From a virus, in the IMG/VR virus record IMGVR_UViG_3300033153_008203, positions 64,001 through 128,000 of that record: 64,000 nt of DNA. One strand, written 5' to 3'. The notes beneath the pieces were generated by a model. The model saw only the letters and a list, made by a program, of their open reading frames with translations. It was not told where the DNA came from and ran no database searches. Both the position numbers and the translations under genes were made by a program. Positions 1 through 64,000 of this stretch are shown here, piece after piece. The first letter of the stretch is position 1. Each line of letters opens with the position of its first letter.

Positions 1-711
1 TAAACTGTTTCCAATCTTATTCCAATCACTTCCATCAAACCTGTATGTCTCAAGATCCTCTTGTATGCAGGCAATATCAGTACTACTCAATGCTGTTAGT
101 GCTGGTATTGTTGCTCCTGTTATTATAAGATCATTTCCAACCTGGGACCACGTACTACCGTTAAATCTATATACTCTTAACTCTTGATTGCTATCATCTA
201 TAAATGCTACATCCGTTTCGCTAATAGTAGCTAATGCTGGATTTCCTATCGGAGTTACACTTAATCCACTCCCAACCAAACTCCATGTACTACCTCCAAA
301 CCTATATACTCTTAAGCTTTCCAAAATAGTATCTACAAAAACCACATCGGTACTATTAAGTGCGCATATTGCTGGATACCCTATCCCTGAAAGCGTAAAA
401 GCGCTCCCAACAAGAGCCCAAGTATTTCCGTCAAACCTGTAGGTTCTTAGCTCGTCATTATTAGAATCAACATAAGCTACATCTGTTCCATTGAGTGCAG
501 CTATTGCCGATAATGACGTGCCAGTAATGTTAAAATCTGTCCCTATCTGAGCAGGAGAAGTCCATGTTATCGAAGATGAACCTGCACCAACAGTTGCACC
601 TGCTTCAATACCATCAAGCTTTATTTTGTCTGCTGCAGCTAATGTCTCAGTGTCTAAAGTAATCGCTCCAAATTTTGGAGTTCCAGTACTTGTTAAGTCT
701 TGTGTTGCCAT
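1..711 (-). CDS. Beta-propeller-like repeat protein, likely receptor-binding or tail appendage (runs off the left edge; absent from the ORF track)
   Basis: Manual translation from ATG at 711 (SD AAGGAG upstream) is open to position 1: MATQDLTSTGTPKFG...DKIKLDGIEAGA, then about four ~45-aa repeats of the form LR(V/T)YRFxGxxWxxVG...PAxxALxxTDVAFVD. It follows the tail-fibre genes. Confidence 0.75.
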   Translation of the reverse strand, partial: MATQDLTSTGTPKFGAITLDTETLAAADKIKLDGIEAGATVGAGSSSITWTSPAQIGTDFNITGTSLSAIAALNGTDVAYVDSNNDELRTYRFDGNTWALVGSAFTLSGIGYPAICALNSTDVVFVDTILESLRVYRFGGSTWSLVGSGLSVTPIGNPALATISETDVAFIDDSNQELRVYRFNGSTWSQVGNDLIITGATIPALTALSSTDIACIQEDLETYRFDGSDWNKIGNSL

Positions 712-722
712 TTTATATCTCC

Positions 723-2549
723 TTATGCAGCTGCTATTGTTGTTACTGTTCCAGAAGAACCAACATACTTTAAAGCACCATTTTCTACGTACATTATCCC
801 TCCACTTGTTGGAGCAGAAGGAGCTGACGTTACATTTGACAATTGCATATTGTCATTGTCCCCAGTAAACAAGCCTTCTACTTTTACATTAATTTCATGA
901 AGCACCATCTCTACGGTTCCTTCAGTGAACTCATCGTAAAAGTCTTCTACTTCAATGTCTGTTGCATAGTGCTCACCAGTAGTGGGTTGAACTGGTCCAC
1001 CACTAAGTATTTCTGTGTAGCCAGCTTTATGAGCATCGAATGTCGTAATTAAGTTATAGTCTGCTAAAGCACTCTCTAAAGCAAACACTTCAGAATGCCT
1101 TTCATTTCCATGTATTGATGCTGTACGAGCATTAGTTAGTCTGTAATCACCTTCTGAAATATAGTTACCATGATCATAGCCTTCAAGAGTATCTAATGCA
1201 GTATCTATTGCTGCATGAGTTCTTGTTCCTGCTACTCCAGTAAGATCAGAGTGATTCTTAGTTGCTAAGTCAGCAAGATCTGATCCTGTCGTGTTTAAAT
1301 TATCCCAGTCAAGCTCTTCTGCACTAGCATTTATCTCAGTCATAAGAGCAGCTGCAGTTATCTGTGCAGCAGTAACACTATGAGGGTTGCTTGAATTGGC
1401 TTCATGAGCATCAAAGCCTACCTCTAGATCGTCTATTGCTTGGTCTAGTTTGGCAAGCGCTTGTGTTACGGAATCAGATACGGCGGTTAAATATCTAAGT
1501 GTAGTTCCTTCAGGTGCGAAGTCTGCATAAGGAGGTACTGCGTCTGATGCATCTATGCCCAGAACTGACCTTATATTTGAAAGGTCGTCCCCGCCCAAAT
1601 CAGCAATATCAAGTCCATGAGGATTAACATCTGATGCTGTACCGCCACCAACATTGTTTATGTGTCCGTCTAACGTTACTGGTGCACCACCGTATGGCTC
1701 ACCTGCATCCTCAGTCCATGTACCTGTGCCTTTCAGTAGCCTAATAATAGTTCTAACTACATTTAGATCGCCAAGTATATTGATTGGATCATTACCTATA
1801 GTAAATGTGTCTATAGCACCATCACCAGACTTAGCCAGTTTAGTCTGAAGTATATCAGCACTAGCGTTAACATCAGCATTAACTATATCGTGAACCAAAG
1901 ATATATCAGTAGTCCATGTTCCGCCATGCATTGCAAGAATACTTGTTAGAGCGTCATTTACACTGGCACCTGTTCCACCAACACCAAAATGAGATATTCC
2001 GTCACCATCTAATACGCTTGCTGTACCATACAAATCTTTAGCTAACTGGTTTACATTGTACTCATTAGTTTGAGATCTAGAAAGAATACTAATGCCAGTA
2101 AAAGAATAATCTTCGTCAAATAGTTCTAGGCCAATAGCGCGTTTCTGATCATGAGTCAATACTCCAGCTGCATCAGATATCAGTGCAGCCAAGTCATTGT
2201 AGTTCGATTCGACTTCGTCTTTTATTGAGTCTATCGTTTCTTTAACTGTTAATGGCCTACTATATGTTGTGCTCCAAAGCTCACCATTATCACTTGTACT
2301 TGTAGCATTACTGTCTGTGTAAAGCTGTGTTCCATCGAGCCCATTTAAGAATGCGTCTACATTGACATCGTCTGTGCCATCTGGTACGGCAGCCAAAAGA
2401 GGATGCAACTTGCTATTCCATTCAGAAGTTATTGCTGCAAGATCAGTAGCTATCTCGTCGATTGTATCATTCCAAGAATCAGATGTTCTTGGCCCACGAT
2501 ATGCAACGTTTCTCTTTATAAGTGAAAGCGCTAATTGGTTTATAGACAA
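723..2549 (-). CDS. Tail fibre or baseplate-attached fibre protein
   Basis: 608 aa, TTG start with AGGAGG SD. His-containing fibre motifs (HINN..NPHGL, HEANSSNPHSVT, HGNERH) and a C-terminal 'PSAPTSGGIMYVENGALKYVGSSGTVT' typical of phage fibre modules. Position after the baseplate genes. Confidence 0.6.
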   Translation of the reverse strand: MSINQLALSLIKRNVAYRGPRTSDSWNDTIDEIATDLAAITSEWNSKLHPLLAAVPDGTDDVNVDAFLNGLDGTQLYTDSNATSTSDNGELWSTTYSRPLTVKETIDSIKDEVESNYNDLAALISDAAGVLTHDQKRAIGLELFDEDYSFTGISILSRSQTNEYNVNQLAKDLYGTASVLDGDGISHFGVGGTGASVNDALTSILAMHGGTWTTDISLVHDIVNADVNASADILQTKLAKSGDGAIDTFTIGNDPINILGDLNVVRTIIRLLKGTGTWTEDAGEPYGGAPVTLDGHINNVGGGTASDVNPHGLDIADLGGDDLSNIRSVLGIDASDAVPPYADFAPEGTTLRYLTAVSDSVTQALAKLDQAIDDLEVGFDAHEANSSNPHSVTAAQITAAALMTEINASAEELDWDNLNTTGSDLADLATKNHSDLTGVAGTRTHAAIDTALDTLEGYDHGNYISEGDYRLTNARTASIHGNERHSEVFALESALADYNLITTFDAHKAGYTEILSGGPVQPTTGEHYATDIEVEDFYDEFTEGTVEMVLHEINVKVEGLFTGDNDNMQLSNVTSAPSAPTSGGIMYVENGALKYVGSSGTVTTIAAA

Positions 2550-2561
2550 AATAACCTCCTG

Positions 2562-4589
2562 TTAATTTCCAACTTTAATTCTGTATCCTGTGAATATAGG
2601 ACTTACGTCTTGATTTTCTGTTTTTAATATTACCTTAAGCCTTATAGAATCTACGCTACTCGAAATCATTCTACTAGTAATATAAAAGGATTCGTCTTGA
2701 AAATCGGATACATTATTGTCATATTTCACAAAAAACTTAAGGATATTACTATTATTTATAATAGAATATCTTGTATAATCATCGCTTAAAACGTTATAGT
2801 TAAAATCAAATAACGTTGAATACTTCATCATGTACGATGCGTACAAATCAACTCCTGAATACACCTCTGTTCCTGAGTATGATGTTGCTCCTGCATAGTC
2901 AAAGCTCTCTATTATTAGCTTATGATTATACGGATAAAGCGTGTCCACTTGTGTGAAGTCTTCTTCTGTTTCAGGATCAAATGCGCTAGGAAGAATCTTC
3001 CAATTCGATTTATGAGTTTTAAATTTATGGGCGCCACCACCTATAAATACTGTTCCTGTTACTCTCTGTGCGTCAAGTTCTGCAACGGTATCGCCAAGCT
3101 CTATGTATATGCCGGCCTCATTATCTATATTTATATATGTTGTATAGAACGTCTCATCAAATTGCCACCCACTTACTATACCTCTTGTAAGGACAGGGTC
3201 ATCATTTTGGCCTACATCTCTCCATATCTTTATATATTCATATGGAGACTCTTGAGTGCTAACATCAATAGTATAATCAAGTAGCCTATCATTATTGTTT
3301 TTATATGTATATTGCGTGCTAAGATCCAGCTTAACATCCGTTCCTGACTCTACATCAGAGCTACCACCAAGCTTAAGAATTTTCGGATAAGGAGAGCTGA
3401 CTTGATTCAAAGGAGATATCCCTGACCATGTTTGCATATCATCAGATGAGACTAGGTACTCTATCTCTGTTCCTTCTGGCAAAATCTCACATACCTCACA
3501 TGAGATAATGTTAAAATTCTTTTTCACTGGAGGAGTAACGTCAGTATCATATACAGATAGTTCTTCTGTTATAAGTTCTCCAGACATAGCAGAATAAGAT
3601 CTTGAAAAGAACGAGATATTTTTTGCTCCAAACTCATATACGTATGATGTCCCGTCCTCATAGTCGTGGCCATTCTTTGTCATTATAAACTTAATATATT
3701 TTGCATCTATAGACTGGAAATCAAAAAAACCTGTTGATATTACGCTTTGAGGATTGTTTATTGTCTCAACATTAAACCAGTTATAATCGTCTATTGAATA
3801 TTGTGCCTGTAAATCTATTGTTGAACTAGTATCAGATGAATGCGATACAAACTCTATCCTATTAATAGAGATTGGCTCATCTGATATCTTTACTTTAAGC
3901 TCAACGTCAACATGTTTGTCATATGTTCCCATGAACACTCTATGTTGCCATACGTTAGATGCATCTTTAAACGCATTTAACACAGACAATCCTGGCATAA
4001 CACTATAGCTTAACAGACTCTCTCTAGTTATAGGATTAAATACTACATCCTCAGCAAATAGAGAGTTCAGATTTACCATTTGTTTTGATATAGGATCAAC
4101 TGGTAATGCAACTGTATGATTGTCTAAATTTATTTCAACGGAACTATTGACGATATCTAGTGCATTGGCATCATCTAAATGATCCTCAAGCATATCAAAA
4201 TATCCAGCAGTATCTTTCTTTAAAAGAAGAAGAGAATTAAGGCTAGCCTTAAGCTGCTGTGTCTTTCTTGATAAGTCTATAAGCTTTAATTTCCATCTTT
4301 CAAAATTGCCAGCCCTTGTCTCTGCAATCATAAGAATAGCATCATATGCATCTTCTAGATCCATGTGTATCTGATCAATAGCAGTATTGTATGCAGATGA
4401 GCTAGACTCTGATCTTTCTTGGACTGTAGCACTCTCAAGATTAAAGTTCTTATCAGTTATACTAACCTCTTCTAATAGTATGGCTAATTCTTCCAACACT
4501 TCCGATGCACTGATATCAATCCCTTGCTGCAAGTTAGTCTTGATTATGTTCTCTAGGCTTTTATTTATTTTTATATCAATTAGTGACAT
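2562..4589 (-). CDS. Baseplate/tail-associated structural protein (paralog 3 of a triplet)
   Basis: 675 aa. N-terminal coiled coil, a discoidin/galactose-binding-like segment (LNAFKDASNVW) and C-terminal SPIFTGYRI, an architecture shared with the two upstream genes. Confidence 0.55.
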   Translation of the reverse strand: MSLIDIKINKSLENIIKTNLQQGIDISASEVLEELAILLEEVSITDKNFNLESATVQERSESSSSAYNTAIDQIHMDLEDAYDAILMIAETRAGNFERWKLKLIDLSRKTQQLKASLNSLLLLKKDTAGYFDMLEDHLDDANALDIVNSSVEINLDNHTVALPVDPISKQMVNLNSLFAEDVVFNPITRESLLSYSVMPGLSVLNAFKDASNVWQHRVFMGTYDKHVDVELKVKISDEPISINRIEFVSHSSDTSSTIDLQAQYSIDDYNWFNVETINNPQSVISTGFFDFQSIDAKYIKFIMTKNGHDYEDGTSYVYEFGAKNISFFSRSYSAMSGELITEELSVYDTDVTPPVKKNFNIISCEVCEILPEGTEIEYLVSSDDMQTWSGISPLNQVSSPYPKILKLGGSSDVESGTDVKLDLSTQYTYKNNNDRLLDYTIDVSTQESPYEYIKIWRDVGQNDDPVLTRGIVSGWQFDETFYTTYINIDNEAGIYIELGDTVAELDAQRVTGTVFIGGGAHKFKTHKSNWKILPSAFDPETEEDFTQVDTLYPYNHKLIIESFDYAGATSYSGTEVYSGVDLYASYMMKYSTLFDFNYNVLSDDYTRYSIINNSNILKFFVKYDNNVSDFQDESFYITSRMISSSVDSIRLKVILKTENQDVSPIFTGYRIKVGN

Positions 4590-4596
4590 ATAATTC

Positions 4597-7500
4597 CTAT
4601 ATAATATTGTCTTTATCTATTATTGAAATTGCATACCCATCTACATACGGAGTGTAGTATGGCTCTAGTTCCGCTAGAGAACCTTCTTCTTTATCTACGT
4701 AGTTATACAGAACTTTTAGTATGAACTTAAATGAAGTCTCTCTAGTCTTAGATATTGTTTCTATTACCTCGTTATCGCTAACTACTACAGAGTTTCGCTC
4801 TGCATCATAGTAATAGTTCTCGTCACTTATTATTCTAGAGATATTGTATGCTACCTCATAATTAGAAAACTCATAGTCTATAATAGTGCTCTGATATATG
4901 TCTTCGTATGAGTAAAGAATGCCATTTTTATAGTCTACAGAATATTTCCCGCTCATATCAAATGTTGTTTCAGAGTAATAGTATGACACTGTTATACTAT
5001 TAGGCACAATATCATAAACGTATACTTGAGCATTCTCATAATCTATAGAGTATTCTCCTGTTGCATCTGGTGTCTCAGGGTAGGTCAACTCTTTTGTCGG
5101 ATCAAAAATAGCATGATTCGAAAAAAATGGCCTAGGATCAGAAGACAATTCAATACCGGTAGTAGAGAAAGCTTTAAACTGAAAATTCGAATTGAGACTA
5201 CCGCTACTAGGGACATCTTCATCAGATGCTTGTATTAAATTAGTAAGCTCAGCTATTCCATCTACATACGCTACTTCAGTAGTCAGTTTTCCGTTAGGAT
5301 TATTGACTTCATGAATCTCTTCTTTAATGGCTATGCTACCTGGCTCAACATAGCTGTTAGCCAACTGTACCGTCTTAACATCTTGATCAATAGTTTCACC
5401 TGAAACTAGCGCAGTCGTATACGAGTCAGTAGCAATCTGTATCTGGTTTTTAAGTCCAGCACCATCAACAGAAGAATAGAATTCCCACTCATTATTGTCA
5501 AGCTTCGTTCTTGGCGTATACAAATATGAAATACTTGATGACGCAACATCATCAGCAGGCTTATGTGAATACATTATACCATCTCTATAGTTTATAGAGT
5601 AGTCCCCTTGATCTACTATTTCTGACTGACCATCAATATATGTCTTCTTTGTCTGGAATGTCGTAGAAGATTCATCTATAAACTCAAACGCTGAATCAAC
5701 AGTTATATTATTGTTCTTAAGCCTGTGTATTGTGGCTCCTTTTTTTAATAACTCTCCGCTAACACTTTTTTCTTCGCCTATCTTGTATATAGCGAAGTTC
5801 GCTTTGTCTGCATCAGCATCAAAATTTATTTTAGATATCCTGTCCTTCTCTATCCATATTCTTTCTGGCTTAAAATTTATTTCTATTCTGCTACCGGATA
5901 TAGGAACTGCGCCTTTTGTGCCATCGCCAAACCTAAGCAGGCCTAACTCGTAGTCTATTGTATAGTCTGTATCAGTACTAGTAGAAGATTCAAAGTCTGC
6001 TTCCCTATTCCAAATGCTTCCTCCAACCCATATCTGCTCAGTATTTCTTTCAAAGTTGCTCCATGGTAAAGAGAATTGCTGAGACGCCTCACCTGATGAT
6101 ACTCCTATCGTCTTCTTTCTTGAGTCGTTTCCAACAGAACCATATATAGGGTCTAACACCAATATTGCACTTGGTATTGGAGACTCTGAAAGCGTCATTA
6201 ATAGTGGAGCCTTATCTGATACATTGAATGTCTCTGCAAGCTCTTTAGTTGTGCTAGACAAAACAGAAGACACTGATGAGAACTCCTTATCATTTCTCTT
6301 CAAATTAATCTTATATCTTATAAAGTCTACAGGTGCACTAGTATTAATAGAGTCTTCATCTACTGTATTGAAGTTCAGTATTTCAGATTTTCCAGCCACC
6401 TGTATATTTCTTGGCTGTATCTCATGCCATGTAATTCCGTCATCTGGAGATATAAAGTGAGTCACAGTTGCAAGCGCTGCCTCTTTTTCTTTGACTTCAC
6501 TAGATTGTAATGACACTTTTTTTATCTCGCTTGGAGCATAGAATCTTTTTGAAACTATTTCACTCTCTTTCTCATATGTGCTACTGTATATCTCTATGTC
6601 CTTTATTCCTATCGCATATCTTATCTTTGTGCCAGAAGAAGTTTCTATAGGATAATAGTCGTACTGTCTAAGCACGATATGCAAGTACTTTATACTTCTT
6701 GGAAAGAACGAGAATACACCTTTACCCTTGTGCTTAGAAGACTTAGAAGACAACTCAAACTCATCTTCCTTTTTTTCATGAAGAAAATCTAACGCAAACT
6801 TTGATGTCTCTATTGCTGTCCAAGTTGAACCATCAATAGATGTTTCTATAACCTCTATCTTAACAGGATTTTTTGTACCAAAATTATTTGGATCTATTAT
6901 GATATTATTTACTGCGCTTATTTCTTCTAGCTCAAGAACTATGTCTAATGTTACAGGCTCATTACGAGGAGTACTTTCATTAGTGACTGCCTCATATTCA
7001 AACCAGGTATCAGGATTAGAGTCTAATATCTTGTTTATATTGTCATTTGTATTAGCATCAATCTGATGATTGTTTCCAGGAGTCCCATTGCTTGCCTCAT
7101 TTATCATTACCTTAGAGACTCGTCTGATAGGAGAGTCTTCATTATTCTTTGCTAATGTTATAGCTCCTGCAGAACCATTTAGACTTGCTTTAGTCGCATT
7201 CAAAAACGATATATCGCTTTCTATTTTTGACACATCATTGAAACTGTCAGCATAATATGTTATTCCTGCTGCCACACTATCGGTATATATACCGTAATCC
7301 AGTAGCATTGAATTGATTTGCCTTGCCTCTTTAGCTATTCTATCAGACTCTGACACAATATAATTGAATGACGACACTATGCTTTGCTCAAGATCATCTA
7401 CGCTTTCAAACAAGATCTCAAGGTTAGCAAGAATATTTGTTAGGTTCTCATTGTAAAGATCTACATCTGGTAGTGCTCCTGCAAGAACATGTTTCTTTTT

Positions 7501-7683
7501 GCCTATAGGCCTGCCTAAACTTTTGTTAAATTCAGACAACATTGATGATGCATCTAATAGCGCATCTTCTACAGAAAAGAATTTTCCGGATTGCTGGGCA
7601 TTATTTATCCTATCTGACACAGTATTTAACTGTATATCAAATAATTTTGATGGCTGTATTCTTGTATCTTTATTAAGCTCCAT
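4597..7683 (-). CDS. Large baseplate/tail-associated structural protein (paralog 2 of a triplet)
   Basis: Track ORF 4597..7701; more likely start is MELNKD at 7683 (GAGGT SD). Coiled coil, NKILDSNPDTWF discoidin-like segment, repeated (G)DY(S/T)IDY modules, 'LRFGDGTKGAVP' baseplate-wedge motif, C-terminal TPYVDGYAI. Confidence 0.6.
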   Translation of the reverse strand: MELNKDTRIQPSKLFDIQLNTVSDRINNAQQSGKFFSVEDALLDASSMLSEFNKSLGRPIGKKKHVLAGALPDVDLYNENLTNILANLEILFESVDDLEQSIVSSFNYIVSESDRIAKEARQINSMLLDYGIYTDSVAAGITYYADSFNDVSKIESDISFLNATKASLNGSAGAITLAKNNEDSPIRRVSKVMINEASNGTPGNNHQIDANTNDNINKILDSNPDTWFEYEAVTNESTPRNEPVTLDIVLELEEISAVNNIIIDPNNFGTKNPVKIEVIETSIDGSTWTAIETSKFALDFLHEKKEDEFELSSKSSKHKGKGVFSFFPRSIKYLHIVLRQYDYYPIETSSGTKIRYAIGIKDIEIYSSTYEKESEIVSKRFYAPSEIKKVSLQSSEVKEKEAALATVTHFISPDDGITWHEIQPRNIQVAGKSEILNFNTVDEDSINTSAPVDFIRYKINLKRNDKEFSSVSSVLSSTTKELAETFNVSDKAPLLMTLSESPIPSAILVLDPIYGSVGNDSRKKTIGVSSGEASQQFSLPWSNFERNTEQIWVGGSIWNREADFESSTSTDTDYTIDYELGLLRFGDGTKGAVPISGSRIEINFKPERIWIEKDRISKINFDADADKANFAIYKIGEEKSVSGELLKKGATIHRLKNNNITVDSAFEFIDESSTTFQTKKTYIDGQSEIVDQGDYSINYRDGIMYSHKPADDVASSSISYLYTPRTKLDNNEWEFYSSVDGAGLKNQIQIATDSYTTALVSGETIDQDVKTVQLANSYVEPGSIAIKEEIHEVNNPNGKLTTEVAYVDGIAELTNLIQASDEDVPSSGSLNSNFQFKAFSTTGIELSSDPRPFFSNHAIFDPTKELTYPETPDATGEYSIDYENAQVYVYDIVPNSITVSYYYSETTFDMSGKYSVDYKNGILYSYEDIYQSTIIDYEFSNYEVAYNISRIISDENYYYDAERNSVVVSDNEVIETISKTRETSFKFILKVLYNYVDKEEGSLAELEPYYTPYVDGYAISIIDKDNII

Positions 7684-9589
7684 TTGCAAACCTCGTCTCA
7701 TCTTTTAATGCAACAAGCATCTTATACTCATCTACAGATGGTGTCACATTTGAATCAAGAACATTTCTTCTCATTAGCGCTACAAGATAGATCTCTGATC
7801 TGGCTACAGAAAAAGCTGGCCTATCTAAAGTAAACTCTATCATATTATTATTATCCATAAAGATAGTTGCCGCGCTATTAATATATATCTCTCTTTTTGG
7901 CTCATACGATATAGTATATGTTGCAGAAACATCAAACACTACACCATTAGGAGGGTAGTGCAAAAACGTTATCTTAGTACCGTTCTCATTAATCTCATAT
8001 ATATCAGATACTGATGCATCCTCTCCTTCTACTCTTCCAGTTAAAGCTGTTTGATTCTCACTAAAATACACTAAGACTGAAGCTGTCTTTGCACGAAATC
8101 TCAAGATTGCTTCTCTGGATTCCTTATTAATAACCAGATATTCTTTTCTGATTGTAGAAGTTGTATTCGGCAATATATTAAACGTTTCTGTATCTATGAG
8201 AATGTCCGATGAATCATAGTTTTGTTTTCTAATAGAATACTCTACGCTTCCTTTAGGCAATATCGATGTGCCTGAATCTATGTATGTATACTCTTCGTTT
8301 GTATCTAGTGCCATAAGCACCGGTGTATCAACCTTCAAAGGCTTAGATACATATATCCCAGTATCAGTATACATTGCATTTCCAATTCTAATATTATCTA
8401 GGCCTATAATATAGGCGTATCCAGACACTTGAACTTGCTCGGCTTCGCCAGGTATATTAAGCAACTCTATAATTGGTTGATTTGGATCTTGATTATATAG
8501 AGCAGATGACAATGTTGTAACATCTATCTCAGCATCTCTAACCTTAACATCATACAGTGTTGATGCATCACTTGTGTAATATGTTGTTTCTACATGTGTT
8601 TTTTGAAGCAACCCGATTATAATTTTTCTAGCTGTGATCTTAGAAAAAGATATTCTTTTGTGCTCGTCAATAAGTATAGGATCAGATGTTCCGCTGATTT
8701 CAACTAGCTCATCATTGCTATTTATATAGGAGATGTAGCTAATATAGAAATCGTTGTACAGGATCGGATCTAGCTCTATGTGTGATACCTCTCTTAATCC
8801 ATCCATCGTAACTGTTAATTCAACGCTTGCTCCTTCCGGTATGACTTTGTCTGCCATTATGGATGTTGCCCAATATGTTTCTGTCTCGTTGTCTGAAACA
8901 TTGCTTAACTTAAACTCAGGAAAATCAACGTTAAAATATTGCGCATCTGAATTTGTCGTATACTCTATGTCTACATTGGTTATCACATAGTTTTCAGATC
9001 TCTCATATGGTAGAGTCATTGCTTTTGATATTACGTCCACTGCAGCATCATAGTTTTGACCAAGAACAGTCTTAGACCTTCTCTCGTAAAAAAGCTCTGC
9101 TGCGACTTTGCCTTCTGATCTTGCTAGTCTAAGCTCATCCTGGTTAGAGAAATCATTGTACTGAACCACAGAAAATCCTAGACCACTGTTAGCAAGAACC
9201 TCATTCTTTCTTATGTCAACTGTAAGTGATCTTATTGACAAGTCGATATCTTTTATTAGCTTGTCTCTTATTATTGCTCTATGGGCATTTGCTGTATCTG
9301 CTATCAAAGATATTTCATTAAGCAACGTATCTATGTCATCAGAGAATCTATCAAGCATGAAATTAAAAGATTCTGAATCTATTGTCTCTCCCTTGTCTCC
9401 AAGGAATAGCTTTGAAATCGGAATAGGCTTTCCTTGTGACAGTATAGTTGTTAGCTCTTGCAGCTTAGCCCTATACTCTTCAACAGTCTTGATAGCGCCA
9501 CTATTACGTAACTCATTAAGCACAGACATTATCTGCTTGCCTTGTATTGCTGGGATACTCTGTATAAAACTATCTAGATATTTTGACAT
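7673..9589 (-). CDS. Baseplate/tail-associated structural protein (paralog 1 of a triplet)
   Basis: 638 aa. Helical N-terminus, LSNVSDNETETYW discoidin-like segment, C-terminal TPSVDEYKM. Confidence 0.55.
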   Translation of the reverse strand: MSKYLDSFIQSIPAIQGKQIMSVLNELRNSGAIKTVEEYRAKLQELTTILSQGKPIPISKLFLGDKGETIDSESFNFMLDRFSDDIDTLLNEISLIADTANAHRAIIRDKLIKDIDLSIRSLTVDIRKNEVLANSGLGFSVVQYNDFSNQDELRLARSEGKVAAELFYERRSKTVLGQNYDAAVDVISKAMTLPYERSENYVITNVDIEYTTNSDAQYFNVDFPEFKLSNVSDNETETYWATSIMADKVIPEGASVELTVTMDGLREVSHIELDPILYNDFYISYISYINSNDELVEISGTSDPILIDEHKRISFSKITARKIIIGLLQKTHVETTYYTSDASTLYDVKVRDAEIDVTTLSSALYNQDPNQPIIELLNIPGEAEQVQVSGYAYIIGLDNIRIGNAMYTDTGIYVSKPLKVDTPVLMALDTNEEYTYIDSGTSILPKGSVEYSIRKQNYDSSDILIDTETFNILPNTTSTIRKEYLVINKESREAILRFRAKTASVLVYFSENQTALTGRVEGEDASVSDIYEINENGTKITFLHYPPNGVVFDVSATYTISYEPKREIYINSAATIFMDNNNMIEFTLDRPAFSVARSEIYLVALMRRNVLDSNVTPSVDEYKMLVALKDETRFANGA

Positions 9590-9592
9590 AAT

Positions 9593-10537
9593 TTATATCT
9601 TATATGTTAGTGCTGTTGCAAACTGCCTAGTATATGCAGACAAGTCTGTGTACGTTAGTTCAGATGGAGCTACTATTTTAAATTTAACGGAAATAGATTG
9701 GTTTATAAGCATCTCTCCATTAAGTTGATCTGGCTCATGGCCTCCAACTACAGAGTCAATTGTTACTGGTATTGCATGTGTCTTATCACTGCCTTGAAGA
9801 CTTTTAAACTTTGTCCATGCAGACCTAGTTGACACAGATGAAATAATTGCTGTATTTTCTTCGTCATCAGAAACAGTATCTGCCGGCAAAAACTCTCCAG
9901 TTGGATCACTAACTATTATACTATTGTCTTCAACTTTTACTATGATTGACACTGCATAGCTTGGAGAACCTATAATGGTTGATCCTTCAGAAAATGCAGA
10001 CGCATCATCAACAGCCAAAACAGTATACTCGTCTGAAAATACTCCAAGATAATTCTGGTTTACGTAGACTCCTGCATCAGTTACGGATGACACTACAGCT
10101 GTGCCTGTGCCACCATTAGATACTGTCTCACCATCTTGAAAGGTTCCAGAAATTACAGTAACACATAGTGTTACATCGTCTGTGTCTATTGCAGATAGAG
10201 TTGCTGTTGCTCCAGAGGTTACTCCAGTTACCGTGTCATCAATGTTAAAATTAGCGATAATATTAACATGCAAAGATACGATAGAATCACTTCCCCATTC
10301 TAAAAGTTCTGCTAAATCTTTTTCTCTTGTAGATCCGCCAGTATACGAAGAATCATACTTTGCCGTATAAAAACCTACATTATATATCTTAGATGTGTTT
10401 GTATGCCTGATAAACAGTTGCGTCTCTAAAGACTCTGCTGTAGGACTTATGCCTTCACCAGCTACTTCCTCGTATACCACATCATCAGAAATCTGATATC
10501 CATTATGTGTATCCGACCATATAATTTCTACTGCCAT
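9593..10537 (-). CDS. Virion structural protein with short internal beta repeats
   Basis: 314 aa. Repeats FNIDDTVTGVTSGATA / FQDGETVSNGGTGTA / FSEGSTIIGSPSYA / FLPADTVSDDEENTA. Lies in the baseplate cluster. Confidence 0.5.
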   Translation of the reverse strand: MAVEIIWSDTHNGYQISDDVVYEEVAGEGISPTAESLETQLFIRHTNTSKIYNVGFYTAKYDSSYTGGSTREKDLAELLEWGSDSIVSLHVNIIANFNIDDTVTGVTSGATATLSAIDTDDVTLCVTVISGTFQDGETVSNGGTGTAVVSSVTDAGVYVNQNYLGVFSDEYTVLAVDDASAFSEGSTIIGSPSYAVSIIVKVEDNSIIVSDPTGEFLPADTVSDDEENTAIISSVSTRSAWTKFKSLQGSDKTHAIPVTIDSVVGGHEPDQLNGEMLINQSISVKFKIVAPSELTYTDLSAYTRQFATALTYKI

Positions 10538-10546
10538 ACTATCTCC

Positions 10547-12652
10547 TTATGCAAATGGAATTGCGCTCCACGTTTCTGATTTAGGATATGCCACACTACC
10601 ATTTGTCGCTGTGACATAAACATAATAAGTTCTATTGTTTATAAGAGAATCTACAGTATAACTCTCTGCTGAGATAGGACTAACATTGTGCTTAGTAAAT
10701 GTGCCGTTACGTGAGCTACCAACATATACATCATATGTATAGCTTGCTCCTAAATCACTCCACGATAAGTCTATAACCGTATCTCCTGGTATAAATGATA
10801 ACACATCTACCACATTTCCATAGTACCTCACAGCGACATATGTTCCTAGAGCTACATGTCTTTCTGCTATTTTTTGAACTTCTTCTTTTTCAAATGCTCC
10901 ACCATAATCAGTTAGTATTGTATGTGGCAGCTTTACAAGAACCATTGAACTAGTGTTGTGAGGTTGTCCATCCCAATGTCCAATGTCCTCAAACCATTTT
11001 ATCTCTGGATGATCTTCAGCAGCGTGCTCTATATCGTAATCTTCTCTCAATCCTCCGCCTTTCAATCTAATATCTACAGAAGAGAGATCGTCATTTTTAT
11101 ATGCATCTGTCGTACTTACTTCTCCAAGAAGAAGATAATGCGTAGATTGAGTGTCTTCTCCAGCAGTAGTGTATCTCTCTATGAAGTTATCAGTTCCTTT
11201 ATCATAGTCTAATATTCCTTCTATGGATGTAGCAAGATCTATGTTCCCGTCTCCACCTCTTTGGCTGCAATAAACTATTTTTCCAATATCATCTACCTTA
11301 ACGTAATACAGCGCTCTTTCTCTATCTGGATTTGTAGGACCCTCTGGAATAATATAAAACATATACTTATAGTCAGAAGAGCCAAAGTTGCTAATCGGAT
11401 TAATATTTAAACTAGTCATTGCATAACTGTCTTCTGTATAGTAATATGTAGCTATTACTTTGTAACTAAACTTAAGCTGAGCGTTTAGTTTTATAAAGCC
11501 GCCCTTCTCATCAAAGCTATGTATAAGAGCATTGTCCCACTCTACATTATGCGCACCTTCAGAGTCCATAAATTGGGCCCCATCTTTTGATGCTATGGTT
11601 GACGTAGCATAGATTATATTATCATTTTCATCTTTTACTACTATGTCTACGTGTAGACTTTCACCTGAATGTATCCTTAAATTATTATCTGGCGTCTTAA
11701 TTACTCCACCTACAAGTATGTCGCACTCTTGCTCTGCTACGAATCTATATGGCTCATAAGGACTGAACAACTGATCAGAAAACTCTGGAACATTATACCT
11801 ATATAAGGTTCCGCCTATGTTTTTTATGAAGTCTCCATTTGCTGCTCTTACAAACCATATTCTATCTAATGCTTCAGCCTTCGGATACAATAAACTAATC
11901 GCTGATCCAGATTCATACTTTATAGCATAGCTTGCAGTTCCTGGTAGCGTTAAAGAGTATCCGCCGGTTGTGTCGTAGTTTAGTATGTATTTTTTTACAC
12001 CTGGTTTTAGGTTTCCAAAAGTATCTATATCATCAAACCCAGCTTCACTATATATCTCTTCTGAATTAAGCATTACGTCAACACTTGTAGAGTCGTCTAG
12101 AATATATCTAGCATAGTATAACTCTAGCTCACCTGACACTTCATCATACGTATTCCTTAAGTTAGTATATAAAGAGTCTAAGCTTAGGTCTTTTGAAAAT
12201 AAATTAGCATTTACCGGGACATAATTCTTGTCTAAAATATCACAGTCAACTACTTCTGAACCGTTATATGACCCTGGAACCTTGTGTACAAAGTACAACG
12301 GTTCTGCTGGCTTTGTTGGGTTAGAGTCAGTAAAAATATCAGAGACAAGAAACATCGTAGATATAATGTCGTCATATGTTGGACCTGAAAACACGATGTT
12401 TAATGTTGATATTGATCTTGATAAAGAGTTCTCGCTCATAAGATAGCTCTTATCTATAATAGATATATTATCTGCGATATCTTTTGCAGGTATATACAAG
12501 TACGATATCGGTATATCTGAGCCATCAATATTATTACTGACCCTTATATCAGATATATCTTTCCTTATGAGTTGACGAGTATCTATATCGTCAATCCTTT
12601 CTATTCCAGAGATATCAAATGAACTATTAAGTGTAGATATATTTATATGCAT
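10547..12652 (-). CDS. Baseplate-associated protein with C-terminal fibronectin type III domain
   Basis: 701 aa. C-terminal FN3 signature (PGDTVIDLSW...YDVYV...YTVDSLINNRTYYVYVTATN); 'DIRLKGGGL...DIGHWDGQ' segment. Confidence 0.6.
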   Translation of the reverse strand: MHINISTLNSSFDISGIERIDDIDTRQLIRKDISDIRVSNNIDGSDIPISYLYIPAKDIADNISIIDKSYLMSENSLSRSISTLNIVFSGPTYDDIISTMFLVSDIFTDSNPTKPAEPLYFVHKVPGSYNGSEVVDCDILDKNYVPVNANLFSKDLSLDSLYTNLRNTYDEVSGELELYYARYILDDSTSVDVMLNSEEIYSEAGFDDIDTFGNLKPGVKKYILNYDTTGGYSLTLPGTASYAIKYESGSAISLLYPKAEALDRIWFVRAANGDFIKNIGGTLYRYNVPEFSDQLFSPYEPYRFVAEQECDILVGGVIKTPDNNLRIHSGESLHVDIVVKDENDNIIYATSTIASKDGAQFMDSEGAHNVEWDNALIHSFDEKGGFIKLNAQLKFSYKVIATYYYTEDSYAMTSLNINPISNFGSSDYKYMFYIIPEGPTNPDRERALYYVKVDDIGKIVYCSQRGGDGNIDLATSIEGILDYDKGTDNFIERYTTAGEDTQSTHYLLLGEVSTTDAYKNDDLSSVDIRLKGGGLREDYDIEHAAEDHPEIKWFEDIGHWDGQPHNTSSMVLVKLPHTILTDYGGAFEKEEVQKIAERHVALGTYVAVRYYGNVVDVLSFIPGDTVIDLSWSDLGASYTYDVYVGSSRNGTFTKHNVSPISAESYTVDSLINNRTYYVYVTATNGSVAYPKSETWSAIPFA

Positions 12653-12673
12653 TATATATGTTCCGTATTCTTA

Positions 12674-15073
12674 TTATAGTAAGATAGTCTTGTATAGTCC
12701 TTCCCCACCATCTCCTCCACCATAGTCTCCTGACACAGGAGTAGAAGTGCCGCCAGCTCCACCAGTAACATCTATTGTCGATCCTGCAGTGTCAATGCTA
12801 TTCCCTATCAACACTACGCCTCCACCTCCACCTGCACCTGTTCCACCTACTTGTGAAGATGCATCTCTTCCATCCTCACCACTTACATCGATACTTCCTT
12901 CTATTATAATATTGCTAGCTTTTATTAGTACGAGTGCACCGCCTCTTTCACCCCAGTAAAAAGATGAAGCCTTAGATGCATTACCGCCTCCTCCAGCTCC
13001 ACCTATAAAATGCAAAAATGGGTCGTCCTGAAATAGGTTTTGAGTTCCTATCGAAAAAGTATCGCCAGGATTTCCATTTCCACTAGTACTTCTATTGCCG
13101 CCACTAACCGTATCACTTGTAGTGTAGTCGGGGCTCGCATAATCTAATATATTAATAGTGGAGGATGCTCCAGAAGAGCCATTATTAATTCCACCTTGTG
13201 TCCTTCCTGCACCACCACCAGATCCACCAAGTTGGCCATAAGCAGCACCTTGAGTGTTGCTATAGCCTCCTCGTGATCCTACTCCAGACCCATCAATAGA
13301 ACCTCCTGATTTAAGCCAAAATGTGCCACGACATAGAATAACTATAAAACCATATGTGCCTTTTCCGCTTGGATGATTAACAATATCATTAGGCACGGTT
13401 ATACTTCCTCCGCTTTCTATTGTTAAGTTGTTATACATAGCCCAACCACCAAAACTCTGTGCGGATGAAATTGTAGTGTTAGCCACACCATGACCTAACC
13501 AGTAAGTCATCTTATAGTCATAGTATTGGTTTGACGAAGTTGTTGAATGACTGTGGAGCGATGTTGTACCTGCTCCAACCAGCTCATTTAGTTGGTCCCC
13601 TGTTGCTGTTATAACTGTGCCGCTATTAAGACTTTTATTTGTTAACGTCTGAGTATCACTAGTTCCAACTATTGTTCCTGATGGTGCATGCTGACCATCT
13701 AATGTATCTGCATCTAAACCATTACCAGACCCGGTATTCAATACTGCATTAGGAAACTTATCGCCAGCACTAAGAGGATAAAGGTTTCCATCCGTTGCTA
13801 CTGATGATGCAGGGATATCGCTTGTACCATCATTTGCGTCGGTTACATATTGTGCCTGCTTACCAGTCAATGCATCTGGAATAGAGTTAAGACCAAGTGT
13901 CTCATATACTGTATCACCTGAATCTCTGAAGACTATCTCACCAGAAAGAGCCTTAATCATTATGTCTGGACCACCAGCATCATATATAAGAGGCTCTACC
14001 AATGTTTTGTTTTGAAGTGTCTGTTCGTCATCTACACCAACTATGGCGCTAATCACTCCGTGTGCAACAGCCGCATCTGATCCAAGTAAATCAGTATGAC
14101 TTAAGAATTCGCTTAGATTATCATTGTGCTTGTGAGACATTAGATAGTTTCTCAAGTACTCTAGTGTCTTAGAGACTCTAGTTCCTGCACAGATAACAGA
14201 ATACCTGTTTGGCTCTGATGCAGATATTGCTAGATCTACGCCTTCGACATAGAATGTTGCCAATGATGATCCTGGCGCTCCTATCTTCTTAAACGTCAGA
14301 CCTTCAATTATACTGTTTGCTCTTTGTCCTCCGCCTCCAACATGATCCCATACATATATGTACCCTGCTGGAATCTCTGCATTATCTAAAAGAGAATCAA
14401 GTTCTCCTGGAATTAATAGTTGTTGTCCATAATTTTTACTTGGCCCATCTCCGTTAACAGTTGGCAATGTTATCTGGCTACCATCACCACTAACAATTAC
14501 TGTACATCTTACTGTTTGTGCTGGGTCTGGCATTACATTGTATGTGGCACCTGAATAAGAATCTGCGACAGTCGTATAGTCGTAGGATGCTGTATGATCT
14601 GAGCCTGTAAGAGAGAACGTATGGACTAATCCATTTGCCTCTATAAAATAATCCCCGGTAGCGACTACGAGACCTAATGTAGTTACAAGCGTATCAAATA
14701 CTCCAGTAGGATTAGCGAATACAATTTCAGCTTTTACAGCAGGATTGTCTGGAGCATTATTCAAAGCAAATATCTTTTTACCTTCTGGTACTGCTTCACC
14801 GGTAACAGATAGCTCATTGCCACCTAAAGAGTTAGGATTAAGACTAGACATGCTCCCTATTGCTCTTGCTATATTAGCAATGTGATTTGGATCAGAATCT
14901 AATGGTCCTCCAGTTTCAGAGCTTTGATTCCATACGTCTCCAATTGCTCTTTCAATAACATTCATGGCATTGGCAACCTGATCAAACGAGCTCTCTATTT
15001 TATTTGATGTTGGAGATTCACCGTCCTCAAACGTTATGTTTATCGGTGTCAACTCTTTTAATTTATCTGACAT
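12674..15073 (-). CDS. Tail fibre protein with Gly-rich C-terminal domain
   Basis: 799 aa. Fibre motifs GSGNGLDADTLDGQH and IVGTSDTQTLTNKSL (a similar copy at IVGVDDEQTLQNKTL). Gly-rich C-terminus (GGAGGGG, GAGGGGGVVL). Confidence 0.7.
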   Translation of the reverse strand: MSDKLKELTPINITFEDGESPTSNKIESSFDQVANAMNVIERAIGDVWNQSSETGGPLDSDPNHIANIARAIGSMSSLNPNSLGGNELSVTGEAVPEGKKIFALNNAPDNPAVKAEIVFANPTGVFDTLVTTLGLVVATGDYFIEANGLVHTFSLTGSDHTASYDYTTVADSYSGATYNVMPDPAQTVRCTVIVSGDGSQITLPTVNGDGPSKNYGQQLLIPGELDSLLDNAEIPAGYIYVWDHVGGGGQRANSIIEGLTFKKIGAPGSSLATFYVEGVDLAISASEPNRYSVICAGTRVSKTLEYLRNYLMSHKHNDNLSEFLSHTDLLGSDAAVAHGVISAIVGVDDEQTLQNKTLVEPLIYDAGGPDIMIKALSGEIVFRDSGDTVYETLGLNSIPDALTGKQAQYVTDANDGTSDIPASSVATDGNLYPLSAGDKFPNAVLNTGSGNGLDADTLDGQHAPSGTIVGTSDTQTLTNKSLNSGTVITATGDQLNELVGAGTTSLHSHSTTSSNQYYDYKMTYWLGHGVANTTISSAQSFGGWAMYNNLTIESGGSITVPNDIVNHPSGKGTYGFIVILCRGTFWLKSGGSIDGSGVGSRGGYSNTQGAAYGQLGGSGGGAGRTQGGINNGSSGASSTINILDYASPDYTTSDTVSGGNRSTSGNGNPGDTFSIGTQNLFQDDPFLHFIGGAGGGGNASKASSFYWGERGGALVLIKASNIIIEGSIDVSGEDGRDASSQVGGTGAGGGGGVVLIGNSIDTAGSTIDVTGGAGGTSTPVSGDYGGGDGGEGLYKTILL

Positions 15074-15083
15074 TATTTTCTCC

Positions 15084-17087
15084 TTACACGTTTATGTAGA
15101 ATTGACTTCCTATCTGAGAACTCTCAATAGGATTGATAGTCAAGAACGTTCCAGTTCCTATGCTTGATGCAGCAAATGTATGCTCATCAGCCAACCTAAA
15201 ACCATAATACACATAGTTGTTCAAATGATCTACAAATGTTCCTGTTAAGTGTAGAGGCATCTGAACTTTAATTCCAACAGGTATTGCTTGTACCGTTGAC
15301 CTGTGCAATTCATTCTTACCTGTTATACTTATATCAATAAGTTTTCCAGTAGTGACCCTATATCCTAGGACATCTCCTCCAATTGGATCTAATTCAACAG
15401 GATACGTCAATGTATCGCCTGCAACTGTTGTTGGTCTTAAAGGAATATTCCCGCCAGTCTTAAAGTAATACTCATGCAACGGGTTATCTAATGCAGCTCT
15501 CGGGCTTCCAGCCTCTAGCCAATCTTGATACTTGTTTGGATCAACTGCATCGGGATCATAAGTGTAAACCATTACAAGCCTAGTACCACCTATTCCTGAG
15601 TCTTGCGTTTTTATTTGAAACAAGCTTACGTCTTCAGAACCAACAACACCATATACAGACTCGTCAAGAAACAGCTGCTTCTGATCTCCTGACAAGTTAG
15701 TAGTCTCCTGACTAACAGAATCCAAAGATGAGGATGACCCAGCAATTGCATATGCGTATCCATTAAAATCTGTTATTGAAGTAACAGGTCCGCTCTGTCC
15801 ATTTAGATTGCCGAAGTCTCCAGATGCAATATCAAATGTTATCTCCACATCTGATATAGGCTGATTACTTATATTGAAAGCTCTAGCAGTTATCGTTGCA
15901 TAATCTCCGCCTATATACATTGGACCGTATAGCCCTACACCTAATGACGGCTTATTAACTGTTACCTCTATTCTTGCTAAAAAGTTGTCTCGCTCTGATA
16001 GCAACAGGAACCCTCTATTAGTTCCAAGCCTTAATGGGTTAACATCTATATCAGAAAGCTTATCATCAGAACTAGATACAGGCTCGTACTCTATTCTTGC
16101 CGTCTTTTCATACGTTATGTATATCTTGCTTAAAAGAGGAGGAATAGCTCCATAATTATCTTCATCTCCGAAAAAGACGAAACCAGTATCGTAGTCAAGT
16201 TCAACTGACTTTTCACCAGGTGCCACATCCTCTATATTGCTAACTACTGTCCACTCTTCAAAGCTGTTATCAGATGTATTCAATACGTATATTTTTGCGC
16301 TATCCTTATTTAAAGGAAACAGCCCTGTTGTAAATATTAAATCTGGCTTTTCAGAACTTTCACCTATCAGTTCACATGACAAAACATCATCAAGAGTTGG
16401 GCTTCCAGAAGATGTTCCAACCCTTTCAATAAAGATCTTATTAAAGATAAACTTACTGTTGTCTCTGTCTATAATAAACTCGTTCTTTAATGTGTCTACA
16501 TTTGCCCATATAATGTCGCCATTTGAGTCTTCAGTTGACAACACTTCTCCATCTTGGATCAGCCCAGAAAAAGTATTCCTTTGTCTGATTCTCGTATCAA
16601 TTGAATGTATTCCTTCTACATCGCTTCTCATGTATACGTTTGCAGATACAGGTATAAAATCTTTTAGCTTAAGCTCATAGTTGTACACGTTTACGGTATT
16701 GCCATTTACATCTTCTGATTCTGACAACTTATCATTAATAGACTCGTGACTATACAAGTACCTTTCATTGTAATGCCTATAATAGTGTCCGTGATGGATT
16801 AACGGATTCCATTCGTAATTATTATTTACTCTTCTAAGCTCAACTCCATTGAACTTTAAGTCATCTCCATGGCCTATTCCAGACTGGAATCTGTCATAGT
16901 TGATTCCTCCTCTAGATGGATCCCATAGAACAGGAAAATAAGATGCCGCTTTTTCTTCGTCTCCACTAGGCCACACTCTTTCGTCCCAGTTGAATCCGCC
17001 TATTTCGCTTATATCAGCATACGGTGACAACTTTCCAGAATTAACTATAACCTGTCTTGTGTCAATGGTGATTGATCCTATTGCCAT
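15084..17087 (-). CDS. Baseplate protein with Ig-like (Big_1-type) domain
   Basis: 667 aa. 'TITARAFNISNQPISDVEITF...TDFNGYAYA' Ig-like motif; 'LDYDTGFVFFGD...GAIPP' wedge-type motif. Confidence 0.55.
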   Translation of the reverse strand: MAIGSITIDTRQVIVNSGKLSPYADISEIGGFNWDERVWPSGDEEKAASYFPVLWDPSRGGINYDRFQSGIGHGDDLKFNGVELRRVNNNYEWNPLIHHGHYYRHYNERYLYSHESINDKLSESEDVNGNTVNVYNYELKLKDFIPVSANVYMRSDVEGIHSIDTRIRQRNTFSGLIQDGEVLSTEDSNGDIIWANVDTLKNEFIIDRDNSKFIFNKIFIERVGTSSGSPTLDDVLSCELIGESSEKPDLIFTTGLFPLNKDSAKIYVLNTSDNSFEEWTVVSNIEDVAPGEKSVELDYDTGFVFFGDEDNYGAIPPLLSKIYITYEKTARIEYEPVSSSDDKLSDIDVNPLRLGTNRGFLLLSERDNFLARIEVTVNKPSLGVGLYGPMYIGGDYATITARAFNISNQPISDVEITFDIASGDFGNLNGQSGPVTSITDFNGYAYAIAGSSSSLDSVSQETTNLSGDQKQLFLDESVYGVVGSEDVSLFQIKTQDSGIGGTRLVMVYTYDPDAVDPNKYQDWLEAGSPRAALDNPLHEYYFKTGGNIPLRPTTVAGDTLTYPVELDPIGGDVLGYRVTTGKLIDISITGKNELHRSTVQAIPVGIKVQMPLHLTGTFVDHLNNYVYYGFRLADEHTFAASSIGTGTFLTINPIESSQIGSQFYINV

Positions 17088-17971
17088 TATTTACCCCAGT
17101 ATAAACCTTTCTTTTTCATTGATTCTCTGACCAAGTCAATATAGTCTGAGCTAGGCAGACTTCCATATTGTGTTCCATCAGGCGCTATATATTGATCTAA
17201 AAACCTGTCTTGCATAACAGGATCATTTACGTCTTTTATGATGGTTGTACTAGCTCTAAGAGTAAACGGTATGTCAATATACTTGTAGCTTATTGCTCCA
17301 CTTCCAGAAGGGACTGACTTAACCGATACCTTTCCAGTAGCATAGTTTATATAGTAATCTCCTGGCTCCATTAAAGAGATGTTAGGGGACACTACCTTTC
17401 TGTAGAATACGCTAATGTCTGAGAAGCTAACAGTTCCTTCTATGATATTAGAGTACTGCAAATAGAATGTATTTGACGATGGTATGTCCTCGCTAAATAC
17501 TTCTACACTACTATCCTGATGTGTCAAGACCAATGACTCCTCATATGCTTTCGTGTAATCTAACAGTGTTGCACTAAAGTATGTGCTAGCATTGATTGCA
17601 GTAACAACATCAGACAAGGTTCTCTGATACGTACTAGCATTCTTATTATACAATTCAATAGTCACATCAACAACCCCTGTTAAATAGTCTTCATATAACA
17701 CTAGTGTTGCATGATCTACTTCTATCATAGGCACGTACCCTTCTGACACAGGAGTAGAATTAGTTATTGTTATTGCATCATATATGCTTAAGCCTAGTTC
17801 TCTGCTTATGCCATTCAGCAATCCAGAATAAGATGAGTTTGATTTATTTACTCCTACATCAAGCAGTCTTTGTTTGTATATTTTATTCGGCTCTCCTTTA
17901 AGTCTTGGAAGCCCTAACAAAACGCCATGCTCATCTAAGCTATTAAATATATTTTTTACTTTTTGTTCCAT
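17087..17971 (-). CDS. Baseplate wedge protein (P2 gpI-like N-terminus)
   Basis: N-terminal LDEHGVLLGLPRLKGEPNKIYKQRL matches the LD..G...G..R..GE.D..YR.R motif of baseplate I/J-family proteins. Confidence 0.6.
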   Translation of the reverse strand: MEQKVKNIFNSLDEHGVLLGLPRLKGEPNKIYKQRLLDVGVNKSNSSYSGLLNGISRELGLSIYDAITITNSTPVSEGYVPMIEVDHATLVLYEDYLTGVVDVTIELYNKNASTYQRTLSDVVTAINASTYFSATLLDYTKAYEESLVLTHQDSSVEVFSEDIPSSNTFYLQYSNIIEGTVSFSDISVFYRKVVSPNISLMEPGDYYINYATGKVSVKSVPSGSGAISYKYIDIPFTLRASTTIIKDVNDPVMQDRFLDQYIAPDGTQYGSLPSSDYIDLVRESMKKKGLYWGK

Positions 17972-19602
17972 TAGTATGCCACGTCTATAGAGAAGTACTC
18001 TTCTCTTGTGTATAGTATTTTGCTTTCTATGTCTAGCATAGCTGTATCATAGTGTAGGTAAACTTTATGAACCACATCAGATGAGCTTGAGTCAAGGATG
18101 CACAGCTCATAATCAGAGTTAAACGCTATGCCTGTAACATTCGAGATACCATGTTCTAATTCTACTAACGGAGAGATCGTCCTTATAACAAGAATTCTTT
18201 TGTCAACGTCTACAGACCCATCAAGATATTCTATGCTTAGAGTCCACACATACTCTCCTGTGTCTGCAATCGTGTAGTCAAGTGCTCTGTGATAGAAGTT
18301 GTTTGGATCTGAGGTTTCATAAGGATTCTTATTCCATCCACTGTAGTCTCCGTCTATTATATATGCTTGCTCTACAAAGCTTCCACCACTATATACGAAT
18401 GTTGCTCTGCTTCCATCAGGCTTTTCTAGATCCCACTTATACTTGATTATACGTTTAGTATTCCTTTGCCTTTCTGGCTTCAGTTCTACTGTATCTCCTT
18501 CTAATGCATACTCATTGTTTATGAATATGTATACTTCTGAGTCTGATGTTTTACCAGCAAGCTTACTATGGTCTATTGCAACTTGCCTTGTATCATAAGC
18601 GATTATCTTTGTATCAGTTAATACGAAGTATCTTGTTGCATCAGGTTGAATTGCTATATCAAGTATACCAGTTATGTCTGACTCTAATGAGTCTAGTAGC
18701 TTAACTTTATTAACTTCATGTTTAGTATCTATCCCTACTAATAGGTCTTGAACCGTACTTGCAGTAACTACTTTATATTTTATAAATGATTTTCCGCCAA
18801 CTTCCTCATAACTAAGATATAGTGTTTTATCGGTATTAAACTCATCAATATATCTTTCGCTATCATATTGGTAATCGTCGTAGTTAAAGTTTATTGCATC
18901 TACTTTTATCGTTGCTGAACTTGGCCCAATATTAACCGTATGTATAGTTGATATTGTTCTCCACTCTTTAAGCGTAATTACTGTAGAATTGTATACAAAT
19001 GGAATAATCTCTGTATCGTAAGTGCCTCTTCTGTTAGTTCCAGAAATCTTTATGTATCCTTGTTCTTTAGTATCAACATGAGAAAACTCTGTTCCATCTT
19101 GAATCGTAACAAAAAGATATCCTGGCTCATAGATATCGTTAAAAGAAGAAAACTCTTCTACTCCTATCTCAGACTCGCTCAACACGGTCTGGTAATTCAG
19201 AGTAACAGGATCAACTGTGAGTCTTGTTGGGACCGCATCATACCAGAAATCCTCTATTGAGTTTGTATCAGATATGTCTACTTGTGTCTGTGAATCTCCT
19301 TCGTTGATTACCACATTTATGGCTGGTTGCAAAAGCTTTGGGATTCTAAAATCAGAGTTATCATATTGAAACTCAAATCCTTGTCCTAATCTAGTCTCAT
19401 ATAAAACATCGACTTCTGAAAGACTAACTGTATTAATAAATCTGCCTCTCAGCGCTATGCCTGCCTTTTTTATTATATCGTCAAATTCAGATGCAGGTGC
19501 ACCCATCAGCTGCTGAAAAAGGCTCTGCTTATCTTGCCTTGCGCGTGACCACGATGGCATATAGTTTGCAAACTTTTGTGTTATGTGTGAGTAGTAACTC
19601 AA
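17971..19602 (-). CDS. Baseplate wedge-associated protein
   Basis: 543 aa, TTG start directly after the baseplate J stop. N-terminal 'YMPSW' typical of wedge subunits; PKD/Ig-like segment (YKWDLEKPDG...GEYVWTL). Confidence 0.5.
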   Translation of the reverse strand: MSYYSHITQKFANYMPSWSRARQDKQSLFQQLMGAPASEFDDIIKKAGIALRGRFINTVSLSEVDVLYETRLGQGFEFQYDNSDFRIPKLLQPAINVVINEGDSQTQVDISDTNSIEDFWYDAVPTRLTVDPVTLNYQTVLSESEIGVEEFSSFNDIYEPGYLFVTIQDGTEFSHVDTKEQGYIKISGTNRRGTYDTEIIPFVYNSTVITLKEWRTISTIHTVNIGPSSATIKVDAINFNYDDYQYDSERYIDEFNTDKTLYLSYEEVGGKSFIKYKVVTASTVQDLLVGIDTKHEVNKVKLLDSLESDITGILDIAIQPDATRYFVLTDTKIIAYDTRQVAIDHSKLAGKTSDSEVYIFINNEYALEGDTVELKPERQRNTKRIIKYKWDLEKPDGSRATFVYSGGSFVEQAYIIDGDYSGWNKNPYETSDPNNFYHRALDYTIADTGEYVWTLSIEYLDGSVDVDKRILVIRTISPLVELEHGISNVTGIAFNSDYELCILDSSSSDVVHKVYLHYDTAMLDIESKILYTREEYFSIDVAY

Positions 19603-20832
19603 TTATACACTCCTAACAGTAATGGGTGACTGGATCGATTGTTCTACTATTACTCTTTCATCAGAGAATGCTATATAGTCACTGATTAGCGTTTGTCTTG
19701 TTCTGTTATCTGCTATTCTAGAGTCCCTATATATAAACAAGCTATCAAAAGGCTTGCCTGTTCTTCCTATGTTTTTAATTTCTTCGCTTATATTAAGTAT
19801 TCTACTGACAAGTTCCTGATTAACAAACTCTTCGCCTATATCTAAATTATTAATATATGAAATTATCTCGTCTTCGACTAGCGCTTCAATGGCAGTTTTC
19901 TGGTCAGCTGTTATTGCAGAACGATAATTTATAGAGACTGACACTTCCATACCTACGTATTTTGGGGCACGTACCACTGCACTATTCCCGAGAGACTTCA
20001 CTCTATCAATAATCTCCTGAACTTTATCAAGTAGTGCACTTGAAACAGTAGGGTAGATAGACTTAACATATACAGAAAAGCTACCTGAACCCCTATCATA
20101 AGGTACAACAGATACGTCTGCAACCCCTGCAACTCCAAGTGCTGCTAGTGTTATCGCTGTTAGATTTGCAGTTTCTGATCCTACTACAGCATTGCTTATT
20201 CTATATCTATAGTTTGTGTCTATCTCTCTATCAGTTCCTCCTGCAATACCACTAACATTTGTTACCTTAAGTGCGTCATTTTGATATCCTGTATACCCTG
20301 TAAAGTTATGAGTATTAATTGCGCCGGCACCAACTGACGCCCTAGATCCTGCGCTCCTACTTATAGCTGACGCATATACCTCAGTTGCTGTTGTGCCAAG
20401 CTCTACATCTTCATAGGTAATGTACTCTATTGTTGTAGTAATTCCTGCTATTGTAGACTCTGCTGCAAGCACTGTTCCCTTAGAGACTATTACCGGTACT
20501 CCACCAGTTATGTCGCCAAACGTTCCAGATATCACATAGAACTTTATGTTACCGTGTGATGCATCTGTATTTGCCTTTTGCGCTTCTTTTCTAACAACCC
20601 CAACCAGTTCACCGATTAAGTCTAGATTGTCTCCAGATGCAGTACGCACAAATGCTTCAGCAATCTCAAGATCGAAACTTTCAGCAAGTCTGCCATGCTC
20701 ATTTGCCATGAGCTCAAGTATTGCTCTAGCTTTTCCACCAGGAGTTGTTTGAGTTATACCTGTAGTGTTGTTTAATATGTCTAATGAATTTTGGAGCGCA
20801 GTGTCTGCGTTATGGTAATTTGATATTGGCAT
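19603..20832 (-). CDS. Baseplate J-like wedge protein
   Basis: TASGDNLDLIGELVGVVRK, VTNVSGIAGGTDREIDTNYRYRI and ALGVAGVADV are canonical Baseplate_J motifs. Confidence 0.88.
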   Translation of the reverse strand: MPISNYHNADTALQNSLDILNNTTGITQTTPGGKARAILELMANEHGRLAESFDLEIAEAFVRTASGDNLDLIGELVGVVRKEAQKANTDASHGNIKFYVISGTFGDITGGVPVIVSKGTVLAAESTIAGITTTIEYITYEDVELGTTATEVYASAISRSAGSRASVGAGAINTHNFTGYTGYQNDALKVTNVSGIAGGTDREIDTNYRYRISNAVVGSETANLTAITLAALGVAGVADVSVVPYDRGSGSFSVYVKSIYPTVSSALLDKVQEIIDRVKSLGNSAVVRAPKYVGMEVSVSINYRSAITADQKTAIEALVEDEIISYINNLDIGEEFVNQELVSRILNISEEIKNIGRTGKPFDSLFIYRDSRIADNRTRQTLISDYIAFSDERVIVEQSIQSPITVRSV

Positions 20833-20840
20833 CTGTTCTC

Positions 20841-21278
20841 CTAGTATACTGTAAGCTTATGATTGTCTATGTCGAGTAACAATGTAACCTGAACTTCGCT
20901 TGTGTATCCGTTCTCTGGAGTTGCATCAACATTGATCTCTAAAATGTACATTAATGCATCTTTTGCTACTGGAACATACTTAATATTAACATCTTCTGCA
21001 CTAAGAAAGGCCCCTATAGTTAGGGCAGTCTTTATCTTTTCTTTTCCTATTTCTGCTGTTTCTCTTGTATTTGGTTCACCAATGATCTCGCTTAATCCTG
21101 CTCCAATCCAGCTATACATTGACCAATCTTGTAAGTCGCTTTTTACTCTATTGTATATTTCTTGCTTAAAAGATAATAGCAAATCAGATTCTGTAGAAGC
21201 TATGTCTCCAGTATTATCTAATGCAAAATCTCCAGCGCTATTAAAAAACAGGTCTATGTCGTCTTTTATTTGTGGCAT
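20841..21278 (-). CDS. Baseplate wedge/sheath initiator (gp25/gpW-like)
   Basis: 145 aa, directly before baseplate J. DLFFNSAGDF...GDI...QEIYNRVKS..DW....IGAGL pattern. Confidence 0.7.
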   Translation of the reverse strand: MPQIKDDIDLFFNSAGDFALDNTGDIASTESDLLLSFKQEIYNRVKSDLQDWSMYSWIGAGLSEIIGEPNTRETAEIGKEKIKTALTIGAFLSAEDVNIKYVPVAKDALMYILEINVDATPENGYTSEVQVTLLLDIDNHKLTVY

Positions 21279-21287
21279 AATTTCTCC

Positions 21288-21611
21288 TTATATTAGTAAC
21301 GTAGAAAGTTGCGCAACCATAAATGTTATGTTTGCAACTCCATTAAGCGGTTGAGAACTGCTCAACACTGGCATTGGAGTAATTATAGTAGATGGAAGAG
21401 TACTTACAATAGAATCATTAAACGTCCACATTCCTGCTATTCTTATATCTGATGGTGAACATACAAAACTATGCTTACCTCCATGATATGTTCCATCTGG
21501 AGTCATCACAATAAAATTTTCTTTTGAGCCTTGCATAGACGCAGACTCCTCTGCTACTGTCATTCCAGCTTGTGCATCCATACTTGCTTTCCATACTTTT
21601 TTTCTAGCCAT
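21288..21611 (-). CDS. Putative baseplate spike-associated protein
   Basis: 107 aa, beta-rich, between the OB-fold gene and the gp25-like gene. Called on position only. Confidence 0.35.
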   Translation of the reverse strand: MARKKVWKASMDAQAGMTVAEESASMQGSKENFIVMTPDGTYHGGKHSFVCSPSDIRIAGMWTFNDSIVSTLPSTIITPMPVLSSSQPLNGVANITFMVAQLSTLLI

Positions 21612-21612
21612 A

Positions 21613-22035
21613 CTAATCTCCTGGGGGAAAAACTACAAATGATGTTTGTCCTATTTCTGTTGCTCCAGCTGCTGCTCCAGCTGGACGATCATTCTTATCT
21701 TCTGTAATCATGTAGGCCTTACCAAGCCACGGCTTATACCTATATACTATTTCTACTCTATCGCCTTCTTGTGGTTCACCAAATCTTAATGCGATATCTA
21801 ATGGATCATCACCAAGATATATCCATGTGTTCTCGTCTCCTATTAGGCCAGAGTGTCCTGGATCTGCTGACTTCCCTTCGTATCTTACTTGCACAAGTGG
21901 TTGAGTCCAGTTCCCTTTTTTGTCTGTGAATATTTTGCTTATTCTTCCAAAGACTCTCTTTTCTTGAACAAGAAGACCTGTGCTTCCTGATTGCAGCTTT
22001 AATCTTTTTTCATTTCCTAGTTTGCCTTTATTCAT
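21613..22035 (-). CDS. Putative baseplate spike OB-fold protein (gpV/gp5 N-terminal-like)
   Basis: GRISKI...VQVRY...WIYL...PQEGDRVEIVY matches the spike OB-fold pattern (P..GD.V.V). Follows the hub gene. Confidence 0.5.
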   Translation of the reverse strand: MNKGKLGNEKRLKLQSGSTGLLVQEKRVFGRISKIFTDKKGNWTQPLVQVRYEGKSADPGHSGLIGDENTWIYLGDDPLDIALRFGEPQEGDRVEIVYRYKPWLGKAYMITEDKNDRPAGAAAGATEIGQTSFVVFPPGD

Positions 22036-22037
22036 AT

Positions 22038-25000
22038 TTACTCCAATACCTCACTAAAGACTTCTGCTAGCCCTTCTTTTACATCTTCCCATGCATCTTC
22101 GACATCATCGAAAGCCTCACCGAACCTATCGCTATACGCCGACCACAACGTATTGTGTTTGAATCCTTCTATGCCAGCTACAAATGGAACCTTATTAACA
22201 ACAAGAGGCTTAATAATAATTGGCTGGCGCTCTTGAGTTTCTTTGATATAAACTGATCCAATCCCATATAACACAAATGCACCAACTGCGAAGATGCCAC
22301 GCTTGCCTACAGTTTTGTAAGCCACACCCAAGAGCCCCTTAAATCCTCCTCTAAGCTTTAGTGAAGCACCGCCTTTTGCTTTAAAATCAGTGACCTTGTT
22401 TAATAATGTAGACCCTGTTGCCGTAATCTTTGTTTTGGCACCAACTTTAGCTGCACCATATGCGTCCACTGTAGCCGTGCCTAGTCCTACTGACCTAATA
22501 TAGTCTCTTCCCTGCCAATACTTAATTAAACCGGTCTCAGCCAAATCAACTACTTTACCTTTACCGTATAACGAGTATATGTATCCAGTTTTTGCTGCAC
22601 TCTTTATTTTGTCTCCAGCAATTAGTCCTTTTAGAATACCTGTTTCAGTTGCGCCTTTTACTGCCTTTTCCACTACGCCTTTTGGTGTTGTACCTAACAC
22701 TGCTCCTATTACATGGGGTGCAGCCTTTACACCTGCAAACCTTAATTTTGACCAAAGAGCACCAGCTCCTAAGTACTTCAGATAGTTTATCTCTCCCATT
22801 GCTTGTTGCAATGCCATAGTTGCATACTCATTTCCACTAACACAAAGATCTGGAATTATCTCTGTTATAAATCCAGTCTCACTAGAGAAATGATGAACAA
22901 CTTGCTCTACTTCTACAGGACCATACATATCAGCTATGTCGTCAAAAACATGACACACATCATATGGTTTAATCTTTGGATTTCCTAGTACGGTAATGCT
23001 TCCAGTATACACGTCTTTTAGATGTCTTAGAAGTAATCCTTGTGCATATCTAGTAGCCATAAACTCTCCTTCACAGTTTGGCTGCTGAGAGAACAGTAGG
23101 TTTACATTCTCATCTCTAAGATCTTTATCAACTTTAAGAGTTTTCGTATTACCTGTCTTATAGTTAACGTTACCATACTCATCTATCTCTTTTACATCAT
23201 CGACATATTGCACAGTTACTGCATTATAAACGTCTGCATTTACCTTTATATCGTTTGATATGATATTAATCTTATCCGCCAAATAAAAATGCTTTCTGAA
23301 TGGAGTAAATCTGTCTCTAACTATACTTTTTCTTATATTGACAGCACTCTCATCTAGCTCTACTGGAATACCTGATATACCATCTCTCCTTCTGTTTTGA
23401 TTAAGCAGTGTTATTGCTGTACTATGTCCAGGCACTTCTTTCCTAAGCGGAGAATTCTTTTGATACTCTTCTATTGTCTCAGGCCTACTCCAATGTCCCA
23501 TATCTGGTACACCAAAAAACATCGACATCCTGTCGCCATATATTGTAGGCGAAGCAATCCATCCTGGATGTCTAAGCTCCATCTCCTTAAAGATGTCCCA
23601 TATGGTAGTATGAAATATCTTGTAGTCAAGATTAACATATCTTTCTACCATTCCGGTAGCAAATCCATGCATAAAAAGACCTGCAGTTACAACTCCACCT
23701 GTAGCCGCTCCAGCAGTAATTTTAGCAGATGCTACTAGTAGACCGCCATCCCAAAATGCTGTCTTAAATCCTTGTTTAATGCCTTCTGCTATGTTTAGAT
23801 CCCAAGCAGATCCTCCCCAATCAAAGAAATTGCTATCAGTTAAATACAACTCTATACTTGGAGGAAAAATATTATCATCTCTTGGATCTAGATTTGGACC
23901 ATACAACGAGTTTCCTGCTGACGCTATCTCTTCTTTACCTGTAAGAATAATATTAGCAATAGCTGTTTTCTTTCTAGTTCCAAAATGAACAACTTCTGGA
24001 GATTGCATTATCTTAGCAAGCAATCCACCTGTTATTTTCTCAGGTTCTTTTTTTATTTCTTCAGGCTCTTCTACTCCCTTTATCTGACTAACAAGCTCTG
24101 TTGCATAACTCTGACATACAATTGTAACTGCATGTGTTCCTCCAACCTCTACTATCTGTCCATTAAAAACAGTCTCCAATTTTCTCGGGTCATTAGAGTA
24201 TCCTAGTCTTACCTGTATTTTTTGTCCAGGTCTAAGTATTAATGCATCTATTGGATTCTCTGATAAAGACTCTTTGTCTGTTCCTCTTGTCTCATAGAAC
24301 TTGTCATCATCACCAGCATTATATTTTGCAACACTAGTTAGTTTTTGATTCAAGTTAGACATTGTCAATATGCACAAGTCTGCAGGAACTTTTCTGCTCC
24401 TGATTATTTTAATATCATGTACAGCATTATACCCAAAAAAGTCATCAAAGCTTAATCTTGGAATCAAATGAAACTCTTCGTCTTCATCTTCTTCAATAAA
24501 GTATACCTTGTATGTTGGATAAGCCCTGTTCATTGTAAAGATTTCATCGTCATGCGCTTGATCAACTAGTGTGTCAAGCATACCTTTTAGTCCAGTTTGA
24601 CTAAAATCATGAGACTTTACAAACTTTTCATTTATTTTAAAGTAGTCTGTCTTTGTACTGTTGCCGTACTCCTCTGGTCTCTCATGACCATTTGTAGCTG
24701 ATTCTCCAGACCAAACATCTGCTGGTCTCCATTCTTTCTGTACTGTCTCCATTTTCATTGCTATCTCTAATGACTCTTCAGCATACTGCTTAGTATCATT
24801 AAGTAGCTCATTAAAATACTCAGTGTGATTGTCTTCGCTCCAGAAATAATAGTCTGGATCGGTGTCTATAGGCTCATTTGTTATTGTAGTTGGCAAATTC
24901 AAGTCTCTATAACACTCAGTTAAAGACTGTGTTCTGAGCTTGTTTATTTCTTTATCTACACTCTTAAATTGATCTAACTGAAAAATCCCGTTTCCAAACA

Positions 25001-27152
25001 TACTCCAAAATTCATTAGATAATTTCTCATATATCTTTGCAGGTATTGCAATATTAATAGAGTCATCTGGTTCATAGTCCATAGCAGCTACACCTGCGCC
25101 TGCTGCACCTGGTTTTCTTTTTGCAACTATTTTTGGTTTCTTAGAGCTTATCAGATCTTTTACTTTTTTATCAAGGCCATAGATGCTACCCATATTATCA
25201 ACATAACCGCTATGCACATCTTCGTTAGCAATGTAGTCGTTTAATATGTCTACTACATTGTTTATGTGCGACTCAAGAACAGGACTATAGTCTTTTATGT
25301 GTGGACCGTACTTACTCTTTACACCTTGTGTTCTAGTGCCTGGGCTAAAAGTTGCTTGGGCGCCTTCTACTACAATATCTGCCCAGGACTTTTTAGTGCC
25401 TCCATAATCAGCGTAGGCTTCTTGCCCAATAAATTTGCTCATTGTCCCATGCTCAAGATACCTGTCTATCAACGAGAATGCCTTAGTTTTTATCTGCTTA
25501 TTGACCATAACATCTTCTCTAGAGAATCCTTCAGTAAACCACGGATCATACTGTGCAACACTAAAAACAAATATGTCCATATCTGGATTTCCAGGAACTG
25601 TTGATGATTCAGTATTATCTGTTAAACAATGCTCTAAACCAAAAAGTCTCGTAATCGGATTTACTATTGTGAGAACATTGTTATCTCTTATTCTTTTAAA
25701 TTCGTTCTCATTATTATGTGCTGTGTTAAGCGCCAACTTTATATTGTCTATTTGGTCGTTTCTTAATCCTTCTAATGCAAATATTGCTTTAGTATGTTTG
25801 CCACCCATATACTGAGTAGTAGGGTATTCATGTCCGACTATAGGGATAGAAGTAATATTGTGCGTCAATGACACATTAACACTGGTAACTGCAAGCCTAT
25901 CATTGCCTTGAACTATCGTCTGTGATGCCTGTATCTTCCATATGTTTCGTGCATTTGTAGGTAAGTAACCAGTGGACCTTTTCTGTTTAAGAAAATCAGT
26001 ATACACTCTCATGTAGTCTTCATTGTCAAGCGCATTTTTCTTGTCGCTTATTAGTGATCCAATAGAATGGTTTTCCCTGATTATCTCTTCTACGTTCTTT
26101 TTACCAAGCTCTCCTGTGTAGCTAAAGTGCCATGGTCTATCTTTGTTTGGAGTAAAACTATTATCTTGTGCTATTGCAACAAATGACTTATATCTTTTGT
26201 CATTATAGTACTTACTCTTAAGTTCTGTTATCCCAGTAGCGCTGCCAATAGAGTGTAATATCAAATCAAATGCTAATCCAGCCATATGCTCATTCATAAT
26301 AGCTTTATCTTCTGTCTCATCTGTATAAAAATCTATTCCGCCGGCAGGAATAAACATATTTGAAACAGGCATCCCTACTCCATACTTCCTTTTATAAAGC
26401 CTAGCAAGATGCTTAAAGGTACCAGTGGCATTTCTATGCATCTTTGAGCTAGGACCAATAATTCTAGTGTCGCTAGTATTAGAAGAGAACAATGTCTTTC
26501 CTATCTCTGCTACTTCACTTTCTGATAAGTGTCCAGCTGTTGGTGGCGTATCTCTCATGTAAGTATTATACGCTAGAGTTAAATCATTGTTTGCAGCAGT
26601 AATAGTTGGGATAGCATTTAGCACTCTTTGGAATCCCTTTTGATACAAGTTAGATTGAGTTGGGTCTATAACCTTTTGATACTTGTTTTTCTCATCAATT
26701 CTTGGTCCAGTAAGCTCATTTTTAAAAGAGAAGTCAGGAGAATAAGGAAGATAATTAAACAATGTCATATCAAAATTCGCGAACAACGATTCAGGTAGAT
26801 CAGGCACCGTATAAACACTAAGGTTACTAAGTGTTACAGCAAGATTAGATGACTCTGTTACTTCTGATAATGCTGCATTGGATATATATCTACTGCTAAT
26901 ATGAGCAAATGGCGACACCTTAAAGTGCGCTATCAAATGTCTTAGTTTATTGTTGATCTCATTTGTATTTGGAAACGCCATTTCTGCAGACACTACAAAT
27001 ATAGATCTGCCTGAACGAGCCCCTGTCGGAGTACTCTGTCTAAGGACATGATTGTACGCATTCATATTTCTCTTATGAAGCTGTATTCTAGTTGTATTTG
27101 CAGTCAGATCAAGACCGTTTAATACGAAATCATATGTTGGATTATCAGCCAT
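22038..27152 (-). CDS. Large baseplate hub protein (gp27/gp44-like) with an M15 peptidase-like domain
   Basis: 1704 aa. Hub motifs LRPGQKIQVRLGYSND...VFNGQIVEV and YTGSITVLGNPKIKPYD...VEVEQVVHHFS.ETGFITEI. Internal HxxGxAxD...PWH motif (NEHMAGLAFD...DRPWHF). Confidence 0.75.
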   Translation of the reverse strand: MADNPTYDFVLNGLDLTANTTRIQLHKRNMNAYNHVLRQSTPTGARSGRSIFVVSAEMAFPNTNEINNKLRHLIAHFKVSPFAHISSRYISNAALSEVTESSNLAVTLSNLSVYTVPDLPESLFANFDMTLFNYLPYSPDFSFKNELTGPRIDEKNKYQKVIDPTQSNLYQKGFQRVLNAIPTITAANNDLTLAYNTYMRDTPPTAGHLSESEVAEIGKTLFSSNTSDTRIIGPSSKMHRNATGTFKHLARLYKRKYGVGMPVSNMFIPAGGIDFYTDETEDKAIMNEHMAGLAFDLILHSIGSATGITELKSKYYNDKRYKSFVAIAQDNSFTPNKDRPWHFSYTGELGKKNVEEIIRENHSIGSLISDKKNALDNEDYMRVYTDFLKQKRSTGYLPTNARNIWKIQASQTIVQGNDRLAVTSVNVSLTHNITSIPIVGHEYPTTQYMGGKHTKAIFALEGLRNDQIDNIKLALNTAHNNENEFKRIRDNNVLTIVNPITRLFGLEHCLTDNTESSTVPGNPDMDIFVFSVAQYDPWFTEGFSREDVMVNKQIKTKAFSLIDRYLEHGTMSKFIGQEAYADYGGTKKSWADIVVEGAQATFSPGTRTQGVKSKYGPHIKDYSPVLESHINNVVDILNDYIANEDVHSGYVDNMGSIYGLDKKVKDLISSKKPKIVAKRKPGAAGAGVAAMDYEPDDSINIAIPAKIYEKLSNEFWSMFGNGIFQLDQFKSVDKEINKLRTQSLTECYRDLNLPTTITNEPIDTDPDYYFWSEDNHTEYFNELLNDTKQYAEESLEIAMKMETVQKEWRPADVWSGESATNGHERPEEYGNSTKTDYFKINEKFVKSHDFSQTGLKGMLDTLVDQAHDDEIFTMNRAYPTYKVYFIEEDEDEEFHLIPRLSFDDFFGYNAVHDIKIIRSRKVPADLCILTMSNLNQKLTSVAKYNAGDDDKFYETRGTDKESLSENPIDALILRPGQKIQVRLGYSNDPRKLETVFNGQIVEVGGTHAVTIVCQSYATELVSQIKGVEEPEEIKKEPEKITGGLLAKIMQSPEVVHFGTRKKTAIANIILTGKEEIASAGNSLYGPNLDPRDDNIFPPSIELYLTDSNFFDWGGSAWDLNIAEGIKQGFKTAFWDGGLLVASAKITAGAATGGVVTAGLFMHGFATGMVERYVNLDYKIFHTTIWDIFKEMELRHPGWIASPTIYGDRMSMFFGVPDMGHWSRPETIEEYQKNSPLRKEVPGHSTAITLLNQNRRRDGISGIPVELDESAVNIRKSIVRDRFTPFRKHFYLADKINIISNDIKVNADVYNAVTVQYVDDVKEIDEYGNVNYKTGNTKTLKVDKDLRDENVNLLFSQQPNCEGEFMATRYAQGLLLRHLKDVYTGSITVLGNPKIKPYDVCHVFDDIADMYGPVEVEQVVHHFSSETGFITEIIPDLCVSGNEYATMALQQAMGEINYLKYLGAGALWSKLRFAGVKAAPHVIGAVLGTTPKGVVEKAVKGATETGILKGLIAGDKIKSAAKTGYIYSLYGKGKVVDLAETGLIKYWQGRDYIRSVGLGTATVDAYGAAKVGAKTKITATGSTLLNKVTDFKAKGGASLKLRGGFKGLLGVAYKTVGKRGIFAVGAFVLYGIGSVYIKETQERQPIIIKPLVVNKVPFVAGIEGFKHNTLWSAYSDRFGEAFDDVEDAWEDVKEGLAEVFSEVLE

Positions 27153-27154
27153 TC

Positions 27155-30100
27155 TTAGCCCTCTATTAGTCTATCTATCATTTCAGCGGTTATTGTCCTT
27201 GAATTGTCATTTATATTAACGTTAACATTAGAAGGCATTTTCATTCTTTCCATTATTTTTTGGCTTATCTCATTATAGTCTACATTTGCAGATTCCCTAC
27301 CCCTAATTCTTACAACGCTTGACATAGGAGTTGTGTTTTGATCTACCATTGCCTTTGGCGTATGCTGCATAGCTTGTGGTGAACCTACTTGTCCAGCCTT
27401 TAATTGGCCTCCCTGTATACTCTCTGGATGTATATACTTAGGCTTAGCCTGAAAATTTAAGTCAGGTATAACCATCTCTCCTGCTGATCCTCGTGGAGGT
27501 CTTGATGGTGGTGCCATAATATTATGTCCGCCAAAAGGAGTCTCTTCTCTAGATTTTGCACCAAGATAAAAAAGTCCTCCCGCCAAAGCAGTTGCTGCTG
27601 CAACCATTGCTGTTCCTTTACCCATACCAGCAAATTGACCTTTCATCATAGTCTTCACATTAGCAGTAAGAGTTTCTACAGCAGAATATCCAGTTGCTCC
27701 TGATTTCATTGACAAAATAGGATCAGGCATCATAGCACCATGCATTGATCCGCCTGCTGCGTCTGCAGTTCTCAAGACTCGCATCGGATCACTTGCAAGC
27801 CTTAGTGCTGCTGCAGTAGTTGGTCCTTTGCGACCAATGTGCATAAATGCCTTTAGGTCTTCAGCTTTTACTGCTGAACCTTTCCTTGCCTTTAAAGATC
27901 TAGTAACTATTTCCTCGACATCTATTCCTTGTTCAGCAAGCTTACTCAAATCAAATCTTTTGCCTACCGCTTCAGATATTTGGCCTGCACCTTCTATTAT
28001 GCCTTCAGGACTCCTGGCACCACGAATAGCTTTCATTATTCTTTGCGACTCTCCAATCATTGCTTTAGCTTCTGCTGGAGTCATGTGCTTTGCAGATATG
28101 ATTTCCTGAGGAACATTTTCATACAATTGCTGTGCACCTGCTATTATTTTTTTATCTCCAGATGCAGCAGCGCTTTCAAGTATGTCTTCAAATGCAACAT
28201 CTAATGCTCCTATTTCAGATGTAACTGCCATCTTTAACTGTTCTCCTAGCTGACTGAATTCAACTGCTGCGGCACCAGATACAGCTCCTCGTTTTGCTCT
28301 ACTGAATATCGCTGCTGATTTTGCAAAGTCATCAAAGGTAGCAGTAAGCGTTTTGTGCTTTAGCATTTTTCTAGCAGTTTCTTGTTCCCTTTTATTCATG
28401 ACTGTTGTGACTATTACATTATCTCCATCATAGTCTCCTCTCAGCACTTTCATGACAGACTCGCTAGCTTCAAGCTGATGACCAAGTTCGTCAAGCTTAG
28501 AATCGTATCTTAGTCTAATTGGAAACGCACCTGTCTTACCTGTTATTGGATGTCTAGCTACTAAACCTTCAACAGCTTCTCCTCTTAAAAAGGCTTCACG
28601 CTGAGACTTTACAAATGCCTTATCGGTTGAGTCTGCCCACATCTTTTCCATAATATTGCGGCTTGCTTTAACCTCTGCTTCTCTTTCAATCCATCTTCCT
28701 GCTTCAGCAGAAGGAAATGGCCCTATGAATCCTGTAGCCTGACTCTGAACTCTCGTGTAAACAAAACCAGGAGTCTTGGCTTTACCTGCCGTAGCTCTAG
28801 CATATTGCGTAGAAAGCTCAATATCAAGATTCTTCATTGCAGCAGTAACGTCTTTCGCTGATTCCTTAGTCATTACAGCAGAAAGAAGTTCTGAGTATCT
28901 TTTAAGTGTTGATAGAGCCTCTCTTTTGCCAGCTTCACCAGGACGCGTTCCCATTCCAGTTACTTCAGTTATTGACGGCAAATACATATGCTTCTTAAGA
29001 CCGTATGTCTTTTGTTGCTCTTCTGTAAACTTTAGCAGCGTGCCTTCTTGACTCCATATTGTCTTGTCACTGGTTCGCCTAAGCATTGATCTATCAAGCT
29101 CCTGTGCACCAGCAAACTGTTGCTCTGTTAGCAGCTTAGAAAGGTTAGCGTCTCCAGCTACAGACAGCATTGCTTTTCTTAGTTCTGTTACAGCTCCGTA
29201 TGACTTGCCCAGTCTTCTTTGGCCTACAATCTCTGCGACTCCTTCTCCTGTAGGTCCTCCTAAACCGGCCTTCCATATTGCTCTTGTCTCAAATGATCCT
29301 TTTACCATCTCATGAGCACCAAGCTCTCCACCTGGAACAACCTGAGCTATACCAAATGCAAATGGGTTCCTTTTAATATATTCTAGTTCTTTTTCACTGA
29401 AATCTATAGCTCCAGACAGTATTGCACTGGATTCTTCTTTTATCTCTTTAGCATATGTGCCAAATACCATTCCAAACTCAACACCAGTTAAGCCATGCTT
29501 TCTTGACAATGCTAATAGCTTACGCTCAACACCATATGCTTGGCCTTGTACGTCAGAAAGATACTGTAATGGATCATCAGTAAACGCATTATTAACACCA
29601 GCTTGACTAAGGATATGTCTTAGCCCTGTTGTCATTTGATATTTTCTGGCTCTAGGATCTTTAAATAGTGCCTCATAATGCGTAAAAGCTTCTGGCTTAA
29701 TTCCTGTTCCTGAAACTTTTTGTGCATACTTAGCTAACATACTTGACTCTTGAGGCCTCAATACACTTTTTACTCCACCTTCTCCAAATACTTTTTGGGC
29801 TACGCCTCCTCTTACTTGTCTTTCTATCTCTACTGTTACGTAATCGGTGCCTGATGCCTTTTTTACACTCTTTATTATGTCTGTAATATCGTCACCAACG
29901 GTTTGAGATATTAGCTCATCTAAGTCTGATGTCTTTCCACCATATACAACCTCTCCTGCTGCAGTTGTTGTCTTTAGCAGCTCACGTCCCATACCTAGTC
30001 GTGCTCCTGCTGCCAACCTAACAGGTTTCCCTGTTGCTTGTGCTTCGACTATTTCTGGTGCCAAAGGAAGAATTCCAGAGCTCTCTAATATACGATACTT

Positions 30101-31597
30101 ACGTGTTGACTGAGTATTAAGCATTTCTGTAATCGTATCTGAAACTGCTATCTCTCCTTCTCTAACGCCAAGGTCCATCATGTCAGGCATATACAGCATT
30201 GGCATATTAAGGTCTCTTATATTGGCCATCTGTATTGCAGCTTCAGCTGTTACTGTCTTTCTTATTCCTCTTGCCTTCTCAAACATTCTTACACTCTGTA
30301 CTGCATCACTAGTAAGAGTTGTTTCAGGCCTTATAATATGAAGAGGTTTTCGCGCCCAACGTGTCTCTTCTCCAAAAGGAACAAGCTTAGTCAAATCTAC
30401 ACCACGCTGAAACGGATAGAACTGTCTACCACCTTCGGTTCTTATTATCTCTCCTTTTGGGCTATAGAATATGCCCGGTCTTGCTACTTGTTTCTCTATC
30501 CATGCTGGCAAATCTTCTGGAGCCATATCTTTTGGCAACTCTATATTGACTCTACTTGAACGCATTGTTTCCCAAACTCCAGAGACTCCAGTTTCAGGAC
30601 CAGCAGGCATAGCTTGAGGAAAAAAGTCCCCATACAGTTTTCTCATGTCTTTTAGATTGTCTTTTCCTTCCGCCTTAAAATGATGTAATCCAGCATCCCA
30701 CTTAGCAAGCAACCCATTCTTATTGACAAGGTCTTCTATAATGAACTCTCCAAAGTTTAATAATCTTCCCTTGGCTCCTTGACGCTCAAGAGTATCTACC
30801 TCTCCAAATATGTTAGATGCGAGAGAACTTACGGGCACACTAGAGGTCAATGGTATCTGCATTGTACGTCTTGCCCTATCAGCTCCAGTTGCCTTGCTTA
30901 TTCCGAACTGCATGACTGGTGCACCTGCGATCTCTTTAATACTAAAACCAGTGCTTACATCAAACTTATCAGGAAAGTTTTTACCTACAAGCTCTGAAAC
31001 TCTAGCATGTAGCTTAGTTGCATGTCCTTTGTGTGTGCTTCTATTAGTAATATCTAATACTTCTTCAGGTGCAAAGCTATATTCGGTTGTTAGTCTCTTA
31101 ACGTCTAAGTCGTCAACCATTGCAACTTGAGACCTTACATTCTTCATCAAAGATGTCCTTCCCATTCTTTGGGAAAGATTCTCAAGCTTCTGAACAAGTT
31201 CTCCAGAACCAACTGATGGAAGCCCATCAACCTCTAGCAACCCTTCGTTTCTCATTAGGTCTTGTACATCTGCAACACCTAAATGCCTAAAGGTCTGCAT
31301 TAAAGCATTACGAGTAGCATGCTCTAACTTGAAGCGCATATTCCTATCCCCTTTATTCTGAATCCTAATCAAGTCCTGAAGAATCTGCTGATTTACAGTC
31401 GTAGCTTTTACAAATGGCTCTTTGCTTCTAGGGTTAATCATGTTCTGAAGTCCCAGTCTGCCTTGACGAGACTTAAGCCTATATGGGTCTAAAGAATCTT
31501 CTACTGTCTTAAAGTTATACACGCCCTTAACATCACGAAGATGTTGCTTGAGACTTCTATTCTGTTTTTTTATCTTATTGTCTGACATTAAATCCAA
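27155..31597 (-). CDS. Putative single-chain two-barrel (double-psi beta-barrel) RNA polymerase, probably virion-packaged
   Basis: 1480 aa; likely true start MSDNK at 31588 via a TAATG overlap. Beta-like barrel: REGEIAVSD and VTVEIERQVRGGVAQKVFGEGGVKSVL (K602-x7-K610, compare GDKMAGRHGNKGV). Beta'-like barrel: LVARHP (R1015) and RGDYDGD (D1055/1057/1059, compare NADFDGD). Downstream QEIISAKH resembles a trigger loop. Hydrophobic C-terminal segment. Confidence 0.75.
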   Translation of the reverse strand: MDLMSDNKIKKQNRSLKQHLRDVKGVYNFKTVEDSLDPYRLKSRQGRLGLQNMINPRSKEPFVKATTVNQQILQDLIRIQNKGDRNMRFKLEHATRNALMQTFRHLGVADVQDLMRNEGLLEVDGLPSVGSGELVQKLENLSQRMGRTSLMKNVRSQVAMVDDLDVKRLTTEYSFAPEEVLDITNRSTHKGHATKLHARVSELVGKNFPDKFDVSTGFSIKEIAGAPVMQFGISKATGADRARRTMQIPLTSSVPVSSLASNIFGEVDTLERQGAKGRLLNFGEFIIEDLVNKNGLLAKWDAGLHHFKAEGKDNLKDMRKLYGDFFPQAMPAGPETGVSGVWETMRSSRVNIELPKDMAPEDLPAWIEKQVARPGIFYSPKGEIIRTEGGRQFYPFQRGVDLTKLVPFGEETRWARKPLHIIRPETTLTSDAVQSVRMFEKARGIRKTVTAEAAIQMANIRDLNMPMLYMPDMMDLGVREGEIAVSDTITEMLNTQSTRKYRILESSGILPLAPEIVEAQATGKPVRLAAGARLGMGRELLKTTTAAGEVVYGGKTSDLDELISQTVGDDITDIIKSVKKASGTDYVTVEIERQVRGGVAQKVFGEGGVKSVLRPQESSMLAKYAQKVSGTGIKPEAFTHYEALFKDPRARKYQMTTGLRHILSQAGVNNAFTDDPLQYLSDVQGQAYGVERKLLALSRKHGLTGVEFGMVFGTYAKEIKEESSAILSGAIDFSEKELEYIKRNPFAFGIAQVVPGGELGAHEMVKGSFETRAIWKAGLGGPTGEGVAEIVGQRRLGKSYGAVTELRKAMLSVAGDANLSKLLTEQQFAGAQELDRSMLRRTSDKTIWSQEGTLLKFTEEQQKTYGLKKHMYLPSITEVTGMGTRPGEAGKREALSTLKRYSELLSAVMTKESAKDVTAAMKNLDIELSTQYARATAGKAKTPGFVYTRVQSQATGFIGPFPSAEAGRWIEREAEVKASRNIMEKMWADSTDKAFVKSQREAFLRGEAVEGLVARHPITGKTGAFPIRLRYDSKLDELGHQLEASESVMKVLRGDYDGDNVIVTTVMNKREQETARKMLKHKTLTATFDDFAKSAAIFSRAKRGAVSGAAAVEFSQLGEQLKMAVTSEIGALDVAFEDILESAAASGDKKIIAGAQQLYENVPQEIISAKHMTPAEAKAMIGESQRIMKAIRGARSPEGIIEGAGQISEAVGKRFDLSKLAEQGIDVEEIVTRSLKARKGSAVKAEDLKAFMHIGRKGPTTAAALRLASDPMRVLRTADAAGGSMHGAMMPDPILSMKSGATGYSAVETLTANVKTMMKGQFAGMGKGTAMVAAATALAGGLFYLGAKSREETPFGGHNIMAPPSRPPRGSAGEMVIPDLNFQAKPKYIHPESIQGGQLKAGQVGSPQAMQHTPKAMVDQNTTPMSSVVRIRGRESANVDYNEISQKIMERMKMPSNVNVNINDNSRTITAEMIDRLIEG

Positions 31598-34500
31598 CCT
31601 TCCTTAACAGCGTTCTCGAATCCAACCTGCAATGAATCCCTTGTTATATCAAGATCTATTATGTTTTGCGGGTCCTTCTTTAGAAACTTATCTACAGTAA
31701 TATTAACGTCTTCGACCCCGTAACTAGCTAAGATATCATGTAAAGCTGCTCTCATATCACCTGCTGACATATCACCTTCCATATGTGTGACCTGCTCGAT
31801 TGCATCTTCATCTATGTATGGTTTGTATGGAAGAGTCTTTTCTCTTGACTCCCAAAGATTAAAGTCATGCACATCTTTTCCTTCATTCTTTACCACAACA
31901 AACTTAATATCCTCTAAGTCTGTCTGTGGATGAAACCCTACGAAATCATTCCTAGGCAATGGATGACTTTTAAAGTAGTCTTCCAGCAATCTCTCACGTT
32001 GAAAATCTGCATAGCTCATTGCTATATCTTCTGAGACATCATCTTCATAGTTTTTATAGGCAGCCATAGCAGACGGATCAACTGCTTGACCTTCAGATAT
32101 TCTTCGCCTATGAAGCTCCTCAAGCATCTCATGTTGTTCAGTAGAGAGACTTCCTTTTATTTTTCTCTCAGCAAACAGCTGATTCATCATGTCAAGATTC
32201 CACCTAGCTTGAACCAAATGACGCTCATGCTTCGGCAACATGTCCATTATGAGCTCTCTCTCTGATTCTGTAGATGCACGTGCAAATGCATCGAAATAAG
32301 GCTTGTCTCTCTTTTGCATCGCAAGCAATCCGTTAAGAGGATTTCCATATGGATCAGCTCCAAATGCTGTCCTACGTCTTATCTTTTCGTACTCTTCAGC
32401 AGTCTCTGTATCACCTTGTGTAAGCGCCAGATTCTTAAGTCTTGTAAACTTAACATACTTTAGTTTGTCAAAGTATTCTTCTATCTCGTTTCTTTCTTTT
32501 ATGTGTTGAGGTAGCTCTCTCACACCTGCATACTTATATCCTGCATAATGAAGCATTGGCCTCAAGAAGTTCTCCCATGGCCTATCCCAAAATGCAGCAG
32601 ATGTTCCGTATGCCTCTGCAGCAGCATACTCTTCTACAGCAGTCCTTGTCTTAGTACCAAGAAACTTATGGAACGGAGAAAAAGGAGTCAGATATTCTGA
32701 CGGATCATCAATAGCACGAATTCCAGTTTCCCAATATGCTCCAACTAGTTGCTCGAATGGATTATACGCAATCTGACCTGTTAGTTGTCCTGCAGACGCT
32801 TTATCATATTCAGCAAGCTCTGCTTCAAGCAGCATCCTATTTAGATTAACTCCTTCTCCAGTCCTGACTACAGCTCTTATTTCTGGCTTATCTGATTTTG
32901 TTTTAGAGTACTGCCTTAATATATCTCCAGACATCTCTATCTCTACCTGAGTTCCAGCAGCTACACCAAGACCTGCAAGCTCTCGTGATGCTCTCATTCT
33001 CCTTTGATTAGCCCTGATTCCTGCTTCTTGTTGTGTAAGCTCGTTGTTTTCTTTTATGGCCATTCTAGAGAATGCTGATTGGCTTGTCTTTAGTCCTGCC
33101 ATGGCTATTGTGACACCAGGCATTTCTTCTATCTCAAACTTGCCAGGCTCTATCATCTTGGAAATAGTGACAGTTCTTGTCTCAGTTTCACGATCTATAA
33201 ACTGCTTCTGTTCTCTGAATTCTTTAAATATTTTTTTCTGTTGCAACTGATCCTGAATCGTCTGATAAAGCTGCTCATCTCTTTCATTAAGAGTTCCTTG
33301 TTTACGCAGGCCTTGAACCATTTGCTTATAGAATTTAGTCTGAGGAGAATAAGGAGACACATCAGAAAGAATCTTATATCTCCACATTAGTGAATAGTTT
33401 TTTGGATCTATTCCCTCAAGCTCAGGATAAAGAGCTTCCATTCCTCTTCCCGGTAAGCGTAACTCTCCCTCTAGTATTTTGCCAAATGCAAAACCATGTT
33501 GAAAGTCAGGAGAAGGCTGGCCAGGTCCAGGCAACCATCCTGGCATTGTATTTTTTATTGGATTAAATAAATCTATGCCTCTACGTCTATGCGGATATAA
33601 ACGTCTGAACAGCTCTGTTGAGAGCGCTCCACCACCAATTTGGAGGTCCCAGTAGGCTCTCTCTATTCCAGTGGCTCTACTGGCAGATTCTAGCCTCTCA
33701 TACTGATCATAGAACTCCTCAGTACCGGTTAACATGCCTTTTGCTACAGTTAAACTATAGCCAGGTAGACCGAACATTTCTGTGAGCCTATAAGCCTGTT
33801 CACCAAATGCTTGTGTAGGACTGTATGGGTCTACAGGTATTCCTCTAGGAATCTCTCCAAGATCATATGCTGGTGTCTCACCAAATGGTCTAGGCAACCT
33901 TTTAACTTCCATCTGCCCAGGTCCATATCCATATCCTTCTAGCTCTCCTTTCATCTGTCCAATAGGAATAGACATCTGTCCTGGATCAGCTATACCTGGA
34001 CCAAATCCTGCTGGTCCAAACGATGGTCCAACTTGTCTCATCCATTCTTCGGTATGCATCAGCTTGGAAGGCTTAATTACCTGTCCAATTGTTGCTGCAA
34101 GCATTGGCCCAATGAAAGGAACATCTTCAAATGCTGGAGCTGTTACTGGAAACGGGAACTCATAATAATGTTCTTTCTCCCACTTGTATGGATCCATTAA
34201 GTATCCAATAGGATTATATATTGGATCAGATAAGATCTTCTGTCCTTCACTTCCATATAGGGCTTTAACTTTTCCCCGCGATAAATAAGACGGAATGAAG
34301 TGCTTACGGAAATACTGTATGCGCCCGCCTTCATAAGGAGAATTGTGAACAAGAAATTCTCCTGCCACAAACAAATGATCTTCATCGTCTATCTCAAAAT
34401 CATAAACTATATCATCATAATTATATGTCTCAACCTTTCTAATAACCGAAAACAGTCTTCCATCATAGATTTGCATAGATCTATTAGAACAGTTATTCTT

Positions 34501-36957
34501 AGTATAAAATCTTAATCTCCATTTTCCTTTAAAGTCATTCTCTTCTTTTGGGCCTATCCCACATAGCATACCTAAGTTAAGAGCCATTAGCCGCACATCT
34601 TCAAGCAAGTGTTTTCTAGAAGAGCTTATAATCATAGCAAACTTATCAAGATGCCCATCTCCTCTCCAATATCCTTCAATCAAGTCTTTCTTAAATGCAT
34701 CTGGAGCATCTAAGAATATTCTTGGAATACACTTGTCATTAAGCTTATGATCATTATCATAGAATAATCCATAAAAAAGCTTTGCTAAAATACTACTGCA
34801 TATTCTGACTATCCATGCACCTTCTATAGCTTTAGTAAAATTAGTCCTATGTTTAAAGGCAGGAGTTATATTAAAATATTTTTCACAAATCTCTACTATA
34901 TCATCAACTATCCATTTCTCTGACACAGCATGTACAGTTTCTATAAACTGTGGAACTTTACCATCTCTAAAAGAAAGATTTCCTTCTGCTAAAAAATACC
35001 CAAATAGTCTTCCTATATCAGCATTTAAGACTATATCACTAGAGATAGAATGTTTTCCACTCCTTTGGTAGTTTTTTGTATGCCAATTCTTTTGAGCAGA
35101 GTAAATTTTACCGTATTGCTCTATAATAGGAAAATCTATAAAATCAGCAGCACTTATAGTCTCAACACTGTTTTTAAGTTTTCTAAAAGGAGTCTCTACA
35201 AAGTCTCCATATTTAATATTCCTAGCTTCTTCCTCTATCAATTCTCCTTTTCTAATGATTGGCACAATATGATTCCCTGTCAGGTCGGTAGTATTGTCTC
35301 TATCGAATGCAGAAGAAAAGCTATACATAGTTTCATTTGCATCTCTAGTATAGATGTCTATGACTTTGACTTTTCTATATCCTCTTCCAACTAAGATATC
35401 CCCTACTTTGATATCTTCTGCACTAATGCTATGGTCCATGAAAAGCTTGCAAGTAGTTGATTTCATTAAACATCTTCCGGCCTCCCACCAGCGACCTTTT
35501 CTTATTGCAACTTCTTTTTCACCAGAGTATATCGCTGCAAGCTCTTCCGATGTCTCAGTACCTGCTATTGCTCCAGGAAAGAACGGTGCTGCAAATGCTA
35601 ATCCAAGAAGTCCACCTGTTCTCCTCAATGCACTAGAAAGATTTCTTTGTTTAAATCCTAGCTTCTTACCTATTCCAAAGAACGTATTATAGTTCTTTTC
35701 CTTAAACTTATTGGCAGCTATCAACGCAGCTTCAGCAGCGCCAACTCCTGGCCTCATTGCTTCACGTGCAGTATAGGCAAGTCTGGCTCCATATGCACCG
35801 AAGCCAAGCATTGCTCCTTTAAGTGGGAATGCAGATAAACCTAGTAAGCTTGTAGATCCTGGTGCTATCTCTTCCTGACGAGTTGCATACTCTTGCATGC
35901 CAGTGGCTTCCATAAGCTTGGCTTTCATGATCTTTGCTTGAGCATAACCACCAAGCACTGTTCCGCTTATCATGTTACCAGTTGCATAGTCAGCTAATTG
36001 AAATCCTTTCCATAGTGCTACAGCCGGCAACACTCTTCTTGTAAGGTAACGTCCTATAGTCTGATGTGCTACACCAGGCTTTATCTCTGGAAACACCTTG
36101 TTAAACGCTTTTGCTGCTAAAGAGCCTTGTACTTTTGGCCCAACTTTTGATTTTATTTTGTCAGCCAGATCACGCATTACTGGCAGCTCTGCTATCTCTG
36201 TAGGTGAAACTCTGAGAATCCTGTTGGTCATCTCAGTTGCACTTGTAAAGCCAAACCTAGCATAAGCGTGTGCTATATTTCTTCCACCTATAGGCAAGAA
36301 CTCTTTAGTTGAGAACTTGAGATCGTCTGCACCTATTGCTCTGACATAGTTTTTAAAAAATTCCGCCTGACCAAGTTCCCTATATGTTCTGAGCTTACTA
36401 GCTCTACCAAGTACTGTAGCGCCTAGTCCTTGTTTTTTAGAAACGTCTGCACCAATCCTAAGCTTACCTTCACTGAGGACAAGACCTCTTGACAAGATGT
36501 CGTCTTTATGCTTAGTAAATACATCTTTACCTAGAAGCTTTCCAAGATACTTCTGTCTACTTGGGTCGTCCCAGAATTGGCCTCTCCATGTTGTTTGACC
36601 AGATGCAACTCTTTCTAGTGGACTAAGTGCTTCACTTACTCTAAACGTAGATAGGATTTGTGCAGGTGATGCCCGTTCAACGAATTTGGCTGCACCTATA
36701 TATTTGTCCCATACCCTATCTTTCAGTGAGTATGCGACTCCTTTTTGTCCTGGTAATGGTATCGCTCCTGCTGCAAATACTGCTGCACCAACCATGCCTG
36801 CAGCTGCAAGTATAGATCTCTGTTCTCCTTCTGAGACAACAGGACGCTGAGGACCAGCTGCCCACATTGTGGGTTCAGTTGCAGGTGTACGATAATCTGT
36901 TTGAGTAACAGAAGTATTTTGATTTATTGGGAATCCAGGTATATCAGGTCTTGACAT
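31588..36957 (-). CDS. Tape-measure-like / ejection protein, intein-containing (about 1412 aa after splicing)
   Basis: 1789 aa in the tape-measure position, directly after the tail chaperones. Several Gly/Ala hydrophobic segments in the N-terminal third, intein at aa 496-872, SNase-like segment near the C-terminus. Confidence 0.65.
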   Translation of the reverse strand: MSRPDIPGFPINQNTSVTQTDYRTPATEPTMWAAGPQRPVVSEGEQRSILAAAGMVGAAVFAAGAIPLPGQKGVAYSLKDRVWDKYIGAAKFVERASPAQILSTFRVSEALSPLERVASGQTTWRGQFWDDPSRQKYLGKLLGKDVFTKHKDDILSRGLVLSEGKLRIGADVSKKQGLGATVLGRASKLRTYRELGQAEFFKNYVRAIGADDLKFSTKEFLPIGGRNIAHAYARFGFTSATEMTNRILRVSPTEIAELPVMRDLADKIKSKVGPKVQGSLAAKAFNKVFPEIKPGVAHQTIGRYLTRRVLPAVALWKGFQLADYATGNMISGTVLGGYAQAKIMKAKLMEATGMQEYATRQEEIAPGSTSLLGLSAFPLKGAMLGFGAYGARLAYTAREAMRPGVGAAEAALIAANKFKEKNYNTFFGIGKKLGFKQRNLSSALRRTGGLLGLAFAAPFFPGAIAGTETSEELAAIYSGEKEVAIRKGRWWEAGRCLMKSTTCKLFMDHSISAEDIKVGDILVGRGYRKVKVIDIYTRDANETMYSFSSAFDRDNTTDLTGNHIVPIIRKGELIEEEARNIKYGDFVETPFRKLKNSVETISAADFIDFPIIEQYGKIYSAQKNWHTKNYQRSGKHSISSDIVLNADIGRLFGYFLAEGNLSFRDGKVPQFIETVHAVSEKWIVDDIVEICEKYFNITPAFKHRTNFTKAIEGAWIVRICSSILAKLFYGLFYDNDHKLNDKCIPRIFLDAPDAFKKDLIEGYWRGDGHLDKFAMIISSSRKHLLEDVRLMALNLGMLCGIGPKEENDFKGKWRLRFYTKNNCSNRSMQIYDGRLFSVIRKVETYNYDDIVYDFEIDDEDHLFVAGEFLVHNSPYEGGRIQYFRKHFIPSYLSRGKVKALYGSEGQKILSDPIYNPIGYLMDPYKWEKEHYYEFPFPVTAPAFEDVPFIGPMLAATIGQVIKPSKLMHTEEWMRQVGPSFGPAGFGPGIADPGQMSIPIGQMKGELEGYGYGPGQMEVKRLPRPFGETPAYDLGEIPRGIPVDPYSPTQAFGEQAYRLTEMFGLPGYSLTVAKGMLTGTEEFYDQYERLESASRATGIERAYWDLQIGGGALSTELFRRLYPHRRRGIDLFNPIKNTMPGWLPGPGQPSPDFQHGFAFGKILEGELRLPGRGMEALYPELEGIDPKNYSLMWRYKILSDVSPYSPQTKFYKQMVQGLRKQGTLNERDEQLYQTIQDQLQQKKIFKEFREQKQFIDRETETRTVTISKMIEPGKFEIEEMPGVTIAMAGLKTSQSAFSRMAIKENNELTQQEAGIRANQRRMRASRELAGLGVAAGTQVEIEMSGDILRQYSKTKSDKPEIRAVVRTGEGVNLNRMLLEAELAEYDKASAGQLTGQIAYNPFEQLVGAYWETGIRAIDDPSEYLTPFSPFHKFLGTKTRTAVEEYAAAEAYGTSAAFWDRPWENFLRPMLHYAGYKYAGVRELPQHIKERNEIEEYFDKLKYVKFTRLKNLALTQGDTETAEEYEKIRRRTAFGADPYGNPLNGLLAMQKRDKPYFDAFARASTESERELIMDMLPKHERHLVQARWNLDMMNQLFAERKIKGSLSTEQHEMLEELHRRRISEGQAVDPSAMAAYKNYEDDVSEDIAMSYADFQRERLLEDYFKSHPLPRNDFVGFHPQTDLEDIKFVVVKNEGKDVHDFNLWESREKTLPYKPYIDEDAIEQVTHMEGDMSAGDMRAALHDILASYGVEDVNITVDKFLKKDPQNIIDLDITRDSLQVGFENAVKEGWI
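34342..35472 (-). mobile_element. Intein with LAGLIDADG homing endonuclease (377 aa) in the tape-measure-like gene
   Basis: N-terminal Cys (GR|CLMKSTT), block B (LTGNHIVP), LAGLIDADG motifs LFGYFLAEG and LIEGYWRGDG, block F (VYDFEI), C-terminal HN|S. DNA is visibly more AT-rich than the flanks. Confidence 0.93.
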
Positions 36958-36964
36958 AATTCAC

Positions 36965-37010
36965 AAAAAAATAAGGGGAGAAAACAACTACTTAGTCATG
37001 TTTCTCCCCA
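36965..37010 (-). terminator. Intrinsic terminator between the tail chaperones and the tape-measure-like gene
   Basis: Minus strand GGGGAGAAACA-loop-TGTTTTCTCCCC followed by TTATTTTTTT. Confidence 0.75.
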
Positions 37011-37017
37011 GGTTTAA

Positions 37018-37632
37018 TTACTGAGCTCTTCTTCTATTCATGTTCCAGTCTCCTGGAGGAGGTCCTAAATCGCTTTTTGCAAGCTCTTTATTTGCTCTAC
37101 CAAAGTCTATTGGTCCAGCTTTTATTTTCTTTGTAGATTTACCACTTATTTGTAATGGCTCACCAAGTATGCCTTGAGAAATCAAGATGCTCTCTGCTAA
37201 TGCAAGCTTCTCAGAGACATCATCCCAGCTCATACTGTCTATATCGTCTGGCGTATATCCAGGAAATGCTTGACATATTAGAGCTGTTATTTGATTTGTT
37301 ATTGATCCAACAAGCTCTCTTTTTTCCTCTAGCTTTTCATCTATACTCTCAATGCTTTGTGGACCAGACTCATGTAGTATGAGACCAGCTACTGTAAGAA
37401 TATCTCCTGCATAAAACAAGTCTATTGCTCCTGTATATATGTCATCTAATACACAGTCTTTAAAGATCTTTTCTTCTATATGATAAGAAGGAATCCCGCC
37501 AGATTGGAGCGTACTGGTATACGATAAATATTCATTCCACGTAAGCAGTCGATATACTATCTCATGGCCAGCAGGAGAACTGTATTTGAATATGCGTTTA
37601 TATTTGCATTTTGCATCTAAATACTGGTTCAT
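37018..37632 (-). CDS. Tail assembly chaperone (second paralog)
   Basis: YRLLTWNEY...IFKDCVL parallels WRPITWQDY...LLYKCVL in the upstream gene. C-terminal 'YTPDDIDSMSW' is typical of GT-type chaperone extensions. Directly precedes the tape measure. Confidence 0.6.
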   Translation of the reverse strand: MNQYLDAKCKYKRIFKYSSPAGHEIVYRLLTWNEYLSYTSTLQSGGIPSYHIEEKIFKDCVLDDIYTGAIDLFYAGDILTVAGLILHESGPQSIESIDEKLEEKRELVGSITNQITALICQAFPGYTPDDIDSMSWDDVSEKLALAESILISQGILGEPLQISGKSTKKIKAGPIDFGRANKELAKSDLGPPPGDWNMNRRRAQ

Positions 37633-37638
37633 TATCCA

Positions 37639-38088
37639 TTACAGGTCTATAACCAGATTCATTGCTACCTGTGGCGGGATAAAGTTTGATCCCTCCATTA
37701 TCTGTTGTGACAGAGTAGGAATTGTTCCGCCTTTTAATGTTGGTATATTTTCAGGCATAATCTTAGGCCAAAGAACACACTTATATAATAGTTGCTCATC
37801 AAAGAAGTTTGGATTTTGCGGATTCTCTGCTGCAGACTGTTGCAACATCTTATAGTCTTGCCAAGTAATTGGCCTCCATAAGAATGCTTCTTTCTCGGAA
37901 AACATAGACATTTTTACTTCATATGTAGTTTTCCAATGAGTCACTTGTTCTTGTGTTGGAGCGTTTGGGATGCTTGCAAGAATTGCATATGGATCAGGCG
38001 CCCCATCTTCCTCTAGTTCTGCTTCTAGTGCTGGTGCTTCTGTTTCTGGTGTTACTTCTTGTTCTGTCTCTTTGTTAGTATTTGGCAT
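37639..38088 (-). CDS. Tail assembly chaperone
   Basis: 149 aa between the tube genes and the tape measure. 'WRPITWQDY...CVLWP...GGTIPTLSQQIMEGSNF' pattern; strong AGGAGG SD. Confidence 0.65.
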   Translation of the reverse strand: MPNTNKETEQEVTPETEAPALEAELEEDGAPDPYAILASIPNAPTQEQVTHWKTTYEVKMSMFSEKEAFLWRPITWQDYKMLQQSAAENPQNPNFFDEQLLYKCVLWPKIMPENIPTLKGGTIPTLSQQIMEGSNFIPPQVAMNLVIDL

Positions 38089-38116
38089 TTACTTCCTCCT
38101 TTAAAGGGTTTAACTT

Positions 38117-38146
38117 ATTATATCATATTTTATTATTTTAAAACCC
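38117..38146 (-). promoter_or_regulatory. Putative promoter (extended -10 TGATATAAT) for the chaperone genes
   Basis: GGGTTT-N14-ATGATATAAT in the intergenic gap, upstream of an AGGAGG SD. Confidence 0.45.
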
Positions 38147-38147
38147 C

Positions 38148-38897
38148 TTATATAACATCTCTTGCAATGAAAGTGTATGCCTCCTGAATAGGTTCTCCAC
38201 TTACTTCAACTAATTGAGACTGCCCTACAAGTTCAACCTGCCTTATTCTCCTAGCAGTGTGGTTTGATGATGCGTCATCTAGATTTCCAAACGTAAGAAA
38301 TATATCAAAATTATCCATTAAATCTGGTCTACGCAATCCTTCTTCAAATGGACCTCTTGCTGCAGTGCTACCTCCTGGTCCCCATATCGCATCTTCAAAC
38401 TTTTCAGCAATATTTTCAAACTGAGAATCTGGAAGGCTAGACAGATCTGACAAGTCTTTCATTGTCTCTGGCGTTACTCCCTTTTGTATTAGAGTCTCTA
38501 TGTTTGCTTTAACTATTGGACTAGTTGAGGTTATCTTGTCTGCCTCATAATCTGGAGAAGAAGGAATAGGACTTTTTGATATACTATTTCTTACAATATG
38601 ATCTAATACTATGTGCAGATAACCAGCTTCTTTAAAGTTGATTGTAAAATTACCAGTAACAATAGTTGTACCTTTTGCTACAAAATCCCAATGATGAGAT
38701 GCATAGCCATATATTGGTCTCTTCTGTTGTTCCATTCTATACTGTATAGATGTTATTTCGTCTATTAATATGTCGCCGATATATAAGGATACATTAGCAC
38801 CGGAAAAATGATCGTAGTCGTATTGTTGTTGACCAGGAACCATTCCTTGATTACTTGGTTTAGATCCATATTCTCTACTTGGTAATTTAGGTGGCAT
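38148..38897 (-). CDS. Tail tube-like paralog (probable tube initiator, gp48/gp54-like)
   Basis: FSGANV...IQYRMEQQKRPIYGY...AKGTTIVTGNFTINF aligns with the tube protein (FSGVDI...ISYSVTREKAPIY...RGKRGIAGSLIF). Confidence 0.65.
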   Translation of the reverse strand: MPPKLPSREYGSKPSNQGMVPGQQQYDYDHFSGANVSLYIGDILIDEITSIQYRMEQQKRPIYGYASHHWDFVAKGTTIVTGNFTINFKEAGYLHIVLDHIVRNSISKSPIPSSPDYEADKITSTSPIVKANIETLIQKGVTPETMKDLSDLSSLPDSQFENIAEKFEDAIWGPGGSTAARGPFEEGLRRPDLMDNFDIFLTFGNLDDASSNHTARRIRQVELVGQSQLVEVSGEPIQEAYTFIARDVI

Positions 38898-39622
38898 TAG
38901 AATTTAAGTCCCCCTTTTAAATAATTTTTCATTCTTTCTTCTGAGCTTTTTTTCATCATAAGATCGCTTGCTGAAAGAGCCATATCTGTTTGAAGTCTCT
39001 TAGATGTATCTGTATCTGGAAGCATAGGTCTAATATCTTGTGCTATGTATTGCACTACATTTTCTGTGAAGAAGTCCTCTATAGACATTGTAATACCTTC
39101 AGATATTATCTCAACCCCGTATATTACTAGTGAAGATGCGGCTCCATATTCGTTTGCAAAAGTTACAGTTACATCGAATCTTGGAAGCTGATCTATGAGA
39201 GGCGTAGACAAATCGCTACTTGTATCAGGAGCTATCCTTTTCATAAGATCATACAAGACTTGCTTATTGAACATCGTAAAGATCATAGTTCCACTTATTG
39301 TACGTGGGCCTCTTGTAAAACCTTTTGGATATCCCATTCCTATTGTTCTTACAGGATATTTTTCCCGATAAATAGAATAAGAAAGCGTCTGTATGTCTCC
39401 TAGGACTAGTGGCTTACTAGAGTGTTCAGTGTCATTCTCTTGTCCTGTTCCTTTTTCTTCACCTGCTTTATTAATAGGCAAGAAGTCTATTGGGATATGA
39501 ACAATAGCTTTGATGTCTGCTCCACTATACACGTCGTATCCTGATGGAGCGTCTATGTCTTGCTGTAAGCTAGTCGCATATGCAGCAGATGAGATATTAT
39601 TATTAGTATTTGCCATTGTCAC
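38897..39622 (-). CDS. Tail tube-like paralog (probable tube initiator)
   Basis: YSGADI...QTLSYSIYREKYPV...RGPRTISGTMIFTMF...DQLPRFDVTVTFANEYG is clearly homologous to the adjacent tube gene. Start may be ATG 39616. Confidence 0.7.
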   Translation of the reverse strand: MTMANTNNNISSAAYATSLQQDIDAPSGYDVYSGADIKAIVHIPIDFLPINKAGEEKGTGQENDTEHSSKPLVLGDIQTLSYSIYREKYPVRTIGMGYPKGFTRGPRTISGTMIFTMFNKQVLYDLMKRIAPDTSSDLSTPLIDQLPRFDVTVTFANEYGAASSLVIYGVEIISEGITMSIEDFFTENVVQYIAQDIRPMLPDTDTSKRLQTDMALSASDLMMKKSSEERMKNYLKGGLKF

Positions 39623-39626
39623 CTAC

Positions 39627-39663
39627 AAAAAAATAGCGGCCAGCCAATAAAGGCATGGCCGCT
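39627..39663 (-). terminator. Intrinsic terminator after the major tail tube gene
   Basis: Minus strand AGCGGCCATGCC-TTTATT-GGCTGGCCGCT followed by ATTTTTTT. Confidence 0.8.
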
Positions 39664-39693
39664 TTATAATTTAGATTAATTGATACGATTATA

Positions 39694-40332
39694 TTATACT
39701 GGATCCCCTACGTTAGCAACAGGATTCTGTACAGTCCAAGGAGCTATACCACGGCACACATAAGTGTACTGTTGTTCTGAGACTATGTCATCAATGCTGA
39801 CTCCATATCCTTCGTTAAGGATTTCAACGCCATAGATTCTCATAACTGAAACTGCACCATATTCGTTAGCTGCACTTAATGTTACATCGAAAGGCAACAT
39901 TTGATCTGTGTACCAAGGTTTATCAGCTGCTTTCTGTGCACCTGATGTAGGGACACCTATCAGTTCGCCTTCTTGTACGTTGGTAAGCTGGGTTATTCCA
40001 GCAAGAGTCGTTGCTCCACCAATGCTTGATCCTGTTGGCTCATTCAATGAAGAAAAACCTGGAGGTCTTGGGTCATTTTTCTCGGCTGCAAACTTGAACC
40101 CACCCATCTCGTCAAGCAATGCATTCCTATCAAACATTGTGAATATTAGTGATCCTGCTATGCCTCTTTTACCTCTAGAAAAAGCTCTTGGATCAGGTGA
40201 GCCCATCGTATAAATAGGGGCCTTTTCTCTTGTAACAGAGTAACTTATGCCTTGCAAGGCGCCAATTACTTGGCTACCAAACACAGCAGTTATGTCTACT
40301 CCGCTAAAAGAGTTATATGCCTGTTCTGCCAT
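39694..40332 (-). CDS. Major tail tube protein
   Basis: 212 aa directly after the sheath and followed by a terminator, which fits a high-copy product. Strong AGGAGG SD; beta-rich tube-like pattern. Confidence 0.75.
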   Translation of the reverse strand: MAEQAYNSFSGVDITAVFGSQVIGALQGISYSVTREKAPIYTMGSPDPRAFSRGKRGIAGSLIFTMFDRNALLDEMGGFKFAAEKNDPRPPGFSSLNEPTGSSIGGATTLAGITQLTNVQEGELIGVPTSGAQKAADKPWYTDQMLPFDVTLSAANEYGAVSVMRIYGVEILNEGYGVSIDDIVSEQQYTYVCRGIAPWTVQNPVANVGDPV

Positions 40333-40350
40333 TTTAAATTTCCTCCTTTA

Positions 40351-42279
40351 TTAGATTAATGCGCTAAGCGACAATACTATAGTGATTTGTCTTAACTCGA
40401 ATGCAGGGACAAGCTTAAGTTCTATTGTTGCATCACCTTGTATCTGTTGTACAGGCGTAGATGTAACAGACAAAACAAATCCTTGTATGTATCCTTCTCT
40501 CTGAAGTGACCCTAGTCCAGCATCAACTGCAGTTTCAAGCGCTGCCCTTCTCTGAGCTGTGTTTGCTTCTCCAACGAATGGATCGGCTACTGCTCTTACA
40601 ACATCTATAGCATCTTTAACGATCCTCACTGTTGAAAGTCTAACGTAATCTGAACTCTGTCTTGCAGCAGTAGGAGCATCAGCAACAACGGTTCCCTTAG
40701 GTCTAAGAGCAAGCATTGTATACTTGGCGCCAGCAAGATTATCAAGCACAGTATTGTTTAAGCCATGTATTGCCCTTACAGAAGGGATTACCTTGTTAGT
40801 AGGTGCTGACTTAGACTCAAGAGACATAATCAGACCAGCATAGCTAGGTGCTCCGTTTGTGACATATCCGTTAACATTTGTTGTCCACTGGTTGGCAAGC
40901 CTTCCATAACTTGGAACAACTGATATGTATTTACCGATATCAACAAGCTCGTTATTCTGATCAGAGATTTCTGAACCACCTAAGTTTCCAGAATCAGTAG
41001 CAATAAAACCACCTTGTGCATCTCCACTTCTGTAGCCTGCTGATCCAGCCATAAACTTGTTTCCAAGAAGGCCTGATCCATTGTCTCCAGCATCATTTAT
41101 AAGTCTGCTTCCGTCATCTAGTACAGTATACGTTGGAAGTGATCCAACCCAAATTGCAATGTCTTTTGGACTAAAGCTTGTTGGAGGAAGCATTCCTATT
41201 GTACCTATACATTCATTGTTATTTACTGACAAGTTGAAACAAAAGTTTGCCAACTGATAACCAAAATTGACCTCAATAAAGCTGCTAGCAGTTAGAGTAT
41301 CTCCAGCTGCATTGGTTGTTGCTGATGCACTAGCTACAGATGGATAAATATTACACCCAGCATCAGTAGTAAACACATCTCCAAGATCACCCTGAGGATT
41401 AGATGGCAACCACCAGTAGAAATAATTCTCTCCTTGGTACTCTTCGATGTAAACTCTTCCAAGAACGTCCTTCTCACCATTTGTTACAGGATAGTCTGAA
41501 AGCGCAGCAAGACCAAGATCAGTTACGTCATCTGATGTCAAATCAACTATGTTTGTATCATCGACATATGCGTCCATAGGAATTACCATGTCGATTCTTT
41601 CGTTCTCAAGTGCCTTGTATGTATTATACAGATACTCGTAAAGCTTCATCCTTGATGGATCAGTACCGTCTGTTCCTGCTGTATATAGAGCTGTTATTCC
41701 AGAAAGAGCATCTACATCCTCAAGAGGAATTGCTCCTGTAGCAGAATCAGTACCTATTACTTCACCAAAAGTTCCGCCAAGAACAGAACCAGATACAATC
41801 ACATCAAGTGTATCTATTTCGCTTCCAGACTCATTACTATATACTAAAAAGTCATCAGAAGCTCGCCATACTTTAAGTAGGCCGGCATCACCGTTCTCAT
41901 TAAAATCAAAGTGAATGTTATATAGAGCTCCAGCAGTATTGTCTTTATCTGAAGTCTCTACGATATAGCCATAATCTCCAGTTGCTGCAAATGCTGTATT
42001 ACCAACACCTTCAAGCTTAGCTGAAGTAGCTCCCATCCTATATATTCTTACATTTGTTGCACCGCCATCTTTGACCTCATACAGTCCTCTTACAAGAGTT
42101 CCGCTAAGTCCAAATTGCGCTACTGTGTCAGCAGTTCTTACTACTCTAGTTAGTTGGTCTCCGGCGCCTTGTGCTGATGTTCCCAATACAACTGTATTAG
42201 GTGCAGTTTCAGGCGTAAATATATCTAGACCACCATCGATTTTCTCACTGAAAACCCCAGGTAAATTTTCGAAAGCCAT
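40351..42279 (-). CDS. Contractile tail sheath protein
   Basis: N-terminal LPGVF; C-terminal DYVRLSTVRIV...PFVGEAN...IELKLVPAFELRQITIVL sheath signature. Confidence 0.88.
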   Translation of the reverse strand: MAFENLPGVFSEKIDGGLDIFTPETAPNTVVLGTSAQGAGDQLTRVVRTADTVAQFGLSGTLVRGLYEVKDGGATNVRIYRMGATSAKLEGVGNTAFAATGDYGYIVETSDKDNTAGALYNIHFDFNENGDAGLLKVWRASDDFLVYSNESGSEIDTLDVIVSGSVLGGTFGEVIGTDSATGAIPLEDVDALSGITALYTAGTDGTDPSRMKLYEYLYNTYKALENERIDMVIPMDAYVDDTNIVDLTSDDVTDLGLAALSDYPVTNGEKDVLGRVYIEEYQGENYFYWWLPSNPQGDLGDVFTTDAGCNIYPSVASASATTNAAGDTLTASSFIEVNFGYQLANFCFNLSVNNNECIGTIGMLPPTSFSPKDIAIWVGSLPTYTVLDDGSRLINDAGDNGSGLLGNKFMAGSAGYRSGDAQGGFIATDSGNLGGSEISDQNNELVDIGKYISVVPSYGRLANQWTTNVNGYVTNGAPSYAGLIMSLESKSAPTNKVIPSVRAIHGLNNTVLDNLAGAKYTMLALRPKGTVVADAPTAARQSSDYVRLSTVRIVKDAIDVVRAVADPFVGEANTAQRRAALETAVDAGLGSLQREGYIQGFVLSVTSTPVQQIQGDATIELKLVPAFELRQITIVLSLSALI

Positions 42280-42294
42280 TATTTAAAGTCCTCC

Positions 42295-43002
42295 TTATTG
42301 GTTTATTAAGCTAAAATTTACTACTACTTGTTCAATCGCTTTTTCACTAACAACTGAGATTTCCTCAGTTCTTACAAAAAATTTAATCGATCTCCCAAAC
42401 ATTGTATACCCATCAGCTTCCACTGATGTTTCTTCTCCTCTTCCTAAATATAAAACACGTTGAACCCCAGAATACCTAAAAAACCAGAGATAGTTTGTCA
42501 TAAAGTTCTCAAACCATAATGCTCTATCATCTGCTTCTTTGTTGGTTCTTCCATAGCATTTAAACTCAACCATGTTATCGTACCAGTATCCAAACGTGAG
42601 TTTTTTATATCCTGGATTATCTTCGTCTTCTAGTTCTTCACGAAATATTGGCCTATAATTTTTTACAGCTCCTCCACCAAAAGGCTCATTCTGACTAAAA
42701 TCTCCTGGCTGTCGCTTCTTTAAACTATAAGTTATTATTTCATTTTTCATGCCCTTAAGACTATAGTCTCTTGTGAAATCGACTTTCATCTCATCGCTAA
42801 CGTCTCCGACGTTTTCTACATGATCAATTGCTTCTTTTACTAGAGTGTAGAATCCCTCTATATTTTTTGATACTCCGGGAGTTCTAGACGCTCCTGTTTG
42901 CCTTAGAGCAGCAGATGTCATGTTTGAAACAACATGATTCACAGTAACTCTAGCTTGCTCTTCTAATAGTGCAGGGTTTAAGTTTTCTAATAATTCTGTC
43001 AT
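42295..43002 (-). CDS. Tail terminator / neck protein
   Basis: Directly upstream of the sheath; 'VEFKCYGRTNKEADDRALWFENFM' resembles tail-completion proteins. Confidence 0.5.
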   Translation of the reverse strand: MTELLENLNPALLEEQARVTVNHVVSNMTSAALRQTGASRTPGVSKNIEGFYTLVKEAIDHVENVGDVSDEMKVDFTRDYSLKGMKNEIITYSLKKRQPGDFSQNEPFGGGAVKNYRPIFREELEDEDNPGYKKLTFGYWYDNMVEFKCYGRTNKEADDRALWFENFMTNYLWFFRYSGVQRVLYLGRGEETSVEADGYTMFGRSIKFFVRTEEISVVSEKAIEQVVVNFSLINQ

Positions 43003-43496
43003 TATTGTGGTCCCATATATCTTCTGTTCATTGGTGCTGCTACAACCCTATAGTAAGCAAGCTCACCATAGTCTTCTCTCAGCAAATCAACAGGAAGGAT
43101 ATTATAGATCTTTACTCTTTCTATTGGTGCAATAGTATTTCCATCATCATCAAACTTGACTGTTATAAGTTCGTCAAGACCAGATGGAGCTACATCATGA
43201 TTAAAGTAAACCACTAAATTGTCATCAGCACCAGGTCTATGCCAGTATGCCTTGACAAACTCTTCATCCCAATAATACTTAGACCCAAGACAGTAAGGAC
43301 AATATGTATCCTTATCAGCTTCATCAGTTATGTTGCTAACGCAAGCACATTTGATTGGGCTATTGTTTGAGTCAAGCCTAATTCTACGATAGATAATGTC
43401 TCTACCTTTAGGCGCTTCTACACCTGATCCAAACATAAACCTGTCCATTTCTGTTTGCAGATTTAAGTTTTTTTCAAATAAATCGAAAGCTCCCAT
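43002..43496 (-). CDS. Head closure / neck protein with Zn-finger insertion
   Basis: 164 aa; CAC...CPYCLG motif; head-tail joining position. Confidence 0.5.
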   Translation of the reverse strand: MGAFDLFEKNLNLQTEMDRFMFGSGVEAPKGRDIIYRRIRLDSNNSPIKCACVSNITDEADKDTYCPYCLGSKYYWDEEFVKAYWHRPGADDNLVVYFNHDVAPSGLDELITVKFDDDGNTIAPIERVKIYNILPVDLLREDYGELAYYRVVAAPMNRRYMGPQ

Positions 43497-44869
43497 TATG
43501 ATCTAGGCTCCCAAGTATTTTTCCACCTATAATAGTGTGCTTCTTTTGTATTAGCAGCAGGAACTGATCCACTTTGCTTTTCCCATACTCTCCCAATCAT
43601 TGGTCTATTAGGATCGTAAAGACCTTTAACTGCCATAGTAAAGTCTTTCTCGTTACCTCCATTCATAAGAAGAGGTTGCCACTTCTCTACGCAATCAGCA
43701 AGTCTATCTAGTATTCTTGGTAAATGTCCCGTATCATATTGGACTTCAAAGTCTCCAAGCTTCTTCTTAGATATTCCACCTTCCATAGATATTCCCTGTA
43801 AGAGTATCCCGGATGCTTCACATATCACAAAGTTTCTTTTTACCATATCAAAATATGCTTGATTGGTAATAGTCCCTGTATATGCCAGTACGTCAGCAAT
43901 TCTACTTGCTTCAAATATAGCAAGGTTAATTGTGTCATCTGGTATACCTGATAAGAATCCACCTATATCTAGTCTAATCCTTCTTGGCGTCACGTATAAA
44001 GGAGTATAAGTAGTTGTAAAATAAAAAGAATAGTCGCCGCTTATAACGTTCCCATTCTCGTCTTTTAAACTACCTCCTATAGTAACAGTTACCGCATTAT
44101 TTATAACCAAAGAATCTGTCATCGTTAATGTTACAGTTCCTCCTGTTACACTGCTAGTAAATGTTATTGTGCCAGCAGAAGGAATAGATGTATCACCATT
44201 AACAGACTCTGCGATAATTGATATTGCAGAATCAACAGTAGCATCATCAACGTTAACATTAAAATCTAATATTATTGTATCTGTTGCTATATCAAGGTTG
44301 GTTGCTCTATTAGCAGGTATGCTGCTCAGCAGCTTAAATGGGTCAGATACAACAGACGATACTGCTGGTGGTACAGACACTGCAGTTGAAGATACAGTAG
44401 GGACTTCAGATACACTTCCACTACCAGTTGTAAATTTCCATATATATGTTCCTACTAGAACTGTGGAATCTACCGCTGCTATAGGCGGAACTATATTGTC
44501 GTCTAAACCTTCATCTCCTGCAAGATATATGACATATTCTGTGTTGGGTGCAAATGGAGCAGTAGGGGTGAATGTGGCTTTTGTGCCATACTCTCCTCCT
44601 CCAAGATCTTCTTGTGAAAAAGAAACAACTCCACTTATATATTCATCTCCACCGAAGTCAAGAAGAACATTTTCAGGAGATGTATTCTCTATTACTCTTA
44701 TACCAGGGGTAGACCAGGCAGAATCGTCTGGTCCAGATACCATGAATGTGGATGTAGTAATCGTTGCTTCATCCATTAATTGGTTGAAAACAACTGATAT
44801 CTGAGTTTGAAGCGGAAGCCCTAAAGAAGCATCTAATGGATTAACTGATTCTATTTCTACTATAGCCAT
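43496..44869 (-). CDS. Head-tail adaptor with two N-terminal Ig-like (Big_5-type) domains
   Basis: Two Big_5-like domains (ISVVFNQLMD...TFTPTAPFAPNTEY...WKFTT; IILDFNVNVD...SLKDENGN...FYFTT). C-terminal adaptor-like region (YVTPRRIR...IPDDTI...KKKLGDFEVQY). Confidence 0.65.
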   Translation of the reverse strand: MAIVEIESVNPLDASLGLPLQTQISVVFNQLMDEATITTSTFMVSGPDDSAWSTPGIRVIENTSPENVLLDFGGDEYISGVVSFSQEDLGGGEYGTKATFTPTAPFAPNTEYVIYLAGDEGLDDNIVPPIAAVDSTVLVGTYIWKFTTGSGSVSEVPTVSSTAVSVPPAVSSVVSDPFKLLSSIPANRATNLDIATDTIILDFNVNVDDATVDSAISIIAESVNGDTSIPSAGTITFTSSVTGGTVTLTMTDSLVINNAVTVTIGGSLKDENGNVISGDYSFYFTTTYTPLYVTPRRIRLDIGGFLSGIPDDTINLAIFEASRIADVLAYTGTITNQAYFDMVKRNFVICEASGILLQGISMEGGISKKKLGDFEVQYDTGHLPRILDRLADCVEKWQPLLMNGGNEKDFTMAVKGLYDPNRPMIGRVWEKQSGSVPAANTKEAHYYRWKNTWEPRS

Positions 44870-44883
44870 TCTTTAGCCGTCCT

Positions 44884-45384
44884 TTAAACTACATTTATCT
44901 CTACTTTTTCGCTGTCTTCGATATCGTCAACAACGAGCGATACTCCTCCTGTATTTTCTAACGCTTCTTTGACAGCTTTAATAACACTTTTTCTATTTAG
45001 CTTACTTTCTTCTACAGTTAGCATAGACTCAAGTTTTCTAAAACCAACATTTTTTCCTTGCTTTTTACACCATGCAACTATAGTTTTAGCGCTACCTTTA
45101 AGTTGTAGCTCTGCACTTTTCAAGATTCTGTCTAACTCTTTGTTTTTAGCAGAGGCATCATTAGAACTAATGTTAGTCTTACTGTCTGTTTCTACGTTAG
45201 TAACAGGTGTATCACCAGACTCTGTTTTAATCAATATTCTACGATTAATTGCATTTTGCAATACCGTTTTGTCTTCTTGACTAAGTGACTCTACATCAAT
45301 CTCTTTAGGACCTGGGTCTTGAAAAGAAAAATGAATATCCTTGTGATACCAAAGTGTGGCTCTCTCTGAAAGCTGTAAATACAT
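44884..45384 (-). CDS. Hypothetical protein after the major capsid protein
   Basis: Track ORF runs to 45432, but the GGAGG SD places the start at MYLQLS (45384), downstream of the hairpin. Confidence 0.55.
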   Translation of the reverse strand: MYLQLSERATLWYHKDIHFSFQDPGPKEIDVESLSQEDKTVLQNAINRRILIKTESGDTPVTNVETDSKTNISSNDASAKNKELDRILKSAELQLKGSAKTIVAWCKKQGKNVGFRKLESMLTVEESKLNRKSVIKAVKEALENTGGVSLVVDDIEDSEKVEINVV

Positions 45385-45400
45385 ATTATTATCCTCCATG

Positions 45401-45440
45401 ATTAAAGTGGTATAGTGGGCCCGAAGACCCACTAACCACT
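45401..45440 (-). terminator. Hairpin after the major capsid gene (terminator or mRNA stabiliser)
   Basis: Minus strand AGTGGTTAGTGGGTC-TTCG-GGCCCACTATACCACT then TTAAT; cUUCGg tetraloop; short U tract. Confidence 0.65.
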
Positions 45441-45473
45441 AGTATATCATAGACTATGTTTTACTAAACCCTC

Positions 45474-46709
45474 TTAGAGAGTTATAGCAGTGTCTCTTGC
45501 AAGCTCACCGATGCTTCCACTTACAGAGATTTGGCTCTGAGCAGGAAGTACGATCTCATTAGGTACAACCCTAATGTTCCTCATTACACCAATTGCCTGT
45601 CCTTCGTTAAGGATAGCCATGCCATACCTTTCACGAAGCTTGATCTTCCTGATATCAACAGAAGGATCATTAAACTCTTCTGTAGTAATATCTTCGTCAA
45701 CTACAAGCACACCAAGCTCGGTAGAATCAAACATCATAATGTTTGTAAGCTTGTTCTTTGGATCATAATGAACGAATGGAGAAACAATTATCCTCATAGG
45801 TACATTGAAGTACGTAGGAAGAGTAGGTGCAGAGTTAATATTCTGCGGATACGCATTAAGCGGATCAGCTGATTCACCAGCAAGATTACCACCAGGCATA
45901 ATGTTTTGGCCTGGGCTAACTCCAAGAGGATCAGTCCAGTTTGCTTTACCAGAAGGATTACCATTCCAAGTAGCGAAATAAGTACCGCCACCTGAAGCTA
46001 GAGCGAAAGCCCTAAGAGTAGGATCCTTGATAAACATTACCCACGTGAGTGGATGCATAAGCAGAGTGTTTGGGGTGAAACCTTGAGTTATGAGCTGGCC
46101 ATAAGCATCAAAGATATCATCCATTGTGATAGAACCGTTTCCAGAACCATCAAGAGACCTACCTGATACAGTACCGAAGATAGAGTCTGTAGGATTAAGG
46201 TTGTCGTGAGTTGTTACACCCATGCTGTTGATATAGTTAAATATCTTGACTTCCTTATGCCTTGCGAGAGCTCTACCGGCTTCCCTCAGATGCATACCAA
46301 TTACGTCGAACTGGCTGTACCTGATCATTTCGTCAGTTACCTGAACTGCGAGACCGGACTTACCAACGGTAGCCGTTACAGTGGCTCCTTCCCTTGCTAA
46401 CCCTCTGATTGGGTATTCTTGACCTTCTGCGATATCAGCTGCTACCATTCCGCCAACGGCAGGGAATGTGATCGTTTGACCATAAGAGTAGTTGACACGT
46501 TGAAGTAAAGAAGTACCTACCAAAAGAGGTTCAGCAGCTTCCTTAACGATATTGCTGATGACCTTAGGAAGCAGGGTAGCTGCGTTTGGAGTTGACAGAG
46601 CATCTGTCATACTTACAGTTTTACCTGCTTGATCTCCAAAAGCACAACCGTTATTCTTCCAGAGCCATTGGTAACCGCTCAGGTCTTCTATGTTGAACTT
46701 TTTTGCCAT
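45474..46709 (-). CDS. Major capsid protein (HK97 fold)
   Basis: 411 aa after the protease and decoration genes. LLPKVISNIVKEAAEP, DIAEGQEYP, KSGLAVQVTDEMIRYSQFDVI...AGRALARHKE, IKLRERYG. Followed by a hairpin. Confidence 0.9.
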   Translation of the reverse strand: MAKKFNIEDLSGYQWLWKNNGCAFGDQAGKTVSMTDALSTPNAATLLPKVISNIVKEAAEPLLVGTSLLQRVNYSYGQTITFPAVGGMVAADIAEGQEYPIRGLAREGATVTATVGKSGLAVQVTDEMIRYSQFDVIGMHLREAGRALARHKEVKIFNYINSMGVTTHDNLNPTDSIFGTVSGRSLDGSGNGSITMDDIFDAYGQLITQGFTPNTLLMHPLTWVMFIKDPTLRAFALASGGGTYFATWNGNPSGKANWTDPLGVSPGQNIMPGGNLAGESADPLNAYPQNINSAPTLPTYFNVPMRIIVSPFVHYDPKNKLTNIMMFDSTELGVLVVDEDITTEEFNDPSVDIRKIKLRERYGMAILNEGQAIGVMRNIRVVPNEIVLPAQSQISVSGSIGELARDTAITL

Positions 46710-46736
46710 TATTACTTTCCTCCTTTTTCTATTTTA

Positions 46737-47897
46737 TTATCTGTTTATAAGGTTGATTCTAACAACTGCATTAGCAGCACCAGAATAACTAATGTTAGCT
46801 GGGACACCGCCATTGGCAGAACCAGGCATTTGCTGCTCTACACCAAGACCTGCATAAGCTGTCCTGACTTTCTCAAGAGCATCTTTAGGGAATCTAGTAT
46901 CAACAGCCAGAATTTGACCAAGACACAGAGACCATACATCAGTTCCTTCTACCCACAAAGTGAGGTTAGAGTTTGCATCAGCTTTAACAAAATCACCTGG
47001 TGAAAGAATACCATTTGCACATGCATAGTTATTTGTGCTATTAGCAGTACCAGCATAGTGGTAGTATGCGATAGTATAGTCGGTATCGCCAGGTGCACCA
47101 GTTGCATACACAGAGCATATGCCAGTGTCGTAATCCATGAAGTAGTCGCCAGATGATATAATGTCATCAATGGTAGCAACCTCATTTACAAACCTTGTTG
47201 CAACATCAGCAGGAGCACCAACGCCTTCAGCGAAGACAAATGGGGTCCTAGTTGTATTCTTGGCAACCGGAAGATTGTCAATAGCAATAAAACTATAAAC
47301 ATTCTTTGAACCGTACTGAGAAGCATTATCAAGTGCCTCAGCAGTTTGAGCTGCAGGAACATAAGGAAGTTCAACATAGAAGTCACAAAGGACTGCTACT
47401 TGATGCTGAAGATTATGATTATGTTTCCTGTATTGAGATGGATTAAAACCATCACCACCGGCCCACTGCCAGTAGTTGTAAGGTGCAAATCCGATAGGTG
47501 CAGAAACCTGACCAACCTCAGTGTCACCCATATCAAGACCTCTACCCATGAAGTCAGAAACGGTAGATACTGCGAAAGTAGCAGCTGCTGCTAAAGCAGT
47601 ACCAGTTCTAACATCAATTGTGCCTGCTGCAACATCGTCATCTGTGTATACAATGTTGTTTGTTTCTGTCCTGTATTGTGCAGGAACTACATTGCCATCA
47701 GCATCGAGAGCAACTGCTTTACCTGCTGATACAACGAACCACTCTTCGTAGTACTTATCAAACCTTAGAACAGGAAGCCAAGCCGCTGGCTTAAGCTCTT
47801 CTGCTGGACGGATACCTTCAGATATCTCGAAATCAGGTGTAATAGAACCTACGTGATCCCACTGCTTGTGGTTTCCTACGTATTGATTAAGTGCCAT
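46737..47897 (-). CDS. Capsid decoration / minor capsid protein
   Basis: 386 aa between the scaffold/protease and the MCP; 'GILSPGDFVKADANSN...LGQIL' beta-tulip-like pattern; strong SD. Confidence 0.6.
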   Translation of the reverse strand: MALNQYVGNHKQWDHVGSITPDFEISEGIRPAEELKPAAWLPVLRFDKYYEEWFVVSAGKAVALDADGNVVPAQYRTETNNIVYTDDDVAAGTIDVRTGTALAAAATFAVSTVSDFMGRGLDMGDTEVGQVSAPIGFAPYNYWQWAGGDGFNPSQYRKHNHNLQHQVAVLCDFYVELPYVPAAQTAEALDNASQYGSKNVYSFIAIDNLPVAKNTTRTPFVFAEGVGAPADVATRFVNEVATIDDIISSGDYFMDYDTGICSVYATGAPGDTDYTIAYYHYAGTANSTNNYACANGILSPGDFVKADANSNLTLWVEGTDVWSLCLGQILAVDTRFPKDALEKVRTAYAGLGVEQQMPGSANGGVPANISYSGAANAVVRINLINR

Positions 47898-47921
47898 TAT
47901 TTTTTTTCCTCCTTTAAATGT

Positions 47922-50114
47922 TTACTTGTTAAGTGCGTCTAAGCTAGCTGGTATTAGCTTCTTAGTTCTGCACTCATCTAAATATTTAGTAGCAGCTACT
48001 CCACCTTTTGCAAAAAGAATTGCGGTATAAGTATCTCCTACTGTTTTGATTGTTTCTGCATCATAGCTATCTTCGCCAGCTTGCAGAGACGGATCTCCTA
48101 CTGTGCCTTCTGGGTTATTTGATGTTCCGTCATTAACCTTTTTAGCAATTTTAGAGAAATCTACTCCATCTGTTATACTATTAAACTGATCAGATAACTC
48201 AGAAGCTGTTTTTTTCTTTAAGTCTTCAACTTTTATTTCCTCTTCCCCTTTTAGTGCAGCAACATCAGAGATTACCTGAGACATTGACGTACTATAAGTG
48301 TCTAGAAGATCAGCATAGAGACAGTTAACTTCCTCTGTGTCCTTAAAGGCTTCTTTAAGCTCATTCCTTACTGCTGAAAGTTGATCGCTTGACTTAATAA
48401 CTTTGTCCTCAAGCTCAGCAATAGATGTCTCACTTGCATCACAGCTCAAGCAATCGTCTACAAGCTCCCTCTCTTTCATTGCAACTAGAACTTTGTCGCT
48501 AAGAGCTTTGAGCTCTTCGTCAGACATATCAGCTATATCTGCAGCCTTTGTTGCTACTGGTTGCTTTTGATCACAAGCATAGACCTTCTCTTTCTTGTCT
48601 AGAGTCTTGTTGATTGCTTCTTTCAACTCATCAGACATGGTAGAGTCTGCGACATACTTTTTAGCTGCTCTGACATAGTCAAGATTAGGAACAGGAATGA
48701 ATCCTTTAATTCCTTCTACCTTCTTATCAGCAGGCACGCAAAAAGACATCTTAGGCAAAGTCTTTCTTTTTTCTGGTGAGATTTTAGAATCACCAAGCTC
48801 AAGCTCGTCCATCACTTCTTCTACAGCATTGAATACTACAACTGGATCTAGAACCTGAATATCATCAACTGCATCGTTGGTGTCGTCTTCAGTGCTCTTG
48901 AACTTGCTTTCGATATCCTCTATTAGACCAAGTCTAGAATCCTTCTCTTCGTCTTTGAGTTTAGCGAGAGCTTCTTCGTCAGCATCAACAACACTTGTGA
49001 TGAAGTCAACTAGTGCAACAACAGCAGCATCAAAATCCTCTTCTGTTGTATCACCAAGTTTTTCGTCTCCTATAACTGATAGCTGAGTAGTAGCAGCAAA
49101 TTCAACGTACTCTTTGTTGATGCCTTCATTGGCAGCAACTATACGCTCAACACTTGCAATAACTATACTTTCGATATCAGCCTTAGAAGAGTCTTTAACT
49201 AACTTCTTCTCCATCGGCTTTGTTTCCTCCTTTTTATTGTCTTTTATTTTGAATGCGGCCTGCACCGTTTCATCCAAAACGTTAAATTTCTTATCATCTT
49301 TTTCAAGATACATATCGAGTATAATCGGCTTAACCGAACTCTTATGATCTTCACAGGCAACAGATTGTGTATGCATTGTATTACCGTCTGCACTAGAGAT
49401 CTCTATTACTTTTGCATGAGGATCTGCTGGTGTAGATACAAATGATACTTCGTCATAAAACAGGTTTCCCGCGATTATAAAGGCTTGCTTGCCATCATAC
49501 TCGTGTCCTGGGACATGATCGCACATTTCTCCACTATCTGTCCAATCTGTCTTACAAATAGAACAAACAGCAGCATCAGTTTCTGCTCCAATTGAAACAG
49601 TTAAATACCTGTTGTCTAATATTTTTTCTTTAGCTTCGCTATCAGTAATTGCAGCTATAATTTCTATGTATCCTACACCTTCATATGATGGGTCATCAAG
49701 TAATCCATCACTGATAAGCCTATCAATAAGAGCAACTTTTGTCTCAAATTGAACATGTGGATCCATGAAGTCTTTTAGGTAGCTGTCTTTTTTAGCTAAA
49801 CCTGTAGATGTATCCATGTATGCTGCGTGCTTGATTCTTCCTACTGGGTCTCCATCATGAGAATTATGATGAAGTAAAACTGGTTTTCCGTAATTCTGAA
49901 CAAAAGATAGTGCGCCTGTTCTCATCTTATCTGGCATATAGAAGCCATTGTTTCTAGTTATAATTCCAGCATGTGTTGCTGCAATCTTTACCATTAATGG
50001 AGCGCTATTTGCAGTATAGATCGAGTCTACGAAAAACTGTTTGTTTGCCGCAGGAACGTCTACTGGTGTTATAGTGAGCGAATCACTAAGTTTTACTTTA
50101 AATTTTTTGCTCAT
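47922..50114 (-). CDS. Prohead protease fused to a scaffold-like coiled coil
   Basis: ATHAG..N...Y, KPVLLHH...DPVGRI, YLTVSIG...CSIC...CDH.PG..YDG and YDEVSFVSTPAD are prohead-protease motifs. Acidic helical C-terminal half. Confidence 0.82.
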   Translation of the reverse strand: MSKKFKVKLSDSLTITPVDVPAANKQFFVDSIYTANSAPLMVKIAATHAGIITRNNGFYMPDKMRTGALSFVQNYGKPVLLHHNSHDGDPVGRIKHAAYMDTSTGLAKKDSYLKDFMDPHVQFETKVALIDRLISDGLLDDPSYEGVGYIEIIAAITDSEAKEKILDNRYLTVSIGAETDAAVCSICKTDWTDSGEMCDHVPGHEYDGKQAFIIAGNLFYDEVSFVSTPADPHAKVIEISSADGNTMHTQSVACEDHKSSVKPIILDMYLEKDDKKFNVLDETVQAAFKIKDNKKEETKPMEKKLVKDSSKADIESIVIASVERIVAANEGINKEYVEFAATTQLSVIGDEKLGDTTEEDFDAAVVALVDFITSVVDADEEALAKLKDEEKDSRLGLIEDIESKFKSTEDDTNDAVDDIQVLDPVVVFNAVEEVMDELELGDSKISPEKRKTLPKMSFCVPADKKVEGIKGFIPVPNLDYVRAAKKYVADSTMSDELKEAINKTLDKKEKVYACDQKQPVATKAADIADMSDEELKALSDKVLVAMKERELVDDCLSCDASETSIAELEDKVIKSSDQLSAVRNELKEAFKDTEEVNCLYADLLDTYSTSMSQVISDVAALKGEEEIKVEDLKKKTASELSDQFNSITDGVDFSKIAKKVNDGTSNNPEGTVGDPSLQAGEDSYDAETIKTVGDTYTAILFAKGGVAATKYLDECRTKKLIPASLDALNK

Positions 50115-50193
50115 ATTTTCTCCTATAATAAGGCAACAGTTCAGCCTTCATATGTAATATAAACCATCAACAGTGTAAAAATGCTAAAAAAAA

Positions 50194-52230
50194 TTAAACT
50201 ATATCACATTGACAGTTGTCATGTGCAATTGGCATATCGTCTAATCTTATGTTCGCCAACTGAATCTTGTTATCATCTTGCCTTTGACAGTCCTCGCAAG
50301 CTCCATTCTCAACTTGTACGCTAACTGTGTCCTGCCCGTTATTTCTGAGCCCTATTGCTTTGCCATACAGAAACGCCCTTCTTTGCTCTGTTCTCAATAT
50401 AAAATCAAACCTGAACGCCAAAGACTTATACATCTTCTGAACGCTCTCTAAAGTATTGTCTTGCGCTTCAAAGCCTCTTACAATTTTCTTAACTGTGTTT
50501 ATTATATTACGGACTCTATAGTTTGCAAACCCCTCTATTTGCTTATAACCAGATGACATTTCTACTTCGTATGGTTTTGTAATTGACTTTATACCTAATC
50601 TCATACTCTTGCCCATGAGACCTTGTAGCCTATCTACCATTCTTGTTTCTATCATACTGAGTAACTGTATTGCCCAGTCGATAGAGAATGTACCGGTAAG
50701 CTCTGATTGCTCTAAATCAGATATCAAGTCTTTAAACTCTTCTCTAAGCACACCATCACTCATAGCTAGTTTTGGAATAAATGAGCTCTTTTTCTTTTCT
50801 GGTCCACTCTTTGTTCCATGCTGATTGGATGGCTGCTGTTTAGCTTTTGCAGCATTACTTGCACCATTTGACTGTCCAAGAGACATATCTGATTCATACT
50901 TGATCATGGGCTTAGCTACTATCTCAAGATACATTCCTTCTCTTTCTGAATCAGCTATAGACTCTCTACCTATTGCATTTCTAAGCTCTGTTTCACTAAT
51001 TGTATGACCTTGATATTGAAGCATGTTATGATTTTCACGTTTTATTTTTGAATCTATATCTATCTCATTAAACGCAAGATACACTTTGTTCTTTTCGTCA
51101 AGAGTGTCGAAATTAAAGTCCCCTTCAAGAAGAAGCTCTCTCAACATCGTTGTATTAAAAAAAGTTACAATAGTCTGCTGAAAGTCTTTTACCTCATCAA
51201 TCATTGCTCCAGACATTGTCTCTGCTGTACTTCTATTGCTTGTGCCTCCTTCTCCAAGATCTACTGAGCTAATACCAAGTCCAGCTATTACTCTTTTCTT
51301 AAAGTGCTCAATATAACCTTCTGCTTTAATAGCTCTTGACTCAGCTCCAATAGCAGTTATCTCATGTCTATAAGATGTAACTATGCTGCCTTCTGATGGC
51401 ATCATCTCAATCTCATCTCTAACGAGATCTACTTCTTTTTCACCGTCATTGTATGTTCTGTCTGGCTGTTCTTTCGTACCAACCTTATGATGAAACAGTG
51501 GAAATAGATGTTGATAAATTAAAAGCTCTATATTTTGCTCAATCCTTCTTAAAGCTCTTATGTCATCTATAACAGGTATAATGGTAGGTTTTCCAGTATT
51601 GAAACCTGGCCTTCTGTCATAATAGAAGTGGACCACATCTTCTGGATTGTATTCCTTAGTTCTACCATCAGGCATACTCTGACGATACTTTTCTATTTTA
51701 CCAGTCTCTTTGTTTATTTTTACCTCTACTGTTTCTGCAGGTAATATGAAATACCCTGCTACTGGCTTTAGAGTTCTTCCGTTTGCATCTCTTCTAACCT
51801 TTCCTCCAGATGCCTTTTCATTTCTTGCCTTTAATAGAAACGCATTTGAAAGCCTAATTAGGTCTGACCCTATGCTTCTCATTAATGTCTGTGTAGGGAC
51901 TCCTGATACATCTTGTATCTGAGCTAAACGCTTCTTTATATATTGAACCGTTTTCTTGTTAGGGCCTACAAAGTCATATCCTTCTTTGAACATTAAGCCA
52001 GTCTTCTTCTTAAATGCCTGACGCACCATGTTCTCTACATCTTCTATTCTACCTATTTCTGATAGATCGTATTCTGCAGGAACAAAAGAATCTCGCCCAA
52101 AACCGAATGTATATCCGAGTACAGGCGAATTGACTGGCTTCATTACTTTAACAGATGGTCTTACTGCGTCGCCTTGTTCTACAAGAACCTTAACAATAAC
52201 CTTATCTTTTTTCTTATTATTACTATGCAT
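50194..52230 (-). CDS. Portal protein with C-terminal Mu gpF/SPP1 gp7-like segment
   Basis: Portal motifs (LSNAFL, LPAETV, YRQ...YNPEDVVHF....GKP.IIPV.DDI.ALRRIE; GTISETELRNAIG). C-terminus ILRTE...ACEDC...MPIAHDNCQC. Confidence 0.85.
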   Translation of the reverse strand: MHSNNKKKDKVIVKVLVEQGDAVRPSVKVMKPVNSPVLGYTFGFGRDSFVPAEYDLSEIGRIEDVENMVRQAFKKKTGLMFKEGYDFVGPNKKTVQYIKKRLAQIQDVSGVPTQTLMRSIGSDLIRLSNAFLLKARNEKASGGKVRRDANGRTLKPVAGYFILPAETVEVKINKETGKIEKYRQSMPDGRTKEYNPEDVVHFYYDRRPGFNTGKPTIIPVIDDIRALRRIEQNIELLIYQHLFPLFHHKVGTKEQPDRTYNDGEKEVDLVRDEIEMMPSEGSIVTSYRHEITAIGAESRAIKAEGYIEHFKKRVIAGLGISSVDLGEGGTSNRSTAETMSGAMIDEVKDFQQTIVTFFNTTMLRELLLEGDFNFDTLDEKNKVYLAFNEIDIDSKIKRENHNMLQYQGHTISETELRNAIGRESIADSEREGMYLEIVAKPMIKYESDMSLGQSNGASNAAKAKQQPSNQHGTKSGPEKKKSSFIPKLAMSDGVLREEFKDLISDLEQSELTGTFSIDWAIQLLSMIETRMVDRLQGLMGKSMRLGIKSITKPYEVEMSSGYKQIEGFANYRVRNIINTVKKIVRGFEAQDNTLESVQKMYKSLAFRFDFILRTEQRRAFLYGKAIGLRNNGQDTVSVQVENGACEDCQRQDDNKIQLANIRLDDMPIAHDNCQCDIV

Positions 52231-53683
52231 TCGTTAGCTCACTAATCCATTTTTGTACTTTCTCAGAACTCGCACCTTCTGCACCATATAAACAGTCCTC
52301 GAATCTAATTGTGACTTGATCACCTATTGACGATATGTCTGTACCAGCTTCTAATGCACTCTTTGCTGCATCTGAAACTTCATCAGACGCCTGTATGCTT
52401 GTTTGTATTTCTACTATGTTTTCTATGATATTTCCTATCGGCCCAATATCGCCATCTGATACAATGACTCCATCGTCTCCTACTGATATCTTTAACTTTG
52501 TAGAAGGAGATATATAAGTATTAACAAAAACACTTAGCTCTTCAGCTGAAAAGTTTTTTCCATCACAAATATTACCAAGAGACTTAAACTGAATTAGCGC
52601 ACTTATCAATCCAAGAACTCTTGTTATTCTAAGCTTAGCAGCAGAAAACTGTGCACTCTCGTAACTCTTATTAAACCAGTCTCCAAAAAAAGCGTTTATT
52701 TGCTGATCAAGCATATCAACCTTTTCTTCAAGAAAGTCTTTGCCTTCTGCAACAACTTCAGATATCCATATGGACGCTTCAGTTGTGACTTCAGAGAGTT
52801 CTCTTACTTCTAGCGTAGTCTGCTTGATATTTAACTTCTGTGCTTGATACCGCATAGAATCTATTACACACTCTATCACACCTAACACTAGCTGAGCATA
52901 CTGATCAAACAGCCCTCTTAAGTCTATTAGTATAGGCTGAAATAATGCGTTAACCAATCCCATCATTATTGATGTTACATCTCCAATTTTAACAGTGTAT
53001 TTTGTTAATAGAAAAGTTAGCAAAGACAATATTCTAACAAGATCTGGCACACACATAAAGTTAAGCGAATTCACTAATGAGCATATGTCGTCTAACACAT
53101 CTTTGTTCGCAGTAAAGCTTAGCATGTTTTTCAGGTAATTTATTCTATTGACTATATCAGACTCTATCTGATCTTTAAAGTTGCCAGATATATTTACTTC
53201 AAATCCTGCCGTAACTCTACCATCACATGGAATACAGTCTGCGAGCAAAGTCTTTAACGCATCACCAAGATTGTTCTGTCCTGCCATAGTAAGAATTGTG
53301 TTTTTGATTTCTGCACCAAGAACGCTCCCATGAATGTCGCTTTTTGCTGTAGAAAATGAAGCGATATGATCTAGCCTATCTCCTATGGTCTTTCCAGCTC
53401 TACCAACTTCTGAGTCTATTGATGTTGTTACAGCATCTGCAGCATCGCTTATCTGTTCTCCAACTTGTGAAATTGCATCTTCTACACTGGTCTCAGACGC
53501 TTGCAATGCAGCATAACCTTTAACTGTATCTTCGAATCTTACTGCCTGAGTAAGCTGATCCCTTATGTTTCTAGCCATAGGGATATAGACGCTCTTCTCT
53601 TCTGTAGAAGATATTGCCCCTTTCTCATAAGCATCAGATATAGTCTGCAGAAGCTGCAATTTTTGTGCTTGCGCTAATCTCAT
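52223..53683 (-). CDS. Hypothetical helical protein with Cys motifs and hydrophobic helices
   Basis: 486 aa; DCIPC, DICSLV..FMCVPD; amphipathic or hydrophobic helices. Between TerL and portal. Confidence 0.5.
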   Translation of the reverse strand: MRLAQAQKLQLLQTISDAYEKGAISSTEEKSVYIPMARNIRDQLTQAVRFEDTVKGYAALQASETSVEDAISQVGEQISDAADAVTTSIDSEVGRAGKTIGDRLDHIASFSTAKSDIHGSVLGAEIKNTILTMAGQNNLGDALKTLLADCIPCDGRVTAGFEVNISGNFKDQIESDIVNRINYLKNMLSFTANKDVLDDICSLVNSLNFMCVPDLVRILSLLTFLLTKYTVKIGDVTSIMMGLVNALFQPILIDLRGLFDQYAQLVLGVIECVIDSMRYQAQKLNIKQTTLEVRELSEVTTEASIWISEVVAEGKDFLEEKVDMLDQQINAFFGDWFNKSYESAQFSAAKLRITRVLGLISALIQFKSLGNICDGKNFSAEELSVFVNTYISPSTKLKISVGDDGVIVSDGDIGPIGNIIENIVEIQTSIQASDEVSDAAKSALEAGTDISSIGDQVTIRFEDCLYGAEGASSEKVQKWISELTNA

Positions 53684-53994
53684 TATTTTATTTTTGCTTT
53701 AGCGGTAGTTTTTGCAACTTTAAATTCTGCGTTAAAGGCAACATCAGATGCAGCAGTCTCAGCAAGCTTTGTGATCGAGTCTGGTGACTGAATCTCTGAC
53801 TCTGTTCCAGCACTAATTACCTTTCCGGATCCAGTACCAACAAATGTTAACGCACCGTGACATATTGTGCAGTCTCCTCTGTGTCTAAAATCTTCTAGTA
53901 TTCTGCTATACAGCTTAGTGTAAAGCTCGTCAACTAGCATATCCATAAACTGTCCATCATCAATATCTTTGTCAAGGTATTCCAGTAATGCCAT
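53683..53994 (-). CDS. Hypothetical protein
   Basis: 103-aa ORF coupled by a TAATG overlap. Confidence 0.5.
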   Translation of the reverse strand: MALLEYLDKDIDDGQFMDMLVDELYTKLYSRILEDFRHRGDCTICHGALTFVGTGSGKVISAGTESEIQSPDSITKLAETAASDVAFNAEFKVAKTTAKAKIK

Positions 53995-54001
53995 TATTCA
54001 C

Positions 54002-54382
54002 CTATTGAGTAAAAATTTCATCGCCAATTTCACTGTTGGCTTTAATTTGCTCTTCTATGACTTCTTTATACATATCGTATGTGATTTCGCTTGTAGTTAC
54101 ACCAAATACCTTTCTTATTGCTGATGCAAGATCTGGCCTTTCTACTGGATCAAACTTGTATGCATATCCGCTGCATTTATTATCTATTACAGTAGTCATC
54201 TTTTTAGTGACATCTATTATAGATTTATACTTATCAAGATACAGACTTACGTTGCCAGCTACTTCCTTCTCTTCTTTTTCTTTTAGCTTCGGATCAACCT
54301 GAATCACATCTGGAGAATCATAAACTATATCACTATGCTCAGAAAGAACCTTTCTGTCTTTTTTAGATATATCTTCTGGCAT
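54002..54382 (-). CDS. Hypothetical protein
   Basis: 126-aa ORF in the operon. Confidence 0.5.
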   Translation of the reverse strand: MPEDISKKDRKVLSEHSDIVYDSPDVIQVDPKLKEKEEKEVAGNVSLYLDKYKSIIDVTKKMTTVIDNKCSGYAYKFDPVERPDLASAIRKVFGVTTSEITYDMYKEVIEEQIKANSEIGDEIFTQ

Positions 54383-54383
54383 C

Positions 54384-54827
54384 TTATATAGTGTTCTCTG
54401 TATAACTAAGTCTTAATGATACGTCAAGCTTTAGCCCTACATGTATTCCTCTTGGTGATGTTATTCTATACCAAAATGGTTCGCTTCCTATGCCACTTAA
54501 TTCATTTGGATCATCTGGAATTGAAACAGATGCTCCCGCCGTTATTGTAGCCCATTCAGCATCTGATGGCTGAAGATTTCCAAGACTAATCTTAATACTC
54601 CATCCAGACTGAATCCCCTCTATATCATTAGGATACTCTGTGTCAGCAAAATCAATTACAACATCAGTGTATTCTTTTGCAGCATCATCGTTTCTTACAT
54701 ATAAAAGAACATCTCTAGATTGCTCTACACGTCCATCATGAACTGTTGTAATTGGATTTGTCTGGTCGCCGTTAGATGAGTAAGCAGTCCATTCTCCACC
54801 ATCTAAATCTACTACTTGAATTCCCAT
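54384..54827 (-). CDS. Hypothetical beta-rich virion protein
   Basis: 147 aa, acidic and beta-rich (LYVRNDD...PFWYRI); coupled to TerL by TAATG. Confidence 0.45.
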   Translation of the reverse strand: MGIQVVDLDGGEWTAYSSNGDQTNPITTVHDGRVEQSRDVLLYVRNDDAAKEYTDVVIDFADTEYPNDIEGIQSGWSIKISLGNLQPSDAEWATITAGASVSIPDDPNELSGIGSEPFWYRITSPRGIHVGLKLDVSLRLSYTENTI

Positions 54828-57800
54828 TAGATATTGCTCCTGCTAGGTCTTGAGTTTCTAGTTTTACTGATTCCTTTTCTAATCACTTTACTATTTACAT
54901 TATTGTACCCTTTAATCATTCCTGGCAAACCCCTGCTAAGAATCATATCGCTCTCTATGGAAAATCTTTCTTGAGGTCTTGCTGCATCTCTTTTATTATC
55001 AGCTTGCTTTCTTCTGTAACTGTTCTCTATTACAAGCTCAATTGTTCCTGGCATAGGCGCTTTCTTAGAAGCTGGCATATCACCAAAAGAACCACCAAAT
55101 GAAACTGCACTAATAACAAGTGATTGACCAAACTCTGTGTATTCCATTGTAAATGCAAGTAGCGCTAGTACCATAGCATCTAGCTCATGGTCTCCAACTC
55201 TCTTATTTCCCTGAGCATATACTGGCGCACCAGACTGAGTCCTTCTTTCAACTACGTAACCAAGCAACTCTTGCTCAAGTTCATCGTCATGTTTTGACAA
55301 CTCTATTAGGTCGTGCTCAAAATACCTTACTGAGTTCTCTATCATGTATGGCTTAGCAGGCTTATTTTCCGTTATACCAGTCCTTATGTTTCTGGTTTCA
55401 AGAGTACCGCCAGCACTAATACCTTTTACATATCTAAGCATAGAATCAGGATGAGCTGCACCTACCTCACTAAGACTCTTTTCTCCAAACTGTTGAAGCA
55501 ACTCTATTTGAGTCGTACCGAATCCAGCATCACAATAAATATGTGCACATTGCCAGTATTTATTTACTTCTCTTATTTTGTCTATTGCTATTAACTGAGT
55601 CCATCCAACTCTATCTACACAGTGTTTTGCTACAATTCTATATTTATTCTTAGCTGTGTCGTGCCCTATAATACAAATCTGCGTACCTATGGCTGTGTCG
55701 TTCCAGTCCACACCCATTGTATAGATCCATCCATCCATTCTTTTCTGTTCTTCATACTTGTATTCCGTTAAAGCCTTATCAACATACTGGTTCTGATAAA
55801 CGCCTTCTACTTCTTCTCCAAACTCAGCAAGGATCTCGTGCTGATATCCGGCCTCTGTTCCAGCATCAAGCCTGGCATCCCTATCCATCTGATCATTCCA
55901 GAAAGGAAGAACTGTTGAAGGATAATGAAACTCTCTAAATCTTGAGTCATGGCACTGGTCATAGAAACGCTCTCTACGACCTGTTGGAGTACTACTAGTC
56001 CATAACGTAACATTTGGGTTAGTATAAAGAATCGCTCCAATAGCATTAAGGTCATCAGGATCAAGGTAATCGGCCTCGTCAAGATATAGTGCATCAGCAG
56101 AGTTATGAACAATAACATTATTTGCTATAAAATTATGTGTATCGCTAACCTCTATGTCATATGCTAACTCTTTCCCGATATAGAATATGGATTTAATTGT
56201 ATCCAGAACGACATTATTGCTTTCAGACTTGTGATATTGGCTCTTAGTTTTATGTTTAACTAAATCAAAAACTTCAGCGCAAATCTCTTCTTTTCCATAA
56301 ATATATCCTATATCAGACAAAAACCTTCTAACATAAAAGCCAGATCTAACTTTAACGATATATTGTTTAGCAGTATTATAGTGCTCCCATTTCTTATCTC
56401 TTTCTTGTATTTTTGATACAACTCCGAGTTCAGCTAGTAATTCTTGTAGCTCATGAGCCAACCGCTTAGATACTGTGCAATATCCGATCTCTACTTGTGG
56501 TCCTCTCTTTTGATTAGAGTAACAGCACCAGCCATCTGTTGCAAACAGTTTTCTTATGAATAGTTTTTTATTCTCTTTTGTGCTTGTTTTGATTATAGAT
56601 GGGACGTGCTTATCGTATGAGAGTTTGTTTGCAACTTCATACTTTTCTAGAATGTCTAGAATGTGTTTATGTTTTATTTTAAGACCACTTACCCTGATAT
56701 TTTTAGTGTTTTTCGTTTCTTTCTTATTTTGAATACCAAAATAAACGTCCTTTTTATCAAGAATGTTGGTAAAATCATTAAGAATTTTTACATTTTCATT
56801 TATAAAATCAATAGCACCACGATCAATTACCTTCTTACCACAGCTTCCATCACCTATCATATATGCTGCAAACGATATCTCATCTTCATCTAACGCATTA
56901 GCTTTCTCAAGATCATAGTCAACAACATAAGACAGATTATCTCCTACTCTCCAGTCTTTAAGGCTTTTCCATTCAAATTTATTCCCAGCCCTAACCACAT
57001 TAGAATCATGTCTAGTACCAACTCTTCCATATAGTTCATGATCTTTGCTGCAACTTATTGATCTTCCTGACTCAAGTTTAACTTCAAACAGATCTTTTAC
57101 ATTTGACTCAAAAACATGACTAACTGTTCCAACCACTTTATTATTATACTCATCAACTGAAACAACTCTGTCTCCAACCATAATGTCTTTAATGTTCTTT
57201 GCTTTACCTGAAGCCATTAGTACTGCAGAATCGCACCTTAAGCACTGGCCTCTTACACCGTCTCCCTTAGATCCGCTTCTAGAACCAGAAGTAAACAGTT
57301 TTATAATAGATCCATTATGTAGCTCTATTTCTGCATAAGGAGTCTTAACATTTCTTTTGAGGGAATTTTTTAAATCATTAGAATCAAATATAAGCTCTAT
57401 CAATCTGTCATAAATGACCTGAGCATGAGACTTCTGTGGGCATACAACAAGAATATCATGACCATTTCTAGTAGACGCATTGTACAATATGTTTATGCAA
57501 AGGGAATCTGTTTTTCCTGATCTACGACCAATTCGTGAAATTTTTCTTTTTGCATCACACCTAAGCATTGTAGCTTGATATTCTATGTCATCTCTAGATG
57601 TACGTGGGTGCCAATCAAGAACAGCAGCTGCCCATCCAATAGGATCAAGCAAAGAGTTTGCTGCTTTTGCTTGTGCATCAGTTAAGGTTTTGCCTGATTG
57701 CTTTGCAAGCTTATATGCTGCCGGAAATATACCGGTACAATCTGCATCGAAAGTTCCATCCTTCGATTTAGCCATTACCTTTTCTCTACAACGAAGACAC

Positions 57801-57835
57801 TCTTCGCTTATGTTAGGATCATTAAAATCTGGCAT
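54827..57835 (-). CDS. terL: Terminase large subunit, intein-containing (about 621 aa after splicing)
   Basis: Walker A GRRSGKT, VRGQ|S..ALYLDEAD Walker B across the intein, coupling motif SSTPTG, nuclease MGVDW and DHELDA. Confidence 0.93.
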   Translation of the reverse strand: MPDFNDPNISEECLRCREKVMAKSKDGTFDADCTGIFPAAYKLAKQSGKTLTDAQAKAANSLLDPIGWAAAVLDWHPRTSRDDIEYQATMLRCDAKRKISRIGRRSGKTDSLCINILYNASTRNGHDILVVCPQKSHAQVIYDRLIELIFDSNDLKNSLKRNVKTPYAEIELHNGSIIKLFTSGSRSGSKGDGVRGQCLRCDSAVLMASGKAKNIKDIMVGDRVVSVDEYNNKVVGTVSHVFESNVKDLFEVKLESGRSISCSKDHELYGRVGTRHDSNVVRAGNKFEWKSLKDWRVGDNLSYVVDYDLEKANALDEDEISFAAYMIGDGSCGKKVIDRGAIDFINENVKILNDFTNILDKKDVYFGIQNKKETKNTKNIRVSGLKIKHKHILDILEKYEVANKLSYDKHVPSIIKTSTKENKKLFIRKLFATDGWCCYSNQKRGPQVEIGYCTVSKRLAHELQELLAELGVVSKIQERDKKWEHYNTAKQYIVKVRSGFYVRRFLSDIGYIYGKEEICAEVFDLVKHKTKSQYHKSESNNVVLDTIKSIFYIGKELAYDIEVSDTHNFIANNVIVHNSADALYLDEADYLDPDDLNAIGAILYTNPNVTLWTSSTPTGRRERFYDQCHDSRFREFHYPSTVLPFWNDQMDRDARLDAGTEAGYQHEILAEFGEEVEGVYQNQYVDKALTEYKYEEQKRMDGWIYTMGVDWNDTAIGTQICIIGHDTAKNKYRIVAKHCVDRVGWTQLIAIDKIREVNKYWQCAHIYCDAGFGTTQIELLQQFGEKSLSEVGAAHPDSMLRYVKGISAGGTLETRNIRTGITENKPAKPYMIENSVRYFEHDLIELSKHDDELEQELLGYVVERRTQSGAPVYAQGNKRVGDHELDAMVLALLAFTMEYTEFGQSLVISAVSFGGSFGDMPASKKAPMPGTIELVIENSYRRKQADNKRDAARPQERFSIESDMILSRGLPGMIKGYNNVNSKVIRKGISKTRNSRPSRSNI
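56102..57244 (-). mobile_element. Intein with LAGLIDADG homing endonuclease (381 aa) in TerL
   Basis: GQ|CLRCDS start, CSKDH block B, AYMIGDG and LFATDG LAGLIDADG motifs, YDIEVSDTHNFIANNVIVHN|S end. Inserted just before Walker B. Confidence 0.95.
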
Positions 57836-57877
57836 ATTATTTAAAGAATTCCCGCCGAAATAAAAAGTTTTATCATA

Positions 57878-58270
57878 TTATCTATATCCGTAGTTAGAAC
57901 GCATAGATGTGCTTCTATTGTTTGATTTTCCAAAGAGAGCTCTTGTTACTCTTGACATTGCATAACCAGCAGCTGCTCCTGCAATACCTCCGCCCATTCT
58001 TCCTCTAGGTAGTGCTATGCCTCCTGCTCTTAATGGGGTTGCTCTTCTAGCTGCTGCTAGACCAGTTCTTGCTCCTCTTGCTGCTCCTGCTCCAAAACCT
58101 CCAGCACGAGAAATACTTCTTAATGCACTTCCTCCATACCTTGCACCTAAATATGCTCCTCCTGCAGTCGTTGCAAATGATGTAGTACCTGGCGCATATC
58201 TACTTGCAGCCCCATAGCCACCTATACCTGCTGCTGCTACTCCTGCAGTCACTAAATTTGGATTTGGCAT
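57878..58270 (-). CDS. Small Gly/Ala/Arg-rich protein (possible internal or ejection protein)
   Basis: 130 aa, glycine-zipper-like segments (AGVAAAGIGG, GGGIAGAAAG), very basic, GGAG SD. Confidence 0.5.
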   Translation of the reverse strand: MPNPNLVTAGVAAAGIGGYGAASRYAPGTTSFATTAGGAYLGARYGGSALRSISRAGGFGAGAARGARTGLAAARRATPLRAGGIALPRGRMGGGIAGAAAGYAMSRVTRALFGKSNNRSTSMRSNYGYR

Positions 58271-58281
58271 TTTGTTCTCCT

Positions 58282-58929
58282 CTACCTTATGTGTGAGTAA
58301 TAAGCCTCGTTTCCTAATGCATTCCTAGCATTAAGATGGCTTCGTTGAACTTCTCTAAGAGACCTTTGTCTCATTGTATAAGCAGTCCCAAACGGATCAT
58401 GGAAACCACCACCAGTTTCATACTGCTTTAATCTACGTCCATATTCCATAGCTTTCCTAGGCGCTGTTGTAACAAAGTCATACATTGCTCCTGTAACCGC
58501 TGCTGCTGCAAGAAATCCTGCACCTCCGCCTATTACAGTTCCAGCTCCTAATGCATATCTTGCGGCTATGATCCCAGATTTGGATCCTTTTTTAATAGCA
58601 GCTTTCTGAAAAGTTCCAACTCCAAGCCCAGTCATTGCTGCTTTTCCTAGTCCACCACCTACACGTGCTCCTGCTGCATATGCTGCTGCACCTATGGAAT
58701 ACTCAAAAGCTAGCTGACCAGGACTCATACCAGAATACAAACCAAGCCCAATACCAGCAAGACCCATCTTTGTGCCAAGCCCAAATTTAACTGATGCTGA
58801 TGCTGATTTGTACCATTGTACAGGATTTAACCCTTTACCTATATTTTGACCAGGAGTAGAAATCCACCATTCTTTAAATGGCCCAATACTTTGTGCTCCT
58901 GATCTACTAGCTGTTTGCTGTACGGCCAT
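58282..58929 (-). CDS. Gly/Ala-rich membrane-like protein (possible ejection protein)
   Basis: 215 aa; several hydrophobic GxxxG stretches; basic C-terminus AYTMRQR...NARNALGNEA. Confidence 0.5.
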   Translation of the reverse strand: MAVQQTASRSGAQSIGPFKEWWISTPGQNIGKGLNPVQWYKSASASVKFGLGTKMGLAGIGLGLYSGMSPGQLAFEYSIGAAAYAAGARVGGGLGKAAMTGLGVGTFQKAAIKKGSKSGIIAARYALGAGTVIGGGAGFLAAAAVTGAMYDFVTTAPRKAMEYGRRLKQYETGGGFHDPFGTAYTMRQRSLREVQRSHLNARNALGNEAYYSHIR

Positions 58930-59321
58930 TAACCTCTCCTAAGATTATTAAGAGACAATGTTAAATCTCCATTATCAGCAAACTGACCCGGTGTCATTCC
59001 TTTCCTATATTGTTCTCTAATGGCTGGATTAAATAGCATTGGCTCACTTGGCATAGTGCCTTCTGTACTTACTGATCTAGGATTTCTCATTGAATACGGT
59101 TCAAATATAGATTGATTAATAGCACTATATGCAGGCTTAACTACTCCATAGTATCCTGCTGCTCCTACCAATCCAGCTGTCGCTATGTTTTGAGCATTAT
59201 GTACTGCTCGTGGTGCTGCTGCTGCTATAGATGCAGGCGCTCCTTTTACAGATGCAGCTGCTCCTTTTAACGTCGCTTTAGCTCTTGCTATTTTTCTTAA
59301 TTGTGCAAACCCAAGTGCCAT
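58929..59321 (-). CDS. Ala-rich protein with a hydrophobic segment
   Basis: 130 aa; IATAGLVGAAGYYGVV hydrophobic segment; TAATG-coupled on both sides. Confidence 0.5.
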   Translation of the reverse strand: MALGFAQLRKIARAKATLKGAAASVKGAPASIAAAAPRAVHNAQNIATAGLVGAAGYYGVVKPAYSAINQSIFEPYSMRNPRSVSTEGTMPSEPMLFNPAIREQYRKGMTPGQFADNGDLTLSLNNLRRG

Positions 59322-60223
59322 TAACTATACCCCATGCTAGCATGTCTTCTTCCACCGTTCTTTGCTGCTTGAAACATGTATTCTGTTTTATTTCCATCCA
59401 TCATATTACTAATATTAACATTTTGTAACTGATTAAAGGTGGAAACTTCTTGATCATTATAGAACTGCTCTCTTTTATTAATAAAGTTTCCTAGTGCTCC
59501 TTTGACTCCTTTAACATCAAAACTATACTTATTGGTCGTAAATAAATCATTGACACGCTGTGCAGATACGCCTAGCTTAGTTGGGAGCTTTTCGGCATCT
59601 AATTGTCCTGTTGCTACTTCAAGATTTATCCTTTGTCTAACCCTATTTACTTTTGCCATAGTTTGCTTGAAAGCTTCTTCATCAGCTTCCCATTCGTAAA
59701 CTATCTTCTGTGATGGATCGCTTCTCAAATGATATTCTATTTTTCCCATTCTTGATCCATTAAGAATAGCATAAGTATTAACCTGATCAAAGCTCTTTTG
59801 CAGTGGAAGACCTCTTGCCTTTACTTGTGCAAAAACTTTTGCTCCAACAGACTTAATATCTGAAACAGTATCATCTTTATAGATAACATCAGCATAACCA
59901 GCCAACCCATGTTTATCACTATATATGTACTTCTCTATCTGACTGACATTTTTGTCTTTAGCCATCTTCATGGCCTCAGCATATTCGTGAAATGCGGTTC
60001 CTACAGTAGCAGCTGTTTCTGGTTCTCTTTCTTCTAGTAGGTCTCCCCACATTGGATTAGGACCTTGTGGTGCTGTGAGCATCTCATATAGCTCTTCCTC
60101 TGACTTACCAAGATAACTCATACCTAGCAATTCGTGCTTCTTTACTCTGGTTGCTGCGCCATACATAAAGTATCCAGTTGCACCTATTCCTCCAGCAGCC
60201 AACAGTTTTCTCCATCCTGCCAT
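59321..60223 (-). CDS. PD-(D/E)XK nuclease (Cas4/RecB-like) with a hydrophobic N-terminus
   Basis: GTAFHE (motif I), E...LAGYAD...SDIKS (motifs II/III), QVNTY (QxxxY). N-terminal LLAAGGIGATGYFMYG. No Cys cluster, so not an Fe-S Cas4. Confidence 0.75.
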   Translation of the reverse strand: MAGWRKLLAAGGIGATGYFMYGAATRVKKHELLGMSYLGKSEEELYEMLTAPQGPNPMWGDLLEEREPETAATVGTAFHEYAEAMKMAKDKNVSQIEKYIYSDKHGLAGYADVIYKDDTVSDIKSVGAKVFAQVKARGLPLQKSFDQVNTYAILNGSRMGKIEYHLRSDPSQKIVYEWEADEEAFKQTMAKVNRVRQRINLEVATGQLDAEKLPTKLGVSAQRVNDLFTTNKYSFDVKGVKGALGNFINKREQFYNDQEVSTFNQLQNVNISNMMDGNKTEYMFQAAKNGGRRHASMGYS

Positions 60224-60224
60224 A

Positions 60225-61046
60225 TTAGCCCTCTGTTATATCTTTAGCTGCTTCTACTTGAGTCATTTCTATCTCGTCTTTTAATGATTCTAGCTCTGCT
60301 CTAAAGTTACTCATCTGAGATGACGGATCACCAGTATCTCTTGTCTTAAGTGCAGCAGCTCTCTTCCATTTCTCTTTCCTTGATCCAACCATACATTCTA
60401 CAAGCTTCATCTTTCTAATCTTAAGTCGCTCTTTTATGTCCCATGCAGTATGCACAACAGTCTGATGATATGGTGCACCTAAATTAGTAACTCCAACGAT
60501 ATTGTTCTGAGTAAGGTCTTGTCCATCTTCTTTTGATAGTGCAATATTGCATCTCATCTCAAATATCTCTATCTCTGCAAGCTCATTTACCATTGTAAGA
60601 TCTGTCATGTCTTGTGGGTTTACATTATACTCTTCTATAAATCTTTTTCTAAAAAAGGTAAGAAGCTCTACTTCTGGTAAGCATTGCCTGCCTACTGGTG
60701 GCTTACCCATCTCATATAGCGGGCATCTTTCTTTAAATTTACATTTATCTCCGGCACAAATCAAAGGGATTAGGCTTTGAACGCCAGTACTTGCTGCTTG
60801 CACATGTTTTCTGAGCCTGCCTGCTTCATCAGCAGTAAGTGTGATGTCGCTATAATTATCTAGGTTCATATCTAAAAAGCTAAAGAAGTCAGTCTTTTGT
60901 ACAGAGCCATCTTCTTTTAGAAGTCTACCATCTAAGCTATACATGACATTTTTCTGATATCCCTTTGTTTCTCTGTCTTCTTTTTTCTTTATATTCTTTA
61001 TTGTTTTAGATAAGGTTTCCATCTTATCTTCTTTTTTTTCTTTCAT
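60225..61046 (-). CDS. Putative terminase small subunit (Cys-rich)
   Basis: 273 aa; C-x4-C-x5-C...C motif followed by helical segments; near the start of the late region, upstream of TerL. Mainly a positional call. Confidence 0.35.
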   Translation of the reverse strand: MKEKKEDKMETLSKTIKNIKKKEDRETKGYQKNVMYSLDGRLLKEDGSVQKTDFFSFLDMNLDNYSDITLTADEAGRLRKHVQAASTGVQSLIPLICAGDKCKFKERCPLYEMGKPPVGRQCLPEVELLTFFRKRFIEEYNVNPQDMTDLTMVNELAEIEIFEMRCNIALSKEDGQDLTQNNIVGVTNLGAPYHQTVVHTAWDIKERLKIRKMKLVECMVGSRKEKWKRAAALKTRDTGDPSSQMSNFRAELESLKDEIEMTQVEAAKDITEG

Positions 61047-61053
61047 CAGTCTC

Positions 61054-61353
61054 CTATCTACCTATGCTCTTGCTAAGTACTTCTACCATCTTTCTTTTAT
61101 GCTTCATATCATCATCAACATATTCAACGTAAATATCATCGACTATTTTGTATCCGCAGTGCTTTAGTTTGTCTATTACTAAGTCCCAAAACTCATGTGT
61201 ATCTATATTATTTCCACTCTTAAACGGAAAGCCGATTGATTCCGCTAATTCATCAGACAATCTCTCACTATTTTTGTCTTTCATAAGATTGTCCGCTTCA
61301 AGTATCTTCCTTAACGAACCTCTCCATTCTTTTCCTGTGGGCTCTGATTCCAT
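61054..61353 (-). CDS. Hypothetical protein
   Basis: 99-aa ORF with AAGGAG SD and TAATG coupling. Confidence 0.55.
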   Translation of the reverse strand: MESEPTGKEWRGSLRKILEADNLMKDKNSERLSDELAESIGFPFKSGNNIDTHEFWDLVIDKLKHCGYKIVDDIYVEYVDDDMKHKRKMVEVLSKSIGR

Positions 61354-61565
61354 TATTTCTCCTTATAAAACGTGTCGTAAATATGCGATAACTGTTTTTG
61401 AATACCCTCAGCATAAAACGCTTCAAACAATTCTTTGGCTTTCATTGCATATCCGCAATCTTTACCATGTTCACTGTTTTCAGCAAACCACCTGTAGCGT
61501 TCTGTTTGGGCTTTATCTAATAAGAGCCTTAGCTCTTCTAGTTCTTCGATGAGATTTTTAGGCAT
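61353..61565 (-). CDS. Hypothetical protein
   Basis: 70-aa ORF with GGAGG SD; first gene after the promoter. Confidence 0.55.
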   Translation of the reverse strand: MPKNLIEELEELRLLLDKAQTERYRWFAENSEHGKDCGYAMKAKELFEAFYAEGIQKQLSHIYDTFYKEK

Positions 61566-61594
61566 GTTCCTCCAGATATAATATGCTAATAAAC

Positions 61595-61625
61595 ATTATA
61601 CCATGGATTTATTTTGGCGCTATAC
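61595..61625 (-). promoter_or_regulatory. Putative extended -10 promoter (TGGTATAAT) at the head of the packaging/structural region
   Basis: ATGGTATAAT at 61595-61604, 30 nt upstream of a start codon and just downstream of a terminator; no canonical -35. Confidence 0.55.
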
Positions 61626-61657
61626 CTATATTAAACAATTTGAAAAGAAGAATGAAG

Positions 61658-61686
61658 AAAAAAAGAAAGGCCCCAATAGGGGCCTT
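61658..61686 (-). terminator. Intrinsic terminator ending the nucleotide-metabolism block
   Basis: Minus strand AAGGCCCC-TATT-GGGGCCTT followed by TCTTTTTTT. Confidence 0.85.
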
Positions 61687-61688
61687 AG

Positions 61689-62210
61689 TTATTCATCGTT
61701 GTTTTTTGGAAGTAGTCCTCCCCAGACTGATGGCATGTCTGTAGGTGAGGTTGATGTTGATCCACCATCCGGTATTGGATAACTAGGAAGAAGAGGATCA
61801 TAAGGAGCAATATCATTATATCCTCCTGGCAATGGTTGTGGCATTGTGTTAATTGGCCCACCAATCATTGTATTAGTGTTTATCCATTGTTGACCACGCA
61901 TAGAATTTATCTCATCCTGCATCTGCCTTCTAATGATTTCTACAGTCTCTTCAACGTTTTTTATTCCATCAACATATTCTTCTAGTTCTGTCAGAAGAAT
62001 CCTTTCTACTAGTTCAAGTTGATTTTGAACAAAATGTATGTTTCTCACGTCCTCAGCACATGCTTCTTTAACTAAGTCACTTATAAGCTTTAATGCTTCC
62101 TTCTTAATAGTATACTTATCACTAATGAAGCCTGACGCTGGTGCTATCTTTTTACGCTTAATACCTAAGATAGATCAAAGCTTCTTATTGTTGAAAATTC
62201 TCCCGCACAT
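61689..62210 (-). CDS. Hypothetical protein interrupted by one in-frame TGA (readthrough or nonsense allele)
   Basis: ATG at 62210 with AAGGAG SD gives MCGRIFNNKKL, TGA (62175-62177), then SILGIKRKK..., continuing in frame into the track ORF 61689..62048. Confidence 0.55.
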
Positions 62211-62211
62211 A

Positions 62212-62397
62212 TTATTCTCCTTTCTCTTTCTCCTTTATGATGTCTAGCATCTTCTGAATAGATTCATCGCTTATAATTGATAGCCTCTTAACGGTATGAA
62301 TGTCTATCTCATCGATAGCAGTATCATTAAGATAAAGGACAAGATTGTAGACCGGAACCAAAAAGTCCCTTATTTTTTCGCAGCATTCATCGTTCAC
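62212..62397 (-). CDS. Hypothetical protein
   Basis: 61 aa, GTG start overlapping the thyX TAG stop, AGGAG SD. Confidence 0.5.
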   Translation of the reverse strand: MNDECCEKIRDFLVPVYNLVLYLNDTAIDEIDIHTVKRLSIISDESIQKMLDIIKEKEKGE

Positions 62398-63035
62398 TAT
62401 ATTCTCCTTATAATTTCTTCTTCATAGTCATTTTCATATGTTTCAAATACTATAGGAGCATACTGTTTAACTATGTCTAGCATTATCATAGCTGCACGCC
62501 TTATCTCCCACTGAGCATGTTTGTCGCCTCTCTCATTAAAGAAGTTCATCAACGAACGAAAGTTAAAAGTAGTATCAATAACCGTAGAACATGCATTAGG
62601 CAACACATACCGGGCGTCTTCTTTTCTAATCCCCAAATCAACAAGGTCAGTATACATTCTATTAATGGCTACCATGCCTTCTTCATATACTTCTAAAGCG
62701 TATTCATTACTCTTTATACTGTCTGGAGTAATGTAACTAAAATTACTCTCCTTAACATATCGTTGAGACTTTTGTGAATAAGAGGCTATCCTGTGTCTCA
62801 CTAACTGATGTGTAAGACTTCTTGATACGTTACTAAACCTAAATGTAACTGTAGCATGCTCAAGAACAGAAGTATGTCCATTCTTTATTAGGTGTCTAAT
62901 TAACTTTTCATGGGAGTCTTCAGTAACCTTGTCATAGCTCTCATAACATGTTCTTCCACAGCTCTCTATGACCTTTTCACAATTTGGAGTTACCATGATT
63001 AGCTGTACGTCTAACTTTTTATCTTCTGTCATCAT
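62397..63035 (-). CDS. thyX: Flavin-dependent thymidylate synthase
   Basis: GHTSVLEH, RHRIASYSQKSQRY (RHRx7S motif), EDARYVLP, HAQWEIR. Confidence 0.95.
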   Translation of the reverse strand: MMTEDKKLDVQLIMVTPNCEKVIESCGRTCYESYDKVTEDSHEKLIRHLIKNGHTSVLEHATVTFRFSNVSRSLTHQLVRHRIASYSQKSQRYVKESNFSYITPDSIKSNEYALEVYEEGMVAINRMYTDLVDLGIRKEDARYVLPNACSTVIDTTFNFRSLMNFFNERGDKHAQWEIRRAAMIMLDIVKQYAPIVFETYENDYEEEIIRRI

Positions 63036-63271
63036 TGTTCCTTTATAGATGAGGTTGTTTCTGTTTTTACAATATTAAACTTAACTGTGCCATTATTATC
63101 TACATAAAAAAACTCTTTTCTTAGGCAACCATAACAGAAATATTCATCTACAACCTTTAAGCCACCACAGAATGTACCAGTAACAAGTTTCACTGGTCTT
63201 AGTTTCGTTTCTAAGCTACCACATGCAGTACACTTGGCTACTGATTGTAGTATTGTTGATTGTTCTCCCAT
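63032..63271 (-). CDS. Small zinc-ribbon protein
   Basis: CTAC...CYGC pairs; the only gene in the window ending in TGA. Confidence 0.55.
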   Translation of the reverse strand: MGEQSTILQSVAKCTACGSLETKLRPVKLVTGTFCGGLKVVDEYFCYGCLRKEFFYVDNNGTVKFNIVKTETTSSIKEQ

Positions 63272-63720
63272 TATCTATCGTCTCCTGATCCTTGAAGTTT
63301 ACCTCTTGCTTTACGTGACGCTAACTTTTCAAGGTTATATTTGGCTATATCGCTAAGCTTAACCTCGAAGACTCTTGCTGTTTCTGCCAAATACCACAAA
63401 ACGTCAGAAAGCTCAGATTTTACTACATCTTTAGCCATCTCATATATCTCACCAGTTTCTTTGTCTCTATATGTTCCCTGGTGATCTCTAACTATCTTTT
63501 TAAGTTTACCAAGAACTTCTCCTGCTTCATTAGCCAGACCCATTGCTGGGTAGATATAATCAGCATCATTGTGTTTTCCGTCACTATCTACTACTATGAT
63601 TTTAGGATAAATAGCTGTCTTTGCTGCTTCTTCCTGATATGTGTCAAAATTAATTTCGGCGCAAACTTCTTCCTCTGTAATGTCTCTTGTATTAGTCTTA
63701 CCTTTCTTAATTATACTCAT
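63271..63720 (-). CDS. mazG: MazG-like nucleoside triphosphate pyrophosphohydrolase
   Basis: YQEEAAKTAIYP, GLANEAGEV, ELSDVLWY and NLEKLASRKARGKLQGSGDDR are typical of phage MazG-like proteins. Confidence 0.9.
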   Translation of the reverse strand: MSIIKKGKTNTRDITEEEVCAEINFDTYQEEAAKTAIYPKIIVVDSDGKHNDADYIYPAMGLANEAGEVLGKLKKIVRDHQGTYRDKETGEIYEMAKDVVKSELSDVLWYLAETARVFEVKLSDIAKYNLEKLASRKARGKLQGSGDDR

Positions 63721-64000
63721 TATATCTTTTCCGCTTTTATTATGTATGTGGTTCCGTCTACTGTTACAATGCCACCAAAATAATCTGACCTTACTGTTAA
63801 CCCTGATCCAGAAGAATCAGTAATTATATCTCTTAGTCCCAGTTGTTTTATAACGCTTAAAATACAATTTTCCAATAGACTCATACTGGCAGGATTTTCG
63901 TGCTTATCATCGCCAACACTAAATGTTGCACCAGGATTCTGCAAAGCTTTTCCAAGAGCTTCAAGTGCCATTCCTGTTGTCTTTCCGTATCTTCTTACTT
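63720..64000 (-). CDS. Hypothetical protein with a P-loop-like motif (5' end outside the window)
   Basis: The frame of track ORF 63720..63971 stays open to the window edge: VRRYGKTTG-MALEALGKALQNPG. The real start is probably beyond 64000. Confidence 0.5.
   Translation of the reverse strand, partial: VRRYGKTTGMALEALGKALQNPGATFSVGDDKHENPASMSLLENCILSVIKQLGLRDIITDSSGSGLTVRSDYFGGIVTVDGTTYIIKAEKI

Follow-up and report, generated by a model that had tools for sequence, protein, structure and literature searches.

We propose that, in an uncultured contractile-tailed phage resembling Bacillus phage 0305phi8-36, the locus described here serves as the tail-lumen and hub module, that the gene occupying the tape-measure slot encodes a complete single-chain two-barrel RNA polymerase, and that this polymerase is delivered through the tail. 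We regard this account, taken as a whole, as reasonably probable. The predicted fold of the middle gene carries it, together with a C-terminal domain that this gene has in common with the presumed tape measure of 0305phi8-36 and a gene order that is kept in distant relatives.

Layout of the locus

The module lies on the minus strand of the window, by which we mean the whole 64,000-nucleotide stretch of DNA that was analysed, and belongs to a phage contig of 145 kb that is rated 75% complete. The main features are as follows.

37639..38088 (minus strand): 149-aa gene, first of the tail chaperone pair that precedes the giant genes
37018..37632 (minus strand): 204-aa gene, second of that pair
36965..37009 (minus strand): intrinsic-terminator-like hairpin and U-run upstream of gene 1; RNA fold dG -20.5 kcal/mol, z -3.4
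31588..36957 (minus strand): gene 1 (P0001), 1789 aa, or 1412 aa once the intein is spliced out; member of the 0305phi8-36 gp145 family of conserved virion proteins
27155..31588 (minus strand): gene 2 (P0002), 1477 aa from ATG, or 1480 aa from TTG at 31597; occupant of the tape-measure slot, predicted to be a two-barrel RNA polymerase in a single chain
22038..27152 (minus strand): gene 3 (P0003), 1704 aa; member of the 0305phi8-36 gp147 family, an enlarged baseplate hub
19603..20832 (minus strand): baseplate J-like wedge gene, the end of the conserved block (Pfam Baseplate_J 1.3e-21; PHROG baseplate wedge 9.8e-30)

The genes run in the order sheath, three tube paralogues, two-gene chaperone pair, terminator, giants 1, 2 and 3, three small genes, and baseplate J. 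A preliminary description of this DNA reported three head-to-tail open reading frames of 1789, 1480 and 1704 aa with an overlap or a 2-nt gap between them, and the junctions bear this out: genes 1 and 2 overlap at TAATG, and 2 nt separate genes 2 and 3. Given the TAATG junction, gene 2 likely starts at the ATG at 31588; a database protein that is 100% identical to it (P0004) is likewise 1477 aa long. The terminator reported upstream of the three genes is also present, as the hairpin between the 204-aa gene and gene 1, its z value being relative to shuffles. With this hairpin in place, the low-copy giant genes are probably expressed at a lower level than the sheath and tube genes. The slot of the second chaperone gene is filled by a protein of 204-321 aa in metagenomic relatives, and the two-gene chaperone arrangement is the same as that of 0305phi8-36 gp143/gp144 (Hardies 2007, PMC2147016). 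Hydropathy analysis locates Gly/Ala-rich hydrophobic segments in all three giant proteins, as first noticed.

The predicted fold of gene 2

Does gene 2 encode an RNA polymerase, as its translation had suggested? Sequence searches with gene 2 gave no match in Pfam, PHROGs, the PDB sequences (queried with the single protein and with a profile), the cultured-phage collection, or the IMG/VR patterns. The identification comes from structure prediction, and two features define it.

27701..31033 (minus strand): polymerase core, a beta-like module (P0002 residues ~189-767) followed by a beta-prime-like module (~817-1299)
28421..28435 (minus strand): catalytic DYDGD (DxDxD) motif, P0002 residues 1055-1059

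The template-free AF2 model of the core is compact and globular (pLDDT 75.6, pTM 0.72). Foldseek returned 100 PDB matches to this model at E <= 0.001 and, among the matches listed, every one is an RNA polymerase large subunit. VIA-align of the same model gave Z 12.8 with 7ob9_A and Z 12.6 with 7s00_C. Beta-type chains align to model residues 50-628 and beta-prime-type chains to residues 678-1160, with Z scores of 11-12.8, and single-chain enzymes span both halves: P74 gp62 (8f5m_A, Z 12.1), QDE-1 (7y7p_A, Z 11.3), and P23-45 gp96 (8h2n_A, Z 9.2, rmsd 4.2, 344 residues aligned), which is not the best structural match.

All three Asp residues of the DxDxD motif are invariant in 23 members of the gene 2 family, as is an upstream R-H-P, and the motif recurs in six more syntenic middle giants (L001-L003, L009-L011). 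It is located in a DPBB that matches designed and natural DPBB domains with Z ~10. Lys610 and Lys646, which are nearly invariant in the family, are the candidate basic pair of the beta-like DPBB. Of the features that define the two-barrel superfamily, the beta-like and beta-prime-like modules and the DxDxD triad are found in gene 2, and the three lines of structural analysis (AF2, Foldseek, and VIA-align) confirm, by predicted fold, that it is a single-chain two-barrel RNA polymerase.

A second polymerase was not found in the 145-kb contig (75% complete), which yielded one profile match and one credible DxDxD protein. Pfam RdRP (PF05183) matches orf99 of 0305phi8-36 and nothing in this genome or in that of ME3. 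A search of the genome for a repeated phage-specific promoter motif returned sigma-70-like elements only, a point against our account.

The C-terminus of gene 2 and the tape-measure slot

Only ~150 residues remain after the polymerase core: a single helix, then a linker rich in Pro and Gln, and finally a domain of ~55 aa.

27557..27613 (minus strand): Gly/Ala-rich hydrophobic helix of gene 2, P0002 residues 1329-1347, at the hydropathy peak
27158..27328 (minus strand): C-terminal ~55-aa domain of gene 2, common to the tape-measure-slot proteins of cultured relatives

A similar hydrophobic helix is found ~110-130 residues from the C-terminus in most family members, as well as in ME3 gp036 and WH1 gp095. 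In hmmsearch, the family C-terminal profile matches 0305phi8-36 gp146 (5.8e-11), WH1 gp095 (2.3e-8), and Moorella CDS31 (2.5e-8), and hhalign of the C-terminal domain gives 97% with E 1e-10. These results support homology between the C-terminal module of gene 2 (hydrophobic helix, linker, and ~55-aa domain) and the C-terminus of the presumed tape measure gp146. The last ~60 residues are the only conserved part of gp146, and the ruler role was given to this middle gene of 0305phi8-36 on tail-length grounds (Hardies 2007, PMC2147016). The 0305phi8-36 record annotates both gp145 and gp146 as virion proteins found by mass spectrometry.

Beyond the C-terminal domain, no polymerase similarity was found in gp146, WH1 gp095, or Moorella CDS27. 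Since gp146, a protein of 2537 aa that was assigned as the tape measure, has neither the DxDxD motif nor detectable polymerase similarity, its homology with gene 2 is shown for the last ~55 residues only, which also counts against our account. WH1 gp095 contains the string ADHDGDN, which may be there by chance.

Gene 2 lies after the chaperone pair, one gene removed. As in the P23-45-type arrangement, the polymerase and tape-measure elements are in one polypeptide encoded in a tape-measure locus; the long ruler segment of that arrangement is absent from gene 2, and no obvious extended ruler is left in the locus. The polymerase fold and the C-terminal domain homologous to gp146 together uphold the original placement of an RNA polymerase within the tape-measure and hub locus of a myovirus. 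The C-terminal tails of genes 1 and 2, described at the outset as similar, show no detectable similarity in a profile-profile comparison (hhalign probability 0.1%, E 0.49). Complex prediction for the gene 2 C-terminal domain and the hub region of gene 3 gave a score of 0.00, the partner being poorly folded, and so bears neither way on binding.

Gene 1 and the question of the ruler

Gene 1 is colinear with gp145, ME3 gp035, WH1 gp096, and Moorella CDS26 (BLASTP). Its matches to 0305phi8-36 gp145 have E values of 6e-20 and 1.6e-16, and the two genes occupy the same module position. At least 167 homologues were found at E <= 0.001 in a database clustered at 90% identity, with E values down to 1e-168 at 38-50% identity, and with 40-50% identity over the core. 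Two insertions were delineated.

34342..35472 (minus strand): LAGLIDADG homing-endonuclease intein, 377 aa, P0001 residues 496-872
32752..33186 (minus strand): SNase-like OB-fold insert by predicted fold, P0001 residues ~1258-1402

The intein matches Pfam LAGLIDADG_3 (6.8e-8) and Intein_splicing, begins with Cys, ends with His-Asn, and is followed by Ser. Its boundaries are exact: intein-less homologues, including a 1412-aa protein of the relative L002, run from residue 495 straight into residue 873, so the spliced product of 1412 aa anticipated in the preliminary description is correct to the residue. Across the gene 1 family, inteins are found at several sites. The SNase-like domain that had been recognized in gene 1 is likewise recovered by fold, as the insert model aligns with staphylococcal nuclease in VIA-align (1sta_A, Z 9.9, rmsd 3.7, 119/137 residues) and in Foldseek (prob 1.00, TM by target 0.63-0.67), and SNase clusters of the ESM Atlas match it as well. 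Pfam SNase gave no match to P0001, even at E 10, and a ~1280-aa subfamily of the gene 1 family does not have the insert. Outside the insert, the fold matches are to gene 1's own family only, with nothing informative in the PDB (Foldseek, VIA-align), in PDB sequences searched by profile, or in the ESM Atlas. The BFVD matches include A7KUR9, which is probably 0305phi8-36 gp145. The ESM Atlas also proposed an LPD38 'polyvalent protein' (0.86); Pfam scans of 45 family members did not support this label.

Which of the giants, then, is the ruler? Like a tape measure, gene 1 is encoded after the tail chaperones and before the hub. It does not have the extended, mostly helical, and fast-diverging character of such proteins: its C-extein, the C-terminal 917 residues, is predicted to be compact and globular (pLDDT 82.8, pTM 0.77), and its conservation is strong. 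In sequence and predicted structure, gene 1 has little resemblance to a classical tape measure: it is highly conserved, hosts inteins, and is predicted to be globular. Its three hydrophobic Gly/Ala-rich segments, all in the N-terminal third, are the one feature that suggests a candidate role as channel former.

An alternative that we consider unlikely is that gene 1 is the real tape measure as well as the channel former, and that the polymerase is mere cargo, or else an ejection protein stored in the neck or head and encoded alongside. Gene 1 directly follows the chaperone pair, its hydrophobic segments would suit such a role, its homologue gp145 is a virion protein in 0305phi8-36, and the polymerase core is predicted to be globular. 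Set against this are conservation on a scale unusual for a tape measure, inteins at several sites, and a compact C-terminal model; moreover, the ruler role was assigned to the middle gene from tail length (Hardies 2007, PMC2147016), and it is to gene 2 that the tape-measure-type C-terminal domain belongs.

Gene 3, an enlarged hub

Gene 3 has two recognizable domains, the second of which is a prediction.

24012..24533 (minus strand): gp27-like hub domain, P0003 residues ~874-1047, aligning to gp147 residues 849-1034
26058..26510 (minus strand): predicted M15/VanY-like peptidase domain, P0003 residues ~215-365

Among PHROGs, P0003 matches phrog_4930 'baseplate hub' (3.6e-6, residues 909-1014), phrog_20474 (7.6e-62), and phrog_8809. 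By tblastn and BLASTP it matches the hub proteins of 0305phi8-36, ME3, WH1, and the Moorella phage; the BLASTP matches to gp147, which has the same module position, are 5e-15 and 3.7e-12. A T4 gp27 homology domain is contained in gp147 (Hardies 2007, PMC2147016). The M15 peptidase-like domain that had been read from the open reading frame has moderate support: the nearest ESM Atlas clusters are Peptidase_M15_4/VanY (score 0.93, 171 shared features), whereas the Pfam VanY match (E 0.046) reaches 14 bits against a cut-off of 25. In relatives, Peptidase_M23 is found in place of the M15-like domain. Gene 3 is, by homology, a gp27-type hub with a probable M15-like peptidoglycan peptidase.

Synteny and the proposed role of the polymerase

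Co-occurrence of the three genes in relatives had been named as a check, and their order is kept in every relative examined: seven metagenomic ones (L001, L002, a Logan contig, L003, L009, L010, and L011) and four cultured phages (0305phi8-36, ME3, Moorella MTATph1, and WH1). The position is fixed down to 17% identity, and the gene 2 product is about 1450-1500 aa long in most members of its family.

This fixed slot between the gp145-like and hub genes bears on whether gene 2 could be a non-virion enzyme that is simply encoded in the late operon, such as a middle or late transcriptase, a replication primase-like polymerase, or an RNA-dependent polymerase. The two-barrel enzymes do include RNA-dependent and DNA-synthesising members, with QDE-1 and RDR2 matching at Z 10-11, and 0305phi8-36 has a non-structural RdRP-family gene, orf99. 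Gene 2, however, is translationally coupled to its neighbours, and its conserved helix and tape-measure-type C-terminal domain would have no role in a soluble cytoplasmic enzyme; together with the slot, these features make a non-virion enzyme improbable. Least probable of all is that gene 2 is an inactivated polymerase relic, now purely structural as a ruler or plug, since, for all that it sits in the tape-measure slot and that a non-polymerase protein fills the same slot in cultured Bacillus relatives, the DxDxD and R-x-P elements are invariant among members just 16-34% identical, the core of ~1100 residues is conserved throughout and its fold is predicted with confidence, and the length is near-constant, which is what an enzyme would be expected to show.

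When a polymerase is produced late, from a structural operon, its main use is to be packaged and to serve in the following infection. With a conserved virion protein, a polymerase in the ruler slot, and a probably wall-cutting hub encoded side by side, the phage probably injects its own RNA polymerase through its tail. Indirect evidence for carriage in the virion comes from the positional counterpart gp146, and P23-45 gp96 is a published precedent for delivery through the tail. In the mechanism that we propose, all three giants would be made late, at low copy, and in a fixed ratio, and the polymerase would be built into the tail via its tape-measure-type C-terminus, aided by the chaperone pair. 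Upon contraction, the hub peptidase would open the wall and giants 1 and 2 would be expelled, their hydrophobic helices engaging the inner membrane. Transcription of the leading genes of the incoming DNA would then fall to the polymerase, in line with the proposal made for P23-45 gp96.

A bolder extension, to which we give little credence at present, is that this large clade of uncultured myoviruses has no conventional tape measure. The polymerase, perhaps with the gp145-like protein, would be held unfolded in the tube by the chaperones and serve as the ruler; once expelled, it would refold at the inner membrane, anchored by its helix, and both transcribe the genome and help to draw it in.

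Tail delivery of the polymerase raises the question of how an enzyme of ~160 kDa passes through a tube of ~4 nm. Compact, globular folds are predicted for both the polymerase core and the C-extein of gene 1, a point against the delivery model, in which each would have to fit in or pass through the tail tube. Two further questions are what sets tail length when the ruler slot encodes an enzyme, and whether a first round of transcription that is independent of the host helps against defences acting on entering DNA. Two 'hypothetical' genes that are among the largest of these genomes also gain predicted functions from the analysis.

Comparison with known systems

The closest precedent for gene 2 is gp96 of Thermus phage P23-45, a virion RNA polymerase fused to a tape measure (Chaban et al. 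2024, PMC10770324; PDB 8H2M, 8H2N). Each is a two-barrel RNA polymerase in a single chain, has DxDGD, and is encoded in a tape-measure locus, and each has its polymerase part ahead of a hydrophobic segment and a C-terminus of tape-measure type. The role proposed is also the same, namely injection and pre-early transcription coupled to DNA entry. In contrast, P23-45 is a siphovirus whose 5002-aa protein includes ~3800 ruler residues and a metallopeptidase, whereas the myovirus protein described here has 1477 aa, ~150 of them after the polymerase. The two proteins have no sequence similarity and, unlike in P23-45, a search of this contig (75% complete) turned up no paralogous polymerase of the non-virion kind. 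The link between tape measure and virion RNA polymerase has so far been confined to one small group of Thermus siphoviruses; the same logic appears here in contractile-tailed phages, with a polymerase family that is unrelated by sequence.

A three-giant-gene arrangement was already described for 0305phi8-36 in 2007 (Thomas 2007; Hardies 2007, PMC2147016), and the conserved block extends to the cultured phages ME3 and WH1. The order in 0305phi8-36 is the same, from sheath, tube paralogues, and two-gene chaperone through the three giants to V-like and J-like genes, with gp145 corresponding to gene 1, gp147 to gene 3, and the C-terminal ~55 aa of gp146 being homologous to those of gene 2. That phage differs in having its polymerase, the RdRP-family orf99, as a separate gene outside the structural module, and its genome is 219 kb as compared with at least 145 kb here.

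In Acinetobacter phage vB_AbaM_ME3, gp035-gp036-gp037 form the same triad in the same gene order. Three colinear stretches of the gene 2 counterpart, gp036 (1603 aa, annotated as hypothetical), match the polymerase profile, and gp036 also has DHDQD and a hydrophobic helix before its C-terminus; at 24 bits, and with E 0.002 for a scaled size of 5 million proteins, the profile match is weak. The literature searched does not call gp036 a polymerase.

Finally, the virion polymerases of crAss-like phages (phi14:2 gp66), N4, and phiKZ-like phages are made late, packaged, and ejected, and they transcribe early genes. Such enzymes reside in the head or inner body, or else their genes lie outside a tape-measure slot, and they do not have the gp146-type C-terminal domain. 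The triad showed no homology to the ejection proteins of T7 or crAss phages. The N4 enzyme is T7-like and not two-barrel, whereas gp66 and the phiKZ and AR9 enzymes are two-barrel; of these, AR9 (7s00_C, Z 12.6) and PhiKZ (7ogp_C, Z 12.1) match the beta-like half of gene 2.

Layout of the giant-gene locus

ORF reading of the minus strand at 36957-22038, in a single contig of 145,069 bp rated linear and 75% complete (the window is its bases 64001-128000), gives three giant genes:

31588-36957, minus strand: gene 1, 1789 aa
27155-31597, minus strand: gene 2, 1480 aa
22038-27152, minus strand: gene 3, 1704 aa

These lie head to tail, as the preliminary description had it. The gene 1/gene 2 junction reads TAATG, and the start of gene 2 is therefore most likely the ATG at 31588, which makes the product 1477 aa long, as is a 100%-identical database protein. 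Genes 2 and 3 are 2 nt apart. The terminator noticed upstream, between a 204-aa gene and gene 1, consists of a GC-rich hairpin and the U-run after it (dG -20.5 kcal/mol, z -3.4), and Gly/Ala-rich hydrophobic segments, also remarked on earlier, occur in all three giants. Upstream are the major capsid protein, the tail sheath and three tube-like paralogues, and the gene pair ahead of the giants is of the type reported from Bacillus phage 0305phi8-36 as a "two-gene tail chaperonin" (PMC2147016); downstream are three small genes and then a Baseplate_J gene. Thus, the giants fill the tape-measure-to-hub interval of a myovirus. The tube-like paralogues (38148-40332; 249, 241 and 212 aa) follow the sheath in succession, and all three match phrog_9206, whose counterparts in 0305phi8-36, despite the label "major head protein", are the tail tube and tube-paralogue genes.

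A predicted RNA polymerase in the middle giant

No sequence library that we searched recognised gene 2. Searching 1.8 billion representatives with a profile returned 19 relatives, mostly of 1450-1600 aa, and in their alignment all three Asp residues of DYDGD (gene 2 residues 1055-1059) are invariant, as is an upstream R-H-P. The template-free AF2 model of residues 140-1320 (pLDDT 75.6, pTM 0.72) has at least 100 Foldseek matches in the PDB at E <= 0.001, and all matches listed are RNA polymerase large subunits. In exhaustive structural alignments the N-half resembles beta-type chains, with Z 12.6 for the AR9 non-virion polymerase (7s00_C) and Z 11.4 for bacterial beta (6j9e_C), and the C-half resembles beta-prime/Rpb1-type chains (7ob9_A, Z 12.8). 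Single-chain enzymes match both halves: P74 gp62 (Z 12.1), QDE-1 (Z 11.3), maize RDR2 (Z 10.4) and P23-45 gp96 (Z 9.2). Given these fold matches and the invariant DYDGD, gene 2 is predicted to be a two-barrel RNA polymerase made of one chain, whose metal-binding motif is intact, and the RNAP domain first read from sequence is upheld.

Beyond the polymerase core, gene 2 continues with a hydrophobic helix at 1329-1347 and a linker rich in Pro and Gln, and it ends in a domain of ~55 aa. The helix recurs in most family members, ~110-130 residues before the C-terminus. The terminal domain is conserved throughout the family, and by hmmsearch (5.8e-11 to 2.5e-8) and hhalign (97%) its homologues include the C-termini of the middle giants in 0305phi8-36 (gp146), WH1 (gp095) and Moorella phage MTATph1. 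According to its annotation, gp146 was detected in virions; it has been assigned as the tape measure, and Hardies et al. limit its conservation to the last ~60 residues (PMC2147016). A supposed likeness between the C-terminal tails of genes 1 and 2 fails on comparison. In MTATph1 the middle giant (L006, 12513-19869) is apparently split by a transposase insertion, which leaves the conserved C-terminal domain in an ORF of its own (CDS0031, 313 aa).

Seven metagenomic relatives have the chaperones, giant 1, a polymerase-like giant 2, the hub, three small genes and Baseplate_J in this order, and their polymerases range from 56% down to about 17% identity to gene 2; DxDxD and a profile match are present in all six middle giants with readable DNA. 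The three-giant layout is identical in four cultured phages (0305phi8-36, Acinetobacter phage ME3, WH1 and MTATph1), so the triad does co-occur in relatives. Among these four, only ME3 gp036 matches the polymerase profile, and weakly. Unlike the present phage, with its polymerase in the middle giant, 0305phi8-36 has an RdRP-family polymerase that is encoded separately, at another place in the genome.

The flanking giants

Pfam finds LAGLIDADG and intein-splicing domains in gene 1. Positions equivalent to residues 495 and 873 are contiguous in intein-less homologues, one of which, at 34% identity, has an encoded length of exactly 1412 aa; the 377-aa intein is therefore exact, and the spliced 1412-aa product anticipated earlier is confirmed. 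The family (167 matches, well conserved) includes the virion protein gp145 of 0305phi8-36, ME3 gp035, WH1 gp096 and Moorella CDS26, and has inteins at several different sites. Such varied intein sites are unusual for a tail-module structural gene and suggest that the protein is under strong constraint. The C-extein model (pLDDT 82.8, pTM 0.77) is compact and mostly helical, with one beta-rich insert. The SNase-like domain proposed for this giant is recovered in that insert as a staphylococcal-nuclease fold (Z 9.9, structural comparison of the predicted model); Pfam gives no SNase signal there, a ~1280-aa subfamily lacks the insert, and the remainder of gene 1 matches no known fold. A classical tape measure fits poorly with a protein so conserved, intein-bearing and compact in its predicted C-extein. 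The one feature suggesting a role in membrane insertion is its three N-terminal hydrophobic segments. We note that the gp145-like family is a hot spot for inteins, with Hint/LAGLIDADG insertions whose site varies by member (window 34342-35472; homologues P0029, P0038, P0099, P0138 and others); some members have two or more inteins and protein lengths of 2000-2450 aa.

Gene 3 is, judged by its PHROG and BLAST matches, this lineage's enlarged gp27-type hub. The M15 peptidase-like domain ascribed to it finds moderate support, as M15/VanY likeness at residues ~215-365. In contrast, hub proteins of distant relatives contain Peptidase_M23 (L003, 14386-20478; L011, 18288-23864), and hub wall-degrading modules thus appear to be swapped between relatives. 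Gene 3 and its relatives fit the "hyperplastic hub" of PMC2147016, in which wall-degrading domains can be exchanged.

A proposed virion polymerase

The three-giant block has been known since 2007 (PMC2147016), and a tape-measure/polymerase link since 2024 in one siphovirus group (PMC10770324); in the literature searched we found no polymerase in a myovirus tape-measure slot within this conserved triad. The best-supported reading of gene 2, for which fold, motif, position, coupling, C-terminal homology and synteny are documented here, is a virion polymerase. We propose that it would be packaged by being built into the tail through its tape-measure-type C-terminus and would be ejected upon tail contraction, in the manner suggested for Thermus phage P23-45, whose polymerase is fused to the tape measure (PMC10770324); it may then be anchored in the membrane and perform early transcription. 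Of the inject-and-transcribe cassette envisaged in the preliminary description, the polymerase at the tape-measure/hub locus stands; the channel former comes down to the hydrophobic segments of gene 1, and delivery we infer. Both large bodies, the gene 2 polymerase and the gene 1 C-extein, are predicted to be globular, and no ruler is evident in the giant-gene locus.

Neither a second polymerase nor a phage-specific promoter was found in the 145,069-bp contig, rated 75% complete. Outside the window, two long intergenic regions (genome 24151-24243 and 35181-35275) hold four copies of CTTGACAAAA, with four copies of CTATAATAT close by. By sequence these sites look like strong sigma-70-type promoters, and the host polymerase therefore probably drives part of the phage programme. 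Finally, genome 127.7-145 kb, from the window's high-coordinate end, is rich in small genes and has the majority of the long (200-500 bp) intergenic spacers; it may be an early or accessory region, in which targets of an injected polymerase could lie.

Follow-up and report, generated by a model that had tools for sequence, protein, structure and literature searches.

Gene and Genomic Context

The window is a stretch of 64,000 nt of the virus record IMGVR_UViG_3300033153_008203 (record positions 64,001-128,000), and coordinates are counted from its start. On the minus strand, a long open reading frame (ORF) spans 27155-31597 and was previously read from a TTG codon to give a protein of 1480 aa. 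Because all homologues begin at MSDNK, the start of the gene, P0004, is set at the corresponding ATG, three codons inside the TTG. Residues are numbered from this ATG, and the numbers of the preliminary description are higher by 3. The features of the locus are summarized in Table 1.

Table 1. Features of the P0004 locus
Feature	Position	Strand	Remarks and basis
P0004	27155..31588	minus	1477 aa from ATG, stop codon included; single-chain two-barrel RNA-polymerase-like protein; ORF list, homologue starts, fold
beta-like barrel region (about residues 460-620)	29729..30211	minus	invariant E479 (EGE), K599, K607; fold match to second-largest RNAP subunits
Invariant lysines K599 and K607 (earlier K602/K610)	29768..29794	minus	translation, family alignment
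beta'-like double-psi beta-barrel (DPBB; about residues 941-1063), with R1012-H-P and D1052-Y-D-G-D1056	28400..28768	minus	DPBB superposition, invariance
R1012-H-P	28547..28555	minus	invariant, 40 residues ahead of the Asp triad; ends model strand E577-583
DYDGD, predicted metal-binding Asp triad D1052, D1054, D1056	28421..28435	minus	D-x-D-x-D invariant in all members
Post-barrel helical region	28085..28234	minus	invariant K1119, E1125, QE(I/L)IS(A/G)KH (1161-1168); candidate bridge helix and trigger-loop base
Sole predicted membrane-type helix (residues 1326-1344)	27557..27613	minus	Kyte-Doolittle scan
Conserved C-terminal end (about residues 1412-1477)	27158..27355	minus	strand, DYNEI, NVNVNINDN; resembles C-terminal end of 0305phi8-36-lineage tape measure
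P0002, upstream giant gene	31588..36957	minus	1789 aa; homologue of 0305phi8-36 gp145; two predicted membrane helices; overlaps P0004 start
LAGLIDADG intein in P0002	34342..35472	minus	C496 to N872, then S873; Pfam Intein_splicing and LAGLIDADG_3
P0003, downstream giant gene	22038..27152	minus	1704 aa; baseplate hub, cell-wall-degrading homology; matches PHROG families for hub, endolysin and tail

P0004 sits in an operon of sheath, tube, chaperone and hub genes with tight junctions and is translationally coupled to its neighbours: the TAATG overlap with P0002 is real, and P0003 starts 2 nt past the P0004 stop codon. P0002 had been taken for the tape measure, but BLASTP segments in collinear order (E 2e-20 to 1e-7) show it to be homologous to gp145 of Bacillus phage 0305phi8-36, a virion protein that is uninterrupted at the intein site (RKGRWWQLGNTPYIGGK). 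The tblastn matches of P0003 are hub proteins of 0305phi8-36, ME3 and other jumbo phages, and its 0305phi8-36 counterpart is gp147. Homology of the two neighbours to gp145 and gp147 places P0004, as judged from these sequence comparisons, in the tape-measure slot of that phage, opposite gp146, a putative tape measure that has been detected in virions by mass spectrometry. The order of chaperones, ~1400-aa giant, P0004 homologue and hub is kept in two distant relatives (L002, 24% identity; L004, 18% identity). In a third distant member the homologue is followed by the hub, and the upstream gene is cut by the contig end.

Catalytic Motifs and Their Conservation

P0004 belongs to a family of about 20 metagenomic proteins with identities down to 17%. 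Translation of the ORF recovers every motif of the preliminary description where it had been placed, including REGEIAVSD, KMAVTSEIGALD, QEIISAKH and the NVNVNINDN ending. In an alignment of 14 family members whose identity falls as low as 17%, E479, K599, F601, K607, R1012-H1013-P1014, D1052/D1054/D1056, K1119, I1164, S1165 and K1167 are invariant. The motif match is more than chance, since catalytic-type residues remain unchanged over this range. Of the two signatures that had been put forward, DYDGD and K-x7-K, the Asp triad and both lysines hold throughout the family, whereas the exact spacing and the glycine do not: the lysines are separated by x5 to x8, and DFDADR, DVDADR, DFDKD and DFDDD occur in place of DxDGD. 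In E. coli beta', N-R-A-P closes the strand equivalent to that of R1012-H-P. Beyond the barrel, the model has helices at 684-735 followed by a loop, and the alignments with largest subunits extend to chain residues ~1360-1430; particular residues of the post-barrel region may correspond to the bridge helix and trigger loop.

Predicted Fold

P0004 has no match in Pfam, PHROGs, PDB sequences or GenBank phages. Sequence similarity to known RNAPs was likewise absent in Pfam, in a PDB profile search and in hhalign against E. coli beta and beta'. Pfam gave no RdRP signal, and the PDB profile search detected no similarity to gp96 of Thermus phage P23-45.

The AlphaFold model is of moderate quality (pLDDT 70, pTM 0.47), and the TM-scores of its matches are low (0.15-0.34). 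It was searched with Foldseek against the PDB, with exhaustive VIA-align over PDB representatives and against the ESM Atlas, and Foldseek's top 1000 chains were re-scored with VIA-align. Foldseek returned 147 matches at E <= 1e-3, of which the best ~50 are RNAP chains without exception, beta'/largest subunits in nearly every case; on re-scoring, 844 of 994 ranked chains reached Z >= 8. VIA-align sets the C-terminal half (model 384-831) on largest RNAP subunits with Z 9.7-11.9 over 300-380 residues, and the N-terminal half (model 1-331) on second-largest subunits with Z 8.2-10.0 (4c2m_B, 10.0; 8q3b_B, 10.0; 6j9e_C, 8.2). QDE-1 (Z 9.6) and P23-45 gp96 (Z 8.1) match across both halves, and RDR2 (Z 9.7) and gp62 of Thermus phage P74-26 (Z 8.4) match over model 324-828. 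In the ESM Atlas, the nearest clusters consist of fused Rpb2_6+Rpb1_2 proteins from phages and bacteria, with alignments spanning residues 1-831 (TM 0.32-0.34). Both RNAP halves are returned in beta-then-beta' order.

Minimal DPBB domains (7dww_A, 7dvc_A, 7dbo_B) superpose on model 512-634 with Z 8.2-8.5 and rmsd 2.2-2.4 A over 82-83 residues, and this region falls inside the matches to largest subunits. The model therefore holds the DPBB fold on which the polymerase assignment had been made to depend, at the D-x-D-x-D region, while the remainder matches RNAP subunits, beta then beta'. The central proposal of the preliminary description, a single-chain two-barrel RNAP inside the tail module, is supported by both the predicted fold and the conservation.

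C-Terminal Region

Beyond the polymerase part lie a single membrane-type helix, a Pro/Gly/Gln-rich linker and an end piece of ~60 residues. In Kyte-Doolittle scans, most family members have a helix equally far from their C-terminus. The tape-measure-like ending noticed earlier is recovered in alignment with the last ~55 residues of 0305phi8-36 gp146: the similarity to gp146 residues 2474-2523 is detected by BLASTP (E 0.005) and is weak in hhalign (E 4e-4, probability 35%). In the 0305phi8-36 tape-measure lineage, only the last 60 residues are conserved (Hardies 2007). The final ~150 residues of P0004 appear from sequence to be laid out like the tape-measure C-terminus of related jumbo myoviruses.

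Promoters

At least seven promoters with perfect TTGACA-N16/17-TATAAT elements and shared flanks lie ahead of accessory and early-looking gene blocks. Judged from these promoters, host RNAP clearly serves part of the transcription programme, which leaves no obvious need for an injected RNAP; the reading of P0004 as an enzyme injected for early transcription is weakened because perfect sigma-70 promoters precede such blocks. Around P0004 no sigma-70-like promoter signal rises above chance, and no second RNAP is detectable in the 145 kb of genome searched.

Proposed Function and Alternatives

We consider it reasonably likely that P0004 is a single-chain two-barrel (cell-type) polymerase, most likely a DNA-dependent RNAP, that is built into the tail and delivered through it. 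The beta-like barrel would supply two lysines and the EGE acidic pair, and the beta'-like barrel, about 400 residues on, would supply R-H-P and the D-x-D-x-D metal site. The protein would be made late and incorporated into the tail via its tape-measure-type C-terminus; this end makes it probable that the protein travels down the tail together with the DNA. Contraction of the tail would expel it through the tube, its hydrophobic helix may anchor it at the cytoplasmic membrane, and there it would transcribe the first-entering DNA, a process that may help draw the DNA in. A folded polymerase of >100 kDa cannot fit the lumen of the tail tube, so packaging would need an unfolded or metastable state or another location in the virion. 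The fold, the conserved residues, the gene position and the synteny are established computationally, and catalysis, template and product, presence in the virion, ejection and the range of genes transcribed are inferred.

An active two-barrel RNAP could instead stay unpackaged and work in the producing cell, for example in late transcription or other late RNA synthesis. The fold and catalytic residues would be the same, P0004 is the sole RNAP detectable in the genome searched, and 0305phi8-36 has a non-structural RdRP-like RNAP, orf99. We regard this as unlikely: the gene overlaps or nearly abuts the virion genes on either side and keeps its position in all relatives examined, an intracellular transcriptase has no need of a membrane-type helix and a tape-measure-type end, and a transcriptase of the late operon could not be encoded solely in that operon. 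Decidedly unlikely, too, is a tail-delivered enzyme that acts on the entering genome as a primer-making or RNA-templated (QDE-1/RDR-like) polymerase or as a DNA polymerase of the PolD kind. The two-barrel superfamily does include RNA-dependent and DNA-synthesising members (PMC7824862). QDE-1 and RDR2 match the model at Z 9.6-9.7, and the sigma-70 promoters suggest that ordinary early transcription falls to host RNAP; yet the best matches, about 2 Z units above QDE-1, are largest and second-largest subunits of DNA-dependent RNAPs, Rpb2_6 and Rpb1_2 both occur in the nearest Atlas clusters, and a Pfam RdRP signal is absent. To our knowledge, the characterised phage members of the superfamily all transcribe DNA.

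The slot and C-terminus of P0004, together with the lack of any polymerase motif in its positional counterpart gp146, could also be explained by a tape-measure or ejection protein whose core is a non-catalytic, polymerase-like structural relic. This is quite improbable, as all residues expected for catalysis are invariant in a family diverged to 17% identity, which suggests selection on chemistry rather than on a scaffold, and the modelled core is globular with two barrels and no extended helical ruler. A chance resemblance of motifs in a protein unrelated to RNA polymerases is hardly credible. No sequence-based method ties P0004 to any RNAP family, but Foldseek against the PDB, exhaustive VIA-align and the ESM Atlas all find RNAPs for the two halves, correctly ordered, the re-scored chains are mostly at Z >= 8 (844/994), and the motifs are invariant and lie on the expected model strands.

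Comparison with Known Systems

Phage 0305phi8-36 shares the gene order of two chaperones, gp145-like giant, slot protein and hub, and its gp145 and gp147 are true homologues of the neighbours of P0004. The slot protein gp146 resembles P0004 in its last ~55 residues and in the layout of helix, linker and end, but is 2537 aa long and lacks the D-x-D-x-D, R-x-P and Lys-pair motifs; the RdRP-like RNAP of that phage is encoded separately (orf99, non-structural). In Acinetobacter phage vB_AbaM_ME3, the slot between the gp145 homologue and the hub is occupied by gp036, a hypothetical protein of similar length (1603 aa), whose small family shows K-x-F-x4-K, R-E-P, D-H-D-Q-D, K-x-S-H, a late hydrophobic segment and an N-I-T-D ending. 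The top hhalign alignment sets its R-E-P and DxDxD on those of P0004 at a non-significant level (E 0.0056, probability 6.5%), and a structure search with its poor AlphaFold model (pLDDT 53) matched nothing. Homology of gp036 and P0004 is a lead suggested by these sequence features.

Fused beta-beta' RNAPs and multisubunit RNAPs likewise present a beta-like and then a beta'-like barrel with the Lys pair, R-x-P and DxDxD, and match the model best in structure (TM 0.32-0.34 in the Atlas, Z up to 11.9 in the PDB). In contrast to the P0004 family, they are recognised by Pfam RNAP models, have no membrane helix or tape-measure end, and are encoded outside tail operons. Two barrels in one polypeptide are also found in QDE-1/RDR2/YonO-type enzymes and crAss-like phi14:2 gp66, and the triad of QDE-1 is also of the DYDGD form. 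phi14:2 gp66, a virion-delivered enzyme within a very large protein, is absent among the structural matches listed for the P0004 model. These enzymes differ from P0004 in lying outside a tape-measure slot, and P0004 has no Pfam RdRP match.

A tail-module RNAP has a characterised precedent, the closest being P23-45 gp96. The preliminary description had found no characterised system to match; in gp96 (PMC10770324; PDB 8H2M/8H2N), a virion two-barrel RNAP forms the N-terminus of a tape-measure protein, and its polymerase activity and presence in virions have been shown experimentally, whereas for P0004 both are proposed. The tail of P23-45 is very long and non-contractile, in contrast to the contractile tail of the phage described here, and gp96 has 5002 aa with a ruler of about 3800 residues, compared with about 150 residues of tape-measure-type end in P0004. 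gp96 is described as flat and clampless, while the C-terminal half of P0004 is nearer to clamp-bearing largest subunits (Z 11-12), and the genome of P0004 differs further in its strong sigma-70 promoters. Nevertheless, in both cases a tail-module gene encodes a single-chain two-barrel polymerase with tape-measure sequence attached, 8h2n_A matches both barrels of the P0004 model (Z 8.1, 184 residues, rmsd 4.2 A), and the role proposed for both proteins is to transcribe the first genes as the DNA enters.

Genome setting and gene layout

The window spans positions 64001-128000 of a 145-kb IMG/VR record whose completeness is estimated at 75%. This is where a large tailed phage has its structural arm, with every gene on the minus strand. 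The gene order was assigned from PHROG and Pfam matches and is collected in the table, together with other features of the record. P0004, the 1477-aa single-chain protein considered here, is the second of three consecutive giants and is flanked by the upstream giant P0002 and the downstream hub P0003.

Features of the structural arm, the remainder of the record and the ME3 locus
Feature	Coordinates	Strand	Remarks
Large terminase with intein	window 54827-57835	-	1002 aa
Portal, then major capsid protein		-	PHROG/Pfam matches; after the terminase in order
Tail sheath	window 40351-42279	-	PHROG/Pfam
Three tube-like paralogues	window 38148-40332	-	249, 241 and 212 aa; consecutive, after the sheath gene
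Two small proteins, chaperone position		-	between the tube paralogues and the giants
P0002, upstream giant	window 31588-36957	-	1789 aa
P0002 intein	window 34342-35472	-	377 aa
P0004	window 27155-31588	-	1477 aa
P0003, hub	window 22038-27152	-	1704 aa
Baseplate-wedge protein		-	after the giants
Perfect promoters	record 24025, 24152, 24234, 35266	+	outside the window
Perfect promoters	record 135700, 134157, 132454	-	outside the window
Near-perfect promoter copy	record 35182	+	outside the window
Near-perfect promoter copy	record 133675	-	outside the window
DnaE/Pol III alpha-like protein	record 28846-30513	+	PDIDMDF motif
Sigma70_r4_2-like frame	record 44338-44469	-	278 aa
gp036 of Acinetobacter phage ME3 (NC_041884.1)	locus L008, 4806-9617		1603 aa, hypothetical

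The preliminary description had given the reading frame as 27155-31597. A frame of this extent is listed, but the real start is an ATG three codons inside, because every homologue begins with MSDNK or similar; the motifs reported within the frame were all found where they had been placed. The start overlaps the upstream stop codon in TAATG, and the hub gene begins 2 nt past the P0004 stop. Sigma-70-like signals around the tail giants do not rise above chance (53 sites against 53.6 expected).

The structural arm carries two inteins. That of the terminase has a LAGLIDADG domain at approximately residues 196-578 and matches Pfam Intein_splicing at E 3e-17. The P0002 intein, also of the LAGLIDADG type, extends from C496 to N872 and is followed by S873; its site is a motif (RKGRWWQLGNTPYIGGK) that is uninterrupted in gp145 of Bacillus phage 0305phi8-36. 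The position of this intein in a gp145-like virion giant suggests that the site is functionally important. We also note that one or two membrane-type helices are predicted in each giant (residues 48-66 and 448-466 of P0002, 1326-1344 of P0004, and 1619-1637 of the hub); once ejected, all three giants may enter the host envelope.

Predicted fold and active site of P0004

Residues 430-1260 of P0004 were modelled by AlphaFold with an alignment of 12 sequences (mean pLDDT 70, pTM 0.47); model positions are counted from residue 430. Foldseek returned 147 matches in the PDB at E <= 1e-3, the best ~50 of which are all RNAP chains, nearly all of them beta' or largest subunits; the RNAP matches include the phage AR9, plastid, vaccinia and Pol I enzymes. 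A VIA-align run against 48,161 PDB representatives, made independently of Foldseek, aligned model residues 384-831 with largest subunits (Z 9.7-11.5), and residues 1-331 with second-largest subunits (Pol I A135, Z 10.0; ASFV, Z 10.0; Xanthomonas beta, Z 8.2). Residues 512-634, which enclose R-H-P and DYDGD, match minimal DPBB domains (Z 8.2-8.5, rmsd 2.2-2.4 A). The single-chain enzymes QDE-1 (Z 9.6), RDR2 (Z 9.7), P74-26 gp62 (Z 8.4) and P23-45 gp96 (Z 8.1) match as well, and the QDE-1 and gp96 alignments cover both halves of the model. When VIA-align was applied to the top 1000 Foldseek chains, Z reached at least 8 in 844 of the 994 that could be aligned, with a maximum of 11.9. A shape search of the ESM Atlas placed RNAPs in all seven rows; in the two nearest clusters, Rpb2_6 and Rpb1_2 are carried on one chain, and the alignment covers model residues 1-831. 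The expectation of two DPBBs, raised from the sequence, is thus borne out by the barrel at 512-634 and by halves that match second-largest and then largest subunits.

Members of the two-barrel superfamily combine a beta-like and a beta'-like DPBB module in one catalytic core, with a metal-binding D-x-D-x-D motif in the beta'-like barrel. Both modules are present in P0004, and D1052, D1054 and D1056 open strand E625-633 within the DPBB match. K599 and K607, both invariant, fall within the part of the model that aligns to second-largest subunits, and are candidates for the two basic residues that the beta-like barrel presents to the active site. Beyond the beta'-like barrel come long helices and a QE(I/L)IS(A/G)KH loop that is invariant, candidates for the bridge helix and trigger loop; alignments to largest subunits reach into the C-terminal third of those subunits. 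Around the motifs, the model runs from a strand ending in R-H-P through two strands and a helix to the Asp triad and a last strand; the same order of elements surrounds N-R-A-P and N-A-D-F-D-G-D in E. coli beta'. P0004 very probably folds as a two-barrel polymerase whose catalytic residues are intact, and its assignment as an RNAP is well supported.

Family and conserved residues

Sequence searches returned nothing comparable. P0004 has no match in Pfam or PHROGs, in PDB sequences (phmmer and profile search) or, by tblastn, in 50,697 GenBank phage records, and hhalign of the family profile with the single E. coli beta and beta' sequences gave no match. PF05183 (eukaryotic-type RdRP/YonO) matches none of 12 family members at E <= 10, nor any part of the genome record. 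A protein-language-model look-up yielded one sub-threshold lead, a phage Rpb1_2 cluster (score 0.81). By these searches the family appears to be new in sequence, carrying no name from Pfam, PHROGs, PDB sequences or GenBank phages.

When 1.84 billion representatives were searched exhaustively with phmmer, nine clusters emerged, including two marginal ones and one that is probably spurious. A further and more distant clade (~1570 aa) was reached by a word-indexed profile search with the most conserved segment, and an IMG/VR scan added just one locus. All members are metagenomic or come from a metagenome-assembled genome (GCA_004196275.1), and none is annotated with a name. In an alignment of 14 sequences reaching down to 17% identity, the invariant residues include E479, K599, F601, K607, R1012-H-P, D1052, D1054, D1056, K1119, I1164, S1165 and K1167. 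The preliminary description had proposed checking the conservation of DYDGD and the Lys-x7-Lys pair in homologs; the three Asp and both Lys residues are conserved, but the lysine spacing ranges from x5 to x8, and other members have A, K or D in place of the glycine. The best-conserved part of P0004 is its C-terminal 190 residues.

The tape-measure slot

Distant homologues of the hub occur in the cultured jumbo myoviruses 0305phi8-36, WH1, Edson and KLEB27-3, all Bacillus phages, and in Acinetobacter phage ME3 and Moorella MTATph1. In 0305phi8-36 the order is chaperones gp143/144, gp145 (1930 aa), gp146 (2537 aa) and hub gp147, and a tube protein and its paralogue occupy the place that matches the three tube-like paralogues of the window. 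P0002 and gp145 are clearly homologous and align in collinear segments (E 2e-20 to 1e-7). The upstream giant had earlier been labelled the tape measure; since it corresponds to gp145, the tape-measure slot, opposite gp146, falls to P0004. The P0004 gene lies between the tail chaperones and the hub, in synteny with 0305phi8-36 and ME3. Gene order is also kept around two distant family members whose identity to P0004 is 24% and 18% (loci L002 and L004, respectively); in a third, the P0004 homologue is followed by the hub, and the upstream gene is cut by the contig end.

gp145 was identified as a virion protein by mass spectrometry, as was gp146, the putative tape measure and the non-polymerase positional counterpart of P0004. 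Hardies et al. assigned the tape-measure role on the basis of tail length, and independently found only the last 60 residues of the 0305phi8-36 tape measure to be conserved in its own lineage (PMC2147016). The extreme C-terminus of P0004 resembles that of gp146 (BLASTP E 0.005 over 53 residues), a likeness that is weak by hhalign (E 4e-4, probability 35%). Both C-termini are laid out as a hydrophobic G/A-rich helix, a Pro/Gln-rich linker and an end piece. gp146 carries none of the polymerase motifs of P0004, and P0004 lacks a long helical ruler, residues 430-1260 being occupied by two barrels and helical domains that match RNAP subunits. In P0004, what looks like a complete polymerase core is linked to the cassette with which the tape measure of related phages ends.

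A possible relative in Acinetobacter phage ME3

In ME3, the slot between a homologue of gp145 and the hub is occupied by gp036. The small family to which gp036 belongs retains K-x-F-x4-K, with a Lys-pair spacing like that of P0004, as well as R-E-P, D-H-D-Q-D, K-x-S-H, a hydrophobic segment late in the sequence and the ending N-I-T-D. The best hhalign alignment sets R-E-P and the triad in register with those of P0004, but weakly (E 0.0056, probability 6.5%), and the C-terminal profile of P0004 aligns with the ME3 family over the hydrophobic helix alone (E 0.15). The AlphaFold model of gp036 is poor (pLDDT 53) and gives no meaningful VIA-align or Foldseek match, which does not count as evidence against homology. 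From its motifs, gp036 is possibly a very distant family member in a cultured phage. A jumbo-phage survey reported that, among the phages of group 3, RNAPs are confined to 0305phi8-36 and Clostridium phage c-st (PMC7824862). If true, the ME3 lead would be new relative to that survey and would put a cultured system at hand for direct tests.

Promoters and other transcription functions

Perfect TTGACA-N16/17-TATAAT promoters with shared flanks (CTTGACAAAA ... GCTATAAT; CTTGACAAAA-N-GCTATAAT) occur in the record, three of them in tandem at its plus-strand 24025-24234 cluster. Such a promoter family suggests that the host recognises canonical -35/-10 elements and that its RNAP drives early or accessory transcription. 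Part of the programme is thus evidently run by the host enzyme, and an injected polymerase is not obviously required; the quarter of the genome that is missing may hold the targets of such an enzyme, if it exists.

Neither a second RNAP nor a clear sigma factor was found in the 145-kb record (75% complete), and Pfam Rpb1_2, Rpb2_6, RdRP and Sigma70_r2 have no match in it. A motif scan for R-x-P followed by DxDxD among its ORFs of at least 350 aa retrieved P0004 only. The control of a search for T7-type RNAPs was silent, so the silence of that search is uninformative. A DnaE/Pol III alpha-like protein is encoded in the record, as in 0305phi8-36. A 278-aa frame, possibly a phage sigma-like factor, matches Sigma70_r4_2 weakly and below threshold (E 3e-4).

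Proposed delivery and action

Fold, conservation and position are established computationally; the following course of activity and delivery is our inference. In the simplest reading, the C-terminal cassette would build the polymerase into the tail, tail contraction would expel it, and the single helix would hold it at the cytoplasmic membrane, where it could act on the entering DNA. Tape-measure C-termini have been discussed as sitting at the hub and leaving the tail first, and those of long-tailed phages are thought to enter the envelope and form a DNA conduit (PMC10770324). Delivery of P0004 through the tail is plausible, and we lean towards it; P0004 may also have a part in early transcription. 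A folded enzyme of its size cannot sit in the tube lumen, a puzzle that gp96 poses as well.

A wider reading, which we consider rather unlikely, is that one entire branch among the 0305phi8-36-like large myoviruses, possibly including ME3 with gp036, converted its tape measure into an injected polymerase. The enzyme would then lie unfolded in the tail tube, be expelled on contraction and refold at the inner membrane, where the single helix would anchor it beside the channel and the emerging genome would be transcribed. Were this so, a contractile-tailed phage would couple the entry of its DNA mechanically to the first transcription, and the origin would be independent of the P23-45 case, because the two share no sequence similarity.

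Comparison with known virion polymerases

Virion RNAPs allow a phage programme to start without the host and confer resistance to inhibitors of the host RNAP. To our knowledge, few kinds have been described: N4 (T7-like), phiKZ/AR9 (multisubunit), crAss gp66 and P23-45 gp96. P0004 raises the questions of how an enzyme of >100 kDa would pass through a tail tube, what determines tail length when a polymerase fills the ruler slot, and why a phage with strong host-type promoters would carry its own enzyme. It also suggests that large "hypothetical" proteins of tail operons merit screening at the fold level.

The preliminary description could match an RNAP in the tape-measure slot of a contractile-tailed phage to no characterised system. 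A precedent exists in P23-45 gp96, where pre-early genes are transcribed by a two-barrel RNAP formed by the N-terminal 1200 residues and the remainder of the protein is the tape measure (PMC10770324). gp96 is the direct precedent for a polymerase built into the tail, and P0004 is not categorically new, since a virion RNAP linked to a tape measure is already known. The slot and the C-terminal cassette of ~150 residues fit this comparison, whereas P0004 has no long ruler and its likeness to gp146 is weak (35%). A profile search of PDB sequences, including 8H2M/8H2N and 8F5M, retrieved no RNAP at E <= 10 that would indicate sequence kinship to gp96 or gp64; the likeness of the Thermus-phage RNAPs to P0004 is structural only (Z 7.4-8.4). 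Unlike gp96, P0004 belongs to a new sequence-orphan family in contractile-tailed phages and is a separate protein of 1477 aa bearing only the end piece of a tape measure, and its modelled core looks nearer to the clamp-bearing beta/beta' enzymes. P0004 would be the second tie between a two-barrel polymerase and a tape measure, and the first in a contractile-tailed phage.
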